Of a stretch of 55,497 bases of DNA, positions 1-55,497 are shown piece by piece. Numbering within the stretch: position 1 is the first letter of the stretch; each line of letters opens with the position of its first letter. Below the pieces are notes generated by a model. The model made no database searches. It saw only the letters and a list, made by a program, of their open reading frames with translations, and was not told the origin of the DNA. The translations under genes were made by a program, and so were the position numbers. The stretch is from Candidatus Heimdallarchaeota archaeon. GTDB lineage: Archaea > Asgardarchaeota > Heimdallarchaeia > Heimdallarchaeales > Heimdallarchaeaceae. The stretch covers positions 1-55,497 of the forward strand of contig BPTO01000002.1 in the NCBI GenBank assembly GCA_023705985.1, read 5' to 3'.

Positions 1-1
1 A

Positions 2-613
2 GGAACACCCTTCCCAGATTCACCAAATTCTGGTGTTATAACCACTAGTGCTGAATTATCTCCTATTGCTTCTCCATTTTTTGAAAGTGGGCCACCATCA
101 GAAAAAGCAATAGAACTAGCTAGGGTTACAGACAGAGCAATTAGAGAGTCACACTGCATTGACTTAGAAAAGTTGTGTATTATCCCTGGAAAGTTAGTTT
201 GGATAGTATTCCTAGACTTCTATATTCTTAATCACGATGGGAACCTATTTGATGCTGCTGTATTAGGATCGGTAGCTGCTTTAGCTACAGCCAAAATACC
301 AAAAGTTAAAGTTACTGGAGACGACCATGAAGTTCTTGAAGAGAAAGTTCCATTGGATATTCAACACTACCCAGTATCAGTAACTACATACCGAATAGGA
401 AAAAAATTGTTAATAGATCCCACATTTAAAGAAGAAAGAGTTACAGATATGCGATTAACTTTTGCCTTTGATGAGGATGACCATATCGTTTCAGCTCAAA
501 AAGGTAATAAGGGTGTACTCAAACCTGACGAAGTTATGCCAATAGTTAAACAAGCTTTAGAAATATCCAAAGGTCTGAGAAAAGAGCTAATGAAAGCACT
601 ACCCTCTAAATGA
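2..613 (+). CDS. rrp42: Exosome complex component Rrp42 (RNase PH-like); 5' end lies outside the window
   Basis: The frame of ORF 173..613 stays open back to nt 2 (GTPFPDSPNSGVITTSAELSPIASPFFESGPPSEKAIELARVTDRAIRES...), a typical RNase-PH/Rrp42 core. L37Ae and Brix genes follow, as in the archaeal exosome superoperon. Confidence 0.8.
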   Translation, partial: GTPFPDSPNSGVITTSAELSPIASPFFESGPPSEKAIELARVTDRAIRESHCIDLEKLCIIPGKLVWIVFLDFYILNHDGNLFDAAVLGSVAALATAKIPKVKVTGDDHEVLEEKVPLDIQHYPVSVTTYRIGKKLLIDPTFKEERVTDMRLTFAFDEDDHIVSAQKGNKGVLKPDEVMPIVKQALEISKGLRKELMKALPSK

Positions 614-626
614 AAAAGAGATATTC

Positions 627-653
627 TTTTTTTTTATTTTTTTTATTTTATTT
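627..653 (+). terminator. Oligo-T tract (T9-A-T8-A-T4-A-T3) directly after the rrp42 stop
   Basis: Read directly from the sequence. Archaeal RNA polymerase terminates at oligo-T runs. Confidence 0.45.
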
Positions 654-734
654 CTTAGATTTCAATGCTTAATTTCTGTTAAAAACAATAACTCTTATAA
701 ATAGGGCTAAGATTTCAAACCGTGGTGAAAAGAT

Positions 735-1016
735 TTGGGACGTACTAAGAAGGTAGGTTCAACTGGTCGTTATGGTGCTAGGTATGGAAGTACCATTAGA
801 AAAAGAGTAAGACAAATAGAGGAAAAGAGTAAGATTTCTTATCGTTGCCCGATTTGTTTTAAACCAACATTTATTAGAGCTGGACTTGGAATATGGACTT
901 GTAAAACCTGCGGGGAGAAACGAACTGGTGGAGCTTGGGAACCTACTACAAGTGCAGGTAAAAGCATGTCACGTAGAATTACACGTATTTCAGAGGCTTT
1001 GAAAGAGAATGCTTAA
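735..1016 (+). CDS. rpl37ae: Ribosomal protein L37Ae (eL43)
   Basis: MGRTKKVGSTGRYGARYGS N-terminus and a CPIC...CKTC zinc ribbon. TTG start with GGTGA 6 nt upstream, and a TATA-like CTTATAAATAG at 694..704. Confidence 0.95.
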   Translation: MGRTKKVGSTGRYGARYGSTIRKRVRQIEEKSKISYRCPICFKPTFIRAGLGIWTCKTCGEKRTGGAWEPTTSAGKSMSRRITRISEALKENA

Positions 1017-1196
1017 CCCAAAATTACTCTTCACACTTTGAAAGATTGTTTTTACACGTTAAATTTCATTTATATACTCAAAGAAAAAGTAGACTTTCAA
1101 TTTTTCTCTCCTTTCTTAACTGTATATCCTATAGCTATAGGTTGAATGTCAAGATTAGTCAACTTTTTATTGTTCAGTGAGCTAGGTGTTATATTG

Positions 1197-1754
1197 ATGA
1201 GACGAATTAGCTTTACAACATCACGAGATCCAGCAAGAAAGACTCGATCTTTCATTCACGACATTATAAAAGTCGTACCAAGTTCATCTCGCTTTACTAG
1301 AGGGTCCAATCGTCTTTCTTATTCTCTTGGAATGATGAAAAGTCAAGGTTACTCTACGGCTGTAATTATAAATTCCGTGAAAGGGAACCCTAACTTCCTT
1401 CGTATTTTCAATCTTGTTGATTCACTTCAAGAATTTCCTTATGCTATTAAAATTCGGGGATCTACCCTCTCAAGAGAGTATGGCAAACAATCAGAAGGGA
1501 GGTCACCAAAGTTTTCACTCTTGATATCGTCATTAAACAACGCTGAAGAAGAAACAATTATTTCTAGGCTATTCAATACAACAACTGCAGATATAAGTAA
1601 ATTAGACAAACATGATTATGTTACCGTTTATGCTGATTACTTAGACAAAGAGGAAGGATTGATTTTCGTTGAATTTTTGGATAAAGACAATCAACAAACA
1701 GGTCCTAGAATCAAATTGAGAATTGTTCCTAGACGGATAGAAAATGGATTATAG
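1197..1754 (+). CDS. Brix-domain ribosome biogenesis protein (Imp4-like)
   Basis: MRRISFTTSRDPARKTRSFIHDI... is the usual archaeal Brix N-terminus. The ATG at 1197 is preferred over the ORF-track start at 1146 because an AGGTG lies just upstream. Confidence 0.75.
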   Translation: MRRISFTTSRDPARKTRSFIHDIIKVVPSSSRFTRGSNRLSYSLGMMKSQGYSTAVIINSVKGNPNFLRIFNLVDSLQEFPYAIKIRGSTLSREYGKQSEGRSPKFSLLISSLNNAEEETIISRLFNTTTADISKLDKHDYVTVYADYLDKEEGLIFVEFLDKDNQQTGPRIKLRIVPRRIENGL

Positions 1755-1769
1755 TTATACATTGATAAA

Positions 1770-2048
1770 GTGAATAAAATGGTCTCAAATTTTATTAGTG
1801 ATATTGAACTAGTTATGAAGATAAAACTTGAGAACAGACTGGTTAGTAAACTCTTATTTGACGCGTTAAACATAGAAACTACTTATAATCCAAATGACAG
1901 GGCATCTGTCCGTTTGAGTACAGAAGATGAACAACTTATACTTATAATAATTGCTCAAGATTCGGTATCTGCACGCGCAGCCATGAATTCATACATGAGA
2001 TGGATTAATCTCTCTCTTCAAATCTTATCTAATATTGGTAAAAAATGA
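1770..2048 (+). CDS. pcc1: KEOPS subunit Pcc1-like protein
   Basis: About 90 aa with ...LILIIIAQDSVSARAAMNSYMRWINLSLQIL, matching the Pcc1/CTAG pattern (A.D..aLRAa.NsylRwi). GTG start, with an alternative ATG at 1779. Confidence 0.6.
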   Translation: MNKMVSNFISDIELVMKIKLENRLVSKLLFDALNIETTYNPNDRASVRLSTEDEQLILIIIAQDSVSARAAMNSYMRWINLSLQILSNIGKK

Positions 2049-2051
2049 ACT

Positions 2052-2882
2052 TTAGGAGATACCAGCTTTACTCAATTTCTTTTGAATGAGTGGTTTTACG
2101 AGTCTGTATCGAAATGTTACTTTTCTGTAAAGGCTTTTTTTGAATAATTTTGCAACCATTCTGTATGAGTCTATTACACTCCAAATCGAGGGATAAGCAT
2201 CTATTTCATTTACAATAATTCTATCAAATTCCCTATCTTTAATTTCTCTTAAAATCTCGTTTATTGGTAAAACACCAGCTCCAAAGGCGTAGTGAGCATC
2301 ACGATCCTCAAGACAATCAGATAGATGAATTTCCTCTAGTTCTTCATAAGGGAGAATATTTAGAATTTCCATGAAATTTGAAGGCCCATTCACTAAATAG
2401 GAGTGTGCTACATCAAACAACCACCCTTTTAGCTGTACACCTAAATGATCCTTAAGCGTGTTATAAATCTCAAGAAATTCATTATCAGTATAATCTGGAA
2501 CATTTTCTACAATCAATTTAATATCAAGCTGACTCAAATTTTCAACTAATGTTTTAAGGTTTCCATTCTCAGCTTCTGGAGGGTGAAATACCCCCAAAAT
2601 CAGATTTAAGTCATCTTTGTTATTATTTATTAGCTTAATTATACTCTTGATTTCATCTTTTTTGTTTGGTTGTGCAAACTCAAAATTTTCAATACCTTCT
2701 ATTGGAAGGTGAAAAGTTAGTGGCATATCACCTACAAGAGGGATGAGTTTATCTACATTTTCTAACGATGTACCAGCTGGGTTAATTTCACATAATTCAA
2801 ATCCAAGAAGCCGAGTGAAACGTAGCAGGTGTTCAGTTGTTAATCCTTTATGTGCTTGAAGAGTTTGACCTATAAGTACCAT
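2052..2882 (-). CDS. Sugar phosphate isomerase/epimerase (xylose isomerase-like TIM barrel) family protein
   Basis: Ordered motifs FHLP, IVENV, FDVAHS and IHLSD, typical of the AP-endonuclease-2/xylose-isomerase-like barrel metal ligands. Confidence 0.65.
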   Translation of the reverse strand: MVLIGQTLQAHKGLTTEHLLRFTRLLGFELCEINPAGTSLENVDKLIPLVGDMPLTFHLPIEGIENFEFAQPNKKDEIKSIIKLINNNKDDLNLILGVFHPPEAENGNLKTLVENLSQLDIKLIVENVPDYTDNEFLEIYNTLKDHLGVQLKGWLFDVAHSYLVNGPSNFMEILNILPYEELEEIHLSDCLEDRDAHYAFGAGVLPINEILREIKDREFDRIIVNEIDAYPSIWSVIDSYRMVAKLFKKSLYRKVTFRYRLVKPLIQKKLSKAGIS

Positions 2883-2949
2883 TATGTATCCATGCGCAAT
2901 TAAAAGAGCTAAATATATAAATTAATCCCAGAAAGAATTATGTGGAAGA

Positions 2950-3705
2950 ATGAAAGTTAAATGTGCTATAGTTAGAGAACCGGGAAAAAATTATAGAAAT
3001 TGCATTTCTAGCCATCCACTTCATCATATTCTCAATATGTCTAAAGCAAAGAAGCAACATCATAGCTATTGCGAGACTTTATCCAACCTTGGGCTTGAAG
3101 TGATAAAGTTACTTCCAATAGATGGTAAACCTGATGCGTGTTTTGTTGAAGACACTGCTGTGGTTCAAGGAAAAAGAGCATTTGTAACAAGAATGGCTAA
3201 AGAGAGTAGACGAGGAGAAGATGTTGAAGTAGAAAAGCTACTAGAAGAGTTTTTTGATGTTAAAAGAGCTTTTACTCCTGCAACTATAGAAGGTGGAGAT
3301 GTTATTCATTTGCCATCTCATTTAATCAGTGGAGTCACTCAGAGAACAAATATGGAAGGAGTAGATCAAATGCGATCTTGGTTGAAGGTGCAAGTTGACA
3401 CAATCATTGATAATACCATTGTACACCTCAAAAGCTATGTGAATTATATTGGGAAGAAAACCATTCTTGTCACAATGTCTTATCAGAATCATCCTTGCCT
3501 TGAAAGATTCTACTCAATAGTTGTACCAAATGAGGAATATTACGCGACAAATTGCTTGATAATTGAAGGTGCAGTCATTATGTCTACCAAGTTTCCAAAT
3601 GTCGTAGAGATGGTAAAAGAAACTGGCTTTGAGGTATTATCCCTAGATATGAGTGAATTCGAAAAATGTGAGGGAGCATTAACTTGTTTGTCCATTATAT
3701 TTTAA
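2950..3705 (+). CDS. Dimethylarginine dimethylaminohydrolase / amidinotransferase-fold protein
   Basis: CFVEDTAVV, ATIEGGDV, GVTQRTN, HLKSY and a C-terminal GALTCLSI (catalytic Cys) match the DDAH/arginine deiminase-like pentein fold. Confidence 0.7.
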   Translation: MKVKCAIVREPGKNYRNCISSHPLHHILNMSKAKKQHHSYCETLSNLGLEVIKLLPIDGKPDACFVEDTAVVQGKRAFVTRMAKESRRGEDVEVEKLLEEFFDVKRAFTPATIEGGDVIHLPSHLISGVTQRTNMEGVDQMRSWLKVQVDTIIDNTIVHLKSYVNYIGKKTILVTMSYQNHPCLERFYSIVVPNEEYYATNCLIIEGAVIMSTKFPNVVEMVKETGFEVLSLDMSEFEKCEGALTCLSIIF

Positions 3706-3789
3706 ATAGGTCACATATAGAACAAATTCCTTCATCAAATAATGTCAAAGTGAAAGCAAAACTCTAAATATTTGATATATCATTATTAA

Positions 3790-4413
3790 TTGAGTATTAT
3801 GTTTTTGTTCAAGAGATGGAAAAGTACCTTGACTGGTTTTCTTACCTGTACTATAGTAATAGTCTGCTTGATGTTAATTCTGTGGTCAACTATAGATGTA
3901 CAGGCAGTAATCGACGCAAATACAGCATTAGTAGAACAAGCTGGTGCTGCAGGTCATTTATGGGTAATTTTACTAATGTTAGTAGTTGTAAATTTATTTA
4001 TACCATTCAATTTTGACATACCACTGCCAATCCCTTTATTGAAAGAATACAATCTTAATTCATCTATTAGTGGACATGCTGGTTTATATTTCCTAATACT
4101 TCTCATTTGGCTTATTGGAGCTTTTGTAGGTGGGTTAGCTTCAAGAGGTGGATTAAAATCTGGAATGTCTTCTGCAATTTGGTCATTCATTTTTCTAGAT
4201 TTCCTTTTTGCTGTGTTAACCGCTTCTATTAAGTCTGGTGAAGCTGGAATGAGTGGTTTTCCTCTCTTCATTGTAACATTTCTAATTGCTTTGTTCGTAG
4301 GTTCTTTCATTTTTGTAATAATTCTTGGACTTGTTGGAGGAGCAATTGGAGGTATTCTAGGTAAAATGCTGTTTAGAAAAGAAAAAATTGATGATACAAG
4401 TTCAGAAGAGTAA
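3790..4413 (+). CDS. Multi-pass membrane protein, function unknown
   Basis: Five to six hydrophobic, Gly-rich segments. No recognisable motif. Confidence 0.5.
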   Translation: MSIMFLFKRWKSTLTGFLTCTIVIVCLMLILWSTIDVQAVIDANTALVEQAGAAGHLWVILLMLVVVNLFIPFNFDIPLPIPLLKEYNLNSSISGHAGLYFLILLIWLIGAFVGGLASRGGLKSGMSSAIWSFIFLDFLFAVLTASIKSGEAGMSGFPLFIVTFLIALFVGSFIFVIILGLVGGAIGGILGKMLFRKEKIDDTSSEE

Positions 4414-4512
4414 CAAATTAAATATTCTAATCTTTACACTTTTTTGTATAATTTACTGATTTAGTATCCACATGTTTTTTATATTGAAATATTGTTTATT
4501 TATTTAACCATC

Positions 4513-6051
4513 ATGGCTTTGCAAAGTTCCTCTATAACCATCCCTTGGGTAGAAAAATACAGACCAAAAACCTTTGAAGATTTTGTAGGTAACATAGCTG
4601 AAGTTAAGAAACTAGAGAATTGGCTTAAAAAATGGAAACAAGAGAGAAAGAAAACTGCTTGGCTTTCAGGACCTGCTGGGGTGGGAAAAACAAGTGTTGT
4701 TCTATACCTTGTTAATAAATATGGTTTTGAATTTGTTGAAGTAAACGCTAGCGATAAAAGAAATAAGAAAGCTATAGAAAGAAATGTAGGTTTATCATCT
4801 ACTGAAGGAACTGTTCTACAAGGTGCTCGAGTAAAAAAACTAATACTTGTTGACGAAGCTGATGGTCTATTCGGGAATGAAGATAGAGGTGGAGCAAAAG
4901 CTCTTGCTAAAGTTGTTGAAAGAGCACGTATACCTATAATATGTACTGCTAATGATCCTAAAGCTGCTGCTCTTAAGGCAGCAAAAAAATCTATGAAGGT
5001 TTTTAATTTTGAAAGATTGAAGGATCATGAAATTTTGACTCTGCTTAAAAGAATAATAAAAAAGGAAAGTCTTTCGATAACTGAAGATATTTTAGCAAAA
5101 ATCGCAACAAACTCACATGGAGATGCGCGTTCAGCTATTAACGATTTAGAAGGAGTAGCTTTTGGTGCAATCTCTGCAGATATCACGTTTTCACCAAGAA
5201 ATCAAGAACAAAATTTGAATCAAGTTCTTACCAACATTTTCATGGCCAAGGATTTACAATCTGCAAAAAAAGCAATAGAAGGTGCTGATCTTGATTACAG
5301 AGAGCTATTAATGTATGTTTATGAACACGCATACAAACAAGCAGCAAATAATGAAGAAACTCTTAATATGTACGAGCTTATATCAGAAGCCGATTTCTAT
5401 CTTTCACAATGTTATATCAAACAAGAATGGAAGTTTCTAAAATACTTTTTTCAATTCATATCATCAGTTGGTTTGGTAAAAGAATCTTCCTTTAAATATT
5501 CTAATTTCGGTTTTCCTAGTTATTGGGGATTAATGGGAAAACTCAGAATGAGAAAGGCTAAGATAAAGAAACTGTCAGATAAAGCTGAACAAAAACTTCA
5601 TAGTTCAACAAAGTTGTTTGAAAATGATATCTATCCGTATTTGAGAATAATTTTTAGAAATGATCCCAGAATGGCTGCGGGGATTGCAGTATGGCTTAGA
5701 TTTGATCAGGATGATGTTGACTTTCTAACTGGTGGCTCTAATAAGGTTACTCAAGAAATAATGAAACACCATGAGCTGGCATATCAACAGATGGCTGAAA
5801 CATGGATAACAGAAATTAAAGAAGTAAAACCTATCAACATATTAGATTTTACAAAAAAACCCAAAAAGAGAGGAATAAAACCAATAAAAACGCAACTTCA
5901 AACTCCTCCTACAAAGGATCTCTCTCAAACCAAACCTGAACAAGAAAAAATAGAGAAAACAACACCTGTATTAAAAGAGAAAGATAAGAAAGGAAAGAAA
6001 GATAAAAAGAAAAAGCCCTCACAAGCTTCATTAGAGAAATTCTTTAATTGA
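4513..6051 (+). CDS. rfcL: Replication factor C large subunit
   Basis: PWVEKYRPKTFEDFVG, Walker A GPAGVGKTS and DEAD-like LVDEADG. A Lys-rich tail ends in the PIP box QASLEKFF. The ATG at 4513 is preferred over the TTG at 4492. Confidence 0.9.
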   Translation: MALQSSSITIPWVEKYRPKTFEDFVGNIAEVKKLENWLKKWKQERKKTAWLSGPAGVGKTSVVLYLVNKYGFEFVEVNASDKRNKKAIERNVGLSSTEGTVLQGARVKKLILVDEADGLFGNEDRGGAKALAKVVERARIPIICTANDPKAAALKAAKKSMKVFNFERLKDHEILTLLKRIIKKESLSITEDILAKIATNSHGDARSAINDLEGVAFGAISADITFSPRNQEQNLNQVLTNIFMAKDLQSAKKAIEGADLDYRELLMYVYEHAYKQAANNEETLNMYELISEADFYLSQCYIKQEWKFLKYFFQFISSVGLVKESSFKYSNFGFPSYWGLMGKLRMRKAKIKKLSDKAEQKLHSSTKLFENDIYPYLRIIFRNDPRMAAGIAVWLRFDQDDVDFLTGGSNKVTQEIMKHHELAYQQMAETWITEIKEVKPINILDFTKKPKKRGIKPIKTQLQTPPTKDLSQTKPEQEKIEKTTPVLKEKDKKGKKDKKKKPSQASLEKFFN

Positions 6052-6059
6052 ATATACTA

Positions 6060-6359
6060 TTATTTTAAGTCACTAAGTGGAAAAACTAGTCCGTTTTCAA
6101 CAAGATAGTGGAGCAATTTTTTGAAGTTAATCACAATATAAACGTCAGCTGTGATTTTTTTCTTAACCATTCCTTTCTTCGATAGAACCCCTAAAATCTC
6201 TTTTACACTTGATTCATTGATTCCTGTAACTTCAACTAGTTCTTCTAAAGTCATACCTTCATCATACATGCTTAGTGATACAGCTACAACACCAATATTA
6301 ACTCTCTCAAGAACTTCATTATCTAATAATTCGTTAGTGTTTCCTTCCTTTTCTTCCAT
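6060..6359 (-). CDS. Small winged-helix DNA-binding protein (hypothetical)
   Basis: The 99-aa sequence MTLEELVEVTGINESSVKEILGVLSKKGMVKK resembles a wHTH. It sits 5 nt downstream of the PRTase gene. Confidence 0.4.
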   Translation of the reverse strand: MEEKEGNTNELLDNEVLERVNIGVVAVSLSMYDEGMTLEELVEVTGINESSVKEILGVLSKKGMVKKKITADVYIVINFKKLLHYLVENGLVFPLSDLK

Positions 6360-6364
6360 TTAAA

Positions 6365-6958
6365 TCATTTCCTTTTCTCTTGTTCAAGGATTAGAGAGAA
6401 ATATGCTTCTACTAGTTGTGAACCGATACCAATGTCTTTGAGATACCTCTTTATTTCCTTTGGTGATTTCTTGTCTTTTAATTTGTTGTAAAGAAAACTA
6501 ATTGTTTCTCCTGCTTCCCAAGGGTAAACAACCCAATCTTCTGTTTCTTTGATATAATAATCTGGTTTTATGATACTATGTTTCTTGTAGTACAATGTAG
6601 CGGATTTCATTTTGGAAGGTTTTTTTACTTTTACATGTTTGATGGCTGCAGAAAGACTCTTTCCTGAGTCTGCTACATCATCTACAATTAAAACAGTTTT
6701 ACCTTCAACATTTTCAGAAATTTCTTGAGTTATTATTGGTTCATCAGTAGATCTAGTAGTGTTATCGTAAAATTCAATTTTAAGATTTGCTGTTCTTCTA
6801 TTGCCAAAGAAATCTGCTAATAGTCGAGCAGGTATCCACCCTCCCCTAGCTATCCCAACAATAATATCAGGATAAAACCCACTTTCAGCTATTTTTTGGA
6901 AAAGATAAAATGTCATTTGGTAACTTTGGTCCCAAGATACAATTTCGTATTCTACCAT
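6365..6958 (-). CDS. Purine (hypoxanthine/guanine/xanthine) phosphoribosyltransferase
   Basis: GIARGGWIPARLLADF and the PRPP loop VLIVDDVADSGKSL. Confidence 0.8.
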   Translation of the reverse strand: MVEYEIVSWDQSYQMTFYLFQKIAESGFYPDIIVGIARGGWIPARLLADFFGNRRTANLKIEFYDNTTRSTDEPIITQEISENVEGKTVLIVDDVADSGKSLSAAIKHVKVKKPSKMKSATLYYKKHSIIKPDYYIKETEDWVVYPWEAGETISFLYNKLKDKKSPKEIKRYLKDIGIGSQLVEAYFSLILEQEKRK

Positions 6959-7160
6959 TTTTATACCGAGAATTAATGATGGATTGTATAAGTAAAATAT
7001 GATTCTTAAACTTGTTTATCTTTTATCTTTGTCTTATTTTACAATTTGCTGATTTTTTAGATATTCAAACTTTGAACTTTGTAGAATTACCAAACTTTCG
7101 AAAGATTAAAAATCCTTTAATTATAAGGAATCTTCAATAAATAAAATCGGTGAAAAAAAC

Positions 7161-9386
7161 ATGTCGTTTATTGAAAGATTAGAAATGACTATGGAAGAAA
7201 AGCAGATCTACCAACTTCTCTTGGGCTATGGACAATTAACAGCAATTGAACTCTGTAGCCTCGGAAACTTACATTATTCTAAAGTTCAAAAAGCTTTAGA
7301 AGGATTAGCCGCAAAAGGAGCAGCTGGAGTTTCAGAAGGATATATAGAAAAATATTACTGTAGAATTCCTCTAGATTATCTGGGAGAATCGAGCGAAAAA
7401 ATAAGCAATGAAATAAGAGAACATTTGAAGGAATCTTCAACGTTCTTAAGAGAGAAAAAAACTAATTTTCATACAATTGTAGACAGTTTAAGAACTCAGC
7501 TAACAGATTCTGTCTCTCAAAAGAGCAAGGATATAGATGCCAAATTTACTCAGTTTACTACAGATATACAAAATAGCACTAAACAACAAGATGAGGAATT
7601 ATCTAGAAAATCAAATGAACTTAAAGATAATATAACATCCTTACAAGAAACACAGAAAGTTTCAGTTATATCTTCTATGAACGGGTCTATTGACGATATT
7701 AAATCCAACATGTTAGAATTCCAAAACAACCTAAGTGAAGTAATCTCTGATATTAAACAAACTAATGTAACACAAATACAATCAGCTAAAACAAAAGTCG
7801 AACAGAGTTCTACACAATCGATCGAAAAAATCCAGGTTGTATCATCTACCATCAAATCAAAAATGGAACAATTAACTGAGTCATATGCTACTGAAGTTGA
7901 TTCCATTGCTATTTTACTTGAAACTGATATAGATAAGACAAAAATAGATGTAAGAGAATTTAATCAAGCTCAAACAGAGAAAAATTTGGAATTCTCTTCT
8001 ATTGTATCAAGAAAAGCAGGGGAGACAATAGATCAGCTTTCGGATGTTGTTTCTACATCTCTTGAAGATTTAAATGGTAAACTAGGCACCATTCTAGATA
8101 ATAAAGTAACGAATTTTTCAACAAAACTTCAAGAAGCAATTGATTCGATGAGTAATCATTTACATCAAGTAAAGGAAGAAGCGATAAACGAATTAGTGGA
8201 AAATAAAAACTCAGCGATTTATTCTACAATAACTGGAATTAAGGACAAGATGGCAATAAAATTCACTGAGTTTCAAAATGAAGAACAAACGCAGAAAAAT
8301 AACCTAATCAGTGAGAGAGATGTTTTCAATCAAAAATTAGAAGCTCATTATAATGAAACCTTGACTAACTATAAACAAATAGTACAAAATATAAGAGAGC
8401 AAGCAGTAAATAGATTTGGGGTTTTTGGAGAAAATCTAACATCAGAACTTAATGAAAATACAACTGGCATAGTTGAAGGTATAAATTCGTTTAGAGAATC
8501 ATTCAAAACGCTTACAGATCAGATCGATGAAACAATTACACAAGGTTTGGATCGTAGTCATACTACTGTAGATGAGAAATGGAAACAACAAATACAAAAT
8601 CTTGATGTACTTTTCTCTGAACAGGAAACAAAAATAGTTGAACAGACACAAGAATCTATAAACAATCTTAACAACACAATTACTACACTCTCTGATGACT
8701 TAAGTAACTTCTTGCAACAAAGCGTTGATTCAATGGTAAATACAGCTAGCTCTATTGTAGAAACAACTAAGGCAGGACTTCAGGAAAACAGAACTCTTAT
8801 AGCTGGTAGCTTAGGAAATGAAGTTGACGAAGCGAAAAACTACGTTGAGGAATCAGAGAAATATTTGAATACAATATCAAACAGTTTAGTAAGCACTACT
8901 CAATCTCTAAGTAATGATTTTAAAACTCTGGAGGCAACATCAAAACAAGTGTCTGCACTACAAATTAGAACATCAACTATAATAGGAATTGATGCTGTTA
9001 TGGATCATATTGCACGAATAATTAAAGCAACTAAGAACAGAACAACGATAATGTCACCTAAAAAGGAATATATACCAATAGATGCAATAAAAGAACTTCC
9101 AAGTACAGTACAAGTAACCATCGTGACAAGTATAAACGAAGGAGATCCATGGGTAGCCGATGCTCTGGAATCTCAAGCAAATGTGAAAATAAGAGTATTA
9201 AGAGAAGGACCCGACACACCAAAATTCATTGGTGTTGAAAGGGAAAATGAAGAAGTGCTAATAGCAGCAACAGATGAAGCAACAGGAGAAGTAGTAGGTT
9301 TCATGTCTCAAAGTACTTACTTCGCTGATGCAGTGTCATTTTTAATTACAGGAAATGCTATGAGTATGTCAAAGCCACTATCATAA
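7161..9386 (+). CDS. TrmB-like HTH protein with a very long central coiled-coil region
   Basis: The N-terminus QIYQLLLGYGQLTAIELCSLGNLHYSKVQKALEGLAAKGA is TrmB-type wHTH-like. About 500 aa are S/T/Q/N/E/K-rich and poor in Pro, Gly and aromatics. The C-terminus resembles the TrmB C-domain (IGIDAVMDHIARIIKATKNRTTIMSPKK...). Confidence 0.55.
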   Translation: MSFIERLEMTMEEKQIYQLLLGYGQLTAIELCSLGNLHYSKVQKALEGLAAKGAAGVSEGYIEKYYCRIPLDYLGESSEKISNEIREHLKESSTFLREKKTNFHTIVDSLRTQLTDSVSQKSKDIDAKFTQFTTDIQNSTKQQDEELSRKSNELKDNITSLQETQKVSVISSMNGSIDDIKSNMLEFQNNLSEVISDIKQTNVTQIQSAKTKVEQSSTQSIEKIQVVSSTIKSKMEQLTESYATEVDSIAILLETDIDKTKIDVREFNQAQTEKNLEFSSIVSRKAGETIDQLSDVVSTSLEDLNGKLGTILDNKVTNFSTKLQEAIDSMSNHLHQVKEEAINELVENKNSAIYSTITGIKDKMAIKFTEFQNEEQTQKNNLISERDVFNQKLEAHYNETLTNYKQIVQNIREQAVNRFGVFGENLTSELNENTTGIVEGINSFRESFKTLTDQIDETITQGLDRSHTTVDEKWKQQIQNLDVLFSEQETKIVEQTQESINNLNNTITTLSDDLSNFLQQSVDSMVNTASSIVETTKAGLQENRTLIAGSLGNEVDEAKNYVEESEKYLNTISNSLVSTTQSLSNDFKTLEATSKQVSALQIRTSTIIGIDAVMDHIARIIKATKNRTTIMSPKKEYIPIDAIKELPSTVQVTIVTSINEGDPWVADALESQANVKIRVLREGPDTPKFIGVERENEEVLIAATDEATGEVVGFMSQSTYFADAVSFLITGNAMSMSKPLS

Positions 9387-9551
9387 TAAGAGAAAATAAG
9401 AGAAAAAAAAAACCTCTCTTTCTTTTTTTATCGTGTCACATAAATAATAGATAACAGGAAGGAGAAATACTTTTTTCGAATATTAATTATACATAATAAT
9501 ACATATTAGGATTAAAGAAACAAAAAAGAGAAAAAAAGTAGGTTAACTAGT

Positions 9552-9737
9552 TTATTCAAAGTCAATGCACTCACTGGGGCACTCATCTATACATAAACCA
9601 CAATCAGTACAGTTGTCTTTGTTAACCGTCTTAGCTATATCATCTATTAATTCATAGACATCCTCTGGACAGACATCTACACAAGCGCCACAACCAACGC
9701 AACATGATTCGTCAACAATTGTAGGAATTTTAATCAC
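9552..9737 (-). CDS. 2x[4Fe-4S] ferredoxin
   Basis: CVGCGACVDVCP and CTDCGLCIDECP cluster motifs in 61 aa. Confidence 0.9.
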   Translation of the reverse strand: MIKIPTIVDESCCVGCGACVDVCPEDVYELIDDIAKTVNKDNCTDCGLCIDECPSECIDFE

Positions 9738-9969
9738 CTTTTGATTAGTTCTAAAAAAAAATTTCCCTTTTTAACCTTTTCTATGGTAAAATGAGAGAAA
9801 AAATCAAGGTGGGATAATATTAGAACTTATTATTAAGCTTAACCCAACCAAAAAGTGATTTTGAAATTATTAAAATGTTTTTGGGCTGTAAACCACTTTC
9901 TAAGTAATCCTTAAAAAACTCGTTTTTTACCTACATATTTATTTATTGTATTGTTTTTAATATATTGTA

Positions 9970-12969
9970 ATGCAAGACTTAGTTTGTATTTACCTTAAAA
10001 CCCTCTCTCGTACTTATGATGACAATCCTCGTTCTACTATTTTAGTTGAAACTGAAGGTCAAAATGTTACTTTGAATTTGTGGTCACCTTGGGAAAATTT
10101 AGTTGATTTTCTCTCTCCCTATTCTAAATTTCGTGTTTATAAGGTAAATAAAGTTGATACAGATGATTCATTTTACTTCTCTACAGGTTCTGATTCCATT
10201 GTTATTGTTGATCCAGATGTTTTAATTAACACAACTGACATTAATAGTGTGTCTTTTTGCCCACGCAGCTATTATATTAATCAGATTGTCGGAGATCTTG
10301 CGTCTCCATATATCGCAGTAAGAGGTACAGTAATTCATAATTGTTTAGGAGCTGCTGTAGCTTTGAATTCCAAACCTTCTACAGAACTTTCTCAAGTATT
10401 GGATTCAATGTCAATACAATATGAACGATTTGGTTACACTAAAGATGATGTTTATCAAGATGTCCACAAAATGGCTGAAGCCTTAGATTCTTTTATTGAT
10501 AGAATCTCATCTCAATCTCTACCTGAAATTCTCTTTCTTTCACCCATGTTTGGTGTAAGAGGACGTATTGATATATTGGATGATAAACATATTTACGAGT
10601 TGAAAACCGCAAAAATTTCAAAGAATGATGATATTCGGTTTTCAGATCTTACACAAGTTGTAGTTTATGCTTTTGGTGTTTCGAATTCAACTGATCTCCA
10701 AGAAATCGGTCAAGGATCTGTTATTTATGTAGGTAAAAATGAAGTAGTTCAAAAATCAGCTGATTCTTCTTGGGGTATATTGCGTTTTGCTATGCGAATG
10801 CGTAATATTGCTTATGGTATCTCTTATCATGGGTATGTTCCACCAATTCTATCTGAATCACAACAAAAAAGATGTCACAAATGCTCAGTTAAACACTTCT
10901 GTGCAATGTTGTGTGCTGGTCTAGAACAGCAAAGAACTTGTTCTTCTTGCCCTCACAACCTCTTCTGTACAAAGAATGCACTTTCAAAGAATTATCAACA
11001 GTATTTCAGCAAGTATTCGAATCTACTTAGATTAGAAAAGACAGAATGGGCTAGAAATCAAGCAAATTTATGGATGTTATCTCCTGATCAACGAGTTGCT
11101 AAAGGAAAAGCAATAAGTAACTTAGTTCTTGAAAATGAAATAACTGAAGATGGAATAACTAGGTTGTTGTTTTCCTGTAAAAATGATTCAGAATTGAGAG
11201 AGGGTGATATCGTTGTCATGAGTCAAGGAAATGTTTTGGAAAATACTATAAGCACTTGTATTATATCCGGAATTTCCAATAATTCAGTTGAAATCGAAGT
11301 AAGAGGTAACCTTCCTCAGGTTACATTTATCGATATATATTCTATAGATGTAGGATTTAGAAGACAACAAAGAGGTTTATTCAATCATGTTTTCAAGAGA
11401 AATAATTTCAGCTGTTATGTTATTGATAATGAAAAACCAGAAATCACCCCAATCAAAGGTGATTATATAAAGAACAATCCGGTTCAAAATGGCGCAATAG
11501 AAAAAATTCTAGGAACTAAGGGTTATTGTTTAATTCAAGGTCCTGCTGGAACAGGAAAAACTCATGTAATAGCTAAGGCCGCAATTCTTCTAGCTAATAA
11601 GGGCGAAAAAATTTTGCTCACTGCCTTTACTAATAGAGCTGTGGATAATGTATGTAAATATCTTGTAAATAATCGATACTACAACTTTGTTAGACTGGGT
11701 TCTTCACACTCGATTCAACAAGAAATACGTGAATACACACTTCAAAAGTATCGAGAAAAAAATCCTGATAAGACTTCAAGAGAACTTCTACAGCAGATTC
11801 CTATAATTGTGGCAACAACAGCAACAATCTCTAATCCATCATTTGAACAGTTAGGGATACAAACAATAATTATAGATGAAGCTAGTCAAATGACTGAACC
11901 CACATTACTCTCTGCTATTATGGAAGGGGATAGAATGATACTTGTAGGGGACCATAAACAGCTTCCTCCTGTTGTTCAGAACCCTAAATCGCAAAAAGGT
12001 GGCCTATCTCTTTCTTTGTTTGAAAGATTAGGACAAATATCTTCCAAAACTATTCATCTATTAACGCATCAGTTTAGAATGAACGAAAAAATTGTTGAAT
12101 TTTCAAATGAAACTTTTTATGATGGTAAATTAAAATCATTTGACAATCTCGTAAAGTTGCAAAATCTGCTTGATTTGGGATCTTTTACGGGAGATTACGA
12201 AAACTTAGACAATCCACTGATATATTCTCCTAAAACCCCTTTGGTTTTTATTCAAATAACTGGGGTATATCAGCCTGATCGAAAAGTTAACCTTCAAGAA
12301 GCAAAAATTGTAGGGAAGATAACAAATCATTTCTTACAGATGGGTATTAGCATTGATCAAATTGGAGTTATAGCACCATATAGGGGACAAGTAGGTGAAA
12401 TAAGACGCTATTTACCGCCAAATGTCACAGTAGATACTGTTGATAGATTTCAAGGTAGTGATAGAGAAATAATAATTTTGTCTCTGACGGAACTAATACC
12501 TCGAAGAAGTAAGGGTTTCGGAGATTATCGTCGGTTGAATGTGTCAATTACACGTGCCAAGAAAAAGCTTGTAGTGGTTGGTAATCCATCAATCAATGAG
12601 AAGATACTTGGAGAATATGTTGATTATCTTAAAGAAAAATCAGCTGTTGTAAAAATAGATTTTGTTGAAGATATAGTAGAAAAAGAGATAGTACAAGAAA
12701 TAATAGTTGTAGCTGAAAACATTTCAAAAACAGCTAGAATCCTTAAAAAAGTGATAGTTAAAAGTAAGAAAATCACTGAAGCAAAAGGTGACCGAAATAA
12801 CTGTTTAATCTGTTTTCAACCTATATATGAAAATGCTATCGAATGCCCATTTTGTGAAAGACTTTTCCATATTGATCATCTAGTGGCATGGATAGAAGAA
12901 AGTGAACGATGTCCATACTGTAAAACAAAACTAATTTTGCACAGAATATCGAGAAGTAATAAAATTTGA
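9970..12969 (+). CDS. Dna2/Cas4-type Fe-S nuclease fused to an SF1 (Upf1/Dna2-like) helicase with a C-terminal RING/PHD-like zinc finger
   Basis: Nuclease: FCPRSYY, GRIDIL...YELKTAK, QVVVY and CHKCSVKHFC. Helicase: GPAGTGKTH, IIIDEASQ, VGDHKQLPP, HQFRM, VDRFQGSDREIIILS and LNVSITRAKKKLVVVG. Finger at nt 12802..12921: CLIC-x10-CPFC-x4-H-x2-H-x10-CPYC. Confidence 0.8.
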   Translation: MQDLVCIYLKTLSRTYDDNPRSTILVETEGQNVTLNLWSPWENLVDFLSPYSKFRVYKVNKVDTDDSFYFSTGSDSIVIVDPDVLINTTDINSVSFCPRSYYINQIVGDLASPYIAVRGTVIHNCLGAAVALNSKPSTELSQVLDSMSIQYERFGYTKDDVYQDVHKMAEALDSFIDRISSQSLPEILFLSPMFGVRGRIDILDDKHIYELKTAKISKNDDIRFSDLTQVVVYAFGVSNSTDLQEIGQGSVIYVGKNEVVQKSADSSWGILRFAMRMRNIAYGISYHGYVPPILSESQQKRCHKCSVKHFCAMLCAGLEQQRTCSSCPHNLFCTKNALSKNYQQYFSKYSNLLRLEKTEWARNQANLWMLSPDQRVAKGKAISNLVLENEITEDGITRLLFSCKNDSELREGDIVVMSQGNVLENTISTCIISGISNNSVEIEVRGNLPQVTFIDIYSIDVGFRRQQRGLFNHVFKRNNFSCYVIDNEKPEITPIKGDYIKNNPVQNGAIEKILGTKGYCLIQGPAGTGKTHVIAKAAILLANKGEKILLTAFTNRAVDNVCKYLVNNRYYNFVRLGSSHSIQQEIREYTLQKYREKNPDKTSRELLQQIPIIVATTATISNPSFEQLGIQTIIIDEASQMTEPTLLSAIMEGDRMILVGDHKQLPPVVQNPKSQKGGLSLSLFERLGQISSKTIHLLTHQFRMNEKIVEFSNETFYDGKLKSFDNLVKLQNLLDLGSFTGDYENLDNPLIYSPKTPLVFIQITGVYQPDRKVNLQEAKIVGKITNHFLQMGISIDQIGVIAPYRGQVGEIRRYLPPNVTVDTVDRFQGSDREIIILSLTELIPRRSKGFGDYRRLNVSITRAKKKLVVVGNPSINEKILGEYVDYLKEKSAVVKIDFVEDIVEKEIVQEIIVVAENISKTARILKKVIVKSKKITEAKGDRNNCLICFQPIYENAIECPFCERLFHIDHLVAWIEESERCPYCKTKLILHRISRSNKI

Positions 12970-13019
12970 AGCTATAATAAATAAAAGAAAAAAGAAAAAA
13001 AAGAAATTGAGATTTACTC

Positions 13020-14801
13020 TTATCTTCTTCTTCGGAGAGCAAGTAAAGATGCTAATCCGAGGAATGAAAGGAAGATTAATCCTGCAATTCCACCTTGTTT
13101 TGTACCTTTAGTTAGATCGTATCCAGCTTCAACCATGTATTCTCTTGCAAGATCCATGTCATAAGCATAAGGCTCTAACGTGGAATCAAAACCGAGAGAT
13201 GCGTCAGGCATTGGGCTTGAAGCAGGAGATGCTAGACCTTCAAGAATCTCGTCGCAAATTAATTGACGAGGAACAGAGTGGCTGATAGCTTTACGAATAG
13301 CTAAAGCTGCGGCAGCATCACCATTAGGTGTTAACTCTCCAGTACCAAAGACTGGGTGTTTGAGGTTAATAGCCATTTCTTGTGAACCAGGGTCAGCAAT
13401 CAAAACAGCGTCGATACCAACAACATCAGCATAGTCATCAAGAACTGGTGAGTATTGAGAGTCGACAATTTCAACTGTACCAGCAGCGAGATCAGCAATA
13501 GCTGAGTCTTTACCACTGATAAATGTGAAGATTAATTGATCTAATGAAGGAGTAGCTCCATGCCAGTATGGGTTGGGTTCAAGCACTGCTGTGCCAGTAA
13601 CTGTGTCATAATCAGCTAAAATGAATGGACCACAAGATGTAACAAGAGATGTTCCTTCTACTGTAGCTATTGGTTCCATATTGAAAAGCCCAGCTCCTTC
13701 AACAAGGTAGTATGGATCAACTACAGATTTGTCAATTATCTGAAATGAGAACAAAGATTTAGCTAAGAAGTAAGGTTGTTTCAAGTTGAATTGAATAGTA
13801 GAGTCATCAAGAACGACAATAGAATCATTAGTTTCAAAGAATTGAGTCAGATACCCATAATTTGCAGATGCTACAGCTGGCGTCATGTGTAATTGATAAG
13901 TATATTTGATGTCTTCTGCAAGAACTGGATCTCCATTGCTGAATTTAGCAAGAGGATCAATTGAAACGTTAAACTGCAAGTTATCCGCGCTTACAACTGG
14001 TACTCCATCTGCAATTACAGGTTCAAAAAGTCTTGTAGTTTGTGCTCTTGCGTATAGAGTTCCATATACACAAGCCATCCATTGAGCATCATAATATGAC
14101 GCTTGAACATAAGTGTTGTATTCTGTTAGTTCAGCTGGTAGAGCATATGTAATGACATCATCAGCATCAGTGCCAGTTTCTTCCCAGTATTCTGCTCGGA
14201 GGCTACTTGTTGCGATTAACAGTTCATCATAGCCAGTGACGTTCTCATTTATTCCAAAGAGTGATTTTGGATAGATGAGTTCAATTGCTGGGAGATCATC
14301 ATAGAGCATCTGTTGAATTGACTTAACTAGAGGAAGTCTAGCAGTTGGATCAAGTTCAGAAGTATATTGAAGGAGTAAAGCGTCATAAGCCTCATTACTG
14401 TATTGATACATGTTGTCTCCAGCTGGTGTAATACTAGCAGTGTCAAACAAACCTGTTGGATCCCAATCTAATCCCCATGACCAACCGACGAAGAGGATAT
14501 CATAACCTCCATCACCGTATGTGGGTATGTAGTCAAAATCTACACCTACAGGAAATTCCCATGTTCTCGGGTAAATGCTTCCCCATCCTGTTGATTCATG
14601 ATGGGATACTCCAATACCAATTAGTGGTAATTGGTTTTCCATTAGGATTGCCCATTGATTTCGTGCAGGATTAGTGTTTGGTGACAGTAGATTAAGATAA
14701 AATACTGGTTCTTCTACATCTTGAGCAGTTGCTGGTAGAAGCAAAACTGAAGTACTACACAAAATAACTAGGGCAATGCCGAATATTGCTTTTTTATTCA
14801 T
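13020..14801 (-). CDS. ABC transporter substrate-binding protein, family 5 (peptide/nickel type), with a C-terminal membrane anchor
   Basis: Signal peptide MNKKAIFGIALVILCSTSVLLLPATAQD and a large acidic family-5-SBP-like body. The C-terminal hydrophobic helix ends in LALRRRR. GGTGA sits 7 nt before the ATG, and GC is visibly higher than in neighbouring genes. Confidence 0.7.
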   Translation of the reverse strand: MNKKAIFGIALVILCSTSVLLLPATAQDVEEPVFYLNLLSPNTNPARNQWAILMENQLPLIGIGVSHHESTGWGSIYPRTWEFPVGVDFDYIPTYGDGGYDILFVGWSWGLDWDPTGLFDTASITPAGDNMYQYSNEAYDALLLQYTSELDPTARLPLVKSIQQMLYDDLPAIELIYPKSLFGINENVTGYDELLIATSSLRAEYWEETGTDADDVITYALPAELTEYNTYVQASYYDAQWMACVYGTLYARAQTTRLFEPVIADGVPVVSADNLQFNVSIDPLAKFSNGDPVLAEDIKYTYQLHMTPAVASANYGYLTQFFETNDSIVVLDDSTIQFNLKQPYFLAKSLFSFQIIDKSVVDPYYLVEGAGLFNMEPIATVEGTSLVTSCGPFILADYDTVTGTAVLEPNPYWHGATPSLDQLIFTFISGKDSAIADLAAGTVEIVDSQYSPVLDDYADVVGIDAVLIADPGSQEMAINLKHPVFGTGELTPNGDAAAALAIRKAISHSVPRQLICDEILEGLASPASSPMPDASLGFDSTLEPYAYDMDLAREYMVEAGYDLTKGTKQGGIAGLIFLSFLGLASLLALRRRR

Positions 14802-14891
14802 ACATTTTCACCTATTTTGTTTCTCGCTACAACTATTATAATTGTAGTAGAAACATGAATACAAAACAAATGCATATTAATAAGTGTTTTG

Positions 14892-14908
14892 GGTTAAGAA
14901 TTCGTCGT
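14892..14908. repeat. Left copy of the 17-bp direct repeat GGTTAAGAATTCGTCGT flanking the IS
   Basis: An identical 17-mer occurs at 15914..15930. Confidence 0.85.
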
Positions 14909-14914
14909 GTTAAC

Positions 14915-15574
14915 TCAACTAAGATCGGTTACACTTTTGGGCAAGATATCTTTAGGTGAGTGGTTCATAAATCTTTCACCTGGCGTTTGGAGACCTATGC
15001 CTTGGTGAGGATGGAAGAAGTTATAGAAGTCGTCCTTGTAGTTACGAAGGTCAGCGTTGCAGTACATTAATCCTAACCTCTTCATCTCCCTGACAGTTGT
15101 CCCATGCTGACGCTCTACCTTTCCACAGGTTTCAGGATGGAAGACACGACTACGAATATGCTTTACTCCTTCTTGAGCGAGGACAAGGGTGAAGGTACTT
15201 GTTCCTCCTCGCATAGAGTGGAACTGTGTACCATTATCAATTAAGACCTGACGGGGGTGACCATAGTTCTGGAAGCAGCATTTTAACCTTGTTAAGATTT
15301 CTTGCTGACTTATAGGATGGGGATAAACTCTCGATTCGAGGAGAAAGCGGGAATGGTCATTAATAATCGTCAAGAGATAGAGGTGCTGTCCCTGCTCTTT
15401 CACCCAGAAAGGTCCTTTGATGTCCAGCTGCCAGAGGTCATTAGGACGAGGTCGCTCGAACCTCTTCCGCGCTTTCTTCTTAACGGGTTTGGTTCTCCAA
15501 GACGATTCTCCAGCTTGTTGGAGGATCCTCCAGATGGTCGATGGGAGAGAACCAACCCTTTCCTCTTGAACCAC
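14915..15574 (-). CDS. Transposase catalytic (rve, DDE) portion in the -1 frame relative to the N-terminal portion
   Basis: DLWQLDIKG (D), VLIDNGTQF (D) and HPETCGKVERQ (E). The integrase-core order is typical of IS481/IS3-type enzymes. Confidence 0.8.
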   Translation of the reverse strand: MVQEERVGSLPSTIWRILQQAGESSWRTKPVKKKARKRFERPRPNDLWQLDIKGPFWVKEQGQHLYLLTIINDHSRFLLESRVYPHPISQQEILTRLKCCFQNYGHPRQVLIDNGTQFHSMRGGTSTFTLVLAQEGVKHIRSRVFHPETCGKVERQHGTTVREMKRLGLMYCNADLRNYKDDFYNFFHPHQGIGLQTPGERFMNHSPKDILPKSVTDLS

Positions 15575-15855
15575 TGCTCACTCTGCATAATATTCAAGCC
15601 ATAGGCTCTTCTTAGCCTGATAATCTTCTCTCTTATGGTAGGAGTGACCTTCCTCCTTATTCTTCTTGGTCGTCTTGATCGTTCTTCCCACCATGTCCCA
15701 TTAGGATCCTCATGATAGCGTCTGAGCCACTTATAGATAAACTGTCTCGAGACCATATAGTTCTTAGCGAGAGAGGTAATGGTTGTTCGATTCAAAGCCT
15801 TTTTAACTACTCGTTTCCTTATAAGTATCGGGTTACTAGTTGGGTTCATATTCAA
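15400..15855 (-). CDS. Transposase N-terminal HTH portion; the frame decays into low-complexity sequence after about codon 100
   Basis: TITSLAKNYMVSRQFIYKWLRRYHE is HTH-like. It overlaps the DDE frame by 175 nt, and sensible sequence continues in the -1 frame (GSLPSTIWRILQQAG). Confidence 0.7.
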   Translation of the reverse strand: MNMNPTSNPILIRKRVVKKALNRTTITSLAKNYMVSRQFIYKWLRRYHEDPNGTWWEERSRRPRRIRRKVTPTIREKIIRLRRAYGLNIMQSEQWFKRKGLVLSHRPSGGSSNKLENRLGEPNPLRRKRGRGSSDLVLMTSGSWTSKDLSG

Positions 15856-15913
15856 TCATTTACCCATGGTAACCCCTCTTATTTAAGTGTCAACAATGTG
15901 GGTTTAGTTAACA

Positions 15914-15930
15914 GGTTAAGAATTCGTCGT
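15914..15930. repeat. Right copy of the 17-bp direct repeat GGTTAAGAATTCGTCGT
   Basis: Identical to 14892..14908. One extra A (15913) separates it from the IS end. Confidence 0.85.
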
Positions 15931-16117
15931 TAAAATACCTAATTCTTTTTAATTTTATAGTTGGCCAACAACGGAAAATCTGATCGTGACTCTTATCCCT
16001 ATATATGTAAGTAGAACAAGTTATTCTACATTATAAAATTTCTAATAACTGAAAAATTCCAAAAAGAAATTATTCTTTTATATTCTATACTATGTGATCA
16101 CTCTCTCCCCCCTTATT

Positions 16118-16600
16118 TCAGCTATAACTTCGAATTATTTTTAAAATCTGAACCATTATCATAAGATACAACAATAGAAATCCACCTGCGAAATAATAGC
16201 TAAAAGAGTTAAATGTTGCATGTTTAAATGAATACGCATCAAAAGGTTTTGAACCAAGAATTCTTTCTTTCATACCACCTATAAGCGCTGATTGGCCAAT
16301 GTTTCCTAAGCATCCTCCCCAGAAGACTATTAACCCTACCTCTCCAAAAAACACCCATTGCATGAAATTCAGAAATAGAACTAAATCTTGATCAAATCCT
16401 AGCACTCCTATTAGTACCACTATAATATTTATAAGAAGAAACGCTAGTGATGTCAAGAATCCCAAAGTTAACACTCTAACCCAGTTAATCTTGATTTTCA
16501 CCTCATTTTTCTCTGAAATGTCTCCTAAATTCTTTTTTTTCACCTCTTTTTTACCCTTTTTCATTAATATTTCACCTAAGTTAACTGATAGTTGCGCCAC
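16118..16600 (-). CDS. Membrane protein, function unknown (overlaps the upstream ABC ATPase gene by 20 nt)
   Basis: Lys-rich N-terminus followed by 4 hydrophobic helices. Appears translationally coupled to 16581..17588. Confidence 0.5.
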   Translation of the reverse strand: MAQLSVNLGEILMKKGKKEVKKKNLGDISEKNEVKIKINWVRVLTLGFLTSLAFLLINIIVVLIGVLGFDQDLVLFLNFMQWVFFGEVGLIVFWGGCLGNIGQSALIGGMKERILGSKPFDAYSFKHATFNSFSYYFAGGFLLLYLMIMVQILKIIRSYS

Positions 16601-17588
16601 AGTATTTGCAGAAATCTGAATTATCTTTTGCTAATTTCCCACAAATTGTACATGTTATTACTTTTTTAACCTTATTTTCAAAGTGTTTAGATTTGTAGAT
16701 GGGGTTAAGCACAATTTTTCCATCCATTATTTGAATCTCAAAATGTTTTGGGTTATCCAATTTATCTAGTATTGATTCTGGTATTTTTATCCTCTCTTGG
16801 CGATCAATTTCAAGTAGTCGACTTTGTTCAAGTTTTCTTAGATGCAAATTACTTTCATGTTGCCCTATAATAATTCCATCTTGTATCTCCAAGACTCTAT
16901 CTGCTCTTGTTGTTACATTTTGTGAGTGAGTACATAGAAGCATCGCAATATGTAATTTCTGGTTTATTTTATCAAATAGGTCTAATATACTGTTTGCTGT
17001 TATTACATCTAAGTCTCCTGTGGGTTCATCTGCAATAATTATTTTCGGATTCGTTACAAGAGTTGCTGCAATATCTGCTCTTTTCTTCTCTCCCCCTGAT
17101 AACGTATCCTCCTTTTTGTTTCTTTTCTCCCAAATACCTAGAAATTTCAGTAAAAACTCTGAACGTTGTTTTATCACACTAGATGGAAGATTTGCATAAT
17201 ATCCCACAAGTTCAACATTCTCTTTTACTGTTAGATGGGAGACAAGTCTTGTATCTTGCGATATCAACCCTGCAAAAGAACGTCGTGCCTTTATAATTTC
17301 TTCAAATGAAGAGCGTGTAATATCTTTTAACAAATCTTTCCAAAAAACCTTTCCAGATGTTGGTTTTACATTTCCTGCAACTATGTTTACGAGTGTCGTT
17401 TTTCCTGAACCACTTGGACCTATTAAAAACAGTTTTTCTCTTTCATAAATAGTGAAAGAAACTCCTCTAAGAGCTTGGGTTTCAATTTTTCCTGTTCTAT
17501 AAATTTTTATTATATCTTCAGCTACTAAAATAGGTAAATTACTACTTTTTTCTGGCTGATATATTTCATCTGAGGTAAAATTGTTCAT
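16581..17588 (-). CDS. ABC transporter ATP-binding protein (MacB/LolD-like) with a C-terminal AbrB/SpoVT-like domain and zinc ribbon
   Basis: GPSGSGKTT, LSGGEKKR and IIIADEPTGDLD. These are followed by RIKIPESILDKLDNPKHFEIQIMDGKIVLNP (AbrB-like) and CTICGKLAKDNSDFCKYCG. Confidence 0.75.
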   Translation of the reverse strand: MNNFTSDEIYQPEKSSNLPILVAEDIIKIYRTGKIETQALRGVSFTIYEREKLFLIGPSGSGKTTLVNIVAGNVKPTSGKVFWKDLLKDITRSSFEEIIKARRSFAGLISQDTRLVSHLTVKENVELVGYYANLPSSVIKQRSEFLLKFLGIWEKRNKKEDTLSGGEKKRADIAATLVTNPKIIIADEPTGDLDVITANSILDLFDKINQKLHIAMLLCTHSQNVTTRADRVLEIQDGIIIGQHESNLHLRKLEQSRLLEIDRQERIKIPESILDKLDNPKHFEIQIMDGKIVLNPIYKSKHFENKVKKVITCTICGKLAKDNSDFCKYCGATIS

Positions 17589-17701
17589 GTCTAACTGTTT
17601 TGTATTCTTATATAGAAACTAATAAAAGTTCCTCATCAAAGAATCCCTTTACATAGCTAAATTCATGTAGAAAAATAGAAAAAGAAATGAAATAAAGCTT
17701 T

Positions 17702-18694
17702 TTACGCTTGTTCAGAAGCATCGAATTTGATGGTTTTCCTTTCATTGATGAATAGCTTAACTCTACGATAGATGAAATCTCTTCTTTGCCAATATACATC
17801 TAAGTTACCAATAATCATTAGTGTAAGGTATACTAACAGAAATGGTATCATATTAACCAGCCACATTGTAAAAGCCAGTCCAATCGGATGATATTGCCCT
17901 TCTCCACCGTATACTAAACCATATTCTATGAAATTATTGGTTTTACGTTCGACAAATAACGACCGGAGTATTCCACTGAAGCGTAAGACTATATCTCCTG
18001 TCATTAATGCCATTTGAATACCTACAATTAGTGTCGCAATAAGATTCCATATCAACATATTTTTGGCTTTAGGTAAATGTTTCCTTTTAAGAACTAGTTT
18101 AAACATTATAAAATTATAAAAGCCAGCAACAACTGTTCCAATTACTATAGGCATAAAAACTATCCATAAATACATATTTGTCCATTTTGGATGTGCAGTA
18201 TTTACATCCGATCCCCAAATATCAGTGATACTGAAGAATTTGTGTGTAGCTTCGAAATCCAACTCTTCGGTTGGGAAAAGACCATTTCTGAAAAATCCAC
18301 TTTCAGGCAGAATGAAAAGTACTATCCCTAAAACTATAGATATCATGGGTGCAAGAATCCACTTTAAGAACGGTTTAGCCGCTAAGCGCAAAGTAATATC
18401 TTGACCCCCATTTAGTCCAAAAGTAAGGAAAACGTTTAACCAATAACTAGGACCATCTACAAATGTGATTTCCTCCGCTGTTGACATTGCTGTGAAACCC
18501 ATAATCAGAATGCTTGAAACCCAAATAACTATCATCCACACTCCAAAAGGTGTATGGAGTTTATTCCAAACATATTTTAAAAATGCTATAGCCCAATCAC
18601 TCCATACCTTAACAAAGCTACGCGGTCTCATATCGGTTGAAACATTATCTATTTCTGTTGCTTCTGTTTTTTCTGCTGACATTTGACTAGCCAC
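17702..18694 (-). CDS. Polytopic membrane protein, function unknown
   Basis: About 8 hydrophobic helices. First gene of a co-directional trio with the ABC ATPase. Confidence 0.5.
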   Translation of the reverse strand: MASQMSAEKTEATEIDNVSTDMRPRSFVKVWSDWAIAFLKYVWNKLHTPFGVWMIVIWVSSILIMGFTAMSTAEEITFVDGPSYWLNVFLTFGLNGGQDITLRLAAKPFLKWILAPMISIVLGIVLFILPESGFFRNGLFPTEELDFEATHKFFSITDIWGSDVNTAHPKWTNMYLWIVFMPIVIGTVVAGFYNFIMFKLVLKRKHLPKAKNMLIWNLIATLIVGIQMALMTGDIVLRFSGILRSLFVERKTNNFIEYGLVYGGEGQYHPIGLAFTMWLVNMIPFLLVYLTLMIIGNLDVYWQRRDFIYRRVKLFINERKTIKFDASEQA

Positions 18695-18925
18695 GTTTAT
18701 GTTTTACTCAAACATTTTAAATCTTTTCCATCACTTGATTTGAGGGAGAATGTGACATAGAATTCGCGAGATTTGAAGATAATTGAATATTTCAAAAGAG
18801 GCGAATGATGATTTATTCTTCTATTTTTATCCTGATTAAGACACGTTTAAAAAAAAGCTTCAACCATAAATCTTTAAGGATTAGATATTTTTATGCTTTT
18901 TAGATTTGAGAAATAAGGTAGTGTT

Positions 18926-20359
18926 ATGAGCGAAGAACATTCATTGTCCTTGATTAGTGCGGGAATAGATGTTGGTACAACAACTAGTCATATAATTTTT
19001 TCGAGACTTAAACTAGAAAAAGTTTATACTAACCGCAGTTTGAAATTTGAAGTTACAGAGCGTGAAATTCTTTATAAGGGTGATATAATTTTTACACCCC
19101 TTATAGATGGGCAACAAATTGATTATATAAAATTGGTTGGATATCTGAAGGAAGAATATAAGAAAGCAAATATGTCTATTGATGATATCGATACAGGAGC
19201 TGTAATTATTACAGGAGAGAGCGCTAAAAAGCAAAATGCTGAAGAGCTTGTTATATCTCTAGCTCATAAAGCAGGTAATTTTGTTTGTGCAACTGCGGGT
19301 CCCAATTTTGAGTCAGTCATATCTGCTATGGGTTCTGGGGCTGTTCAATATTCTAAAGAGAATAACAAAATTATAATGAATATAGATATTGGAGGAGGAA
19401 CTTCAAACATTGCAATAGTTAAGGATGGAGAAATAGTAGACTCTGGATGTGTTAATGTTGGTGGAAGATTACTTGCTTTTGATGATGATGATAGAATTGT
19501 ACGCATAGAACCTCCTATAAGAAATTTAGAACCACTTATTGGTGTCAAATTTGATTTTGGTATGAAAGTATCAGATGATCAGAAGCGTAAAATTGCGAAA
19601 CTTCTGGCTGAAAGCTTATTTGAAGTTCTTGAAAAATCAATCGAATCTAAATTAGCAAAAGTATTATTGATGACACCACCAATAGAATTTTCGGAAAAAA
19701 TAGAGGAGTTCTCATTTTCTGGAGGTATTGCGGAATATATTTACCAGAAAACCGATATATATTTCAACGATTTGGGGAAATATCTCGGGGACGAAATAAG
19801 GGGAATTATTACTAAAAGAAAAATATCCCTTTACAAACCGCAAGAATTAATTCGTGCAACCGTGATAGGGGCGGGACAATACACTTTACAAGTATCTGGT
19901 GTGACAACTCATATTTCTGATATTGATTTACTTCCCATACATAACGTACAAGTAATTGAGCCAAAAATTAAAGAAAAAGAATTAACTGAAGAAAATATTT
20001 CTAGAGCAATTAAGAAAAGTCTCAACCTTTTTGATATTAATGAAGGAGATGAAACAGTTGCTCTGCTATTTAAAGGAGCGATTGGTGGTTCTTATGCTAG
20101 TTTAACAAGTTTTGTAAAAGGTGTAGTTAGTGCTATTCCCAAAACAATTGAAAAAGAACTCCCAATTATCTTGGTGTTTGATAGAGACATAGGTAATTCT
20201 GTTGGTAATGTTATGAGAAGAGAAACTGAAGCTGAAAAGAATATAATTTCTATTGACGAAATAACTGTAAATGAAGGCGATTTCTTAGATATAGATAAAC
20301 CAAAAGCAGGAGGTTTAGTAGTTCCTGTTGTAGTAAAGAATTTGGTCTTTTCTAATTGA
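18926..20359 (+). CDS. eutA: EutA-like reactivase (ethanolamine ammonia-lyase reactivating factor family, ASKHA fold)
   Basis: GIDVGTTTSHIIFSRL, GAVIITGESAKKQNA, ATAGPNFESVISAMGSGA and NIDIGGGTSNIAI...NVGGRLL track E. coli EutA closely. Confidence 0.8.
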   Translation: MSEEHSLSLISAGIDVGTTTSHIIFSRLKLEKVYTNRSLKFEVTEREILYKGDIIFTPLIDGQQIDYIKLVGYLKEEYKKANMSIDDIDTGAVIITGESAKKQNAEELVISLAHKAGNFVCATAGPNFESVISAMGSGAVQYSKENNKIIMNIDIGGGTSNIAIVKDGEIVDSGCVNVGGRLLAFDDDDRIVRIEPPIRNLEPLIGVKFDFGMKVSDDQKRKIAKLLAESLFEVLEKSIESKLAKVLLMTPPIEFSEKIEEFSFSGGIAEYIYQKTDIYFNDLGKYLGDEIRGIITKRKISLYKPQELIRATVIGAGQYTLQVSGVTTHISDIDLLPIHNVQVIEPKIKEKELTEENISRAIKKSLNLFDINEGDETVALLFKGAIGGSYASLTSFVKGVVSAIPKTIEKELPIILVFDRDIGNSVGNVMRRETEAEKNIISIDEITVNEGDFLDIDKPKAGGLVVPVVVKNLVFSN

Positions 20360-20387
20360 TTGTCTCAAATTTAGATAATACAATTTT

Positions 20388-21995
20388 TTACCATCCTATG
20401 ACAATTCCATCTGCACGAGGGCTGGTTCCTCCACATAGCACGCCATTTTTTGAGTTTCGTTTTATTATTTGTCCTTTACCAAAAACAGCTCTGGCTGTTC
20501 CTGAAGTTGGTACAACTGTATGACCCATTCTACTTAAAGTACTCATAATTGGAACGGAAATACCTTCTTCAATAGCAACCCTTCCACCACTTGTTCCATC
20601 CATAATACAAAATCTTGGTATATCAAGTGCTTGTTGAGGATTCATCCCATAATCTATCATATTAACTAGAACTTGAACATGAGCTTGTGGTTGATTAAAT
20701 CCAGCCATTACACCAAAACTTGCATAAAGTTCATTATCTTTTGTAGCCATTCCTGGAATAATGGTATGATAGGGGCGTTTATTTGGCACCAAGACATTTG
20801 GGTGTCCCGGTTCAAGAGAAAAACCAAAGCCACGATTTTGTAGAGTAAAACCGCATTCTTTTGGGATTAATCCTGTTCCAAATCCATTATAATTTGAATT
20901 GATGAAACTACAAGCATTTCCTTCTTTATCCGCTACAGTAAAATAAACCGTATCCGATGAAGCAAAGGGTGAACCCTTTATCACGTTGACAGAAGCTTTT
21001 GTTGGATCAATTAGTTTACGCCTTTCAGAAGCATATTCTTTAGACAACAACTCATTGATTGGAACATGTACCACACTAGGATCTGCAACATACCACCTCG
21101 TATCCGCAAAAGCTATTCTCAGTGCCTCTATTAGGGTGTGTAAATATTGAACAGATAAATGTTCTATTTCACTGATATTAAACTCTTCCAAAATATTTAG
21201 CGCCATCAAAGCTGTTATTCCTTGACCATTTGGAGGTATCTCAAAAACATCAACACCATGATAATTAACAGATATTGGATCATCAAAAGTGTTGTAATGG
21301 TTTTTTAAATCATCTGTTGTCATAACCCCCCCTAATGCTTGAACTAAGTCTATAATAGCTGTCGCTATTCTACCTTCATAAAAACCGTTTTTTCCATTTT
21401 CTGCTAATTCTCTAAAAGTTTGAGCCAGGGTAATATTCTTCATGATTTCTCCCTCTTTGGGAGCTTCTCCATTCAATAACATCTCATCAGCATAAGGACC
21501 CATTCGTAATTGCTTTGTACCTCTAGCCCAAGCTATAGCTGTAAGCGGTGCTACAGCAAATCCATTTTCTGCTAATTCGATAGCTGGCGTTAAAACTTCT
21601 TTTGTGGTCATTGTACCAAATTTTTCAAGTGTATCTAACCAACCAGCAGCAGCTCCAGGAACAGTAACTGTGTTTACATTATATCGTGGAAGTTCATTTT
21701 GAAAACCTAATTCGGAAAGTCTCTCAAGAGTCAGTTCTACTGGAGCTCTGCCACTAGCATTAACACCATGCACTTTTTTTGTAGAGTTATCAAAAAACAA
21801 GCAAAAACAATCTCCTCCAATACCTGTAGAACATGGTTCTGTTACATTAAGCGCTGCCGCCACAGCTACAGCTGCATCAGCTGCATTGCCACCTTGCTGT
21901 AAAATCCTTATTCCTGCTTCTGAAGCTAAAGGTTGACTAGATGCTACCATACCTCTTGTTGCATAAACTGGAGATCGACGTGAATTGAAATGCAT
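20388..21995 (-). CDS. ggt: Gamma-glutamyltranspeptidase family protein (no signal peptide)
   Basis: GGNAADAAVA, STGIGGDCF and the KRPYHTIIP autoprocessing Thr region. Confidence 0.85.
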   Translation of the reverse strand: MHFNSRRSPVYATRGMVASSQPLASEAGIRILQQGGNAADAAVAVAAALNVTEPCSTGIGGDCFCLFFDNSTKKVHGVNASGRAPVELTLERLSELGFQNELPRYNVNTVTVPGAAAGWLDTLEKFGTMTTKEVLTPAIELAENGFAVAPLTAIAWARGTKQLRMGPYADEMLLNGEAPKEGEIMKNITLAQTFRELAENGKNGFYEGRIATAIIDLVQALGGVMTTDDLKNHYNTFDDPISVNYHGVDVFEIPPNGQGITALMALNILEEFNISEIEHLSVQYLHTLIEALRIAFADTRWYVADPSVVHVPINELLSKEYASERRKLIDPTKASVNVIKGSPFASSDTVYFTVADKEGNACSFINSNYNGFGTGLIPKECGFTLQNRGFGFSLEPGHPNVLVPNKRPYHTIIPGMATKDNELYASFGVMAGFNQPQAHVQVLVNMIDYGMNPQQALDIPRFCIMDGTSGGRVAIEEGISVPIMSTLSRMGHTVVPTSGTARAVFGKGQIIKRNSKNGVLCGGTSPRADGIVIGW

Positions 21996-22033
21996 AGAAA
22001 CAAATAAAATCTTGATAAAATAAACCTAATGGT

Positions 22034-22867
22034 CTAATCTAGATATGATAGTGGAAAGAATGCATTTAACATCTGAAAAAACTTGAACTTCTCCCAATCT
22101 ATGTCTTTTAAACCATAATCTTCAAAAAAATACTTGACCCATTGTTGACCGAAATTATAACCAATACTCCAAGCTACAGCTACTAAGTCGAAATATCTAT
22201 CATTCAATCCGCCATAACTCCAATCAACAAAACCACTTAATTTTCCGTCTTTAATTAGTATGTTAGGTAAACAGTAATCTCCATGACAAAAAACTATGTC
22301 ATATCTCTCTGGTTTATTTTCAAGAATTTTGTCAAACAGCTCTTCAGGAGTATTAACTATCCATCTTTCATCAAATTTTTTACTGTCGATTAGTCCTCTA
22401 TCCATTCTCGATTTAGCAATATTGATAAGATTATCTGGTGTATTATCAACAGGACATTTGGAAAAATCTATAGAATGAATTGTTTTCAAACCTTCAGCTA
22501 AAATAGAGATGTGGGTGCGCTTTTCGCTCTCCGAAGTAGTTTCATAGGAAACTTTTCCTTCAATTTCAGAAAGCAGTAAAAATTCCTCGCGTTTATAATT
22601 ACAAAAATAGCGCATGTTTGGAACTGGCAACCTATCATCCAGCCACTCAAGTATCTCTTTTTCTTTTTCAAGAGTGAATTCAGAAAGAGGTCTGTTTATC
22701 TTAAGGTATAGTGTTTCGTTGTCTTTTACTAATTTATATACCTCAGTCTTTGAGCAACCAATAGTTACAATCTCCCAATTGAAATCTCCTAAAATTTTTT
22801 TCAAATCAGAAGGAAGCTTATGATTTAGAGTGTTATTTTGTTCCATTAAAACCAAACCTTGGCTCAA
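22034..22867 (-). CDS. APH(3')-like aminoglycoside/small-molecule phosphotransferase
   Basis: FCHGDYCLPNILIKDGKLSGFVDWSYGGLNDRYFDL matches the APH(3') catalytic and activation segment (HGDxxxxN ... D). TTG start, with an alternative ATG at 22846. Confidence 0.75.
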   Translation of the reverse strand: MSQGLVLMEQNNTLNHKLPSDLKKILGDFNWEIVTIGCSKTEVYKLVKDNETLYLKINRPLSEFTLEKEKEILEWLDDRLPVPNMRYFCNYKREEFLLLSEIEGKVSYETTSESEKRTHISILAEGLKTIHSIDFSKCPVDNTPDNLINIAKSRMDRGLIDSKKFDERWIVNTPEELFDKILENKPERYDIVFCHGDYCLPNILIKDGKLSGFVDWSYGGLNDRYFDLVAVAWSIGYNFGQQWVKYFFEDYGLKDIDWEKFKFFQMLNAFFPLSYLD

Positions 22868-23158
22868 TTATAGTTTTATATTGTTTTTTCCTTATTAAAT
22901 AAGATATTAACCATTGTCGAGGAGTTGGTGCAATTTTTTAAACACTTTAAAGAATCTGATAACTCTTTGCTTTTTCATAAATATATCGCTCTTCTAAAAT
23001 GGAGAAGTATCTAATAAGGCACCTTATTATAAGTTGTTCCAGAATTTAATGTAATTATGGGAAAATGACAATACATAGCAAGAAATCACGAATTTTTGTA
23101 TTTATGGGAAAAGAAACATAATACTTCCAATAATACTTTTATCATAAATTCTTCATTT

Positions 23159-23638
23159 CTATTCTAACAGTTCCGTTTTACCACTATATTTCAAGATTTT
23201 TCCATACATACTTGTCATTACATCATCGATTTTATACCAATTCAAAGAAGATATTCCCTCATCTAAAATGCTCACAATTGTTTTGGTTTCTTCTTTAACT
23301 TCTATACTGTTAATTTCCATCTCTCCTCCGAAAATATGCAGTAAATTCCTTACAGGACATTGAAATTTTGAACGCCCTTTTTTGAGTTTCAGTAATTCAA
23401 TGTAGATCTCATTCGCTTGCTTTAGTTTTTTTTCTGCCCATGATACTTTCAATGTTCTTTCTTCCTCCAATATCACTTTTGCGTGTATTAGATCGTGATG
23501 TAGTGCTTTCAAATCGTTCTCCTTCCTAAATGAACAACGTTTATTTATCGCTGGCATTGGGTATATAAACATTCCTAAATGAACAACGTTCACTAATAAG
23601 GTTAATATAGTTACGTCAAATTGTAGCTCGTGAAACAA
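23159..23638 (-). CDS. Hypothetical protein divergent from the TetR gene; the N-terminus is doubtful
   Basis: The C-terminal two-thirds look protein-like. The first roughly 40 codons overlap two copies of a 19-bp repeat read in different frames, so the true start is probably further downstream. Confidence 0.35.
   Translation of the reverse strand: MFHELQFDVTILTLLVNVVHLGMFIYPMPAINKRCSFRKENDLKALHHDLIHAKVILEEERTLKVSWAEKKLKQANEIYIELLKLKKGRSKFQCPVRNLLHIFGGEMEINSIEVKEETKTIVSILDEGISSLNWYKIDDVMTSMYGKILKYSGKTELLE
23523..23592. promoter_or_regulatory. Two perfect 19-bp direct repeats (TTCCTAAATGAACAACGTT) 49 bp apart; the proximal copy completes the palindrome TGAAC-AAC-GTTCA. Candidate TetR operators.
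   Basis: Copies at 23523..23541 and 23572..23590, and the palindrome at 23580..23592. A TATA-like GGTTAATATAG follows, about 20-30 nt before the tetR GTG at 23630. Confidence 0.5.
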
Positions 23639-24271
23639 AAGAGAGCTAGATCAGAAGAAGATAAGGCTGTTCAAATTAAGAAAATAATAGATACTGCAAG
23701 AGATTTGTATCTTTGCGATAGAAAGCAATTCACGATGCGAACTGTAGCTCGCAAGCTGGGAATGTCTCAAGGGAATCTTTACAATTATTGGTCTAGTAAA
23801 AGAGAACTATGGTATGCAATTATCAAGGCTGATTTCAAAGAATTTGAGGAAGGTATGGAAGCTGTAGTTCAAGAGCATAACGGACGATTTATCAATCTAA
23901 CAGATAAACTAGCGGACTATTACTTTACTTTTGCTAAATCAAACTACCGTCGTTATCAGATGATGTTTGTATTTCCTCCTCCTCTAGCAGAAAAAGAGGA
24001 ATCAGATGCGATAGTCTATGAACCAGGATCTATAATCATTTTAATGAAAATTGTTCAGAAAGCAGTTGAAAATGGGGAATTAATTCCTTTGGATGTTCAG
24101 AAATTAGCTCTTTACTTTTGGTCACTGGTGCATGGAACAACATTAGTATCTAATACAATACTCTTCTCACCGGAAGCAAAACTAGCTCAATTTGGAACAG
24201 CAAAAGAATTTCAATCTTTTGTAAAAAATTTAGTTAGAAAGCAGATGGAACAATTTTTAGCGAAAAAATGA
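23630..24271 (+). CDS. TetR/AcrR family transcriptional regulator
   Basis: N-terminal HTH: FTMRTVARKLGMSQGNLYNYWSSKRELW. Helical C-terminal domain. Confidence 0.85.
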   Translation: MKQKRARSEEDKAVQIKKIIDTARDLYLCDRKQFTMRTVARKLGMSQGNLYNYWSSKRELWYAIIKADFKEFEEGMEAVVQEHNGRFINLTDKLADYYFTFAKSNYRRYQMMFVFPPPLAEKEESDAIVYEPGSIIILMKIVQKAVENGELIPLDVQKLALYFWSLVHGTTLVSNTILFSPEAKLAQFGTAKEFQSFVKNLVRKQMEQFLAKK

Positions 24272-24900
24272 TGTAAAGCTCAGAGAAACACGATTATCAC
24301 ACAACTTTTTTTCGTAAAAGATGTTAAACATATCTTTCTAGTAATACATAGCATTAATAAATGGGTATCAGTAGAGAAAGATAGTACACGAATGAATTGA
24401 GACCACTACTAATAGAGTGATTTTATGGATAAATACTCCAACATCGAGAAACTAAACATGAAAGATGGTATTATACGAAAACCAAGTTTGAATAGAGAGA
24501 ATATTGATTATATTGCTTTAAAACTAAATGAGTTAAAACATGAAATGGATTTGGAATTTAAAGTACCTAAGAGAGTGAAGCGAAGAGCAAGCTATTAAGT
24601 ATTTTTTATTACGTACAGCAATGGAGATATGCTATTTCACCAATGAATCTCATTCACTTGTTAGTCAGGATATTTTTCTTAATCTTTAATGGTTAAAGAA
24701 AGGTTCCTTTTTCACATGAATTACCCCTTTCCAGATTTGACATATTATAAACAAATAATTTTCTTGAGCAAATTAGAAAAAGCAAAAAAAGAAATTAGTA
24801 CAATTGATAGGGAATTCATCACTTAAAAAGACTTAAAAACTGATAGTTAAGATTGAACAATAACAAGAATCTTTTTAATAAAGGTTCATATAGAACAGCA

Positions 24901-24930
24901 TAAAACCGCGTAAAACCACGTAAAACAGCG
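24901..24930 (+). repeat. Three tandem imperfect decamers: TAAAACCGCG TAAAACCACG TAAAACAGCG
   Basis: Read directly from the sequence. The last copy overlaps nt 1-4 of the tRNA. The first copy supplies an ATAAAA about 25 nt upstream of the tRNA 5' end, a likely TATA box. Confidence 0.6.
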
Positions 24931-25046
24931 AAGTGGGGAAGCTTGGAAATCCCGCTGGGCTCATAAAACCATTCTAGACTGCTTTTAAGTTGCTTCTAGA
25001 TTGAGACACCCGGAGGTCGGTAGTTCAAATCTACCCTTCGCTACCA
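24927..25046 (+). tRNA. tRNA-iMet: Initiator tRNA-Met (CAT) with a 42-nt intron at the canonical 37/38 position and an encoded CCA
   Basis: Acceptor AGCGAAG/CTTCGCT gives A1:U72. D arm is GGGA..TCCC, and the anticodon stem CTGGG/CCCGG has three G:C pairs next to the loop CTCATA|A. T arm is GGTAG-TTCAAAT-CTACC. The intron spans 24966..25007, and CUCA pairs with the intron UGAG followed by a 3-nt ACA bulge (BHB-like). Confidence 0.9.
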
Positions 25047-25138
25047 ATTTTTTTCTTCTAGTCCTTTTTGGTCTTTTTTGTGTTTTAAGTTTCTATCACA
25101 ATACTTTTTTAACCTCATTACATGGTCTCTCGTCTGAT

Positions 25139-26026
25139 ATGTGTCCACTTACTGTAATTCTGCTAGTTACCTCCTTCCTAATCTGGTTGTTTGTTGGTTT
25201 TTCTATTTACAAACAGTACCGTTACACAACTCTAATTTTTGACTTTTTACCTTTTTATTTCCCTCTCACCATCCTGGGATTCATTTCATACGTTGCAGGG
25301 ATACTTGTTTGGATATCCCTTCCTTTGTGGTTTCTTATCCTTTCTATAGGCATATTTGTTCTTATACTCTATGCTCACTTGATTCGTAGATGGAGGAAAT
25401 GTTACACATTATCTCTATATGCTTCTTTTCTAGATGAGCTCAAAAACCCCCAATATCTTGTTCATACTTTTAATGATTATCAAAATACTAATAATTTTTC
25501 CTCAGACAAAGTTCATGTTTTTATTCGTCATGATGTAGATTTATCACTAAAAAGGTTGAGCAAAATAGTAGAGTTAGAGAAGTTCAAAGGCTTATTGTCT
25601 ACTTCTTTTTTCCGTCTTCATTCTGAAAAATACTCATTCGAACAAGCATTACCATTAATTAAACAGTTAAATGCAGATGGTTTTGAGATTGGATTTCATT
25701 ATGAATCACTGAGTCAAACGAAAGGTAATAAAGATGAAGCAGTAGTTTTGTTTACAGAGGAACTAAAACAACTTCGCGAAATCGCCCCTGTATCTGTCGT
25801 AGCTCATCATGGTGATAAGTATGATAACCATACTCTTTGGCCAATAGTTGATAAAAAATCACTCGAGATTTGGTCTGCTTATGATATGAAACGGGATAAA
25901 TATCTTACTGATACTGGTGGCAACGATATGGTTAGACAACATGGACACCATATCTTCGCAAAACTTGATCAGGTTAAACCTGGAGATATTGTTCAAGTGC
26001 TAATTCATGCTGATTGGTGGTATTAA
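25139..26026 (+). CDS. Membrane-anchored polysaccharide deacetylase-like (CE4/ArnD-like) protein
   Basis: N-terminal hydrophobic helices (about three), then VFIRHDVD and GFEIGFHYES...VVAHHG, reminiscent of the CE4 D-x-D / H..H metal motifs. The start is moved to the first ATG after the tRNA, because ORF-track residues 1-46 translate the tRNA and its T-rich trailer. Confidence 0.45.
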   Translation: MCPLTVILLVTSFLIWLFVGFSIYKQYRYTTLIFDFLPFYFPLTILGFISYVAGILVWISLPLWFLILSIGIFVLILYAHLIRRWRKCYTLSLYASFLDELKNPQYLVHTFNDYQNTNNFSSDKVHVFIRHDVDLSLKRLSKIVELEKFKGLLSTSFFRLHSEKYSFEQALPLIKQLNADGFEIGFHYESLSQTKGNKDEAVVLFTEELKQLREIAPVSVVAHHGDKYDNHTLWPIVDKKSLEIWSAYDMKRDKYLTDTGGNDMVRQHGHHIFAKLDQVKPGDIVQVLIHADWWY

Positions 26027-26046
26027 TAGAGGTTAAGTGGTAAAGG

Positions 26047-27879
26047 ATGAGTATAAAGCGTATCCTCAAAATCTTGAAGCGAATGCTTGTTGATAAAAAA
26101 TTTAGAAATATGGTTATCAACAGATTAACTCAAGAAGTCAGACAAGTAACAAAACCTGTAAATATAGCAACCCAACTCGCTGCGCCTGAGAAAGAATTAC
26201 TTAAAACATTGAGAATTGCTTTTGTTGGTGGGTGTGAAATATCATTCTTAAAGGAATATTTTGAAGCTAATGGTGCAGCATGTTACCACACCTTTGATCA
26301 TAATGAAGCATCAGACCCAAATTTAGCACTCAGCGACTTTGACGGTGGAGTATTTAAGTTCAAACCTAATATAGTTGTGATAAGTGATGCGCAATTCGTA
26401 CGTAATGAGATTAGTAATATACAACACAATAAAACAAACATAGAATCTCAAAATGGCCAAGTTAACTTCATAAAACAAAGAATTCTAAATGGTATTGAAC
26501 AAGCAAGAACAAAAATTGAGGGAACATTTTTTGTTATGACCTATCCTTTAGTTATCCGACCATCATTGGGGCGTTTTGATTATAAGAATCTTCCAAATTC
26601 GTTTAGTTTAAGAGAATTTTTGGGTCTTTTAGAACTAGCATTTTATGATTTAGCTAAAAAAGAAGACGATGTTTATATTTTATCGGTTAATGAGTCATTC
26701 ATCAAAGCAGGTGTTGGTTACCAGCTTCGAGAAAATGATGCTGATGGTATATATGAACACATCAGCAGAGAAGGAGCAGTTACCATAGGGAATGAGTTAC
26801 TCAATCACATAAAAACAATTAGAGGTTTTGGTAAGAGAATTAAGTGTGTGGTGGTTGATTTAGATAATACTTTGTGGGAAGGAATTCTACGAGATGATGG
26901 TGTCGAAGGTATCACTGTCTATTATAATCGATTGACTGTTCTTAGACTATTAACAAAACGTGGTATCTTACTAGCTATTGCAAGTAAAAATGATAGTAAT
27001 ATTGAGACACTCGTAGACAAAGTACTAGGAACAATATCTGAATTATTTTCGATTAAGAAAATTAATTGGAATGATAAAGCTCAAAGTATAGTAGAAATAG
27101 CTCAAGAACTCAATATAGGTATTGACTCCCTTGCCTTTTTTGATGATAATCCATACGAAAGAGATCAGATTAAAACATTCTTGCCTAATGTATTGGTTTT
27201 ACCTGAAACAGAAATACTTCATTCTCTTAACAGAATAGAATTTGAACCCATAGGTAAACTAACAGATGAAAGCGCAGAGAGAATACAGATGTATGCGCAT
27301 CAAAAAAAGCGCGAAGGCGATGAAAAGAAGTTTGCATTAGATAAAGAGGGTTTTTTACGTTCATGTAATTTGGAACTCTGGATGCGAGAAGCAAAAGATG
27401 TGAATTTAGGACGTGTGACTGAGCTAATCCAGAGAACAAACCAATTAAACGCCACAGCAGTTAGGTATGACAAAGAACAGATTCTTCAATTTCATCAGTC
27501 AGATAACGAAAAAATCTATGTTGTAAACCTATATGATAGATATGGAGAGTATGGATTAATCGGCGTCACAGTTATACGAAAAGCTGATGAGAAGTGGATA
27601 ATGGATATTTTGACTTTTTCGTGCCGAGCAATGGGTAAAACAGTTGAACAAACTTTTCTTTCTTATCTAATGGCGGAAGCAAAAAAGGATAAAGCGAAGG
27701 TATTAGTAGGTAAATACCGGAAAACAGAGCGTAATGAAGCGATTGAGAGGTTATTTACAGAATCAAATTTTGATAAAGTAGAAACAAAAGGAGATTCTGT
27801 TTTATGGGCGTATAATTTTGAAGAAAAAAAAGCCCCTGACTTTCCTGACTGGTTTACCATTTTGAAAAAAGAGAAATGA
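26047..27879 (+). CDS. FkbH-like protein (HAD-superfamily phosphatase subfamily IIIC with a C-terminal GNAT-like domain)
   Basis: CVVVDLDNTLWEGILRDDGVEGI (the HAD DxD motif in the FkbH signature context), LAIASKND and AFFDDNPYERD. The start is 20 nt after the preceding stop. Confidence 0.75.
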   Translation: MSIKRILKILKRMLVDKKFRNMVINRLTQEVRQVTKPVNIATQLAAPEKELLKTLRIAFVGGCEISFLKEYFEANGAACYHTFDHNEASDPNLALSDFDGGVFKFKPNIVVISDAQFVRNEISNIQHNKTNIESQNGQVNFIKQRILNGIEQARTKIEGTFFVMTYPLVIRPSLGRFDYKNLPNSFSLREFLGLLELAFYDLAKKEDDVYILSVNESFIKAGVGYQLRENDADGIYEHISREGAVTIGNELLNHIKTIRGFGKRIKCVVVDLDNTLWEGILRDDGVEGITVYYNRLTVLRLLTKRGILLAIASKNDSNIETLVDKVLGTISELFSIKKINWNDKAQSIVEIAQELNIGIDSLAFFDDNPYERDQIKTFLPNVLVLPETEILHSLNRIEFEPIGKLTDESAERIQMYAHQKKREGDEKKFALDKEGFLRSCNLELWMREAKDVNLGRVTELIQRTNQLNATAVRYDKEQILQFHQSDNEKIYVVNLYDRYGEYGLIGVTVIRKADEKWIMDILTFSCRAMGKTVEQTFLSYLMAEAKKDKAKVLVGKYRKTERNEAIERLFTESNFDKVETKGDSVLWAYNFEEKKAPDFPDWFTILKKEK

Positions 27880-27959
27880 GAGATTGTGCTTCCAATTTCG
27901 AACATTTTCAACTGTTTTAACGAAAACTTCATATGTTTTTCAGCTGATTCTAGTTTAAC

Positions 27960-28766
27960 ATGTCTAGTGGAGATAAGGATTCAAAATATGAGCACAAGGT
28001 TCATAGAAAACTAGGAGTGATTTTCCTACTGCTCTCTCTGAACGCTCTTATTTATTATGTTCCTTATCGGAATAATGTCCTTATTGGGAATTTGTTTGGT
28101 ATTTCCTTATGGTTCTACTTTGGTGCCCTTAATGGCATCTTAATTCTCTTAGTCTATCTTTTTGTCAAAGGGGATGTGATTATAAATTTTGAGGACCAAA
28201 AAGTAGTCTTTATTGAGTTTAAAAAGACCAAAGAATGGTTATTTTCAAAATTGTTAGGTGTTTATTTACTTGCACAAGAAGATCGATATATTTTGAGAAT
28301 AAGACCAAAAAGACTCCTTACTATTGATATAAAATTGGGTTTTGAGCAAGCATATGAAATTATGAACAAGTTTGAGAAAGCGGGAATAATATTTGAAACA
28401 GTTAGATCAAATAAGATGAAACGTCTCTCACATCCATTCCCCATATTACTGTCAAAATATGATCAGAAACCTAGCGAGTTCAACCCTGAGATTCCAAATT
28501 GGGATAGAGGAATAACAGTTAGGACAAAATGGATATCCCTTACAATGGCTCCTCTGTTGTACATTATTAGTGCAACGTTAATTATAAGACTTCCATATCT
28601 GCTAGATGGACTAACAACAACTAAGGGAATTGTGAGTTTTATCTACGGTGCTACAGCGTTTTTACTGTTTGATGGAGGATTATACTTGCTATTTGGAATA
28701 TCACTCGTAGTGATATTAGTAAAGCGAATAACAAAAATGGTAGCACATCAATCATCAGGTGAATAA
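27960..28766 (+). CDS. Membrane protein, function unknown (2 TM, a soluble insert, then about 3 TM)
   Basis: Hydrophobicity pattern only. Confidence 0.45.
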   Translation: MSSGDKDSKYEHKVHRKLGVIFLLLSLNALIYYVPYRNNVLIGNLFGISLWFYFGALNGILILLVYLFVKGDVIINFEDQKVVFIEFKKTKEWLFSKLLGVYLLAQEDRYILRIRPKRLLTIDIKLGFEQAYEIMNKFEKAGIIFETVRSNKMKRLSHPFPILLSKYDQKPSEFNPEIPNWDRGITVRTKWISLTMAPLLYIISATLIIRLPYLLDGLTTTKGIVSFIYGATAFLLFDGGLYLLFGISLVVILVKRITKMVAHQSSGE

Positions 28767-28829
28767 AGAGACTTGAAGATTTTGTGTATACAAAGGGAAA
28801 AATTCTTTTTCTATTAATTAAAAGCTATT

Positions 28830-29387
28830 GTGATGAAAGTATTCCACGGTTTAATGGTATCAAGTTCAAGAACACTTGAAAGAAATGCTTCAAGTGAGGT
28901 TTTCTTTTTATTGACTGAAATACTGGGATATACCAATGTAGAGGTGTATCCAATAAAAGAGATATCAGGATTATCAATAGCAAAGTTCGAAGAAAACCCA
29001 ATTATAACACTGAAGAAAATAGAAGAAGTAGTTGAGGAAGATAACGCAGTGTTACAAGTGACATTAAAACTTGTACCTATAGAGTACAGAATTGAAACTA
29101 GCATAGAAGAAATAAGAGAAGCAGCAATAAGCCTAGCACATAGAATAAAAAGTGAAGATACTTGGAAAATAAATCTAAGAAGAAGACATTCACAGCTTAA
29201 AAGAGAAGAAATAATCAGCGCGGTAGCAAGTGAAATAAAGGAAGGAAAAGTGAAAATGGAGAACCCAGATGTGTATGTAATAGTAGAAATTGTAGGAAAA
29301 TGGACATATATGACAGTGTCAAAAAAGGCTGAACTATCACTAGCAATGTACCAAAAAGAAAGAGAAGAAGATGAATTTAGCTTCTAG
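28830..29387 (+). CDS. THUMP domain-containing protein
   Basis: Size and layout of the archaeal stand-alone THUMP proteins: ...TWKINLRRRHSQLKREEIISAVASEI...ENPDVYVIVEIVGKWTYMTV. Confidence 0.6.
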   Translation: MMKVFHGLMVSSSRTLERNASSEVFFLLTEILGYTNVEVYPIKEISGLSIAKFEENPIITLKKIEEVVEEDNAVLQVTLKLVPIEYRIETSIEEIREAAISLAHRIKSEDTWKINLRRRHSQLKREEIISAVASEIKEGKVKMENPDVYVIVEIVGKWTYMTVSKKAELSLAMYQKEREEDEFSF

Positions 29388-29475
29388 TTAGGTTTGAAAA
29401 AAGTAAAAAGAAAAGAAAAAAAAAAGATTGAACTTTGCTTATGTTCTTAGAGGTTTGACAGCTTAGGATAAGACC

Positions 29476-29646
29476 TTAGAGGTCACGTGCGGAAACAGTC
29501 TTACGACCATTTGCTTTAGCACGACCAGCTGCAGCTTTAACGATTATAGCGAGTTTCTCATCAAGAGCTTTGAGGAGATCTCCGCCAACTTTGTAGTCGC
29601 CGAGCTCTTTAATGTATTCTCGTACTTTGCTTTGAACGATCATCAT
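29476..29646 (-). CDS. Small histone-fold-like protein (DUF1931-type), 56 aa; absent from the ORF track
   Basis: The minus-strand ORF encodes MMIVQSKVREYIKELGDYKVGGDLLKALDEKLAIIVKAAAGRAKANGRKTVSARDL. The ...A..AKANGRKTV.ARDL tail mirrors the histone/TAF L2-alpha3 signature. It is locally much GC-richer than its surroundings and falls below the 60-aa cutoff. Confidence 0.7.
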   Translation of the reverse strand: MMIVQSKVREYIKELGDYKVGGDLLKALDEKLAIIVKAAAGRAKANGRKTVSARDL

Positions 29647-30059
29647 TTTTAATCACTTTGTCATTTTACTTGCTCTAGTGCAAGTATGATAAACAATTAT
29701 TTCCCCTTCCTTAAAAACCTTTTCGGTTGTGCTCTTTTTTTTCCTTATTACAACCCTTCTGCATACATTTTGCTATTCTACCCCCCCTCAAACTCTTGTA
29801 TTCTCCTTTTTTTCGTCCTCTCGTTCAAATCCCATATTTAACGGTTGGACATTGGTGTTTTCTCAACAAATAATATTGTATTATTATAAAATATAAGGAA
29901 GGAAAAAATGAAAATGATATCAGTATCATCTATTATTTATTTGAATCCTCGCTCTATCTTTTTATTCTTGTTTTATTTTTTTATTTTCTTCTTTTTGTAT
30001 TTTCTCTACTTCTTCTCTTCCATACTTTTCTATAATTGCATGATTGTACAAAATCGCGT

Positions 30060-31337
30060 TTATAGATGCTCTGTAAGTAGTTTTCCTAGTCTTCTTACTC
30101 CTTCACCTATTAGCTCTTTTTTTAGGAATGAATATCCTATCCTCATCCCTCCTTTTATTACTTTTAGAGGTTTTATTTCTCTTGCTTCCTCATCATATGA
30201 TGACCCTTTTGGTGGATAGAATGCTCCTCCTGGTACTATTAGTACTTCATTTGGGTATAACACTTCTTGGTTAAACTTGTCTACATCGAATGTGTATGCT
30301 TTTTCTCCTTTTGCTTGGAACCAGATGAAAAATCCTCCTGTTGGGTTTGTATATTCCCCTTCCGGAAATGTTTCTACTAGTGCCTTATATGTTATTTCTT
30401 TTTGTTCTTTATATTTTTGGACTATTTTTGGTAGTTCTTCATCAATGTATTTTCTGTAATATACTTCCGCCAGTCTTTGCGTTAATGTTGGCGTGCATAG
30501 ATCTATATATCCTTTCGCTTTTTCTGCCTCTTTAAATAATTCATCCGGTAGAATATTATATCCAATTCTTATTGGTGCTGCTTCTTTAGATGTTGTTGAA
30601 GCATAAATTACGCGAGTGTTATCTTTATCAAATGATTTGATTGGCTTTCTTTTTTCTTCGAATTGTATTTCTTTATAGGCTTGATCTTCTAAAATCATCA
30701 CGTCATACTGTTCTGCGATATTAAACAAGGCTTCTCTCCTCTTAACAGGTAGGGTTGTTCCTTTTGGATTATCGCTATCGCTTACAACATAAAGGAGTTT
30801 AACCTTTTTTCCAAATCCTTCTTCAGCTTTAACTATGGTATTTTCAACATATTCTGGGATTAAACCATATTCATCAGTAGGTGCTGTCACAACGTGTCCT
30901 CCCACCTTTACACAAGCTGTTACAAACCCTAAATATGCAGGGCTAGGTGTTATGATTATATCTCCTTTGTTAATAAGAATATCAAGAACAAGATATGTAC
31001 CCTGTTGAGATCCTGTTGAAATAAACACTTTTTCATAGTCTTGTTCGCCACTTATACCTGGGATTTTATCTCTTTTTGCTAGTCTTTCTGCTAAAACTTT
31101 TTGAAGACCAGGGTGACCAGCGGTAGGGCCATATTGAAACTCATTGATTACATTTTGCTCATCAGAATCATAATAATCAGCTAATTCTCTTAATATCTCT
31201 GGAAAAATTTTAGTAGGCAGGTTTCCTGGAAGTCCTCCTGCAAGGTAATATTTTGTTTTTTGCTTCAAGAGTTTTCTAATTTCACTTTCTGGTACTTCAC
31301 TTGTCCATTCTGCTAGTATCGTTCTTATTGGGTCCAT
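30060..31337 (-). CDS. PLP-dependent aminotransferase, class I/II (Aro8/LysN-like)
   Basis: YGPTAGHPGL, the aminotransferase fold pattern, and the PLP Lys region YASTTSKEAAPIRIGY. Confidence 0.8.
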   Translation of the reverse strand: MDPIRTILAEWTSEVPESEIRKLLKQKTKYYLAGGLPGNLPTKIFPEILRELADYYDSDEQNVINEFQYGPTAGHPGLQKVLAERLAKRDKIPGISGEQDYEKVFISTGSQQGTYLVLDILINKGDIIITPSPAYLGFVTACVKVGGHVVTAPTDEYGLIPEYVENTIVKAEEGFGKKVKLLYVVSDSDNPKGTTLPVKRREALFNIAEQYDVMILEDQAYKEIQFEEKRKPIKSFDKDNTRVIYASTTSKEAAPIRIGYNILPDELFKEAEKAKGYIDLCTPTLTQRLAEVYYRKYIDEELPKIVQKYKEQKEITYKALVETFPEGEYTNPTGGFFIWFQAKGEKAYTFDVDKFNQEVLYPNEVLIVPGGAFYPPKGSSYDEEAREIKPLKVIKGGMRIGYSFLKKELIGEGVRRLGKLLTEHL

Positions 31338-31486
31338 TTAATAAGCTCTCCAATTAATTATTTCTACTTCAATTGTAATAGGAAAAGAAAGTTTATCTAA
31401 AAAACTTTCGCAATTGATACGTAATAAAACAATATAATAATATGGGAGTCCGATATATTTTTGTATTTTCAAACTAATAAGCACTT

Positions 31487-32656
31487 ATGAAAAAAATAAA
31501 AGTTGCTATCGTAGGAGGAGGGCCTGCAGGTTTGACAGCAGCTTTAACTCTTTCAAAGAGAGGAATTTCTCCTATTGTTTTTGAAGAACATTCTTCTATA
31601 GGTCAACCAATTCAATGTGGTGAAGGAGTCAGTATTGGTGCTTTTGAAGATTTGTCACTTTCTCCTAAGAAATGCGATTTTGTGGTTAGGGATTTCAAAG
31701 ACGCTAAAATACACTTTCCCTCTAATACACAAATTTATGGTGACATTCATTCGTTCATGATTAAAAGAGATGAGTTTGATAGTTATTTAGCAGAGAAAGC
31801 TATTGAAAATGGGAGTGAAATTCGATTATCAAGCAAGATTATTGAACTTAAAAGAAAAAAAGAACATATTGAACTGGTCGTTTCAGGAAATAGCAAAGAG
31901 CATTACGAATGCGAATATGTCATATTAGCAGAAGGATCAAGAGCTAATTTAGCTAGAAGTATGGGTTTTGACACACCTATCTCAATTAGAGCGTTTGAGT
32001 ACAAGATTAAGGGTGAATGGGGAGACGATTTAAAGTTCTATTTTGATGCAAAAAGAAGCCCCTATGGGTATTGTTGGATTTTTCCTCGAGATAATGAAAC
32101 TAACGTTGGAATTGTAACAACCGCTCAAAACAGGAAAGAGCGATTAGACAATTTTCTCAAAGAATGTAATATACAAAGAGATATTCTCAAAAAAGTCGGT
32201 GGTATTATTCCAATGAAGGGACCTGTTAACAAATTGCATGGTGACAGAATATTGTTAGTAGGTGATACAGCAGGGATGGTTAACCCTCTTTTTTATGGTG
32301 GTATTCGCTTAGGAATGACTAGCGGTAGAATTGCGGGTGAATTCTTATCCACTGTGCTTTTATATGGCGAAAAAGCGCAAATTTCTGATCTTGGAGATTA
32401 TCAAAAAAATCTTCAGAAATATAAATTTATGAGCACACTGAATTTGAAATGCCACGAGTTTTTTTATAGCTGTTCGAATGCTGTCTTAGCAAAGATAGGC
32501 AAAGTTTTCAATAAACAGTATATTAACCGCATTGAAGGTATAAGAATTCTAAAAACTCTAGCTAAAATTTCCACGAAACCTTCCTTATTGTTTCATCCTG
32601 TGGGCTTATATTATCTGTATAGGGGTTTCAAAATTGCTCGTGATTGGGGATTTTAG
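31487..32656 (+). CDS. Geranylgeranyl reductase family flavoprotein
   Basis: VAIVGGGPAGLTAAL dinucleotide fold, GYCWIFPR and LLVGDTAGMVNPLFYGGI. Confidence 0.85.
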   Translation: MKKIKVAIVGGGPAGLTAALTLSKRGISPIVFEEHSSIGQPIQCGEGVSIGAFEDLSLSPKKCDFVVRDFKDAKIHFPSNTQIYGDIHSFMIKRDEFDSYLAEKAIENGSEIRLSSKIIELKRKKEHIELVVSGNSKEHYECEYVILAEGSRANLARSMGFDTPISIRAFEYKIKGEWGDDLKFYFDAKRSPYGYCWIFPRDNETNVGIVTTAQNRKERLDNFLKECNIQRDILKKVGGIIPMKGPVNKLHGDRILLVGDTAGMVNPLFYGGIRLGMTSGRIAGEFLSTVLLYGEKAQISDLGDYQKNLQKYKFMSTLNLKCHEFFYSCSNAVLAKIGKVFNKQYINRIEGIRILKTLAKISTKPSLLFHPVGLYYLYRGFKIARDWGF

Positions 32657-32678
32657 TGACATAAAACAAAAATGTTAA

Positions 32679-32906
32679 ATGCTCAAGAAGGAATTTGAGA
32701 ATGAGGTGCTCAAGATACTAATACCCGTTCGCTGTTTCTCTTGTGGTACATTGATTGGAGATAAGTTTGAAGTTTTTAGTAAACGTGTTGAAGAAGGAGA
32801 AAAACCCGACAAAGTGTTGGATGATTTACAGGTTAAAAGATGGTGCTGTCGTCGAATGATAATCTCTCATATCGACCTAATTGATGAATTCCTCCCCTTT
32901 ACATAA
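32679..32906 (+). CDS. rpo10: DNA-directed RNA polymerase subunit Rpo10 (RpoN)
   Basis: [17 protein letters not shown]...RWCCRRM. The ORF carries an unusual N-terminal extension of about 12 aa, so the real start may be the in-frame GTG at 32706. Confidence 0.9.
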
Positions 32907-33019
32907 TAAGAATTTTCTTCAACGAACTGAAAGAACAGAAGGTTTTTATTGAAATTGTTTGAGCTCTTACTGCCCACAGTGAGGTAAATAATATCCATTT
33001 AAGTATATGAGGACTAGAA

Positions 33020-33655
33020 ATGTCTGAGGAAACAGAAGTAACTCAAGATGAAAAACAACTACTGATACCCAGAGATGAATATTTAGTAAGTGGTATTCAC
33101 ATTGGTACAAGTGTGTGCACAAGCTTTATGGAGCCTTTTCAATACAGAATTAGATCTGATGGGATTTATGTTTTAGATGTAAATTCAACAGATGATAGAG
33201 TCAGAATAGCAGCAAAATTTCTAGCTCGTTTCGAGTCTTCTAAGGTTGCAGTTTTTGCTACTAGACAATATGCTTCTGTTCCAAGCACTAAAATGGCTCG
33301 TCTTTGCGGTTTTACTGTAGTTCCCGGACGTTTCATACCAGGGACTCTTACCAATCCTTCTTACGATAAATATATCGAACCTGATGCTGTAATTCTCACA
33401 GATCCAAGAGCAGACAAACAAGCTTTAACAGAGGCTGCTTCTAGAGGTATTCCTACTGTTGCTTTATGTGATACAGATAATATCACAACCTATGTTGATT
33501 TTGTTCTCCCAGTTAATAACAAAGGACGAAAATCTTTAGCGCAAGTGTATTACCTTCTAACTAGACAAATATTAAGAGAACGTGGAGAATTAGGTGAAAC
33601 AGAGGATTTGAAAGAAACTGTTGAAGATTTCTCTTTCAAATTGCTAAAAAGCTGA
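33020..33655 (+). CDS. rps2: Ribosomal protein uS2
   Basis: LLIPRDEYLVSGIHIGTS, DGIYVLDV, ILTDPRADKQALTEA and IPTVALCDTDN. Confidence 0.95.
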   Translation: MSEETEVTQDEKQLLIPRDEYLVSGIHIGTSVCTSFMEPFQYRIRSDGIYVLDVNSTDDRVRIAAKFLARFESSKVAVFATRQYASVPSTKMARLCGFTVVPGRFIPGTLTNPSYDKYIEPDAVILTDPRADKQALTEAASRGIPTVALCDTDNITTYVDFVLPVNNKGRKSLAQVYYLLTRQILRERGELGETEDLKETVEDFSFKLLKS

Positions 33656-33731
33656 TATTTTATCCTTTTTGCTTCTTATTTTATTTAATTTAAACCAATT
33701 TTTTTATAATGGTTAATGTTTTTGTTTTCAT

Positions 33732-34706
33732 ATGAATAGTAGCAGAATAACCTATACTGCTCCGGGTAAGATAATATTATTTGGAGAGCATGCAGTTGTT
33801 TATGGTTATCCTGCATTAGCTATAGCAATTGATAGAAGGGCGAAATGCACTGTTTCGAGCTACTTATCAGATGAAGAAGATGTTGTGTTATCAACAAATC
33901 TTTTTCCAGGTAAGAAGTTTTTAGTTTCCAGTAAAGAATCTTTTCCCTCTTCTTTACAAGCTGTTCTTTTTTTAATAAAAAAACTAACTGACAACTTCCA
34001 ATCGAACATCTCGCTACAAATTGACATTAGCTCATCAATACCTTCTTCATCAGGTTTAGGTTCAAGTGCAGCTGTTTCTGTGGCTTTAACTAATTCTCTT
34101 TCATCTTTCTTGGGAAGAAACTACTCTTTAGAAGATGTAAACAAAATAGCTTTTGAAGCTGAAAAAATCCAACATGGGCAACCAAGCGGTATTGACAATA
34201 ACGTCTCAACTTATGGTGGATCTATTCTTTATCAAAAAGGATTAATGGAACAAGTAACTGTTGATGATATTTCTGGATTCTGGGTTATTGCAAATAGTAT
34301 GGTAGAGAGAAATACCAAAGATATAGTTGCAAATGTTCAAAAAAATTACAAAAGAAAGCAAGAAAAGACAGAAGAAATTTTCCACTCAATCCATAGTATT
34401 GTTATTAGAGGAAAGGAATATATCAAACAAAATAAGCTTGATGAAATCGGTGAACTAATGAACGAAAACCAGACCCTCTTAGAACAATTAGGTGTGGGTC
34501 ATTCTAAATTGACAGACTTATTGTTGATACTTAAGAAAAATGGTTCTATGGGTGAAAAACTCACAGGTGCTGGTGGTGGTGGATGTGTTGTTGGGTTATT
34601 TGACAACATTAAAGATGCTCATTCATCTATGAAAAATATTAAGAAAAAAGGATATCAAGCTTTTACTGCAAAACATACAAAAATTGGTGTTACAATAGAT
34701 GAGTAA
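33732..34706 (+). CDS. mvk: Mevalonate kinase
   Basis: APGKIILFGEHAVVYG, GLGSSAAVSVA and KLTGAGGGGCVV (GHMP kinase motifs). Confidence 0.9.
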   Translation: MNSSRITYTAPGKIILFGEHAVVYGYPALAIAIDRRAKCTVSSYLSDEEDVVLSTNLFPGKKFLVSSKESFPSSLQAVLFLIKKLTDNFQSNISLQIDISSSIPSSSGLGSSAAVSVALTNSLSSFLGRNYSLEDVNKIAFEAEKIQHGQPSGIDNNVSTYGGSILYQKGLMEQVTVDDISGFWVIANSMVERNTKDIVANVQKNYKRKQEKTEEIFHSIHSIVIRGKEYIKQNKLDEIGELMNENQTLLEQLGVGHSKLTDLLLILKKNGSMGEKLTGAGGGGCVVGLFDNIKDAHSSMKNIKKKGYQAFTAKHTKIGVTIDE

Positions 34707-35496
34707 AAAGATTGACATAATAAAGTTAGGTGGATCTGTAATCACAAATAAATCTGAATATGCTTCTCTCAAGGATGAAATTTTGAAACAAATTTGTACT
34801 GAAATTGGAAGATGGGGGAAAAACTGTATTATAGTTCATGGTGCGGGTTCTTTTGGTCATATAATCGCGGAGAAACATGATATAATTTCAGGATATAAAG
34901 ATGAATCACAGCTTAAAGGATTGCTCCAGATTCGGGAAGATATGCTAAAGCTTAATCGAAGTGTAGTAAAAAATTTATGTGATCAGGGTTTACAAGCATT
35001 AAGTTTTCAAACTAGTGCTTTAGCTTATTTGGATTCAGAAAAAAAACACCAAAAGATTTTCCTACAGCCTATTGAAAAGGCTTTTTCTCTTGGGTTGACC
35101 CCTGTATTATACGGAGATATTTGTTTTGATGAAAACAATTCTTTCACAATTCTTAGTGGTGATACATTGATTAATCTTTTATCTCAAAAATTATCTATAA
35201 ATCGAGTAATCTTTGTAACTGATGTAGATGGTTTGTGGGGAGAAAAACCTGAATCAGATGAAACATTTTTAATTGAAAAAGCAACTATATCCGAGCTTCA
35301 AGACTTAAAATTTGTTGAGATTATAAATAATCAAACTATAGATGTAACAGGAAATATGATAGGGAAAATTTCTTCCATCTTTCATATGCTAAATAATGTG
35401 GAAAAGGTTCAGATTGTCAATGGATTGGTTAAAAATCGACTGTTGAGATTATTAAACAACGAAGAAACAAAGTGTACAACATTGACAAAAGAGTAA
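34699..35496 (+). CDS. ipk: Isopentenyl phosphate kinase
   Basis: IIKLGGSVITNK, IVHGAGSFGH and ILSGD...VTDVDG (amino-acid-kinase fold). It overlaps mvk by 8 nt. Confidence 0.85.
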   Translation: MSKKIDIIKLGGSVITNKSEYASLKDEILKQICTEIGRWGKNCIIVHGAGSFGHIIAEKHDIISGYKDESQLKGLLQIREDMLKLNRSVVKNLCDQGLQALSFQTSALAYLDSEKKHQKIFLQPIEKAFSLGLTPVLYGDICFDENNSFTILSGDTLINLLSQKLSINRVIFVTDVDGLWGEKPESDETFLIEKATISELQDLKFVEIINNQTIDVTGNMIGKISSIFHMLNNVEKVQIVNGLVKNRLLRLLNNEETKCTTLTKE

Positions 35497-35566
35497 AAAA
35501 TCCCCGATGAAGAACTCGTTAAAGGTAATTCTTTTAAATTCAACAAATTCTCGTCTCTTAATAATG

Positions 35567-35603
35567 ACCTTATGATGGAATTCTTTTCGAATTCCTGAGG
35601 TGA
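35567..35603 (+). promoter_or_regulatory. k-turn (box C/D-like) hairpin in the L7Ae 5' leader, overlapping the Shine-Dalgarno sequence
   Basis: AUGAUGG (35572..35578) and CUGA (35595..35598) flank a perfect 7-bp stem GGAAUUC/GAAUUCC with a UUUUC loop. This gives tandem G.A/A.G pairs plus U.U exactly as in a C/D motif. The 3' flank GGUGA is the RBS and can pair with ACC at 35567..35569. Confidence 0.6.
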
Positions 35604-35609
35604 AAAAAT

Positions 35610-35969
35610 ATGTACAAAAAAATCGATTTACCCGAAGAGCTCGTTAAAGAGTCATTGAATGTTTTGGAATCTTCTATTAGAACAGGTAAAATTAGGAAAG
35701 GAACAAATGAAGTTACTAAAGCAATAGAACGACAAACTGCCCTTTTAGTTTATATTGCTGAAGATGTTTCCCCTCCTGAAATCGTTATGCATTTACCACT
35801 TTTATGTGAAGAGAAAAAAATCCCCTATACTTTTGTCCCATCAAAAGAAGGACTTGGAGATGCTGCTGGATTAAAGATAGGTTCTGCATCGATAGCAATT
35901 GTAGACGCTGGGGAAGAGAAAATGTCTCTCACAAACTTAACAAACAAAATAGAAGAACTGAAGAAATAA
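35610..35969 (+). CDS. rpl7ae: Ribosomal protein L7Ae (k-turn binding)
   Basis: RKGTNEVTKAIERQTALLVYIAEDVSPPEIVMHLPLLCEEKKIPY. Confidence 0.95.
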   Translation: MYKKIDLPEELVKESLNVLESSIRTGKIRKGTNEVTKAIERQTALLVYIAEDVSPPEIVMHLPLLCEEKKIPYTFVPSKEGLGDAAGLKIGSASIAIVDAGEEKMSLTNLTNKIEELKK

Positions 35970-35982
35970 CTGGTGAAGAATA

Positions 35983-36207
35983 ATGAGCAAAGCGACTTAT
36001 GGTGATGAAGCTACTCCAGCTGAAGTAATTCAAGTACTCAACCGTACTGGTAGCGTTGGAGAAGTTATTCAAGCAAGAGTTAAAGTTCTCGAAGGTAGAG
36101 ATAAAAATCGTATCTTAACGAGAAACTTGAAAGGTCCCGTACGAAAAGGAGATATCATAATGCTAAGAGAAACAGAGCGGGAAGCTAAGAAAATTAGAAA
36201 ACGTTAA
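35983..36207 (+). CDS. rps28e: Ribosomal protein S28e
   Basis: [56 protein letters not shown]. Confidence 0.95.
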
Positions 36208-36219
36208 GGTGATGAAAAC

Positions 36220-36408
36220 ATGGTTAATATACGAAAATGCTCATTTTGTGGAAAAGAATACAACCAAGGTTACGGTATGATTTATGTTCAAAGATCCGGC
36301 TCAGTGTTGAACTTCTGTTCAAATAAGTGCAAAAAATCTCAATTAAAATTAAAACGAGATCCAAAGAAGTTGAAGTGGAGTGCAAAATACGAGAGAAAAA
36401 TTTTGTAA
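36220..36408 (+). CDS. rpl24e: Ribosomal protein L24e
   Basis: RKCSFCGKEYNQGYGMIYVQRSGSVLNFCSNKCKK. Confidence 0.95.
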   Translation: MVNIRKCSFCGKEYNQGYGMIYVQRSGSVLNFCSNKCKKSQLKLKRDPKKLKWSAKYERKIL

Positions 36409-36508
36409 ACATTCCCTTTTTTCTCCATTTCATTTTTATTCTTACAACCAATTTGTTTTTAATTACTTATTCAAGAAATATTTCAGTTTCAGTTTCACGG
36501 TGACATAA

Positions 36509-36958
36509 ATGGAAAGAGAATTTATAATGATAAAACCTGATGGTGTCCAGAGAGGTTTAGTTGGAGATGTTGTGAAAAGAATCGAAAATGTGGGTTTCAA
36601 AATAATTGGAATGAAGCTACTCAAAGTATCTTTAAAGCAAGCTGAACAACATTATGCGATTCATAAAGAGCAACCATTCTATGATGATTTATTAGGGCAT
36701 ATAACATGTGGTCCTGTTGTAGCAATGGTTGTTGAGGGTAAGGATGCGGTTAGGGTTACAAGAAAAATTGTTGGAGCTACTAATCCTATTGATGCAGTCC
36801 CCGGCTCTATTCGAGGCGACTTTGCATTAGAAATCGGTAGAAATATTATTCATGCTGGCGATTCTCCAGAAAATGCCATTTATGAATATAAAATCTATTT
36901 TAATGAAGAGGAATTTGTAGAGTATAATAAAATAGATGAAAGATGGCTTTACGAATAA
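36509..36958 (+). CDS. ndk: Nucleoside diphosphate kinase
   Basis: EREFIMIKPDGVQRGLVG, GPVVAMVVEG, GSIRGDF and NIIHAGDS (catalytic His). Confidence 0.95.
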   Translation: MEREFIMIKPDGVQRGLVGDVVKRIENVGFKIIGMKLLKVSLKQAEQHYAIHKEQPFYDDLLGHITCGPVVAMVVEGKDAVRVTRKIVGATNPIDAVPGSIRGDFALEIGRNIIHAGDSPENAIYEYKIYFNEEEFVEYNKIDERWLYE

Positions 36959-37293
36959 ACTATTCTTTATTTCACTATTTTACCTATTTACTTCTTCTTT
37001 GCAAATATTTTGCTCCCTTTCAGTAGAATGAGTATATCTATTAATTCTCCACTAATATACTGATTCTCCTATCGATAATTATAGAATTAAAAACAAGATC
37101 TTTTGGATCTCTAAAAAAACAATATTTAATTCACTTTTCTGGAAGAGAAATACAATAACCCTTAGTTTTAGGTTAAAGTTTTTCTCTATTGAACCAATTT
37201 CTTTTTATTTCAATCCTCTCGAAAGAGTGTGAGAATATTGTAAGCATTACTGGAGCTCAATAATAACAAACTGAGAAGATTAAAGGGATAATT

Positions 37294-39102
37294 ATGTCAA
37301 GAGTAATAGATGAAAAAAAAGGTAAACGACTAAGAAGCCCGATTTCAGTTATTCTGGGACATGTTGATTCTGGCAAAACAAGTTTACTAGACAAAGTGCG
37401 TGGTACCGCTGTTCAAGCACGTGAAGCCGCTGGAATCACTCAACATGTTGGAGCATCTTATTTTCCTGCTGAGACCGTTCTGGAAGCCTGTGGAGACCTA
37501 CTTCAAAACGCAAATATTGAACTTGGTCTTCCTGGCATATTGATTGTTGATACTCCAGGTCACCAAGTATTTACTAATTTACGCAAGCGCGGAGCATCAG
37601 TAGCTGATATTGCTATTCTTGTTGTTGATCTAACCCGTGGTTTTCAAGCTCAAACTTATGAGAGTATGGATATATTAAAAGCGCGTAAAGTTCCTTTTAT
37701 TGTAGCAGCTAATAAAATTGATCGTATATCTGCTTGGAAGAGTGTTCATGAGGCTTCTTTTGGCGAAACCTACAGTAAACAAAATCCTAAAGCTGTTCTA
37801 GATTTGGATAATCGGATATATGATATAATGGGTGAACTAGCTGAACTTGGTTATGAAGCTGACAGATATGATAAAATCGAAGATTTCAGAAAAAAAGTTG
37901 CAATTATTCCAACCAGTGCCAAAACAGGGGAAGGAATTCCTGATTTGTTTTTAGTTCTTGCAGGAATCACTCAACAATTTATGATGCAAAAACTTGAGTA
38001 TAGTGAAGGGCCTGGAACAGGTACTGTTTTGGAAGTTAAGGAAGTAGAGGGATTAGGTACAACAATTGATGTTATTCTTTATGATGGTGTTATTCGAAAA
38101 AACGATAAAATAGTAGTTGGAGGAAGGCAAGAACCAAAACTTCTGAATATTAGAGCTCTTCTTCAACCAAAAGAATTGGATGAAATGAGAGATCCTCGAG
38201 ATAAATTTAAGCCAGTTGATTATGTTTTTGCTTCTGCTGGTTTGAAAATCAGTGCTCCTGGGTTGGAGGATGCGTTATCAGGAGCACCTGTACGTGTTGC
38301 TCCTCCTGGCGAAGAGCAAATCATTTTAAATGAAGTAGCTGAAGAGCTTGAAAGTTTTAGAATCGAGACAAAAGATAGTGGTATCATAGTGAAAGTTGAC
38401 ACTCTTGGCAGTCTAGAAGCAATTGTTGATATGTTAAAAGAAAGAAATATCCCTATTCAAAAAGCTGATGTTGGAGACGTAACAAAGAAAGACGCAATAG
38501 ATGCAGCAATAGTAGCAGATAAAACACCCGAACACGGGGCTTTACTTTGCTTTAATGTTGATGTTCTCCCAGATGCTAAAGAAGAGATAGAAGTGAGCGA
38601 TTTAAAAGTCTTCAATGACAATGTGATTTACAATTTAATAGATGATTATGAAAGATGGATGATAGATCAAAAAGAAGCAATCAAAGCTGAATCATTGAAA
38701 GATCTTATCATGCCCGGAAAAATGATCATATTACCAAATCATACCTTTAGAGCAAATAAACCAGCTATAGTTGGAGTTGAAGTTCTGGGTGGAAAAATTA
38801 AAACTAAATTAATGCTTATTAGAGAAGATAATAGAAGAGTTGGAAGAATTCAACAAATACAAGACAATAGGGAATCAACACAAGAAGCAACTAAAGGAAA
38901 GCAAGTAGCAATTTCAATAAGAGGACCAACTGTAGGAAGACAAATAAGAGAAGGGGACACTTTATACATCGATGTGCCTGAAAAACATGCAGTTTTACTC
39001 ATGGTAAGGTATAAGGATATGATATCATCCGATGACATACAAGTTTTAGAAGAATTGGCAAAAATAAAACGTGAAACTACAAGTAAGTACTGGGGATGGT
39101 AA
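37294..39102 (+). CDS. infB: Translation initiation factor aIF5B (IF2-type GTPase)
   Basis: RSPISVILGHVDSGKTSLLD, VDTPGHQ and AANKID. Normal length of about 600 aa, with no intein. Confidence 0.95.
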   Translation: MSRVIDEKKGKRLRSPISVILGHVDSGKTSLLDKVRGTAVQAREAAGITQHVGASYFPAETVLEACGDLLQNANIELGLPGILIVDTPGHQVFTNLRKRGASVADIAILVVDLTRGFQAQTYESMDILKARKVPFIVAANKIDRISAWKSVHEASFGETYSKQNPKAVLDLDNRIYDIMGELAELGYEADRYDKIEDFRKKVAIIPTSAKTGEGIPDLFLVLAGITQQFMMQKLEYSEGPGTGTVLEVKEVEGLGTTIDVILYDGVIRKNDKIVVGGRQEPKLLNIRALLQPKELDEMRDPRDKFKPVDYVFASAGLKISAPGLEDALSGAPVRVAPPGEEQIILNEVAEELESFRIETKDSGIIVKVDTLGSLEAIVDMLKERNIPIQKADVGDVTKKDAIDAAIVADKTPEHGALLCFNVDVLPDAKEEIEVSDLKVFNDNVIYNLIDDYERWMIDQKEAIKAESLKDLIMPGKMIILPNHTFRANKPAIVGVEVLGGKIKTKLMLIREDNRRVGRIQQIQDNRESTQEATKGKQVAISIRGPTVGRQIREGDTLYIDVPEKHAVLLMVRYKDMISSDDIQVLEELAKIKRETTSKYWGW

Positions 39103-39128
39103 GTTGCCACGTTACATTTATATATCCC

Positions 39129-39206
39129 CTCCCCCTAACTTTTTATTGGCTGAGTACTATTTCTTACAACCGAGCTCAGCTAGTTCAAACACGCTCCAGG
39201 GGGGAG
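39129..39206. other. GC-rich nested double helix between the convergent aIF5B and tiaS genes (candidate structured RNA or bidirectional terminator)
   Basis: The outer stem CTCCCCCT (39129..39136) pairs with GGGGGGAG (39199..39206). The inner stem GCTGAG (39149..39154) pairs with CTCAGC (39175..39180). Oligo-T runs flank it on both sides. Confidence 0.3.
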
Positions 39207-39219
39207 AGTATTTTTCAAC

Positions 39220-40590
39220 CTATTGAGGTCTCTTTTTTCCCCAAAAATCCTGAATAATCTCAAAACCTTCTTTCTCTTGGATTTTATATCTCCTTAAAGG
39301 TTTGACTAAGTGTCTCTGAGCTTGTGCTGGAGGAATATACATTCCTTCTGAAATTTTTCTTTCAATTGGCACTAAACTTTTTTTAATGATACGGTTTTTT
39401 AATCCACAATTCCGGCATTTGTACCCCTTATTTAATCCATTACTAGTCATTCTTTTACCACATTGTTGACAAAGTGGACTTTCCTCATGGAAATGTTCTG
39501 CAAGGAAAATAACTTCGCATTTTTCTAGTTGTAAATTGAATTTTTCCCCCTTCTTTCTAAAATATCTTATTCCACCATAAGCTTTTAACCTGTCTCCAGG
39601 AATTAATTGACGAATAACTCTTCGAAAGTTTTTAGTCGGTTCAAAGGCTGTTACATTTACCGTTTTGCTGCTGAGAAGTACTTTTGCCTTGAAAAAAACA
39701 TGTCCTCCTGCTTCTGTTTTGGGATAGTCTATTACTTCAATTTCTCCACTAAAGACATTGAAATTCCGGATTGAATGATCTGCATATTTGAAATGTTGAT
39801 CTGTTCCTTGGTTGGTACGAAAAATACAATACTTCTCAATTATTTCTTTAGATTTGATTAATTTTTTTGCTTCTAACAAAACAGAAGGATCTTCACCTCT
39901 AATCCCATAAAGAACAGGATCTAATCCTGTTGGAGAAATAAGAATCTTCCCTTTTTCTTCATCGATATTATTAAAAACAAATGGTGCTAATTTTGCATCC
40001 ATTATCTTAACTGATTCTTCATCTATTTTCCTTTTAGTTCCAATGGATTCTGATTCTCTATAAGTAAGCAATTCGTAAGTGTAGTCTTCTTCAAAGGGTT
40101 TAAGTTGGTTTCCTACTACTGCAAGAGCTCCAATCAATCCTCGACCATTACCAATATAATATGAAGCATAACAATATTGTTTCGCTATTTTTTTAGCTTC
40201 AGAAATGGAAATAACCTCTGTTAAAGCTCTAATTGAGAATTCTTTGAGTATTTCTGGAATTTGACCTGTAATGGCTACAAAACCTGGATTAGTTTTTGGA
40301 TCTTTTTGATAGTACTTTTCCAAGGTTTCTATTGCAGTTTCAATGATTGAATCTATTAGCTCCTCTTTTACTTCTAATGATAAACATATTCCCGCATTTC
40401 CTCTGGTTTTCCACGGAATGTTGGGATTATTACGGATTAATCTTGGATAATCTTTGAATGTGATATTTTTTGAAATTTTTTCGATAATAAGCACAGCTAA
40501 ATGAGTTGTACAGCTCCCTTTAAGAGAGTCAGTGTCATCAAACCCAATATGTAGTACCTTAATATGCTGCGTTGTCAAGTTGATAACCAA
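39220..40590 (-). CDS. tiaS: tRNA(Ile2) 2-agmatinylcytidine synthetase TiaS
   Basis: LHIGFDDTDSLKGSCTTHLA N-terminus and the C-terminal zinc ribbon CQQCGKRM...YKCRNCG. TTG start. Confidence 0.85.
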   Translation of the reverse strand: MVINLTTQHIKVLHIGFDDTDSLKGSCTTHLAVLIIEKISKNITFKDYPRLIRNNPNIPWKTRGNAGICLSLEVKEELIDSIIETAIETLEKYYQKDPKTNPGFVAITGQIPEILKEFSIRALTEVISISEAKKIAKQYCYASYYIGNGRGLIGALAVVGNQLKPFEEDYTYELLTYRESESIGTKRKIDEESVKIMDAKLAPFVFNNIDEEKGKILISPTGLDPVLYGIRGEDPSVLLEAKKLIKSKEIIEKYCIFRTNQGTDQHFKYADHSIRNFNVFSGEIEVIDYPKTEAGGHVFFKAKVLLSSKTVNVTAFEPTKNFRRVIRQLIPGDRLKAYGGIRYFRKKGEKFNLQLEKCEVIFLAEHFHEESPLCQQCGKRMTSNGLNKGYKCRNCGLKNRIIKKSLVPIERKISEGMYIPPAQAQRHLVKPLRRYKIQEKEGFEIIQDFWGKKRPQ

Positions 40591-40620
40591 ATAAAAAATT
40601 CCGAAAGAGAATTTAAGATA

Positions 40621-41352
40621 TTAGATTGAAAACCAAATCATACCTTTTTTGTCTTGAATGATTTTAACAAGTTTTGTTTCTCTAGCAAGGATAGTAACTC
40701 TTTCTACTAGTGTTCCTTGCCACATTCGTGTTTCATTTGCAAGTTCAACTAGTGAAACTTCATTACTAGATTTATTTACAATGACTTTAAGGAGAGCTCT
40801 CATAATCTCTCTATCATAATAATCACTAACAACAGAGTCAATTATCTTATTAAAACGACTATACGCTTCATTAATTTCGTGAACTAGCTTTTTACGTTTT
40901 TCATTTATTAATTCTATGTCTTCTAATTTTGCTCTAATACAATCTTTGATCTCCAGTATTTCGTTACTGGTTTCTTTACTAACAATTATTTCATTCTCTT
41001 CCTCAATTGCTTCTACTAAAACATTCTCGATAGGAACAATTTTCCATGAAAAGTTGCTAGGGCTGATATCAATAATAAAGGAAAAAGATTTGTTGAGTTT
41101 TGCATATCTGCGAGAAGGACCTTTTATTCTTTCGCTTTCGTATGTCTCAACTATCCCAAGTTCTACAAGTTCATCAATATATTTTCCAATTATCCGAGGT
41201 GAAATATCGAGAATCCTTGAAATTTGAAATGGATATAAATCTTCAGCTGTTAATAGTTGAAGTATTTTTCTTCTAGTTGTATTTGATAAAATATCCAATA
41301 TTGCATCGAAATCAAGGTCGTTATCGCTACTCATTTTTGGCATTGGTATCAC
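40621..41352 (-). CDS. ArsR-like winged-helix transcriptional regulator (candidate heat-shock regulator)
   Basis: ILDILSNTTRRKILQLLTAEDLYPFQISRILDISPRIIGKYIDELVELGIVE, then a helical middle region and a second wHTH-like C-terminus. It lies 12 nt downstream of cdc48. Confidence 0.6.
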   Translation of the reverse strand: MIPMPKMSSDNDLDFDAILDILSNTTRRKILQLLTAEDLYPFQISRILDISPRIIGKYIDELVELGIVETYESERIKGPSRRYAKLNKSFSFIIDISPSNFSWKIVPIENVLVEAIEEENEIIVSKETSNEILEIKDCIRAKLEDIELINEKRKKLVHEINEAYSRFNKIIDSVVSDYYDREIMRALLKVIVNKSSNEVSLVELANETRMWQGTLVERVTILARETKLVKIIQDKKGMIWFSI

Positions 41353-41364
41353 CTAGTTGGGATT

Positions 41365-43599
<2,235 letters not shown>

Positions 43600-43619
43600 T
43601 CACCTTTACTTTAGAAAAA

Positions 43620-44282
43620 CTAGTTAATAGGAATATCAAATCCTTCTTTGTGTTGTGATTTGAGAAGTTTCAGTTTGATTTCAAGAATCCCATTTCTTAG
43701 ACTAGCAGAAATCTTTCTAGATAGGTCTATTTCGTTATCTAAGGGGATTGTAGTTTCAATTTGTTTACTACTATTAGCACCAACAAGGTGCAATCCTTTC
43801 TTTGTTAATTTGATCTTAACGTCTTCTTTTGAGAAACCTGGTAATTCCACAAGAACATATAATTCCTTCTTATTATCATCTAGTTGAATATCATACGGGA
43901 TATCAGAAACTGATGAATCTTCACTTCTAGGTTTCAAAATAGGTTCTTTACCGATTAAAAGACGAGGTAAATCCGCATTACCCATAAATTTAGCAAAGCT
44001 TGGAAAAAGATCTGTCACGGAATTAATAGATTTAGCGAAAATATCTCCAAAATCACTAAACTGTCTATCAAAATTGTTAACTCTTTCAATAGAATCATTG
44101 CCGAAATCAGTTGGTATATCACCTATTTCTGTAAACTCTTCCTTACCATCAGCTGAACGTTTGTAATCATAACCATATTCATTTTCTCCCCCATTCAAAT
44201 TAGTGTAAAATCTTACACTCTTGAATACTTCATGGAAGCCTTCAGGGGAATCATCGCTATCAATATTTTTCTTTTTTGTCAT
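43620..44282 (-). CDS. hsp20: Small heat-shock protein (Hsp20/alpha-crystallin) with a long N-terminal arm
   Basis: C-terminal ACD: YVLVELPGFSKEDVKIKL...SLRNGILEIKL. GGTGA lies 8 nt before the ATG. Confidence 0.85.
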   Translation of the reverse strand: MTKKKNIDSDDSPEGFHEVFKSVRFYTNLNGGENEYGYDYKRSADGKEEFTEIGDIPTDFGNDSIERVNNFDRQFSDFGDIFAKSINSVTDLFPSFAKFMGNADLPRLLIGKEPILKPRSEDSSVSDIPYDIQLDDNKKELYVLVELPGFSKEDVKIKLTKKGLHLVGANSSKQIETTIPLDNEIDLSRKISASLRNGILEIKLKLLKSQHKEGFDIPIN

Positions 44283-44358
44283 ATACTATCACCAATCTCA
44301 ATTTTCTGCAATAAATCACTTTTTCTAAAAGCTTATAGCAAATTATCCAAAGTGCTTC

Positions 44359-44395
44359 GTATTGAACTATGAGTATTGAACTTTTTGTTCAATAG
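44359..44395. promoter_or_regulatory. Operator-like repeat set: GTATTGAAC (44359), GTATTGAAC (44373) and the inverted GTTCAATA (44387). The last two form a 21-bp palindrome, TATTGAAC-TTTTT-GTTCAATA.
   Basis: Read directly from the sequence. It lies in the divergent spacer between hsp20 (-) and the hemolysin III gene (+), about 90-110 nt upstream of the hsp20 ATG. Confidence 0.45.
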
Positions 44396-44558
44396 TACGT
44401 TCTTTATTCTGATATATAAACCTATCGCATCTCAATACTCTTAGAATAATGCACTCTTAAAATCTGCAAACCTTTTTTGTGAGTTTCATTGAAATCTTTA
44501 AAAATAAGGGTTTCACTCTCGTTGATATTGAATTAGAAGAGAAAGAGTTGACACAATA

Positions 44559-45197
44559 TTGCTAAAAAAGGAAAGATTCTCTGCATACTCTCACCTAGTT
44601 GGTCTGACTGCTTCAGTTGTAGGTTCTGTTGTGTTGGTTTGGTTAGCAAGAAATTCTCCAAATATGATTGTCACATCTGTCTATGGTTTCTCTATTTGTT
44701 TACTTTTTGCTGCAAGTTTTTTTTATCATTCTTTGAAGAAAAAGGAAGATGAATACAGTTTATGGCGGATACTTGATCATATTGCTATTTTTTTTATGAT
44801 TGCTGGAACATATACTCCTATCGCTTTCATCTATTTAGATGGTGCTTGGAAATGGGGAATTATCATAGCACAGTGGTCTATTGTAGGTTTAAGTTTGATT
44901 CTGACTCCGTTTATTTTAGATCTCCCTAGATGGGTAGAAGTGGGGATGTATATTTCAATGGGGTGGATGGCTGTTTTGCCCTTCAAACAGCTAATAGCTA
45001 ATGTACCCATTTCTTCTCTTATGCTAGTATTAGCAGGCGGTCTTTCTTTCACAATCGGTGCTATTATTCACAGCTTTAACAAGGATAAGCCTATACCTGG
45101 CATTTTTGAATTCCACGATATATGGCATTTATTTGTTTTACTTGGTGGTTCACTGCATTATACAGCAATATACATAGCAGTTGCAAGCTCTTTTTAG
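44559..45197 (+). CDS. Hemolysin III / PAQR family membrane protein
   Basis: FSAYSHLVG, FFYHS and LDHIAIFFMIAGTYTP, with 7 TM segments. TTG start. Confidence 0.8.
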   Translation: MLKKERFSAYSHLVGLTASVVGSVVLVWLARNSPNMIVTSVYGFSICLLFAASFFYHSLKKKEDEYSLWRILDHIAIFFMIAGTYTPIAFIYLDGAWKWGIIIAQWSIVGLSLILTPFILDLPRWVEVGMYISMGWMAVLPFKQLIANVPISSLMLVLAGGLSFTIGAIIHSFNKDKPIPGIFEFHDIWHLFVLLGGSLHYTAIYIAVASSF

Positions 45198-45373
45198 TTG
45201 TTTACTGAAAATTGAGGTTAATTGTGTATTAGAAAATGGGAACTAAACTTTTACGCATCCATTTAATCTCTTTTGTATTTGTCGGAATAATTGAATTGTG
45301 TACCTAAAAGGGATAAATTTTATATGCGTTTTTAGGACAAAGTTTTACTTAATTAATCTATTGTGTGATGATT

Positions 45374-45713
45374 ATGAAGATAAATAACAAAAAAGGAATA
45401 TTTTTAACATGTATATTATTAGTTTCAGTTTTCTTTTTTTTTACCAATCTCCAGTAATGCAGTCATTCAGGATGAACTTGATCCAATAAGCTTGCAAGCT
45501 TATGATGATTATGGATCAGCATCCTTGCTACCATACTATGTATTGTATGATACCTATACTATATCTGGCACTTGGAGAATGTGGGTGCAAACTGACAGTG
45601 AATTTGACACTATAGATATGATGGCAATGACCGAGTTTAATTTTGGTGAATTTATGGCAGGTCGGTTTTATACTACTTATGCTTTCCAGCTTTTTCTCAT
45701 TCTGAAATTCTAA
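45374..45713 (+). pseudogene. Small secreted protein gene interrupted by a +1 frame change inside a T9 run
   Basis: The ATG at 45374 encodes a signal-peptide-like MKINNKKGIFLTCILLVSVFFF and stops at 45455. The +1 frame is open from 45423 and continues through ORF 45492..45713. The frames meet in the T9 tract 45434..45442, and a T8 tract would give one ORF of about 112 aa. Confidence 0.55.
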
Positions 45714-45758
45714 ATAGTGACATATAATTAAATATTAAGAGCAAATAATGTTTTAACA

Positions 45759-46622
45759 ATGAAAATTACTGTTACTAACGTTTACAATAACACTGCTATG
45801 CAAGGTTCAAACTTGAAAAAAGGTCATGGTCAGTCGTTTTTTATTGAAACTGAAGGCACAAAAATCCTTTATGATACAGGTTTGAATGGTAAAGACTTAT
45901 TTCATAATTTTAATCTAATGAACATTGATCCTAATACACTCGACTACTTAGTCATTAGTCACGGGCATTTTGACCATACTGGTGGTCTAGAAGAACTGTT
46001 AAAAGCTAGAGCTGCCTCAAAACCTCTATTAACAATTGCCCACCTCTCTATTTTGGAAGCCAAAAAAGCAAGAGGAAAAAAGTATAAACTCCCATATAAG
46101 TATGATATAGGTATCCCAAAAATTGAAGAAATTCTATTCAAAAAATTGAATTTTAGATTTGTTGAAGAACCTTATAAAATAACTCCCTGGCTATATACTT
46201 CAGGAGTAGTTCTTGATAGAGAAGAAAGAGATGGAACTAGTGAACGTTTAATTCACAAAGAGGGAAGAAAATGGGTTCGTGATCCAATGTTAGATGATCT
46301 TTCATTGGTATTAAAGACAAAAAAAGGTTTAGTTCTCATTTGTGGCTGTTGTCATGCAGGTTTGTTGAATATTCTCAAACAAGTCGCTGAAAATCATAAA
46401 GATGAAAAAATACATTCCATTTTAGGAGGAACACATATGGTAGCTTTTACTGGAGATGAGGTAACTCATGTTGGCGACATTCTTGAATCGCGTTATGGGA
46501 CTCCCCAACTTTACTTAAATCACTGCACTGGAAACCATATTATTGACCAGCTGAAAGCACGTTTTAGTGATGATATTGTTAAACCATGTCATGCAGGTAC
46601 AAGACTTGTTTTCGAATACTAA
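45759..46622 (+). CDS. MBL-fold metallo-hydrolase (COG1237-like), paralog 1
   Basis: GHGQSFFIE, VISHGHFDHTGGL, ICGCCHAGL and GGTHM. Confidence 0.75.
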   Translation: MKITVTNVYNNTAMQGSNLKKGHGQSFFIETEGTKILYDTGLNGKDLFHNFNLMNIDPNTLDYLVISHGHFDHTGGLEELLKARAASKPLLTIAHLSILEAKKARGKKYKLPYKYDIGIPKIEEILFKKLNFRFVEEPYKITPWLYTSGVVLDREERDGTSERLIHKEGRKWVRDPMLDDLSLVLKTKKGLVLICGCCHAGLLNILKQVAENHKDEKIHSILGGTHMVAFTGDEVTHVGDILESRYGTPQLYLNHCTGNHIIDQLKARFSDDIVKPCHAGTRLVFEY

Positions 46623-46682
46623 CGGGACATCATAAAGTTCTTAAATTTGTAATGAATCACCTTTTTTTGAGGTGAAAAGTAA

Positions 46683-47555
46683 ATGAAAGTAATTATAAAA
46701 AATATTTATAACAACACAGCTTTGACTGGTAAAAATCTTAAAACCGGACACGGACAATCTCTTTATATAGAATCTGAAGAGCATAAAATTCTCTATGATG
46801 TAGGATTCAAAAGTAAAGATTTTATTCATAATATGAAAATATTGGGAATTAACTCCAACGAAATTGATTTTCTTATCTTATCCCATGGACATTTCGATCA
46901 TACTTTTGGGCTTAAAGCTTTTTTGAAAGCTAGAACAGAGAAAGAAAAAATAAATGTTATAGCTCATCCTGATGCTATTGAAGAGAAAAAAGTTCTTTTC
47001 CCTCTATCAATGCTTTTCCTCTTCAAATTTAAGACTACAAAACTTGGTTTTCCCTCTCTGTCTAAAGCGCAATTTGGGAGATTAGATTTTAACTTTGTTA
47101 AAGAAGTTTATGAAGTAACACCATTTCTTACAAGTTTAGGTGAAATTAACGAAAGACCAGAAAAAGATGGAACAATGAAGCTGTTAACGCATAAAGAATC
47201 AGGTAAATGGGTGAAAGATCCTATTAATGATGATTTGTCACTTATCCTTAAGACAAAAGAAGGATTAGTGTTAATCTGTGGTTGTTGTCACGTAGGATTG
47301 CTCAATACTTGTGAATATGTTACTAAGAAATATGAAAATGAGAAAATTGTTTCAATAATCGGTGGCACCCATATGCTACGATTTACAGAAGAAGAAGTTG
47401 CTGATGTTGCTGAGAAAATGGAAAAATATGGGAAACCAACGCTCTATTTAGGACACTGTACTGGTGAAAAAACAATTAATCAACTCAGGCAACATTTCGG
47501 AGAAGAAATCGTTAAACAATTTCATGTTGGTACTGAATTATCATTTGAGTGTTAA
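46683..47555 (+). CDS. MBL-fold metallo-hydrolase (COG1237-like), paralog 2
   Basis: GHGQSLYIE, ILSHGHFDHTFGL, ICGCCHVGL and GGTHM. By eye, roughly half of the positions are identical to paralog 1. Confidence 0.75.
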   Translation: MKVIIKNIYNNTALTGKNLKTGHGQSLYIESEEHKILYDVGFKSKDFIHNMKILGINSNEIDFLILSHGHFDHTFGLKAFLKARTEKEKINVIAHPDAIEEKKVLFPLSMLFLFKFKTTKLGFPSLSKAQFGRLDFNFVKEVYEVTPFLTSLGEINERPEKDGTMKLLTHKESGKWVKDPINDDLSLILKTKEGLVLICGCCHVGLLNTCEYVTKKYENEKIVSIIGGTHMLRFTEEEVADVAEKMEKYGKPTLYLGHCTGEKTINQLRQHFGEEIVKQFHVGTELSFEC

Positions 47556-47607
47556 GAGAAAAAAAGAAGAAGTAAAAGGAACAAAAATGAAGATTCTTCT
47601 TATCTCT

Positions 47608-50600
47608 TTATTTTTTAGCCATTGCTTTTCGTAATTCTTTTATTGATTCATAAGGTTGGTTAATAGCTAGCGTAAATTCTACCACAGCTTTTTCTTTAGG
47701 TTTCAAATCAAATAAAGAAATCATGAAATTCATTATTGTTACTTGAGCATCAAATATTGTATTAGAACCATGAAAGCCATCCGGACATATGAAATCTAAA
47801 GATTTAGAATTTTTTGTAATTCTCACCCATGGTTCATCTGGATTAGCGTGACCCATAAACGGTTTCAACACTCTATTTCTTGTCCATGTTTTTAGTCCTC
47901 CTGGAACATGAATTACATTATCTTCTACATCTCCTTGCATGCATATATCAGCTAACAAGGCTGCAATACTTCTAATACGCCTTGAAGAAGTGTTATTGCA
48001 TTCATATTTGATGCGAACTAAATTAGAATCAGGTAAAGTAAAATAGCTCAGTGAAATTTCCTGTCCTTTTAGATGCTCAGATTTTGAAATTATCCATGTA
48101 GATTTGATTCCTTTCCATTCTCCATCTTCAACTATTTCAGCTTTTGTTTTTTCAGGTTCTGAGAATGGGTTATCCTCGTTCATCCAGAAAACTAAAGGTT
48201 GAATCCCACCGATGAAATGATCGATGAAGAATTTTGGTTGAATTTTTGGAAAATTGTCATCAAAGTATGTGGTACTCTCGTTATCTTCAAGTTTTATTAA
48301 ATTACCTCCAAAAAACTTAGGAACACTGAATTGGAGAGCTCCGTTTTTAACTAAATAGATAGGTTCTCCTTCTATCTCACACTCTTCAATTGCTACATCA
48401 TTTTTTCCTTTAAGGACTATGGGAATTTCAAAGTTAAGTTCATATTCACTAATAAAACGTAAATTTAACATATCTATAGCTTTTATTGTATTAATTTGAG
48501 GAGTGAGTTCTATCTCAATTGGAATAGGAACGTTAGGTGTTGGTTGGGGTATGGATATCATACTTTTATTGTCTCCTGAGGTTTTGAAACCACCATTCCA
48601 TCCTTTTGGAAGTACTAATTTTAATTCCCCTGCAAATGGATAGGGAGTTTCAAAAACTAATTCTATGATTTTTGATACTGTAATGCCTTTTTCTAAGATG
48701 TTAGAACCCTTCAGTCTAATTTCAATAGGTTGGACAGTTTTTACTCCAAACATTCTCTCTTCATCGGGTATTTCTTTACAATTAACAAATTGATTCCATC
48801 GATTTCTTACATCCTGTATCGAAGTGTATGAATGCCCAAACCATGTATGAACTACTTCTAGAGTTTCATTCTGTTCTAACATCTTTGACTCACTTTCAAG
48901 ATTATCAAGGATGCCTTTAGTTACTTTAACTTTTGATATATTATCAGGTTTCCAGAACCATGCAGCAAAAGATGCCTCCCCCAGATACTCTCCTGCTGTC
49001 CAGGTTTCATGCCAATCTTTCGATTCTATCGGAACCAAAGTGTCACTCATTACGGGTAAAGTTGGGTCACACTCAATATACTTGTTATTCACAGGCGTAA
49101 TGACTCTTGCATAGTTTCCGAAGGGATTAACGTTAAGTCCTTGTGGAACACCGGTTGAAAATCTTCCTCCCGCAGCTAACCCACTATCAGATATGTTAGT
49201 CAACTCAATCCAATGTTCAAATTCACGAATTCCGGGTGTTACTTTAACAAATTTCTGAATCTTAAGACCCTCAACTTTCCTACTTTTAGCATGTAATTCA
49301 AGAGTGATTTCATTTCCTTCCTTTACTTTTTTATAGTCAAATTTCAAAGTTCTATCCAAATCTAAACCAAAAGGGGGACCTATCTGAAAAATGGATCTTA
49401 CTTGACCACCTTCTAGATTTCTTCGTGCAAAGGTCATATTTCCACCTTCAAGAAATACCTCTATTGACCAAAAATCAGTGAGAAGTGTTATTCTTTCTTC
49501 ATTTTGTCCTTCTATTACTTCTGCTAAGTTCGTTATATCTGCAACAATTGGTATCTTATATTCTGGCATTATGTGGTAAGAATCGGAAATCTTTATTGCT
49601 GGTTTAGCTAAAATAGTGAATACTGTCTGATGCGGTTTCACAGGAATTGTGATTGGAATATCTATTCCTGTTATTTCTTCTGGTTCTAAATTGAACTCTA
49701 CTGTTTTACTTCCCTCTTTGATACCATCTATTTGGATATCAACTTTACCTTCAATTTTTTTATTACTGTGATTAAATAAATCAAGATAAACAATTTTTTC
49801 TGTTCCTACAGGAGCTACTTCATACTGGAAGTCACTTGTCAGTTTTACAGCAGGTTTAATTTTTCCACCTGTTAACAGTTCTAGATTATATTTTTCAAAT
49901 GAAATTGATGTTCTTATTACTTCAGAACCTCTTTGATTTGATTTAAATTCAGTAGCAGTGTTATCAACAATAAACTCTCTGGATATTTCTACATCTTCTC
50001 CATTCTTAACGGTGATAGATTGCGGAAATTCCTCTTTCCATGTTAAACCTTTAAATGGAGTAATAGACAATGCAAAACTAATATCTTCGCCTAAATCATT
50101 ATTAATTGTGATTGTCATGGTATTGCTAATTCCCATCAAAATTTCGTGTGATTCCAGCCTAGTTTTTATTGAAATAGCTTTACCATCAAGAACGCGTGTA
50201 ATGCTTGTAAACCCCCATCCATAACGGTCAACTTCTGCAGTTAATTTATCATCATCAACTTCAAAGATATAAGTATAAAGTTCCATTTTGTCGACAATGT
50301 ACTTATCAGGTGCTTGGGTTAGTTCTCTTTTAAAACACCCATACCAATCTTGATGTTTTTCAAACCATTCCACTGCAAGAGGCGTTTGTAATAACCCTGG
50401 AATGAAATCTTGCATATATACACTTGTTTCAGGAACCCAATACAAGCCAACTTTTTTGTAAAGCGGCATGGCTTCCATGTTGCCTGACCAGGTATAAAGA
50501 TCGACACGTTCTCTGCCATTATTTTTAGCGACTTCAAGCGCTTTTAAGAGCAGTCTTTTACCAAATTTCTTTCCTTGAACTCGTGGAATAACTCCTAATA

Positions 50601-50859
50601 TGGTAATATAGGCTGCCTTTTCATCTCGCCAATGAGGGTATAGACCGCAGTAACCCACGGGCACTCCTTCTTGGTCAACAGCTACCAAGTCCGCGATTGC
50701 AGATGTTTTATCTAACCACTCTTTCACTCTTTGTTCTGTATAAGGAATTCCTCCACCGAATCCACCTAACCATAATTCATTAAATGCATTAAACATATCA
50801 GCACATTCACTGGCCATTACTGGGTCGTAAACAGTGATTTTTCCCCATTCTTCACTCAT
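47608..50859 (-). CDS. Large cytoplasmic protein: an N-terminal GNAT acetyltransferase domain fused to about 900 aa of unassigned beta-rich sequence
   Basis: GNAT motif A: YITILGVIPRVQGKKFGKRLLLKALEVAKNNG. No signal peptide or TM segment. The rest has no motif I recognise. Confidence 0.6.
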   Translation of the reverse strand: MSEEWGKITVYDPVMASECADMFNAFNELWLGGFGGGIPYTEQRVKEWLDKTSAIADLVAVDQEGVPVGYCGLYPHWRDEKAAYITILGVIPRVQGKKFGKRLLLKALEVAKNNGRERVDLYTWSGNMEAMPLYKKVGLYWVPETSVYMQDFIPGLLQTPLAVEWFEKHQDWYGCFKRELTQAPDKYIVDKMELYTYIFEVDDDKLTAEVDRYGWGFTSITRVLDGKAISIKTRLESHEILMGISNTMTITINNDLGEDISFALSITPFKGLTWKEEFPQSITVKNGEDVEISREFIVDNTATEFKSNQRGSEVIRTSISFEKYNLELLTGGKIKPAVKLTSDFQYEVAPVGTEKIVYLDLFNHSNKKIEGKVDIQIDGIKEGSKTVEFNLEPEEITGIDIPITIPVKPHQTVFTILAKPAIKISDSYHIMPEYKIPIVADITNLAEVIEGQNEERITLLTDFWSIEVFLEGGNMTFARRNLEGGQVRSIFQIGPPFGLDLDRTLKFDYKKVKEGNEITLELHAKSRKVEGLKIQKFVKVTPGIREFEHWIELTNISDSGLAAGGRFSTGVPQGLNVNPFGNYARVITPVNNKYIECDPTLPVMSDTLVPIESKDWHETWTAGEYLGEASFAAWFWKPDNISKVKVTKGILDNLESESKMLEQNETLEVVHTWFGHSYTSIQDVRNRWNQFVNCKEIPDEERMFGVKTVQPIEIRLKGSNILEKGITVSKIIELVFETPYPFAGELKLVLPKGWNGGFKTSGDNKSMISIPQPTPNVPIPIEIELTPQINTIKAIDMLNLRFISEYELNFEIPIVLKGKNDVAIEECEIEGEPIYLVKNGALQFSVPKFFGGNLIKLEDNESTTYFDDNFPKIQPKFFIDHFIGGIQPLVFWMNEDNPFSEPEKTKAEIVEDGEWKGIKSTWIISKSEHLKGQEISLSYFTLPDSNLVRIKYECNNTSSRRIRSIAALLADICMQGDVEDNVIHVPGGLKTWTRNRVLKPFMGHANPDEPWVRITKNSKSLDFICPDGFHGSNTIFDAQVTIMNFMISLFDLKPKEKAVVEFTLAINQPYESIKELRKAMAKK

Positions 50860-51039
50860 GATCTCATCATTCTTTATTTCTAATCAATTCATAAATGACC
50901 ACTCATTTTAAAATTGCCGAAAAGAAGTGACCACTATTTTATCTTGACTGGAATTTTTCTTAAAATATTCAATTCACCCGTTCTATATATAATTGACCAT
51001 TTATTGTATTTCTGGAAAATAGAAGATACCATTTTTTCT

Positions 51040-51930
51040 TCAGTATTCATGGAATGTTCCTTTATGTTGTATCCTCTTGTAGATTGATTTGAATAATATT
51101 TGGAAAACTACAAAGAGAACTACTGAACCTGCTATAAGAACCAATAGAGCATGCCATACTATGGAATCAGTTACTATTCCTTGTCCAAATAAACAGAAAC
51201 GGATAGCCTTGACTACTTGCGTAAGAGGAGATATTTGTGCTATCGTTCTCAACCAATTTGGAAAAACGCTCAAAGGAAACAAACTTCCACTTAATAACAA
51301 TAAAACCCCAATAATAACCATGGAGATCTCCCTTCCTCTTTTAATCAAAACAGTAAATATTGCTCCTACAAGTGCTAAAGCAGTAAAAAAAGCAAATGTG
51401 AAAAACAGTAATAATAAAATTGTTAATGATGAAGAGAATGTTACTGAAACGTCTCTTAAAAGTGGAAAAATGAAAAAAACCGGTATATAATAAACAATGT
51501 TTAAAACAAGGGTGTAGACCACTTCTGCAAAGGTTTCCGCATATACATACTTCTTCAAACCAAACTGTGTTGTGATTAAAGCTTCAAAGGTACCTTGTCT
51601 CATTTCGCTTTGAAAAGAACCTAGAGTACTTGTGATTGTTTTAGCGGTTATTTCAACAATAATTATACCAACAAAAATAAAAGAAACACTAGAGATTCTA
51701 TATCCATCATTTTCTATTATTCCACTTTCTATAAGTAAAGAAACAAAGTAGTATAGGGACACAACTGTTAATGTGCTAAGAAATCCTTTGATCAGCAGGA
51801 ATCTATACTGCCAGATGATTTTAATATTTCGTTTTAATGTCTGAAGGAATCCACAAAAAAATGAGTTTGAAGAGTTGGGAATCTTAGAATCAAACGTTTT
51901 TCTAACTTGTTGTATGATTTTAGTGCTCAC
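51040..51930 (-). CDS. ABC-2 type transporter permease
   Basis: Six hydrophobic helices. Its start overlaps the stop of the upstream permease gene. Confidence 0.6.
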   Translation of the reverse strand: MSTKIIQQVRKTFDSKIPNSSNSFFCGFLQTLKRNIKIIWQYRFLLIKGFLSTLTVVSLYYFVSLLIESGIIENDGYRISSVSFIFVGIIIVEITAKTITSTLGSFQSEMRQGTFEALITTQFGLKKYVYAETFAEVVYTLVLNIVYYIPVFFIFPLLRDVSVTFSSSLTILLLLFFTFAFFTALALVGAIFTVLIKRGREISMVIIGVLLLLSGSLFPLSVFPNWLRTIAQISPLTQVVKAIRFCLFGQGIVTDSIVWHALLVLIAGSVVLFVVFQILFKSIYKRIQHKGTFHEY

Positions 51931-52790
51931 TAATAATCATCCACTGATCCTTTGATTTTTGAATTTCTTATACTAATTTTTGTCAGAATCCAAGATATAT
52001 ATCCAACTATTATAGTAAAACCTAACAAGAATAAGGCATTTAGAAGAACTATCGTAAAGTCTTCTCCCGGATTGAAAATCACCATTTGCATAGATTGAAG
52101 CCCATACGTCAAGGGAAGAATTTTCGAAATAAATAATGGGAACCCGCTTAGAAGTGCTATCGGGAAAACAACTCCAGAAAAAGTTTTTGTCAATTGATAG
52201 ATCAACGAAACAAGACCACTATCTTTTTTGTACCAAATTATGAAAGCACTAAAAAGCATCGAAATTGTGATGTGAGAGATTATTAGTAAGATTAGAAGAA
52301 GGAAAATCATAATTATTTGAAACAAAGAAAAAACTATTTGCAATCCAAGAAAAATTTGTGATACAATAAGTGCTGCTACAATAGAAAAGGAGGAAAGAAA
52401 AGCACCTGCCAGAGCTGTACCAATCGCATATTCAATAAAATTGAAGTGCAATAAAGTATGTGACCACGTTCCTGTAAGTATTTCTTGGTGGATACCTCCG
52501 TTTACAGTTGATAGTGTAGTTCCTATCAGCATTTGTAACGAGAGCCCAATAAACACAAATTCAAAATAAGCTGCATTAATACCAAAAACACTTAGATTTG
52601 GATTTAGTTTACCATAAAAAAAGTAAATAAAAATAGTAACCAAGTTAAGAAGAACTACCATTAAGTAGCTACTTTTGTAATTTAGAGCCATTTTAACTCT
52701 GGTGATAAAAATTGCTTTAATCCGTGTGAAAAAGGAGCTATAAGCTGTAGGATGACTGAACGAGTTCAAAACCTGATTAATAGTTGCCAT
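51930..52790 (-). CDS. ABC-2 type transporter permease
   Basis: Six hydrophobic helices. It begins 2 nt after the stop of the ATPase gene. Confidence 0.6.
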   Translation of the reverse strand: MATINQVLNSFSHPTAYSSFFTRIKAIFITRVKMALNYKSSYLMVVLLNLVTIFIYFFYGKLNPNLSVFGINAAYFEFVFIGLSLQMLIGTTLSTVNGGIHQEILTGTWSHTLLHFNFIEYAIGTALAGAFLSSFSIVAALIVSQIFLGLQIVFSLFQIIMIFLLLILLIISHITISMLFSAFIIWYKKDSGLVSLIYQLTKTFSGVVFPIALLSGFPLFISKILPLTYGLQSMQMVIFNPGEDFTIVLLNALFLLGFTIIVGYISWILTKISIRNSKIKGSVDDY

Positions 52791-52792
52791 TA

Positions 52793-53821
52793 TTACTCCA
52801 CCATTTCAATAGGAATCGAAAGAATAGTCTCTTTCTCTTGTTCCTCTTTGATTTTAAGAAAAGCAAGAAAAGACTCCTTCAAGCTAGGTATGAAGGGAGC
52901 TATCTTGAAAACCTTCCCTCCACGCTCTAAAATCAAAACTGTAATTAAGGAAATTGTTTCATTCAAAGGATAACGTTCGGCTTGTATTTGAGCTTCATAT
53001 GAATTTACGTAATTTGTGCTCTCAACTAGACGGATAATTTTGGCATGGGCTACTTGACGAATTATTTCACTAAATATTTCCTTTTGAAAATTAGGTACGG
53101 AAAAAATAACATCTACAAGTTCTTGAGATGCTACTTTCTTAAATGCAAAGGGGGCACAATCTTCAACCATTTTACCTTGATCGATTAATATGATTCTTCT
53201 TGTTAGCGCATCAATTTCTGAAAAATTATGGCTAGTTAATAGAATTGTTGTCCCAAACTCTTTATTAAAATCTGTAAGTAGATTTTTAGTTTTTTCAGAA
53301 GAAATAGCATCAAACCCTAGTGTGGGTTCATCCAATAAAAGAACTTGAGGTAAAGGAATTAGCGATCTAATGAGTACTACTTTTGCCTTCATTCCCGTAC
53401 TAAGTTTCATTACAAGCGTTTTTCTTTTTTCTTCTAAATCAAAATACTTCAATAAAGAAGCAATTCTGTTTTGAGCTTCTTTTTTTTGAACACCTGCTAG
53501 AGTAGCATAAAATCTTAGATTATCCTCAATAGATAATCTGTAATAAAGACTCCTTCCACCACTCTCACCGAAAGCTGTACTGATTATTTTTCTTATTTTT
53601 TTATCCTCTGTTATTGGAATATCATTGATGTAAGCTTCTCCAGAGGTTGGTAAAAGTAATGTTGAGAGGATCTTAGTAAGTGTCGTTTTTCCAGCTCCAT
53701 TTGGTCCAAGCAATCCTAGAAATTCGCCTTGCTTAATTTTGAGTGATATATCATCTAACGCATGTATTTTTCTCCCTCGTTTATTGAAAGACTTGGATAC
53801 ATTGTGAAGCTCTATACTCAT
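52793..53821 (-). CDS. ABC transporter ATP-binding protein (ABC-2/CcmA-like) with a C-terminal accessory domain
   Basis: GPNGAGKTT, LSTGMKAKV and VLLLDEPTLGFD. Confidence 0.85.
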   Translation of the reverse strand: MSIELHNVSKSFNKRGRKIHALDDISLKIKQGEFLGLLGPNGAGKTTLTKILSTLLLPTSGEAYINDIPITEDKKIRKIISTAFGESGGRSLYYRLSIEDNLRFYATLAGVQKKEAQNRIASLLKYFDLEEKRKTLVMKLSTGMKAKVVLIRSLIPLPQVLLLDEPTLGFDAISSEKTKNLLTDFNKEFGTTILLTSHNFSEIDALTRRIILIDQGKMVEDCAPFAFKKVASQELVDVIFSVPNFQKEIFSEIIRQVAHAKIIRLVESTNYVNSYEAQIQAERYPLNETISLITVLILERGGKVFKIAPFIPSLKESFLAFLKIKEEQEKETILSIPIEMVE

Positions 53822-53942
53822 TTCATGAATTATTTAATTCCAAACTATTTAAAACCCGCAAAAACCTTATTTCACCTTAAAAACCTGCTATCAAAAACAC
53901 TATTTCTTCATGTCTTAGAAACTTAAAGAAAAGGTTGTCAGG

Positions 53943-54635
53943 TTAATTTTTTTCTAAGGGCTTTTTAAGCTCGTTATAAATTAGGTTAACTCGTTCGTAA
54001 AATCCTTTTGTATGATAAGTGCTTGATAATTTCAACTTATATTTGTCATAATGATGCGCCCATTCATGAATTAACGTCCTCAAAAAAGTCTTAGGAGCTA
54101 CATATTTTTGCGTTTTAGCTGTTCTACTATATACTGAAATTGATGAATGTTTATTTTCTTCTCCTCTTGTTCTATGTACACCATAATATTGATTCCCACT
54201 TCTTGTTAATCTTCGCTTTCCACCTGTAAATACTGGCAATGAGGGAAGTTTATATTCAGCATTTAGTTCCTCTATAACATTATTTGAGTATTGTTTTATC
54301 GTGATATTGTCTTCACTTTTTAACGCCCTTGCAAGCATTTTTACAGTTGTTTGGAATGATATTAACGTGTTCTTAGAAGGTAAATTGATTTCAGTATTGT
54401 TTGATTTTTTATAATCTCTATTCTGCTCTTTTGTCCATTCTTTATTTGTATAAGAATTCTTTTTCATGTTTTTTTTCAGAGGAGGTTTAATTTTTGGGGT
54501 TAACAATTGGTAAGGTACTCTAAATAGAATCTGACCATTAACAATGACTGTTACTGTTTTCCGATTCAATCGTTTGATTATCCCTTCTATGTTCTCTCCT
54601 CTATAAGGAAAACTAACGTTTTTTTCTGAATCCAT
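53943..54635 (-). CDS. SprT-like zinc metalloprotease-motif protein with a basic N-terminal half
   Basis: LIHEWAHHYDKYKLKLSSTYHTKGFYERV gives HExxH plus a downstream His in an H-x-x-G-F context, as in SprT/Spartan-type minigluzincins. The linker is Lys/Arg/Asn-rich. Confidence 0.5.
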   Translation of the reverse strand: MDSEKNVSFPYRGENIEGIIKRLNRKTVTVIVNGQILFRVPYQLLTPKIKPPLKKNMKKNSYTNKEWTKEQNRDYKKSNNTEINLPSKNTLISFQTTVKMLARALKSEDNITIKQYSNNVIEELNAEYKLPSLPVFTGGKRRLTRSGNQYYGVHRTRGEENKHSSISVYSRTAKTQKYVAPKTFLRTLIHEWAHHYDKYKLKLSSTYHTKGFYERVNLIYNELKKPLEKN

Positions 54636-54778
54636 AGTTTATCTATATCCTTATTTGAGAAGTAGTGCTTTCCTTTCTATTAATGTCTGTAATTTCCTAG
54701 TAATATAATCTTTAGTGGTTTTTCTGCCAATTTTCCGATTCTATTAGCGATGAAATAGCATTTGTTTTCTTAAACTTT

Positions 54779-55081
54779 CTAGAACTTAAGATTGTGATGA
54801 GCATGTGCTTCTGAATTATCTTTGAGGTAGATTACGATATCAATTCGAAATGTTCCCCATCCTCTTGCACTGAAAGCAAACTTTGTGTCACGGTTTGTTA
54901 CAACTTGAATCGGATCAGGAAAGCTTGGATGTAAGTGGTACTCGACTTTATCAACTGAATCCAGTTTAGTATCGTCTTCATCCATATAAATTGTCCATTC
55001 ATACCACGTGTAGTCTCCTCTAGAGATGTTAGGCAAGGATTTTGCATCATTGTTAAATTTGAATTCTATTTGTTTATTCAT
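54779..55081 (-). CDS. Stand-alone YEATS-like domain protein
   Basis: YEWTIYMDEDDTKLDSVDKVEYHLHPSFPDPIQVVTNRDTKFAFSARGWGTFRIDIVIYLKD aligns motif-for-motif with eukaryotic YEATS (W.v.v...V.KV.FHLHeSFp.P.r.v..pPf...e.GyagF.i.i.iyfk). Confidence 0.7.
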   Translation of the reverse strand: MNKQIEFKFNNDAKSLPNISRGDYTWYEWTIYMDEDDTKLDSVDKVEYHLHPSFPDPIQVVTNRDTKFAFSARGWGTFRIDIVIYLKDNSEAHAHHNLKF

Positions 55082-55497
55082 AGCTTTTTCACCTTTTTTA
55101 GAATTTTATTGACTTTAAATGGACGTGTTGTCCACTTTTTTACATTACCATTATCATCCGGCATTTCAACAAGTGTAACATCAATTGAGTCTGAATAATC
55201 AACAATCAAAGGGGAACTTGGATGATTCAACGAAAGAACCCAGTTTCCGAAGTCGTCTGTAATATTAGCCCTTCCATTATATTTATTTTCTTGTACGTTG
55301 TCACGAACTAGCATTGTACATTTATCAACATTGAGATCTACAATATTAGGAAAATCAAAACCAATGATAAATGGTGTTTTAGGGTTAAAGACTTCAGATT
55401 TCTTCCATAAAAGAAGTCCAAAAACAACTATGAGTAAACCTATTAGCGCCAATCCACCAATTACAACTTCAATATGGTCTCTTCCTAAAGCAATAAG
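55078..55497 (-). CDS. Single-pass membrane protein with a beta-rich extracytoplasmic or unknown domain; possibly 5'-truncated by the window edge
   Basis: The hydrophobic helix LALIGLLIVVFGLLLW is followed by about 100 aa. The frame is open to nt 55497, and the stop overlaps the YEATS start (ATGA). Confidence 0.5.
   Translation of the reverse strand, partial: LIALGRDHIEVVIGGLALIGLLIVVFGLLLWKKSEVFNPKTPFIIGFDFPNIVDLNVDKCTMLVRDNVQENKYNGRANITDDFGNWVLSLNHPSSPLIVDYSDSIDVTLVEMPDDNGNVKKWTTRPFKVNKILKKVKKL

Follow-up and report, generated by a model that had tools for sequence, protein, structure and literature searches.

The window, a 55,497-nt stretch of DNA from a Candidatus Heimdallarchaeota archaeon (GCA_023705985.1, BPTO01000002.1:1-55497), contains a complete gene whose product is a Heimdallarchaeial nuclease-helicase of the Dna2 family with a C-terminal RING on a flexible linker (hereafter Dna2-RING). 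The features of the locus are as follows.

9924..9952, plus strand: conserved promoter-like element TTTTTACCTACATATTTATTTATTGTATT, which includes a TATA-like A/T-rich box some 25-35 nt before the ATG
9970..12969, plus strand: complete Dna2-RING gene, 999 aa, ATG at 9970, stop codon at 12967-12969
9970..10209, plus strand: OB-like beta-barrel, aa 1-80 (all-beta in the AlphaFold model, pLDDT about 90; the Pfam Dna2 match starts at residue 29)
10222..10974, plus strand: PD-(D/E)xK nuclease with a putative Dna2/Cas4 Fe-S "staple", aa 85-335 (Pfam PDDEXK_1 and Dna2; aligns with the nuclease region of mouse DNA2)
10912..10968, plus strand: a second cysteine motif that follows the Fe-S motif directly, C315-x8-C324-x2-C327-x-H329-x3-C333
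10987..11337, plus strand: stalk helix and beta-barrel, aa 340-456 (AlphaFold helix 340-369, strands 381-456; inside the 5EAN alignment)
11467..12654, plus strand: SF1B (Upf1/Dna2-like) helicase domains 1A and 2A, aa 500-895 (Pfam AAA_11, AAA_12, AAA_19, AAA_30)
12655..12795, plus strand: variable linker between helicase and RING, aa 896-942 (low conservation; low AlphaFold confidence at 898-909 and 930-940)
12796..12951, plus strand: C-terminal RING, aa 943-994 (zf-RING_2, PDB profile and fold matches)
12802..12921, plus strand: finger proper, C945 to C984, CLIC-x10-CPFC-x4-H-x2-H-LVAW-x6-CPYC

The domain order from the N-terminus is an OB-like region, the PD-(D/E)xK nuclease, the stalk with its beta-barrel, the SF1B helicase, a 47-aa linker and the RING. 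Orthologues from about 30 Heimdallarchaeota genomes can be aligned from residue 1 to about residue 990. Mean column conservation is 0.75 in the helicase and 0.74 in the RING, and falls to 0.48 in the linker. The full-length AlphaFold model has a pLDDT of 80.4 and a pTM of 0.75. The element upstream of the start codon is nearly identical in the window and in loci L003 and L012, in which the upstream regions are otherwise unalignable, and it presumably acts as an archaeal promoter.

The Dna2 body

An initial annotation of this DNA had proposed a PD-(D/E)xK nuclease with the Fe-S cysteines of Cas4 and Dna2, followed by a complete SF1 helicase of the Upf1/Dna2 type, and both proposals stand. Pfam matches cover residues 29-183 (Dna2), 89-311 (PDDEXK_1) and 503-873 (AAA_11/AAA_12, with E-values of 1e-35 to 1e-42). 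The nuclease motifs are FCPRSYY (C97), GRIDIL (D201), YELKTAK (E210, K212), QVVVY (Q229, Y233) and CHKCSVKHFC (C302, C305, C311). In a set of 28 orthologues with 55-97% identity, D201, E210, K212, Q229, Y233, C302, C305 and C311 are unchanged throughout, and C97 is unchanged in 27. The cysteines of the Fe-S staple are therefore complete (C97 plus C302-x2-C305-x5-C311) and align with the CxxCxxxxxC of mouse DNA2, and the staple is a putative metal site. The helicase motifs are likewise intact, namely Walker A GPAGTGKT (524-531), DEASQ (636-640), GDHKQLPP (660-667), RFQG (826-829) and RLNV..TR (855-862), and they are invariant or nearly so across the 28 orthologues. The helicase stretch matches residues 628-1041 of mouse DNA2 with an E-value of 2.4e-58, and the top solved relative by sequence is mouse DNA2 (E 1.6e-63). 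A fold search with the full-length model retrieved mouse Dna2 (5EAN) with an E-value of 9.7e-58 and TM-scores of 0.72/0.69 over 1029 columns. This was the sole match over the whole length, the remaining ones being restricted to helicase cores. In the predicted structure, the overall Dna2 fold is thus contained in one chain.

Eukaryotic Dna2 (mouse; 5EAN, 5EAW, 5EAX) has the identical domain order through helicase domains 1A and 2A and shares the C-x2-C-x5-C as well as the nuclease and helicase motifs, although its identity to Dna2-RING is only about 23% and its chain stops just past helicase domain 2A, without a RING. The same layout of Fe-S nuclease and SF1B helicase is found in Dna2-like proteins of haloarchaea (30% identity over residues 10-890), Bathyarchaeota and bacteria, for example Geobacillus Bad, but these also end directly after the helicase. 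Experiments have established that Bad contains Fe-S, cleaves ssDNA as an endonuclease and works as a 5'->3' motor (PMC7430649). By homology, the 5'-flap/ssDNA endonuclease and 5'->3' translocase activities of the Dna2 family, which serve Okazaki-fragment maturation or end resection, should be expected of Dna2-RING.

The second cysteine motif (C-x8-C-x2-C-x5-C in its cysteines) is a further difference from the mouse sequence. It is unchanged in 28/28 orthologues. Besides the two clades Heimdallarchaeaceae and Kariarchaeaceae, some RING-less relatives have it. It is absent from the Hodarchaeales-type (Hod-type) clade and haloarchaea, from the aligned mouse DNA2 sequence and, by a motif scan, from the other collected proteins. 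Within the motif, which is possibly a second metal site, AlphaFold gives residues 321-333 a confidence of less than 50.

The RING tail

The finger lies exactly at the position first given for it, with all eight of its proposed ligands (C945, C948, C959, C962, H967, H970, C981 and C984) unchanged in 28/28 orthologues, as are P960, W974 and P982. It fits the RING spacing C-x2-C-x(9-39)-C-x(1-3)-[HC]-x(2-5)-[HC]-x2-[CH]-x(4-48)-C-x2-C, and as a sequence pattern it stands far above chance level. The PHD/RING spacing of the ligands and the RING-H2 character of the finger, claimed originally from its Trp and CPxC, both hold with one refinement. The canonical ligand-4 His of RING-H2 corresponds to position 964, which is Arg here and His in only 16/28 orthologues. 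Because this His is unconserved and C959 is invariant, C959 and C962 are taken as ligands 3 and 4. The set is then C4H2C2 in place of C3H2C3, with a spacing like that of PHD and RING-CH in an otherwise RING-H2-like sequence. From RING topology, C945, C948, H967 and H970 would form zinc site 1, and C959, C962, C981 and C984 zinc site 2.

The zf-RING_2 match to the tail of this protein spans the entire profile and scores 27.0 bits with a 79-aa tail, 27.9 with a 62-aa tail and 20.8 with the full-length protein, so that against the Pfam cut-off of 27.3 this single sequence is borderline. The family nevertheless matches 28/28 orthologous tails (best E 3.1e-9), and precomputed PF13639 matches exist for some orthologues. 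The profile comparison suggested at the outset, RING against RING-CH and PHD, came out in favour of RING: RING families top the lists for the tail and for the 28 orthologues, and neither PHD nor RING-CH is among the 25 Pfam families listed. A PHD finger (C4HC3) was rejected, its ligand 6 being Cys rather than the His found here and PHD folds being absent also among the top 50 fold matches.

A profile of the tail run against PDB sequences retrieves the RING-H2 E3s HRD1 (1.7e-7), RNF126, Arkadia, AMFR (gp78) and EL5. The AlphaFold model of the tail (pLDDT 82.8) is beta-beta-alpha, and the best 50 PDB matches in a fold search with it are all RING domains (TM 0.46-0.76; rmsd 1.3-1.8 Å for the best). 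The tail is thus modelled as a binuclear cross-brace RING of the RING-H2 type, which presumably binds metal. The best profile and structural matches, HRD1/synoviolin, RNF126, Arkadia/RNF165, AMFR and EL5, are 27-30% identical to it and share the pattern FH..[CH]...W......CP.C[RK]. They differ from it in using C3H2C3, whereas in Dna2-RING ligand 4 is an upstream Cys (that of CPxC) and ligand 6 is His, and their host proteins are unrelated to Dna2-RING.

Distribution of the fusion

The RING tail is present in about 30 Heimdallarchaeota (GTDB) species, including two closed genomes, each of which has a single copy of the gene. Among 238 collected proteins the tail motif occurs in 82, all from Heimdallarchaeia-type clades (Heimdallarchaeaceae-, Kariarchaeaceae- and Hodarchaeales-type), and it is absent from the collected Dna2-like proteins of haloarchaea, Bathyarchaeota, bacteria and eukaryotes. 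Conservation of the fusion thus extends through the Heimdallarchaeia, which are among the archaea closely related to eukaryotes. No published description of it was found in the literature searched, in keeping with the novelty that the initial annotation had assigned to an archaeal Dna2 with a RING. A 2025 paper on the Asgard replisome covers Asgard Dna2 homologues, and the words "RING", "ubiquitin" and "zinc finger" are absent from its main text (PMC12680538).

A possible ubiquitin ligase

RING E3s bind and activate E2~Ub with four residues: a hydrophobic one lying between the first two ligands, a Trp in the helix, a Pro after ligand 7 and a Lys or Arg linchpin after ligand 8. The corresponding residues of Dna2-RING are I947, W974 and P982, as putative contacts for E2, and the linchpin K985. 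The first position is I, V or L in 28/28 orthologues, W974 and P982 are invariant, and K985 is Lys in 27 and Arg in one, so that these positions match the helicase core in conservation. At an overall identity of about 30%, the Kariarchaeaceae-type clade still keeps the CPxC[KR] ending. Hod-type proteins, on the other hand, have lost both the Pro that follows ligand 7 and the linchpin (CVTCQ, CAACL), and some Kariarchaeaceae-type members are without the helix Trp; not every member of the family therefore has the E2-binding surface.

An archaeal precedent is the RING E3 of Caldiarchaeum subterraneum (the small RING finger protein srfp, with Asgard srfp homologues), which also has a RING-H2-type domain and in which I30, W58 and R69, the equivalents of I947, W974 and K985, are needed, their mutation impairing ubiquitylation (PMC5654768). 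It works with an archaeal E1/E2/ubiquitin cascade (PMC5654768). However, srfp stands alone as a small protein, its gene lies in a ubiquitin operon, and it has C-x-H at ligands 3/4. In Dna2-RING the RING, with C-P-x-C, forms instead the C-terminal end of a 999-aa nuclease-helicase whose gene is unlinked to ubiquitin genes. Ubiquitin and two E2-like proteins that have a catalytic Cys are reported from the Heimdallarchaeota genome AB_125 (PMC9192718). This genome also contains an orthologue of Dna2-RING (L023) with the same synteny, the copy being cut at residue 742 by the contig end.

Because the E2-contact residues are conserved and Heimdallarchaeota are reported to have ubiquitin and catalytic E2s, the reading favoured here, at somewhat better than even confidence, is that the Dna2 body is as described above and that the enzyme doubles as a RING E3 targeted by DNA structure. 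E2 binding, E3 activity and the substrates named below are predicted. A free 5' single-stranded end or flap would be threaded through the Fe-S-stabilised nuclease, and the SF1B motor would then translocate 5'->3', like eukaryotic Dna2 and bacterial Bad. Once the enzyme has bound a flap, a stalled fork or a resected end, the RING on its tether might recruit E2~ubiquitin and promote ubiquitylation of the enzyme itself or of its neighbours, such as ssDNA-binding protein, PCNA or further proteins of the fork. In this way the processing of DNA ends would be tied to signalling or turnover by ubiquitin.

Numerous RINGs are non-catalytic scaffolds, and the main competitor, a reasonable though less probable one, keeps the same Dna2-type enzyme while assigning to its RING no ubiquitin transfer. 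The tail would then be a zinc-stabilised module for protein-protein contact, dimerisation or nucleic-acid binding, which might dock on PCNA, ssDNA-binding protein or another subunit. This would agree with the retention of the finger in Hod-type proteins despite loss of the Pro and linchpin, and in some Kariarchaeaceae-type proteins despite loss of the Trp. Scaffolding RINGs (GATOR2 WDR24/SEH1-associated) are also found among the fold and profile matches. The ubiquitin system, moreover, is not encoded nearby: there are no E1, E2, ubiquitin or JAB genes in the 55-kb window, and in 37 Heimdallarchaeia loci, which add up to about 600 kb, single-sequence queries with ubiquitin, a human E2, SUMO and MoeB gave no match at up to 10 kb from the gene, and therefore no genomic linkage is seen. 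Against a purely structural role, the four residues conserved in the clades of the window and of the Kariarchaeaceae type serve E2 binding and activation rather than folding, and the nearest sequence relatives are all active RING-H2 E3s. The presence of ubiquitin and catalytic E2s in Heimdallarchaeota (PMC9192718) also speaks for the E3 reading.

Genomic context and defence

The entire window consists of housekeeping genes. A neighbourhood of AP-endonuclease-2-like, ADI-like, RFC-large-like, PRTase, TrmB-coiled-coil and ferredoxin genes is shared in about 25 loci. Together with the single copy in each of the two closed genomes, this fits a core gene. A different arrangement is seen in the Hod-type loci L032, L033 and L035, where the Dna2-RING gene is directly followed by an Eco57I/MmeI-type N6-adenine DNA methyltransferase gene with a TaqI_C specificity domain, which overlaps it in L032 and abuts its stop codon in L035. 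These three methyltransferases are 44-48% identical to one another.

Such a neighbour could point to an effector, with nuclease and helicase, of a system for defence or of a restriction-like one, with the RING used for immune signalling or regulation, instead of a Dna2 of replication and repair. The helicase core also resembles MkoA, DpdJ and others (PADLOC) and the "PLuB helicase-like" family (NCBIfam). These matches, however, are limited to the SF1 helicase core or short Cas4-like nuclease stretches and never cover the whole protein, and over its full length the protein matches only eukaryotic Dna2 in structure. Patchy occurrence and mobility are usual in defence genes, but within Heimdallarchaeaceae this gene shows neither. 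In the clade of the window no methyltransferase adjoins it, the housekeeping synteny is stable across about 25 genomes, and the gene has its own conserved promoter-like element. A defence effector is accordingly improbable, and may apply, if anywhere, only to the Hod-type clade with its adjoining methyltransferase.

Zinc ribbons and the integrity of the gene

It was also considered that the tail might be a double zinc ribbon, with two sequential rather than interleaved sites. Any four CxxC-like knuckles can be read so, and Pfam DZR gives weak matches in 21/28 tails (best E 3.3e-5; 16.9-18.8 bits for this protein). RING families outscore DZR, with zf-RING_2 covering its full profile; the His-x2-His followed by a Trp-bearing helix is RING-specific; and the structure prediction proposed earlier for deciding between the two folds gave the beta-beta-alpha model, with no zinc-ribbon fold among its best 50 PDB matches. 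A double ribbon is thus very unlikely.

An assembly or frameshift artefact merging two genes, one for a helicase and one for a small RING protein, also raised in the initial annotation, is refuted, with no point found in its favour, by identical contigs over 11500-13100 from three independent public runs, by a fourth run with a 97% variant whose sole indel lies beyond the stop codon and thus outside the coding sequence, and by recurrence of the architecture in about 30 GTDB species and 82 collected proteins.

Relation to eukaryotic systems

A 2025 study related eukaryotic Dna2 to some Asgard homologues by ML analysis (PMC12680538). In a rough NJ tree, eukaryotes are monophyletic (100%) and their grouping with Heimdallarchaeia has a support of 1%, so that this tree shows no specific sister relationship. 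A broader and rather doubtful proposal is that ubiquitin signalling was already wired to DNA replication and repair in the archaeal ancestors of eukaryotes, the Heimdallarchaeial Dna2 being a DNA-structure-activated E3 for itself or for PCNA or an RPA-like SSB at flaps, resected ends and stalled forks. The RING would have been lost from Dna2 in eukaryotes once stand-alone or Snf2-linked E3s (Rad18, Rad5/HLTF) took over. If this is true, a RING-bearing Dna2 is the ancestral state of eukaryotic Dna2.

The same concept is seen in Rad5/HLTF/SHPRH and Rad18, where a DNA-dependent motor or a DNA-binding protein has a RING E3 with fork proteins, PCNA among them, as its ubiquitylation targets. Rad5 and HLTF are SF2 ATPases of the Snf2 type that lack a nuclease and have their RING as an insert between the motor lobes, whereas Dna2-RING has an SF1B helicase, a nuclease and a C-terminal RING; homology between them is limited to the RING. 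The Rad18 RING is among the fold matches of the tail model.

Architecture of the Dna2-RING protein

The nuclease, the helicase and the C-terminal finger are encoded by one reading frame, in which the following features are found.

9970-12969, + strand: Dna2-RING gene, 999 aa
10912-10968, + strand: second cysteine motif C-x8-C-x2-C-x(H)-x3-C (C315-C333), directly after the Fe-S motif
12802-12921, + strand: finger C945-L-I-C948-x10-C959-P-F-C962-x4-H967-x2-H970-LVA-W974-x6-C981-P-Y-C984

All motifs quoted in the initial annotation for the nuclease, the SF1 helicase and the finger are present where it placed them. The nuclease motifs are FCPRSYY (C97), GRIDIL (D201), YELKTAK (E210, K212) and QVVVY (Q229, Y233), the Fe-S motif is CHKCSVKHFC (C302, C305, C311), and the SF1 helicase motif set is complete; aligned across 28 orthologues (55-97% identity), these residues of the nuclease, the Fe-S site and the helicase show little or no variation. 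Pfam assigns residues 29-183 to Dna2, 89-311 to PDDEXK_1 and 503-873 to AAA_11 and AAA_12 (Upf1/Dna2-type helicase). Mouse DNA2 is the top solved relative by sequence (E 1.6e-63), with an alignment that is strong over the helicase and weaker over the nuclease and Fe-S region. A full-length AlphaFold model built on the 28-sequence alignment (pLDDT 80.4, pTM 0.75) is composed, in this order, of an N-terminal beta-barrel, an alpha/beta nuclease, a long stalk helix, a second beta-barrel, two RecA-like domains, a poorly ordered linker and a small beta-beta-alpha domain. In Foldseek, this model matches mouse Dna2 (5EAN) over 1029 columns (E 9.7e-58, TM 0.72/0.69), while all other matches (IGHMBP2, UPF1, SEN1, ZNFX1, Aquarius, nsp13) cover the helicase core only. 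On every feature testable here, from motifs to predicted fold, the body is that of a Dna2-family nuclease-helicase.

A second cysteine motif extends the Fe-S motif into the combined run C302-x2-C-x5-C-x3-C-x8-C-x2-C-x5-C and is invariant in 28/28 orthologues. Among the sequences compared, the Heimdallarchaeaceae and Kariarchaeaceae clades have it, as do some RING-less relatives (Bathyarchaeota P0053, Sericytochromatia P0056); the Hodarchaeales-type (Hod-type) clade, haloarchaea and mouse Dna2 do not. AlphaFold models this stretch with low confidence; the motif may represent a second Fe-S cluster or else a site for zinc.

Over 11500-13100, three independent public sequencing runs yield one and the same contig sequence, and a fourth run a 97% variant whose sole indel lies 3' of the stop codon. 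These identical contigs, together with the indel-free coding variant and the residue invariance, argue that the fusion is neither chance nor an artefact, and an origin by misassembly or frameshift, which the initial annotation had kept in mind, is hardly conceivable given that the tail also recurs in related genomes. Extra contig matches at 12975-13014 were considered as a repeat element and rejected, this being A-rich low-complexity sequence.

Identity of the C-terminal finger

The finger lies exactly at nt 12802-12921 as initially described, and its eight ligands as well as P960, W974 and P982 are invariant in the 28 orthologues. The isolated tail matches zf-RING_2 (RING-H2 family) across all 44 positions of the profile, at 27.0-27.9 bits against a cut-off of 27.3; zf-RING_2 (best E 3.1e-9), zf-rbx1 and zf-RING_16 are each found in 28/28 orthologous tails. 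A PDB search with the 28-tail profile retrieves RING-H2 E3 ligases, namely HRD1/synoviolin (1.7e-7), RNF126, Arkadia, AMFR/gp78, EL5, RNF165 and RNF38. In the tail's AlphaFold model (pLDDT 82.8), a beta-hairpin precedes a helix that begins at ligand 5; the model's 50 best PDB fold matches are all RING domains, the best with an rmsd of 1.3-1.8 Å over 46-52 residues. The RING-type assignment is thus borne out by family, profile and predicted structure. That the tail instead consists of sequential zinc ribbons is highly improbable, since no ribbon occurs among those 50 fold matches, the model itself contradicts it, and the double zinc ribbon family scores lower than the RING families in the tail scan.

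In HMM alignments, C962 coincides with ligand 3 of RING-H2 and residue 964 with the canonical ligand-4 His. The latter residue is, however, Arg in Dna2-RING and His in only 16/28 orthologues, whereas C959 is invariant in every clade, so that ligand pair 3/4 is assigned to C959/C962. As read from the alignment, the ligand set is C4H2C2 with PHD/RING-CH-like spacing in a sequence that is otherwise RING-H2-like (FH..H...W......CPxCK); metal binding is inferred. Both the PHD/RING spacing and the RING-H2 hallmark proposed earlier stand in this refined form; PHD and RING-CH are absent among the 25 Pfam families listed for the 28 tails. A word-indexed search with the tail profile returned two short orthologue fragments and no RING relative beyond Dna2, and is thus uninformative on the nearest non-Dna2 RING relatives.

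Distribution of the fusion

Scanning one genome per GTDB species yields tailed full-length orthologues in about 30 Heimdallarchaeota species, two of them represented by closed genomes (Ca. Heimdallarchaeum endolithica and Ca. H. aukensis). A further group with 32-34% identity ends in a RING-like finger (one record labelled Hodarchaeota and three Heimdallarchaeota); haloarchaeal homologues (about 30% identity) end directly after the helicase. Searching 1.8 billion representative proteins exhaustively by profile adds more than 12 RING-bearing clusters with less than 50% identity between clusters, and all of their source-named members are labelled Kariarchaeaceae or Heimdallarchaeota. The finger is present in 82 of 238 proteins compared. 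All 82 belong to Heimdallarchaeaceae-, Kariarchaeaceae- and Hodarchaeales-type clades; none of the Dna2 proteins compared from Bathyarchaeota, Sericytochromatia, Chloroflexi-like bacteria, haloarchaea or eukaryotes has it. This pattern indicates that the fusion is ancient in Heimdallarchaeia, taken broadly, and has been stably inherited there. It is also a useful marker of the lineage, the other Dna2-like proteins examined being without it. One contig labelled Candidatus Thorarchaeota (JBHLQZ010000041.1, locus L031) carries a Dna2-RING fragment that shares 60% identity with the protein of the window; both the tail and the genes downstream correspond to those of Heimdallarchaeota loci (cf. L018), and the label is probably due to mis-binning or mislabelling rather than to a fusion in Thorarchaeia.

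In a rough neighbour-joining tree (Kimura distances, bootstraps), the Heimdallarchaeaceae and Hod-type clades fall together with one Kariarchaeaceae-labelled lineage at 98%. The tree recovers eukaryotes as monophyletic at 100% but not their position relative to the RING clades, and is no basis for orthology. In a published maximum-likelihood analysis, eukaryotic Dna2 appears related to some Asgard homologues (PMC12680538).

Possible function of the RING domain

The RING is joined to the helicase by a variable linker of 47 residues (conservation 0.48; RING 0.74, helicase 0.75). Ile947 (between ligands 1 and 2), Trp974 (in the helix) and Pro982 (after ligand 7) are kept as in RING E3s that bind and activate E2~Ub, and Lys985 occupies the linchpin position; by their alignment, these are residues that RING E3s use for E2~Ub binding or activation rather than for folding, and the fused RING has the appearance of one able to bind an E2. 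In the archaeal RING E3 of Caldiarchaeum subterraneum, ubiquitylation was impaired when the equivalent Ile, Trp and Arg were mutated (PMC5654768). In Heimdallarchaeota AB_125, ubiquitin (HeimAB125_14240) is encoded alongside two E2-like proteins that have a catalytic cysteine (HeimAB125_07740 and _09840; PMC9192718), and this genome also carries a Dna2-RING orthologue in the same synteny (L023). Taken together, the E2-contact residues, the archaeal mutants and the AB_125 genes favour a Dna2 enzyme that also acts as a DNA-structure-targeted RING E3, which is on balance probable. By analogy with bacterial Bad, an Fe-S-stabilised ssDNA endonuclease with a 5'->3' motor like eukaryotic Dna2 (PMC7430649), the body would be a 5'-end- or flap-dependent, Fe-S-stabilised ssDNA endonuclease coupled to a 5'->3' SF1B motor. 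The RING on its flexible linker would then serve as an E3 whose candidate substrates are Dna2-RING itself or adjacent fork- and end-processing proteins.

A non-catalytic RING that serves to bind protein or nucleic acid is possible, if rather unlikely. It would fit the Hod-type clade, which is without the Pro and the linchpin (CVTCQ, CAACL), the loss of the Trp in some Kariarchaeaceae-type members, and the lack of linkage to ubiquitin genes. By Pfam on predicted ORFs of at least 70 aa (54779-55081 excepted, the short ORF region 36224-36451 included), no ubiquitin, E1, E2 or JAB gene is found in the window. Phmmer with human ubiquitin, UBE2D2, SUMO1 and E. coli MoeB finds nothing in the window nor, at 37 Heimdallarchaeia loci, up to 10 kb away from the gene; these were single-sequence queries of limited sensitivity, and for this reason the window was checked again by Pfam.

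A defence or restriction-like role is quite improbable. It draws on three Hod-type loci in which an Eco57I/MmeI-type N6-adenine DNA methyltransferase with a TaqI_C specificity domain lies directly 3' of Dna2-RING.

L032, 5684-7516: methyltransferase, overlaps the Dna2-RING gene
L035, 12874-14637: methyltransferase, abuts Dna2-RING at the stop codon
L033, about 5256-6974: methyltransferase, directly after Dna2-RING

The two genes may form a restriction-like pairing specific to the Hod-type clade; two further DNA methylases lie downstream in L035. Against such a role, the gene behaves as a syntenic core gene in the clade of the window, and PADLOC and NCBIfam matches cover the helicase core or a short Cas4-like stretch only; membership of a known defence family was rejected for this reason.

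Relation to known systems

Archaeal and bacterial Dna2-like enzymes, RING E3s in Aigarchaeota and Asgard archaea, and eukaryotic helicase-RING proteins are already known; Rad5/HLTF has an SF2 motor with an inserted RING. New is the joining of a complete Dna2 architecture to a RING-H2-like domain at its C-terminus, a combination conserved throughout Heimdallarchaeia. In public databases the only names given to these proteins are 'AAA domain-containing protein' or 'Dna2', and no published description of the fusion was found in the literature, in agreement with the initial annotation, which knew of no archaeal Dna2 with a RING. Dna2 is central to eukaryotic lagging-strand maturation, end resection and fork recovery, for which ubiquitylation by RING E3s is the main route of regulation, and Heimdallarchaeia are generally regarded as the archaeal class nearest to eukaryotes. 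A full-length Dna2 homologue covalently fused to a RING throughout this class thus offers a handle on when and how ubiquitin signalling joined genome maintenance, and, through biochemistry, a direct test of whether its coupling to replication and repair predates eukaryotes. The main text of a paper on the Asgard replisome mentions no RING, ubiquitin or zinc finger (PMC12680538), and a review of Haloferax replication does not mention Dna2. Heimdallarchaeial ubiquitin and E2s have previously been expressed or modelled (PMC9192718); with these candidate partners and a single polypeptide, the E3 activity proposed for Dna2-RING is testable in vitro.

Genomic neighbourhood

By Pfam on predicted ORFs, the window is a housekeeping region with genes for an exosome RNase PH subunit, ribosomal L37ae, S2, L7Ae and S28e, Pcc1, RNA polymerase subunit N, aIF5B, TiaS, NDK, mevalonate-pathway kinases and Cdc48. 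The immediate dna2 neighbourhood is kept in about 25 orthologous loci, in the order AP-endonuclease-2-like, ADI-like, hypothetical gene, RFC-large-subunit-like AAA+, wHTH, phosphoribosyltransferase, 741-aa TrmB-coiled-coil protein, 61-aa 2x[4Fe-4S] ferredoxin, Dna2-RING, solute-binding protein and ABC transporter. A 29-nt A/T-rich element directly upstream of the start codon is conserved while the flanking intergenic DNA has diverged, which suggests that dna2-RING has its own promoter. Other genes of the window and of one related locus are as follows.

4492-6051, + strand: RFC-large-subunit-like AAA+ (Rad17 P-loop, AAA, RFC lid), about 4 kb upstream of dna2
7161-9386, + strand: 741-aa protein, N-terminal TrmB-type wHTH and conserved C-terminal domain
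9552-9737, - strand: 61-aa 2x[4Fe-4S] ferredoxin, directly upstream of dna2
14915-15574, - strand: rve-family integrase ORF, 219 aa, between the solute-binding protein and ABC transporter genes
41365-43599, - strand: Cdc48/p97-type double-AAA+ ATPase with CDC48_N domain, 28 kb from dna2
47608-50859, - strand: 1083-aa ORF, N-terminal ~140 residues matching GNAT acetyltransferase
L012, 9041-9643, + strand: 200-aa RING-type gene, between the TrmB-coiled-coil gene and the ferredoxin gene

Eukaryotic Cdc48/p97 pulls ubiquitylated proteins out of chromatin; at 28 kb from dna2, no linkage of the Cdc48 gene is implied. The remaining residues (at least 900) of the 1083-aa ORF have no Pfam match. The rve integrase ORF, found in one further compared locus (L022), looks like an IS element or remnant inside the conserved block. 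The RFC-large-subunit-like gene is a second replication-related member of this block. The 741-aa protein, whose gene is syntenic upstream of dna2 in about 25 loci, has a very long Ser/Thr/Gln/Glu-rich region of coiled-coil-like appearance. The ferredoxin gene adjoins dna2 upstream in 26 loci, a conserved pairing with an Fe-S nuclease gene, and lies on the same strand as dna2 everywhere but in the window and the identical contig L001, where it is inverted; inverted repeats flanking the flipped gene were looked for and none were found. The protein encoded by the extra gene of L012 begins with a zinc ribbon, has hydrophobic segments and ends in a RING-H2-like finger (CHIC...CGHTVH..E...W......CPIC, with Glu as ligand 6); it is, in this one locus, a second RING-type protein beside Dna2-RING.

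Follow-up and report, generated by a model that had tools for sequence, protein, structure and literature searches.

A short pYEATS protein of a Heimdallarchaeota archaeon shares a two-gene operon with a predicted two-helix membrane protein, a pairing that recurs in archaea and bacteria

The window, by which we mean the whole stretch of 55,497 nucleotides analysed here from a Candidatus Heimdallarchaeota archaeon, ends inside a two-gene operon on the minus strand. The gene for a membrane protein, referred to below as the partner, comes first and is followed by the gene for a 100-amino-acid pYEATS-domain protein. The features of the locus, all on the minus strand, are as follows.

55078..55497, minus strand: 3' part of the partner gene by translation (139 codons plus stop); its first 34 codons lie past the window end
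55078..55081, minus strand: ATGA overlap of the pYEATS start codon with the TGA stop codon of the partner gene (the plus strand reads TCAT)
54779..55081, minus strand: coding sequence of the pYEATS-domain protein, an ATG-to-stop ORF of 100 aa
54920..54931, minus strand: first pocket loop, H51-P52-S53-F54 (translation HPSF), corresponding to AF9 H56-E-S58-F59 and Taf14 H59-P-T61-F62
54848..54862, minus strand: second pocket loop, G74-W75-G76-T77-F78 (translation GWGTF), corresponding to Taf14 G80-W81-G82-G83-F84 and AF9 G77-Y78-A79-G80-F81

A first-pass annotation of this DNA had already called the 100-aa ORF at 54779-55081 on the minus strand, and its boundaries, from ATG to stop, and its quoted sequence are exact. 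The annotation had also proposed that the product is YEATS-like, and both relevant profiles match significantly. The Pfam pYEATS family PF20305 is matched over profile positions 1-73 of 73 with 78.6 bits (E=3.2e-22; curated gathering score 26.9 bits), and the Pfam YEATS family PF03366 with 60.3 bits (E=1.7e-16; cut-off 22 bits). These scores lie in the usual range of 20 other pYEATS proteins. In a phmmer search against PDB sequences only YEATS domains were matched, with E-values of 2e-8 for Taf14, 4e-7 for YEATS2, 8e-7 for GAS41 and 1e-4 for AF9. The protein has neither a signal peptide nor a second domain. It is a genuine member of the pYEATS family, and the domain itself carries no distinguishing feature; nor is pYEATS new as a domain, as a curated family already exists. 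The identical protein is encoded on 10 public contigs, and a 96%-identical protein, the only match of a single-protein scan of genome contigs, is found with unchanged gene order in a Candidatus Heimdallarchaeota archaeon genome, which bears out the archaeal origin assumed in the first-pass annotation. The dN/dS values against close relatives range from 0 to 0.29, and the gene is under purifying selection.

AlphaFold2 predicts the protein to be an all-beta sandwich (mean pLDDT 87.9, pTM 0.77) of seven strands, in which the last strand of the YEATS fold is absent. When this model was compared with the PDB using Foldseek, the top 50 matches were all YEATS domains, with query-normalised TM scores of 0.67-0.78. 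The values for Taf14 were 0.76-0.78, and the YEATS domains of AF9 and GAS41 also superpose on the model. The predicted Ig-like sandwich with its aromatic pocket is therefore of the kind seen in AF9 and Taf14, as had been anticipated from the sequence.

Pocket residues were mapped by alignment to the PDB-verified sequences of AF9, GAS41 and Taf14, and the match of the cage is one of alignment only. In the first loop, H51 aligns with AF9 H56 and Taf14 H59, S53 with AF9 S58 and Taf14 T61, and F54 with AF9 F59 and Taf14 F62. In the second loop, G74 aligns with AF9 G77 and Taf14 G80, W75 with AF9 Y78 and Taf14 W81, G76 with AF9 A79 and Taf14 G82, and F78 with AF9 F81 and Taf14 F84. The AF9 numbering given in the first-pass annotation (His56, Ser58, Phe59, Tyr78 and Phe81) is correct by the same alignment. 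Its statement that the aromatic sandwich looks preserved holds for H51, S53, F54, W75 and F78, but F28, the sixth residue of the AF9 cage, falls opposite T25 in the alignment; T25 has Y24 and W26 on either side, and F28 thus lacks a direct aromatic equivalent. Moreover, H49, the first histidine of the 'HLH' segment, lies outside the pocket and is replaced by R, L or V among relatives. The pYEATS motifs W..V[FY], VxYxLH.[ST]FP.P and GWG.F are all present in the protein. Among 52 non-redundant relatives linked to the same gene module, the first loop is conserved as H in 92%, S or T in 100% and F in 100%, and the second loop as G in 100%, W in 98%, G in 98% and F in 98% of the sequences. Taken over the motif positions W29, Y48, L50, H51, S53, F54, P55, P57, G74, W75, G76 and F78, conservation in these relatives amounts to 87-100%. 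At the level of the aligned sequence, the acyl-lysine cage formed by H51, S53, F54, W75, G76 and F78 is retained.

The partner gene lies upstream of the pYEATS gene, and its full length, seen in the loci L001-L009, encodes a protein of 173 aa in which two predicted transmembrane helices precede a beta-sandwich domain some 100 aa long. For P0292, an 88%-identical partner protein, AlphaFold2 (pLDDT 78) places the helices at residues 7-37 and 40-66, with the beta strands thereafter. Only 2-7 residues connect the two helices in the partner encoded in the window. Counts of lysine and arginine residues favour an N-in/C-in orientation in 74 of the 79 members of the partner family, and the beta-sandwich is, by this predicted topology, probably cytoplasmic. 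Searches against Pfam and NCBIfam assigned the partner to no family, and no pore or enzyme signature was recognisable using Pfam and Foldseek against the PDB and BFVD. The top Foldseek matches were Kir/KirBac channels, which resemble the partner in architecture only, in that two transmembrane helices are followed by a cytoplasmic Ig-like beta-sandwich. These matches are non-significant (best E 0.037, TM about 0.3, rmsd about 18 A) and, in contrast to Kir/KirBac proteins, the partner has no pore loop or selectivity filter, so that membership of this channel family was rejected.

The 4-nt overlap between the two genes is shared by the window, L001-L009 and L090. The ATGA sequence joins the start codon of the pYEATS gene to the stop codon of the partner gene, which points to co-transcription and translational coupling of the pair. 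The designation of the pYEATS protein as 'stand-alone' in the first-pass annotation is accurate in that the polypeptide is unfused, but its gene is coupled through this overlap to that of a membrane protein, which the annotation does not mention, and the pair is recurrent. A partner homologue was found directly upstream of the pYEATS gene in 53 of 78 related metagenome loci (phmmer and jackhmmer), and in 8 further loci the partner is fused N-terminally to pYEATS in one protein. Adjacent or fused, the pair hence occurs in 61 of the 73 related loci that could be evaluated, a frequency of 84% that describes a subfamily retrieved with patterns from query-like sequences and called with crude ORF predictions. 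In an unbiased search, 11 of the best 150 HMMER matches carry the partner domain fused to pYEATS and, reciprocally, when three partner homologues served as the starting point, pYEATS lay directly downstream in 3 of 3 cases.

No third conserved gene accompanies the pair among the related loci. A gene downstream encodes a 230-aa HExxH protein, which we rejected as a third component because its homologues occur only in L001-L009. A GNAT-domain protein is encoded 4 kb from the pYEATS gene within the window; as a possible 'writer' partner it was likewise rejected, since L007 lacks it and L001 has a different protein in its place. The genes flanking the module differ in every unrelated genome. The pair comes from bacteria and at least two archaeal lineages, including a bacterial contig (L088) with genes for HU, ribosomal protein S1, GGDEF and PhoR among its neighbours and an archaeal contig (L026) with aIF2-gamma, and bacterial and archaeal relatives of the pYEATS protein number in the hundreds. 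We regard the pair as an ancient, self-contained module common to bacteria and archaea.

Other members of the family are joined to quite different proteins. Among the pYEATS relatives are fusions to caspase (C14) and patatin domains and one fusion to TIR_2 (49 bits), and papain-like and astacin-like peptidase fusions, as judged by eye, are found among the top matches. In the loci L074, L078 and L083, the gene order is that of the window, an upstream partner followed by pYEATS, but the partner there has a TIR-like head where the window's partner has its two helices, together with a C-terminal beta domain. The beta domains of the two kinds of partner show weak similarity (hhalign probability 18%), which is at most suggestive of homology. 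At least 26 of the best 150 relatives start with a signal or transmembrane segment at the N-terminus and continue with tandem pYEATS domains, 24 more of these 150 are tandem pYEATS proteins without a clear signal or fragments, and one relative among the top matches carries a peptidoglycan-binding domain, as named by its source.

With regard to the eukaryotic YEATS proteins Taf14, AF9/ENL, GAS41 and YEATS2, the protein encoded in the window is alike in its predicted fold and at the H, S/T, F, G, W/Y, G/A and F positions of the cage, and among them the GWG.F loop is closest to that of Taf14. These eukaryotic domains are experimentally proven acyl-lysine readers. Differences are found in length and in company. 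Whereas a complete eukaryotic YEATS domain has eight strands, seven are predicted here, and the protein ends about 35 residues before the domains of AF9, GAS41 and Taf14 (about 135 aa), without their C-terminal strand and extension. Furthermore, its conserved partner is a membrane protein with two transmembrane helices, whereas eukaryotic YEATS proteins work in chromatin complexes. The best matches of the protein are prokaryotic (45-52% identity, E down to 1e-38; HMMER), while its identity to eukaryotic YEATS is about 23-30% in the Foldseek alignments, with Taf14 at about 29%. In neighbour-joining distance trees, which comprised 94 columns and three eukaryotic YEATS sequences only, the eukaryotic trio formed its own split in 67/100 and 35/40 bootstraps, whereas the query grouped with eukaryotic YEATS in 3/100 and 7/40. 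In distance from the query, the eukaryotic sequences come last, at ranks 86-94 of 94. By these distances the protein has no specific affinity to eukaryotic YEATS, and its nearest relatives are prokaryotic.

A YEATS protein with a conserved pocket has been reported before from the same phylum. HeimC3_47440 of Heimdallarchaeota LC_3 has an acyl-lysine site conserved with respect to YEATS2 (5IQL) and was proposed as a histone-tail reader, with a single homologue reported, from Bathyarchaeota; the same genome encodes lysine-rich tailed histones and GNAT enzymes (Henneman et al. 2018, PLoS Genet, PMC6136690). The protein described here shares the phylum and the conserved acyl-lysine site with HeimC3_47440, and YEATS2, the reference used for the latter, is its second-best PDB family. 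In contrast to that report, our searches gave bacterial and archaeal relatives in the hundreds, and also a membrane partner that is conserved. Our literature search on pYEATS, bacterial YEATS and YEATS in defence returned nothing beyond this study, to which the first-pass annotation makes no reference.

On balance, and by a modest measure, we favour the view that the pair is a membrane-tethered acyl-amide sensor module of a conflict or stress type rather than a chromatin reader passed down specifically along the eukaryotic stem lineage. In this view, the pYEATS protein would dock on the beta-sandwich of its partner at the inner face of the membrane, where its cage could bind an acylated amine, for which an acyl-lysine carried by a protein is the most plausible candidate. 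Binding of the ligand would then be coupled to the membrane hairpin, which we hypothesize to be the output or effector of the module. The arrangement would parallel that of the pYEATS relatives coupled to TIR, caspase, patatin or peptidase effectors, which share the same sensor domain. Unlike these death-effector systems, the only candidate effector in the window is a two-helix hairpin without a known toxic or pore-forming signature. Due to the effector fusions and the TIR-like alternative partner, the conflict reading fits better than the chromatin reading, both of which the first-pass annotation had put forward, and its suggestion of a sensor in a conflict system is the more plausible of the two. 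Several observations speak against a role in defence, among them the stable synteny across the close Heimdall relatives sampled and the purifying selection on the pYEATS gene. PADLOC-DB v2 gave no meaningful match for pYEATS, its partner or the neighbouring HExxH protein, no pYEATS relatives were found on viral contigs, and in three genomes, Heimdall and bacterial, the module is flanked by housekeeping genes (ThrRS, LeuRS, EPSP synthase and SerRS) with no obvious defence island.

The proposal that the Heimdall protein reads acetyl or crotonyl marks on the lysines of tailed archaeal histones or of other chromatin proteins, as a vertically inherited forerunner of eukaryotic YEATS, would be in accordance with the intact pocket, with the predicted match to Taf14, AF9 and GAS41, with the role suggested for HeimC3_47440 in LC_3 and with the GNAT-domain protein nearby. 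We nevertheless consider it very unlikely. The gene is translationally coupled to that of a membrane protein, other organisms have the two as a fusion, the same module is found in bacteria (L088), which lack histones, and the distance ranks and bootstrap values given above place the nearest relatives among prokaryotes. In addition, the GNAT neighbour is not conserved, and no histone-fold gene was found in the window, where a tblastn search with HMfB gave no match better than E=1.7, so that the first-pass statement that this archaeon encodes histone-fold proteins was not borne out within the window.

Lysine acylation, including acetylation, is abundant and widespread in bacteria and archaea, and one might speculate that the membrane-anchored pair reads it as a measure of acetyl-CoA or acetyl-phosphate status and regulates some process at the membrane, without a part in conflict. 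Such a housekeeping function would suit the neighbouring housekeeping genes, a synteny that is stable across the close Heimdall relatives sampled, the purifying selection on the pYEATS gene and the lack of defence-database matches and viral copies. We regard it as unlikely, as the flanking genes differ between unrelated genomes, the distribution across bacteria and archaea is patchy and sister architectures carry death-type effectors (TIR, caspase and patatin). These three observations together suggest a mobile, self-contained conflict module. Intracellular acyl-lysine need not be the ligand of the family, because many other pYEATS proteins are secreted tandem repeats. The cage might instead bind a non-protein acetamido or acyl-amine group at the membrane, such as an N-acetyl-sugar lipid carrier, an envelope precursor or an acylated polyamine, in which case the family would not be one of lysine-acylation readers. 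In line with this, acyl-lysine is an unlikely ligand in the secreted, peptidase and peptidoglycan settings indicated by the signal-bearing and tandem relatives, the apparent peptidase fusions and the named peptidoglycan-binding domain, and the partner would put pYEATS at the membrane. On the other hand, every pocket residue in contact with the acyl-lysine amide of Taf14 and AF9 ligands appears to be retained, and the PDB matches offer no carbohydrate-binding precedent for the YEATS fold, so that a non-protein ligand seems to us quite unlikely.

The short pYEATS protein that looks as if it stood alone is one half of a conserved, membrane-anchored two-protein module that includes bacteria among its hosts. 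Because the module is membrane-anchored and common to bacteria, the relevant question concerns the ligand of the pocket and the interaction with the partner, and not histone tails. It would also be unwise, on these findings, to list the pYEATS gene among the eukaryotic signature proteins of Asgard archaea. To our knowledge, no reader domain for lysine acetylation has been shown experimentally in bacteria or archaea, and pYEATS is an obvious candidate for a prokaryotic reader, because the residues with which eukaryotic YEATS domains grip acyl-lysine are kept. A more far-reaching proposal would be that pYEATS domains are true prokaryotic lysine-acylation readers, that the two-helix membrane protein and pYEATS form a membrane-tethered acylation switch and that eukaryotic YEATS domains are derived from them, which taken as a whole we hold to be unlikely. 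If it were true, pYEATS would be the first dedicated acyl-lysine 'reader' outside eukaryotes, and eukaryotic YEATS, acquired from an Asgard or a bacterial donor, would have lost the membrane partner and gained the C-terminal strand. Should acyl-lysine prove to be a ligand of the pocket, the pYEATS family would show the origin of the eukaryotic chromatin readers.

In our search of the literature on pYEATS, the pairing of the short subfamily with a protein of two transmembrane helices and a beta-sandwich was not found described. With respect to the surroundings of the module, generic ABC-ATPase matches to a nearby transporter were the only matches obtained with PADLOC-DB v2, and in the archaeal contig L026 a Schlafen/AlbA_2 gene lies near the pair.

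We are highly confident that the 100-residue protein encoded by the following open reading frame (ORF) is a true pYEATS member and one half of a recurrent two-gene module.

54779-55081, minus strand: query pYEATS ORF, 100 codons, ATG to stop

Its translation matches exactly the sequence quoted in the first-pass annotation, which had recognised a YEATS-like domain without database searches. This assignment was borne out by two Pfam profiles: the pYEATS profile PF20305 matched with E=3.2e-22 (78.6 bits, gathering score 26.9) over its entire 73 positions, and the eukaryotic YEATS profile PF03366 with E=1.7e-16 (60.3 bits, gathering score 22). Such scores are typical, as the 20 other pYEATS proteins compared reach 45-91 and 28-60 bits, respectively. 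NCBIfam holds no model for the query, and JGI labels pYEATS members as 'transcription initiation factor IIF auxiliary subunit'. The only PDB sequences matched were YEATS domains, namely those of Taf14 (2e-8), YEATS2 (4e-7), GAS41 (8e-7) and AF9 (1e-4). The AlphaFold2 model, computed from an alignment of 58 relatives, is a seven-strand all-beta sandwich (mean pLDDT 87.9, pTM 0.77), and its best 50 Foldseek matches in the PDB were all YEATS domains (50/50; query-normalised TM 0.67-0.78), with Taf14 at 0.76-0.78 and about 29% identity in the alignment. Neither of the two outcomes named as refuting in the first-pass annotation occurred, since the profile matches are significant and the predicted fold is an Ig-like sandwich with the aromatic pocket. 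Aligned to AF9, GAS41 and Taf14, the query ends approximately 35 residues before the eukaryotic YEATS domain and therefore lacks the last YEATS strand.

A YEATS domain with a conserved pocket in Heimdallarchaeota is already published, and the pYEATS family is itself curated in Pfam. Henneman et al. (2018, PMC6136690) described a YEATS-domain protein of Heimdallarchaeota LC_3, in which the modified-lysine binding site is strictly conserved relative to YEATS2, proposed it as a possible histone-tail reader and reported a homologue in Bathyarchaeota only.

The AF9, GAS41 and Taf14 sequences aligned to the query were each checked as an exact match to the PDB chain and carry native numbering. The AF9 and Taf14 residues listed below are those which we take to form the acyl-lysine cage in established structures, in agreement with the titles of PDB entries among the Foldseek matches.

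Pocket residues of the query and their aligned counterparts in AF9, Taf14 and GAS41
Query H51: AF9 H56, Taf14 H59, GAS41 H71
Query S53: AF9 S58, Taf14 T61, GAS41 S73
Query F54: AF9 F59, Taf14 F62, GAS41 Y74
Query G74: AF9 G77, Taf14 G80, GAS41 G92
Query W75: AF9 Y78, Taf14 W81, GAS41 W93
Query G76: AF9 A79, Taf14 G82, GAS41 G94
Query F78: AF9 F81, Taf14 F84, GAS41 F96

The aromatic pocket proposed from the GWGTF segment is upheld, as W75 and F78 align with AF9 Y78 and F81. For the HLHPSF segment, the proposal holds for the second histidine (H51), S53 and F54, which match AF9 H56, S58 and F59; the first histidine is unconserved in the family. The counterpart of AF9 F28 is T25, which has the aromatic residues Y24 and W26 on either side. 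Across 52 non-redundant module-linked sequences, conservation of the cage positions is 92-100%, which argues that pYEATS retains a ligand-binding function. In comparisons of close Heimdall genomes, the pYEATS gene has a dN/dS of 0-0.29 and its upstream neighbour one of 0.45-0.69, values that derive from few substitutions.

This upstream gene is the other half of the module. The pYEATS start codon overlaps its stop codon (ATGA), and the gene continues past the window end; longer contigs give a product of 173 residues, hereafter the partner. The description of the query as 'stand-alone' is therefore correct for the single-domain polypeptide, but not for the gene, which is coupled to the partner gene in a recurrent pair. 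The query was aligned with the short proteins most closely related to it, and metagenome contigs were scanned with patterns derived from this alignment, which yielded 80 loci with pYEATS genes of 35-48% identity. When the partner was compared with all ORFs of these loci, homologues were found directly upstream on the same strand (phmmer E to 2.5e-19), and jackhmmer gathered 58 non-redundant members. In the 78 loci not near-identical to the window, the partner is adjacent to pYEATS in 53, fused to it in a single ORF of 283-435 residues in 8 and absent from 12, with upstream sequence too short to judge in 5. Adjacent and fused partners thus account for 61/73 evaluable loci, a proportion of 84% that applies to the subfamily retrieved by query-like patterns and to simple ORF calling. 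In an unbiased HMMER search that covered 1.84 billion representatives, the partner domain is fused to pYEATS in 11 of the best 150 matches, and reciprocal look-ups from three partner homologues (P0277, P0292, P0297) found a pYEATS gene immediately downstream in all three. No conserved third gene was found around the module loci.

Direct Pfam and PADLOC scans of the partner were empty, and 36 database homologues contained no Pfam domain. AlphaFold2 was run on full-length P0292, which is 88% identical to the partner, with 37 aligned sequences; in the model (pLDDT 78), two long helices (7-37 and 40-66) precede a ~100-residue beta-sandwich with blocks at pLDDT 85-94. Neither the PDB nor BFVD gave a significant Foldseek match for it; the non-significant PDB matches were headed by Kir/KirBac channels (TM ~0.3), which have in common with the partner only the layout of two transmembrane (2TM) helices plus a cytoplasmic Ig-like domain. 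Exactly two hydrophobic segments are present in 79/94 family members, and in 74 of these 79, Lys and Arg are more numerous in the flanks than in the loop between the segments. By the positive-inside rule, we infer that both termini and the beta-sandwich are cytoplasmic, consistent with the natural fusions and with the pYEATS protein, which has no signal peptide. A 312-residue partner variant (L057:3628-4566, also in loci L058 and L060) carries an N-terminal extension of about 150 residues ahead of the two helices, without a Pfam match.

The module is carried by the Heimdall group, by a second archaeal contig (L026; 43% G+C, encoding aIF2-gamma) and by clearly bacterial contigs, such as L088 with HU, ribosomal protein S1, GGDEF, PhoR and a nos cluster. 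A HMMER scan with the query returned 1449 representatives at E<=1e-3, the best of which are prokaryotic and 45-52% identical. Neighbour-joining trees of 94 columns were computed for AF9, GAS41 and Taf14 together with 92 prokaryotic domains. The eukaryotic sequences split off on their own in 67/100 bootstraps with Kimura distance and in 35/40 with BLOSUM-based distance, and grouped with the query in 3/100 and 7/40, respectively; they also showed the largest distances from the query in this alignment. These short-domain distance trees with three eukaryotic sequences are no definitive phylogeny, and they argue against a specific Heimdall-eukaryote YEATS affinity.

We suggest that pYEATS and the partner would form a complex at the cytoplasmic membrane face, in which the cage would hold an acylated amine, the most plausible being a protein-borne acyl-lysine, and cage occupancy would be relayed to the membrane hairpin as output. 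Such a sensor-effector mechanism is a tentative reading, drawn by analogy from related architectures that link pYEATS to a TIR, caspase, patatin or peptidase effector. The explanation as a whole, comprising pYEATS identity, module and mechanism, we consider slightly favoured. That the query reads histones or chromatin, in line with the conserved cage, seems improbable, since the 2TM partner, the fusion variants and the bacterial occurrence together point away from a role in chromatin; an HMfB-like histone gene was looked for within the window and not found.

The module could also be a housekeeping sensor of acylation state, which we regard as unlikely. It is flanked by housekeeping genes in the examined genomes, which was counted against a defence role; a PADLOC search for such a role gave no match, and the viral contigs searched held no copies of module relatives. 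At L026:5407-9420, a gene for a Schlafen/AlbA_2-domain protein, a type common in defence neighbourhoods, is located about 2 kb downstream of the 2TM-pYEATS pair. In the window, a 1083-residue protein (47608-50859, minus strand) combines a GNAT acetyltransferase domain at its N-terminus with a long region that is uncharacterised, and is encoded about 4 kb away from the putative reader of acetyl-lysine. This linkage is unconserved, because locus L001 has a 160-residue GNAT protein followed by a 1689-residue protein in this position and L007 has neither. Binding of a non-protein acetamido ligand appears more doubtful still; it would fit the secreted relatives described below, as acyl-lysine reading is hard to reconcile with an extracytoplasmic YEATS-like domain. 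The domain identity is ordinary; our literature search found no description of the 2TM partner, its pYEATS fusions or its bacterial presence, and the module provides a candidate prokaryotic reader of acyl-lysine that is concrete and can be tested.

The window has a G+C content of 34%, and tRNA and Rfam searches gave no match. Ten public contigs encode the identical query protein with unchanged neighbours, and Candidatus Heimdallarchaeota archaeon isolate 18H4_34 has a 96%-identical copy with preserved gene order. Directly downstream of pYEATS (53943-54635, minus strand) lies a gene for a 230-residue lysine-rich protein with a metallopeptidase-like HEWAH (HExxH) motif, the single family match of which is weak (Peptidase_M91, E=0.015); it was rejected as a module component, as its homologues are confined to close Heimdall relatives (L001-L009, L090). 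An ABC transporter operon (51040-53821, minus strand) between the HExxH and GNAT genes encodes one ATPase, matched in PADLOC by generic defence-system ATPase models only, and two ABC-2-type permeases. Tandem metallo-beta-lactamase (MBL)-fold proteins of 287 and 290 residues (45759-46622 and 46683-47555, plus strand) have precomputed Pfam matches that include the anti-Pycsar Apyc1 family, which may reflect generic MBL-fold similarity alone.

Among the best 150 of the 1449 representatives, 36 are short, query-like single-domain proteins, 11 are the partner fusions mentioned above, 50 have tandem repeats, at least 26 of these behind a signal or transmembrane segment, and the remaining 53 contain other regions. 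Pfam fusions comprise caspase (C14), patatin, TPR, pentapeptide repeats, TIR_2 (49 bits) and FGE-sulfatase, the last also in a 1002-residue fusion of FGE-sulfatase, pYEATS and a THF_DHG_CYH-like region (L046:3754-6762). Database proteins P0002-P0020 and others look secreted, with two or three tandem pYEATS domains after a signal peptide; several secreted members have papain-like or astacin-like peptidase regions, as judged by eye, and one relative is named by its source as a protein with a peptidoglycan-binding domain. In three loci, a protein of about 235 residues, with a weakly TIR-like N-terminal and a beta-rich C-terminal half, is encoded directly upstream of pYEATS in place of the 2TM partner.

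L074:5250-6648: alternative ~235-residue protein/pYEATS arrangement
L078:5174-6535: the same arrangement
L083:185-1237: the same arrangement

The L074 pYEATS protein itself bears the TIR_2 fusion (49 bits). Between the beta-rich half of the ~235-residue protein and the partner beta-sandwich, the alignment is weak (hhalign probability 18%) and includes conserved Cys, GG and Trp residues.
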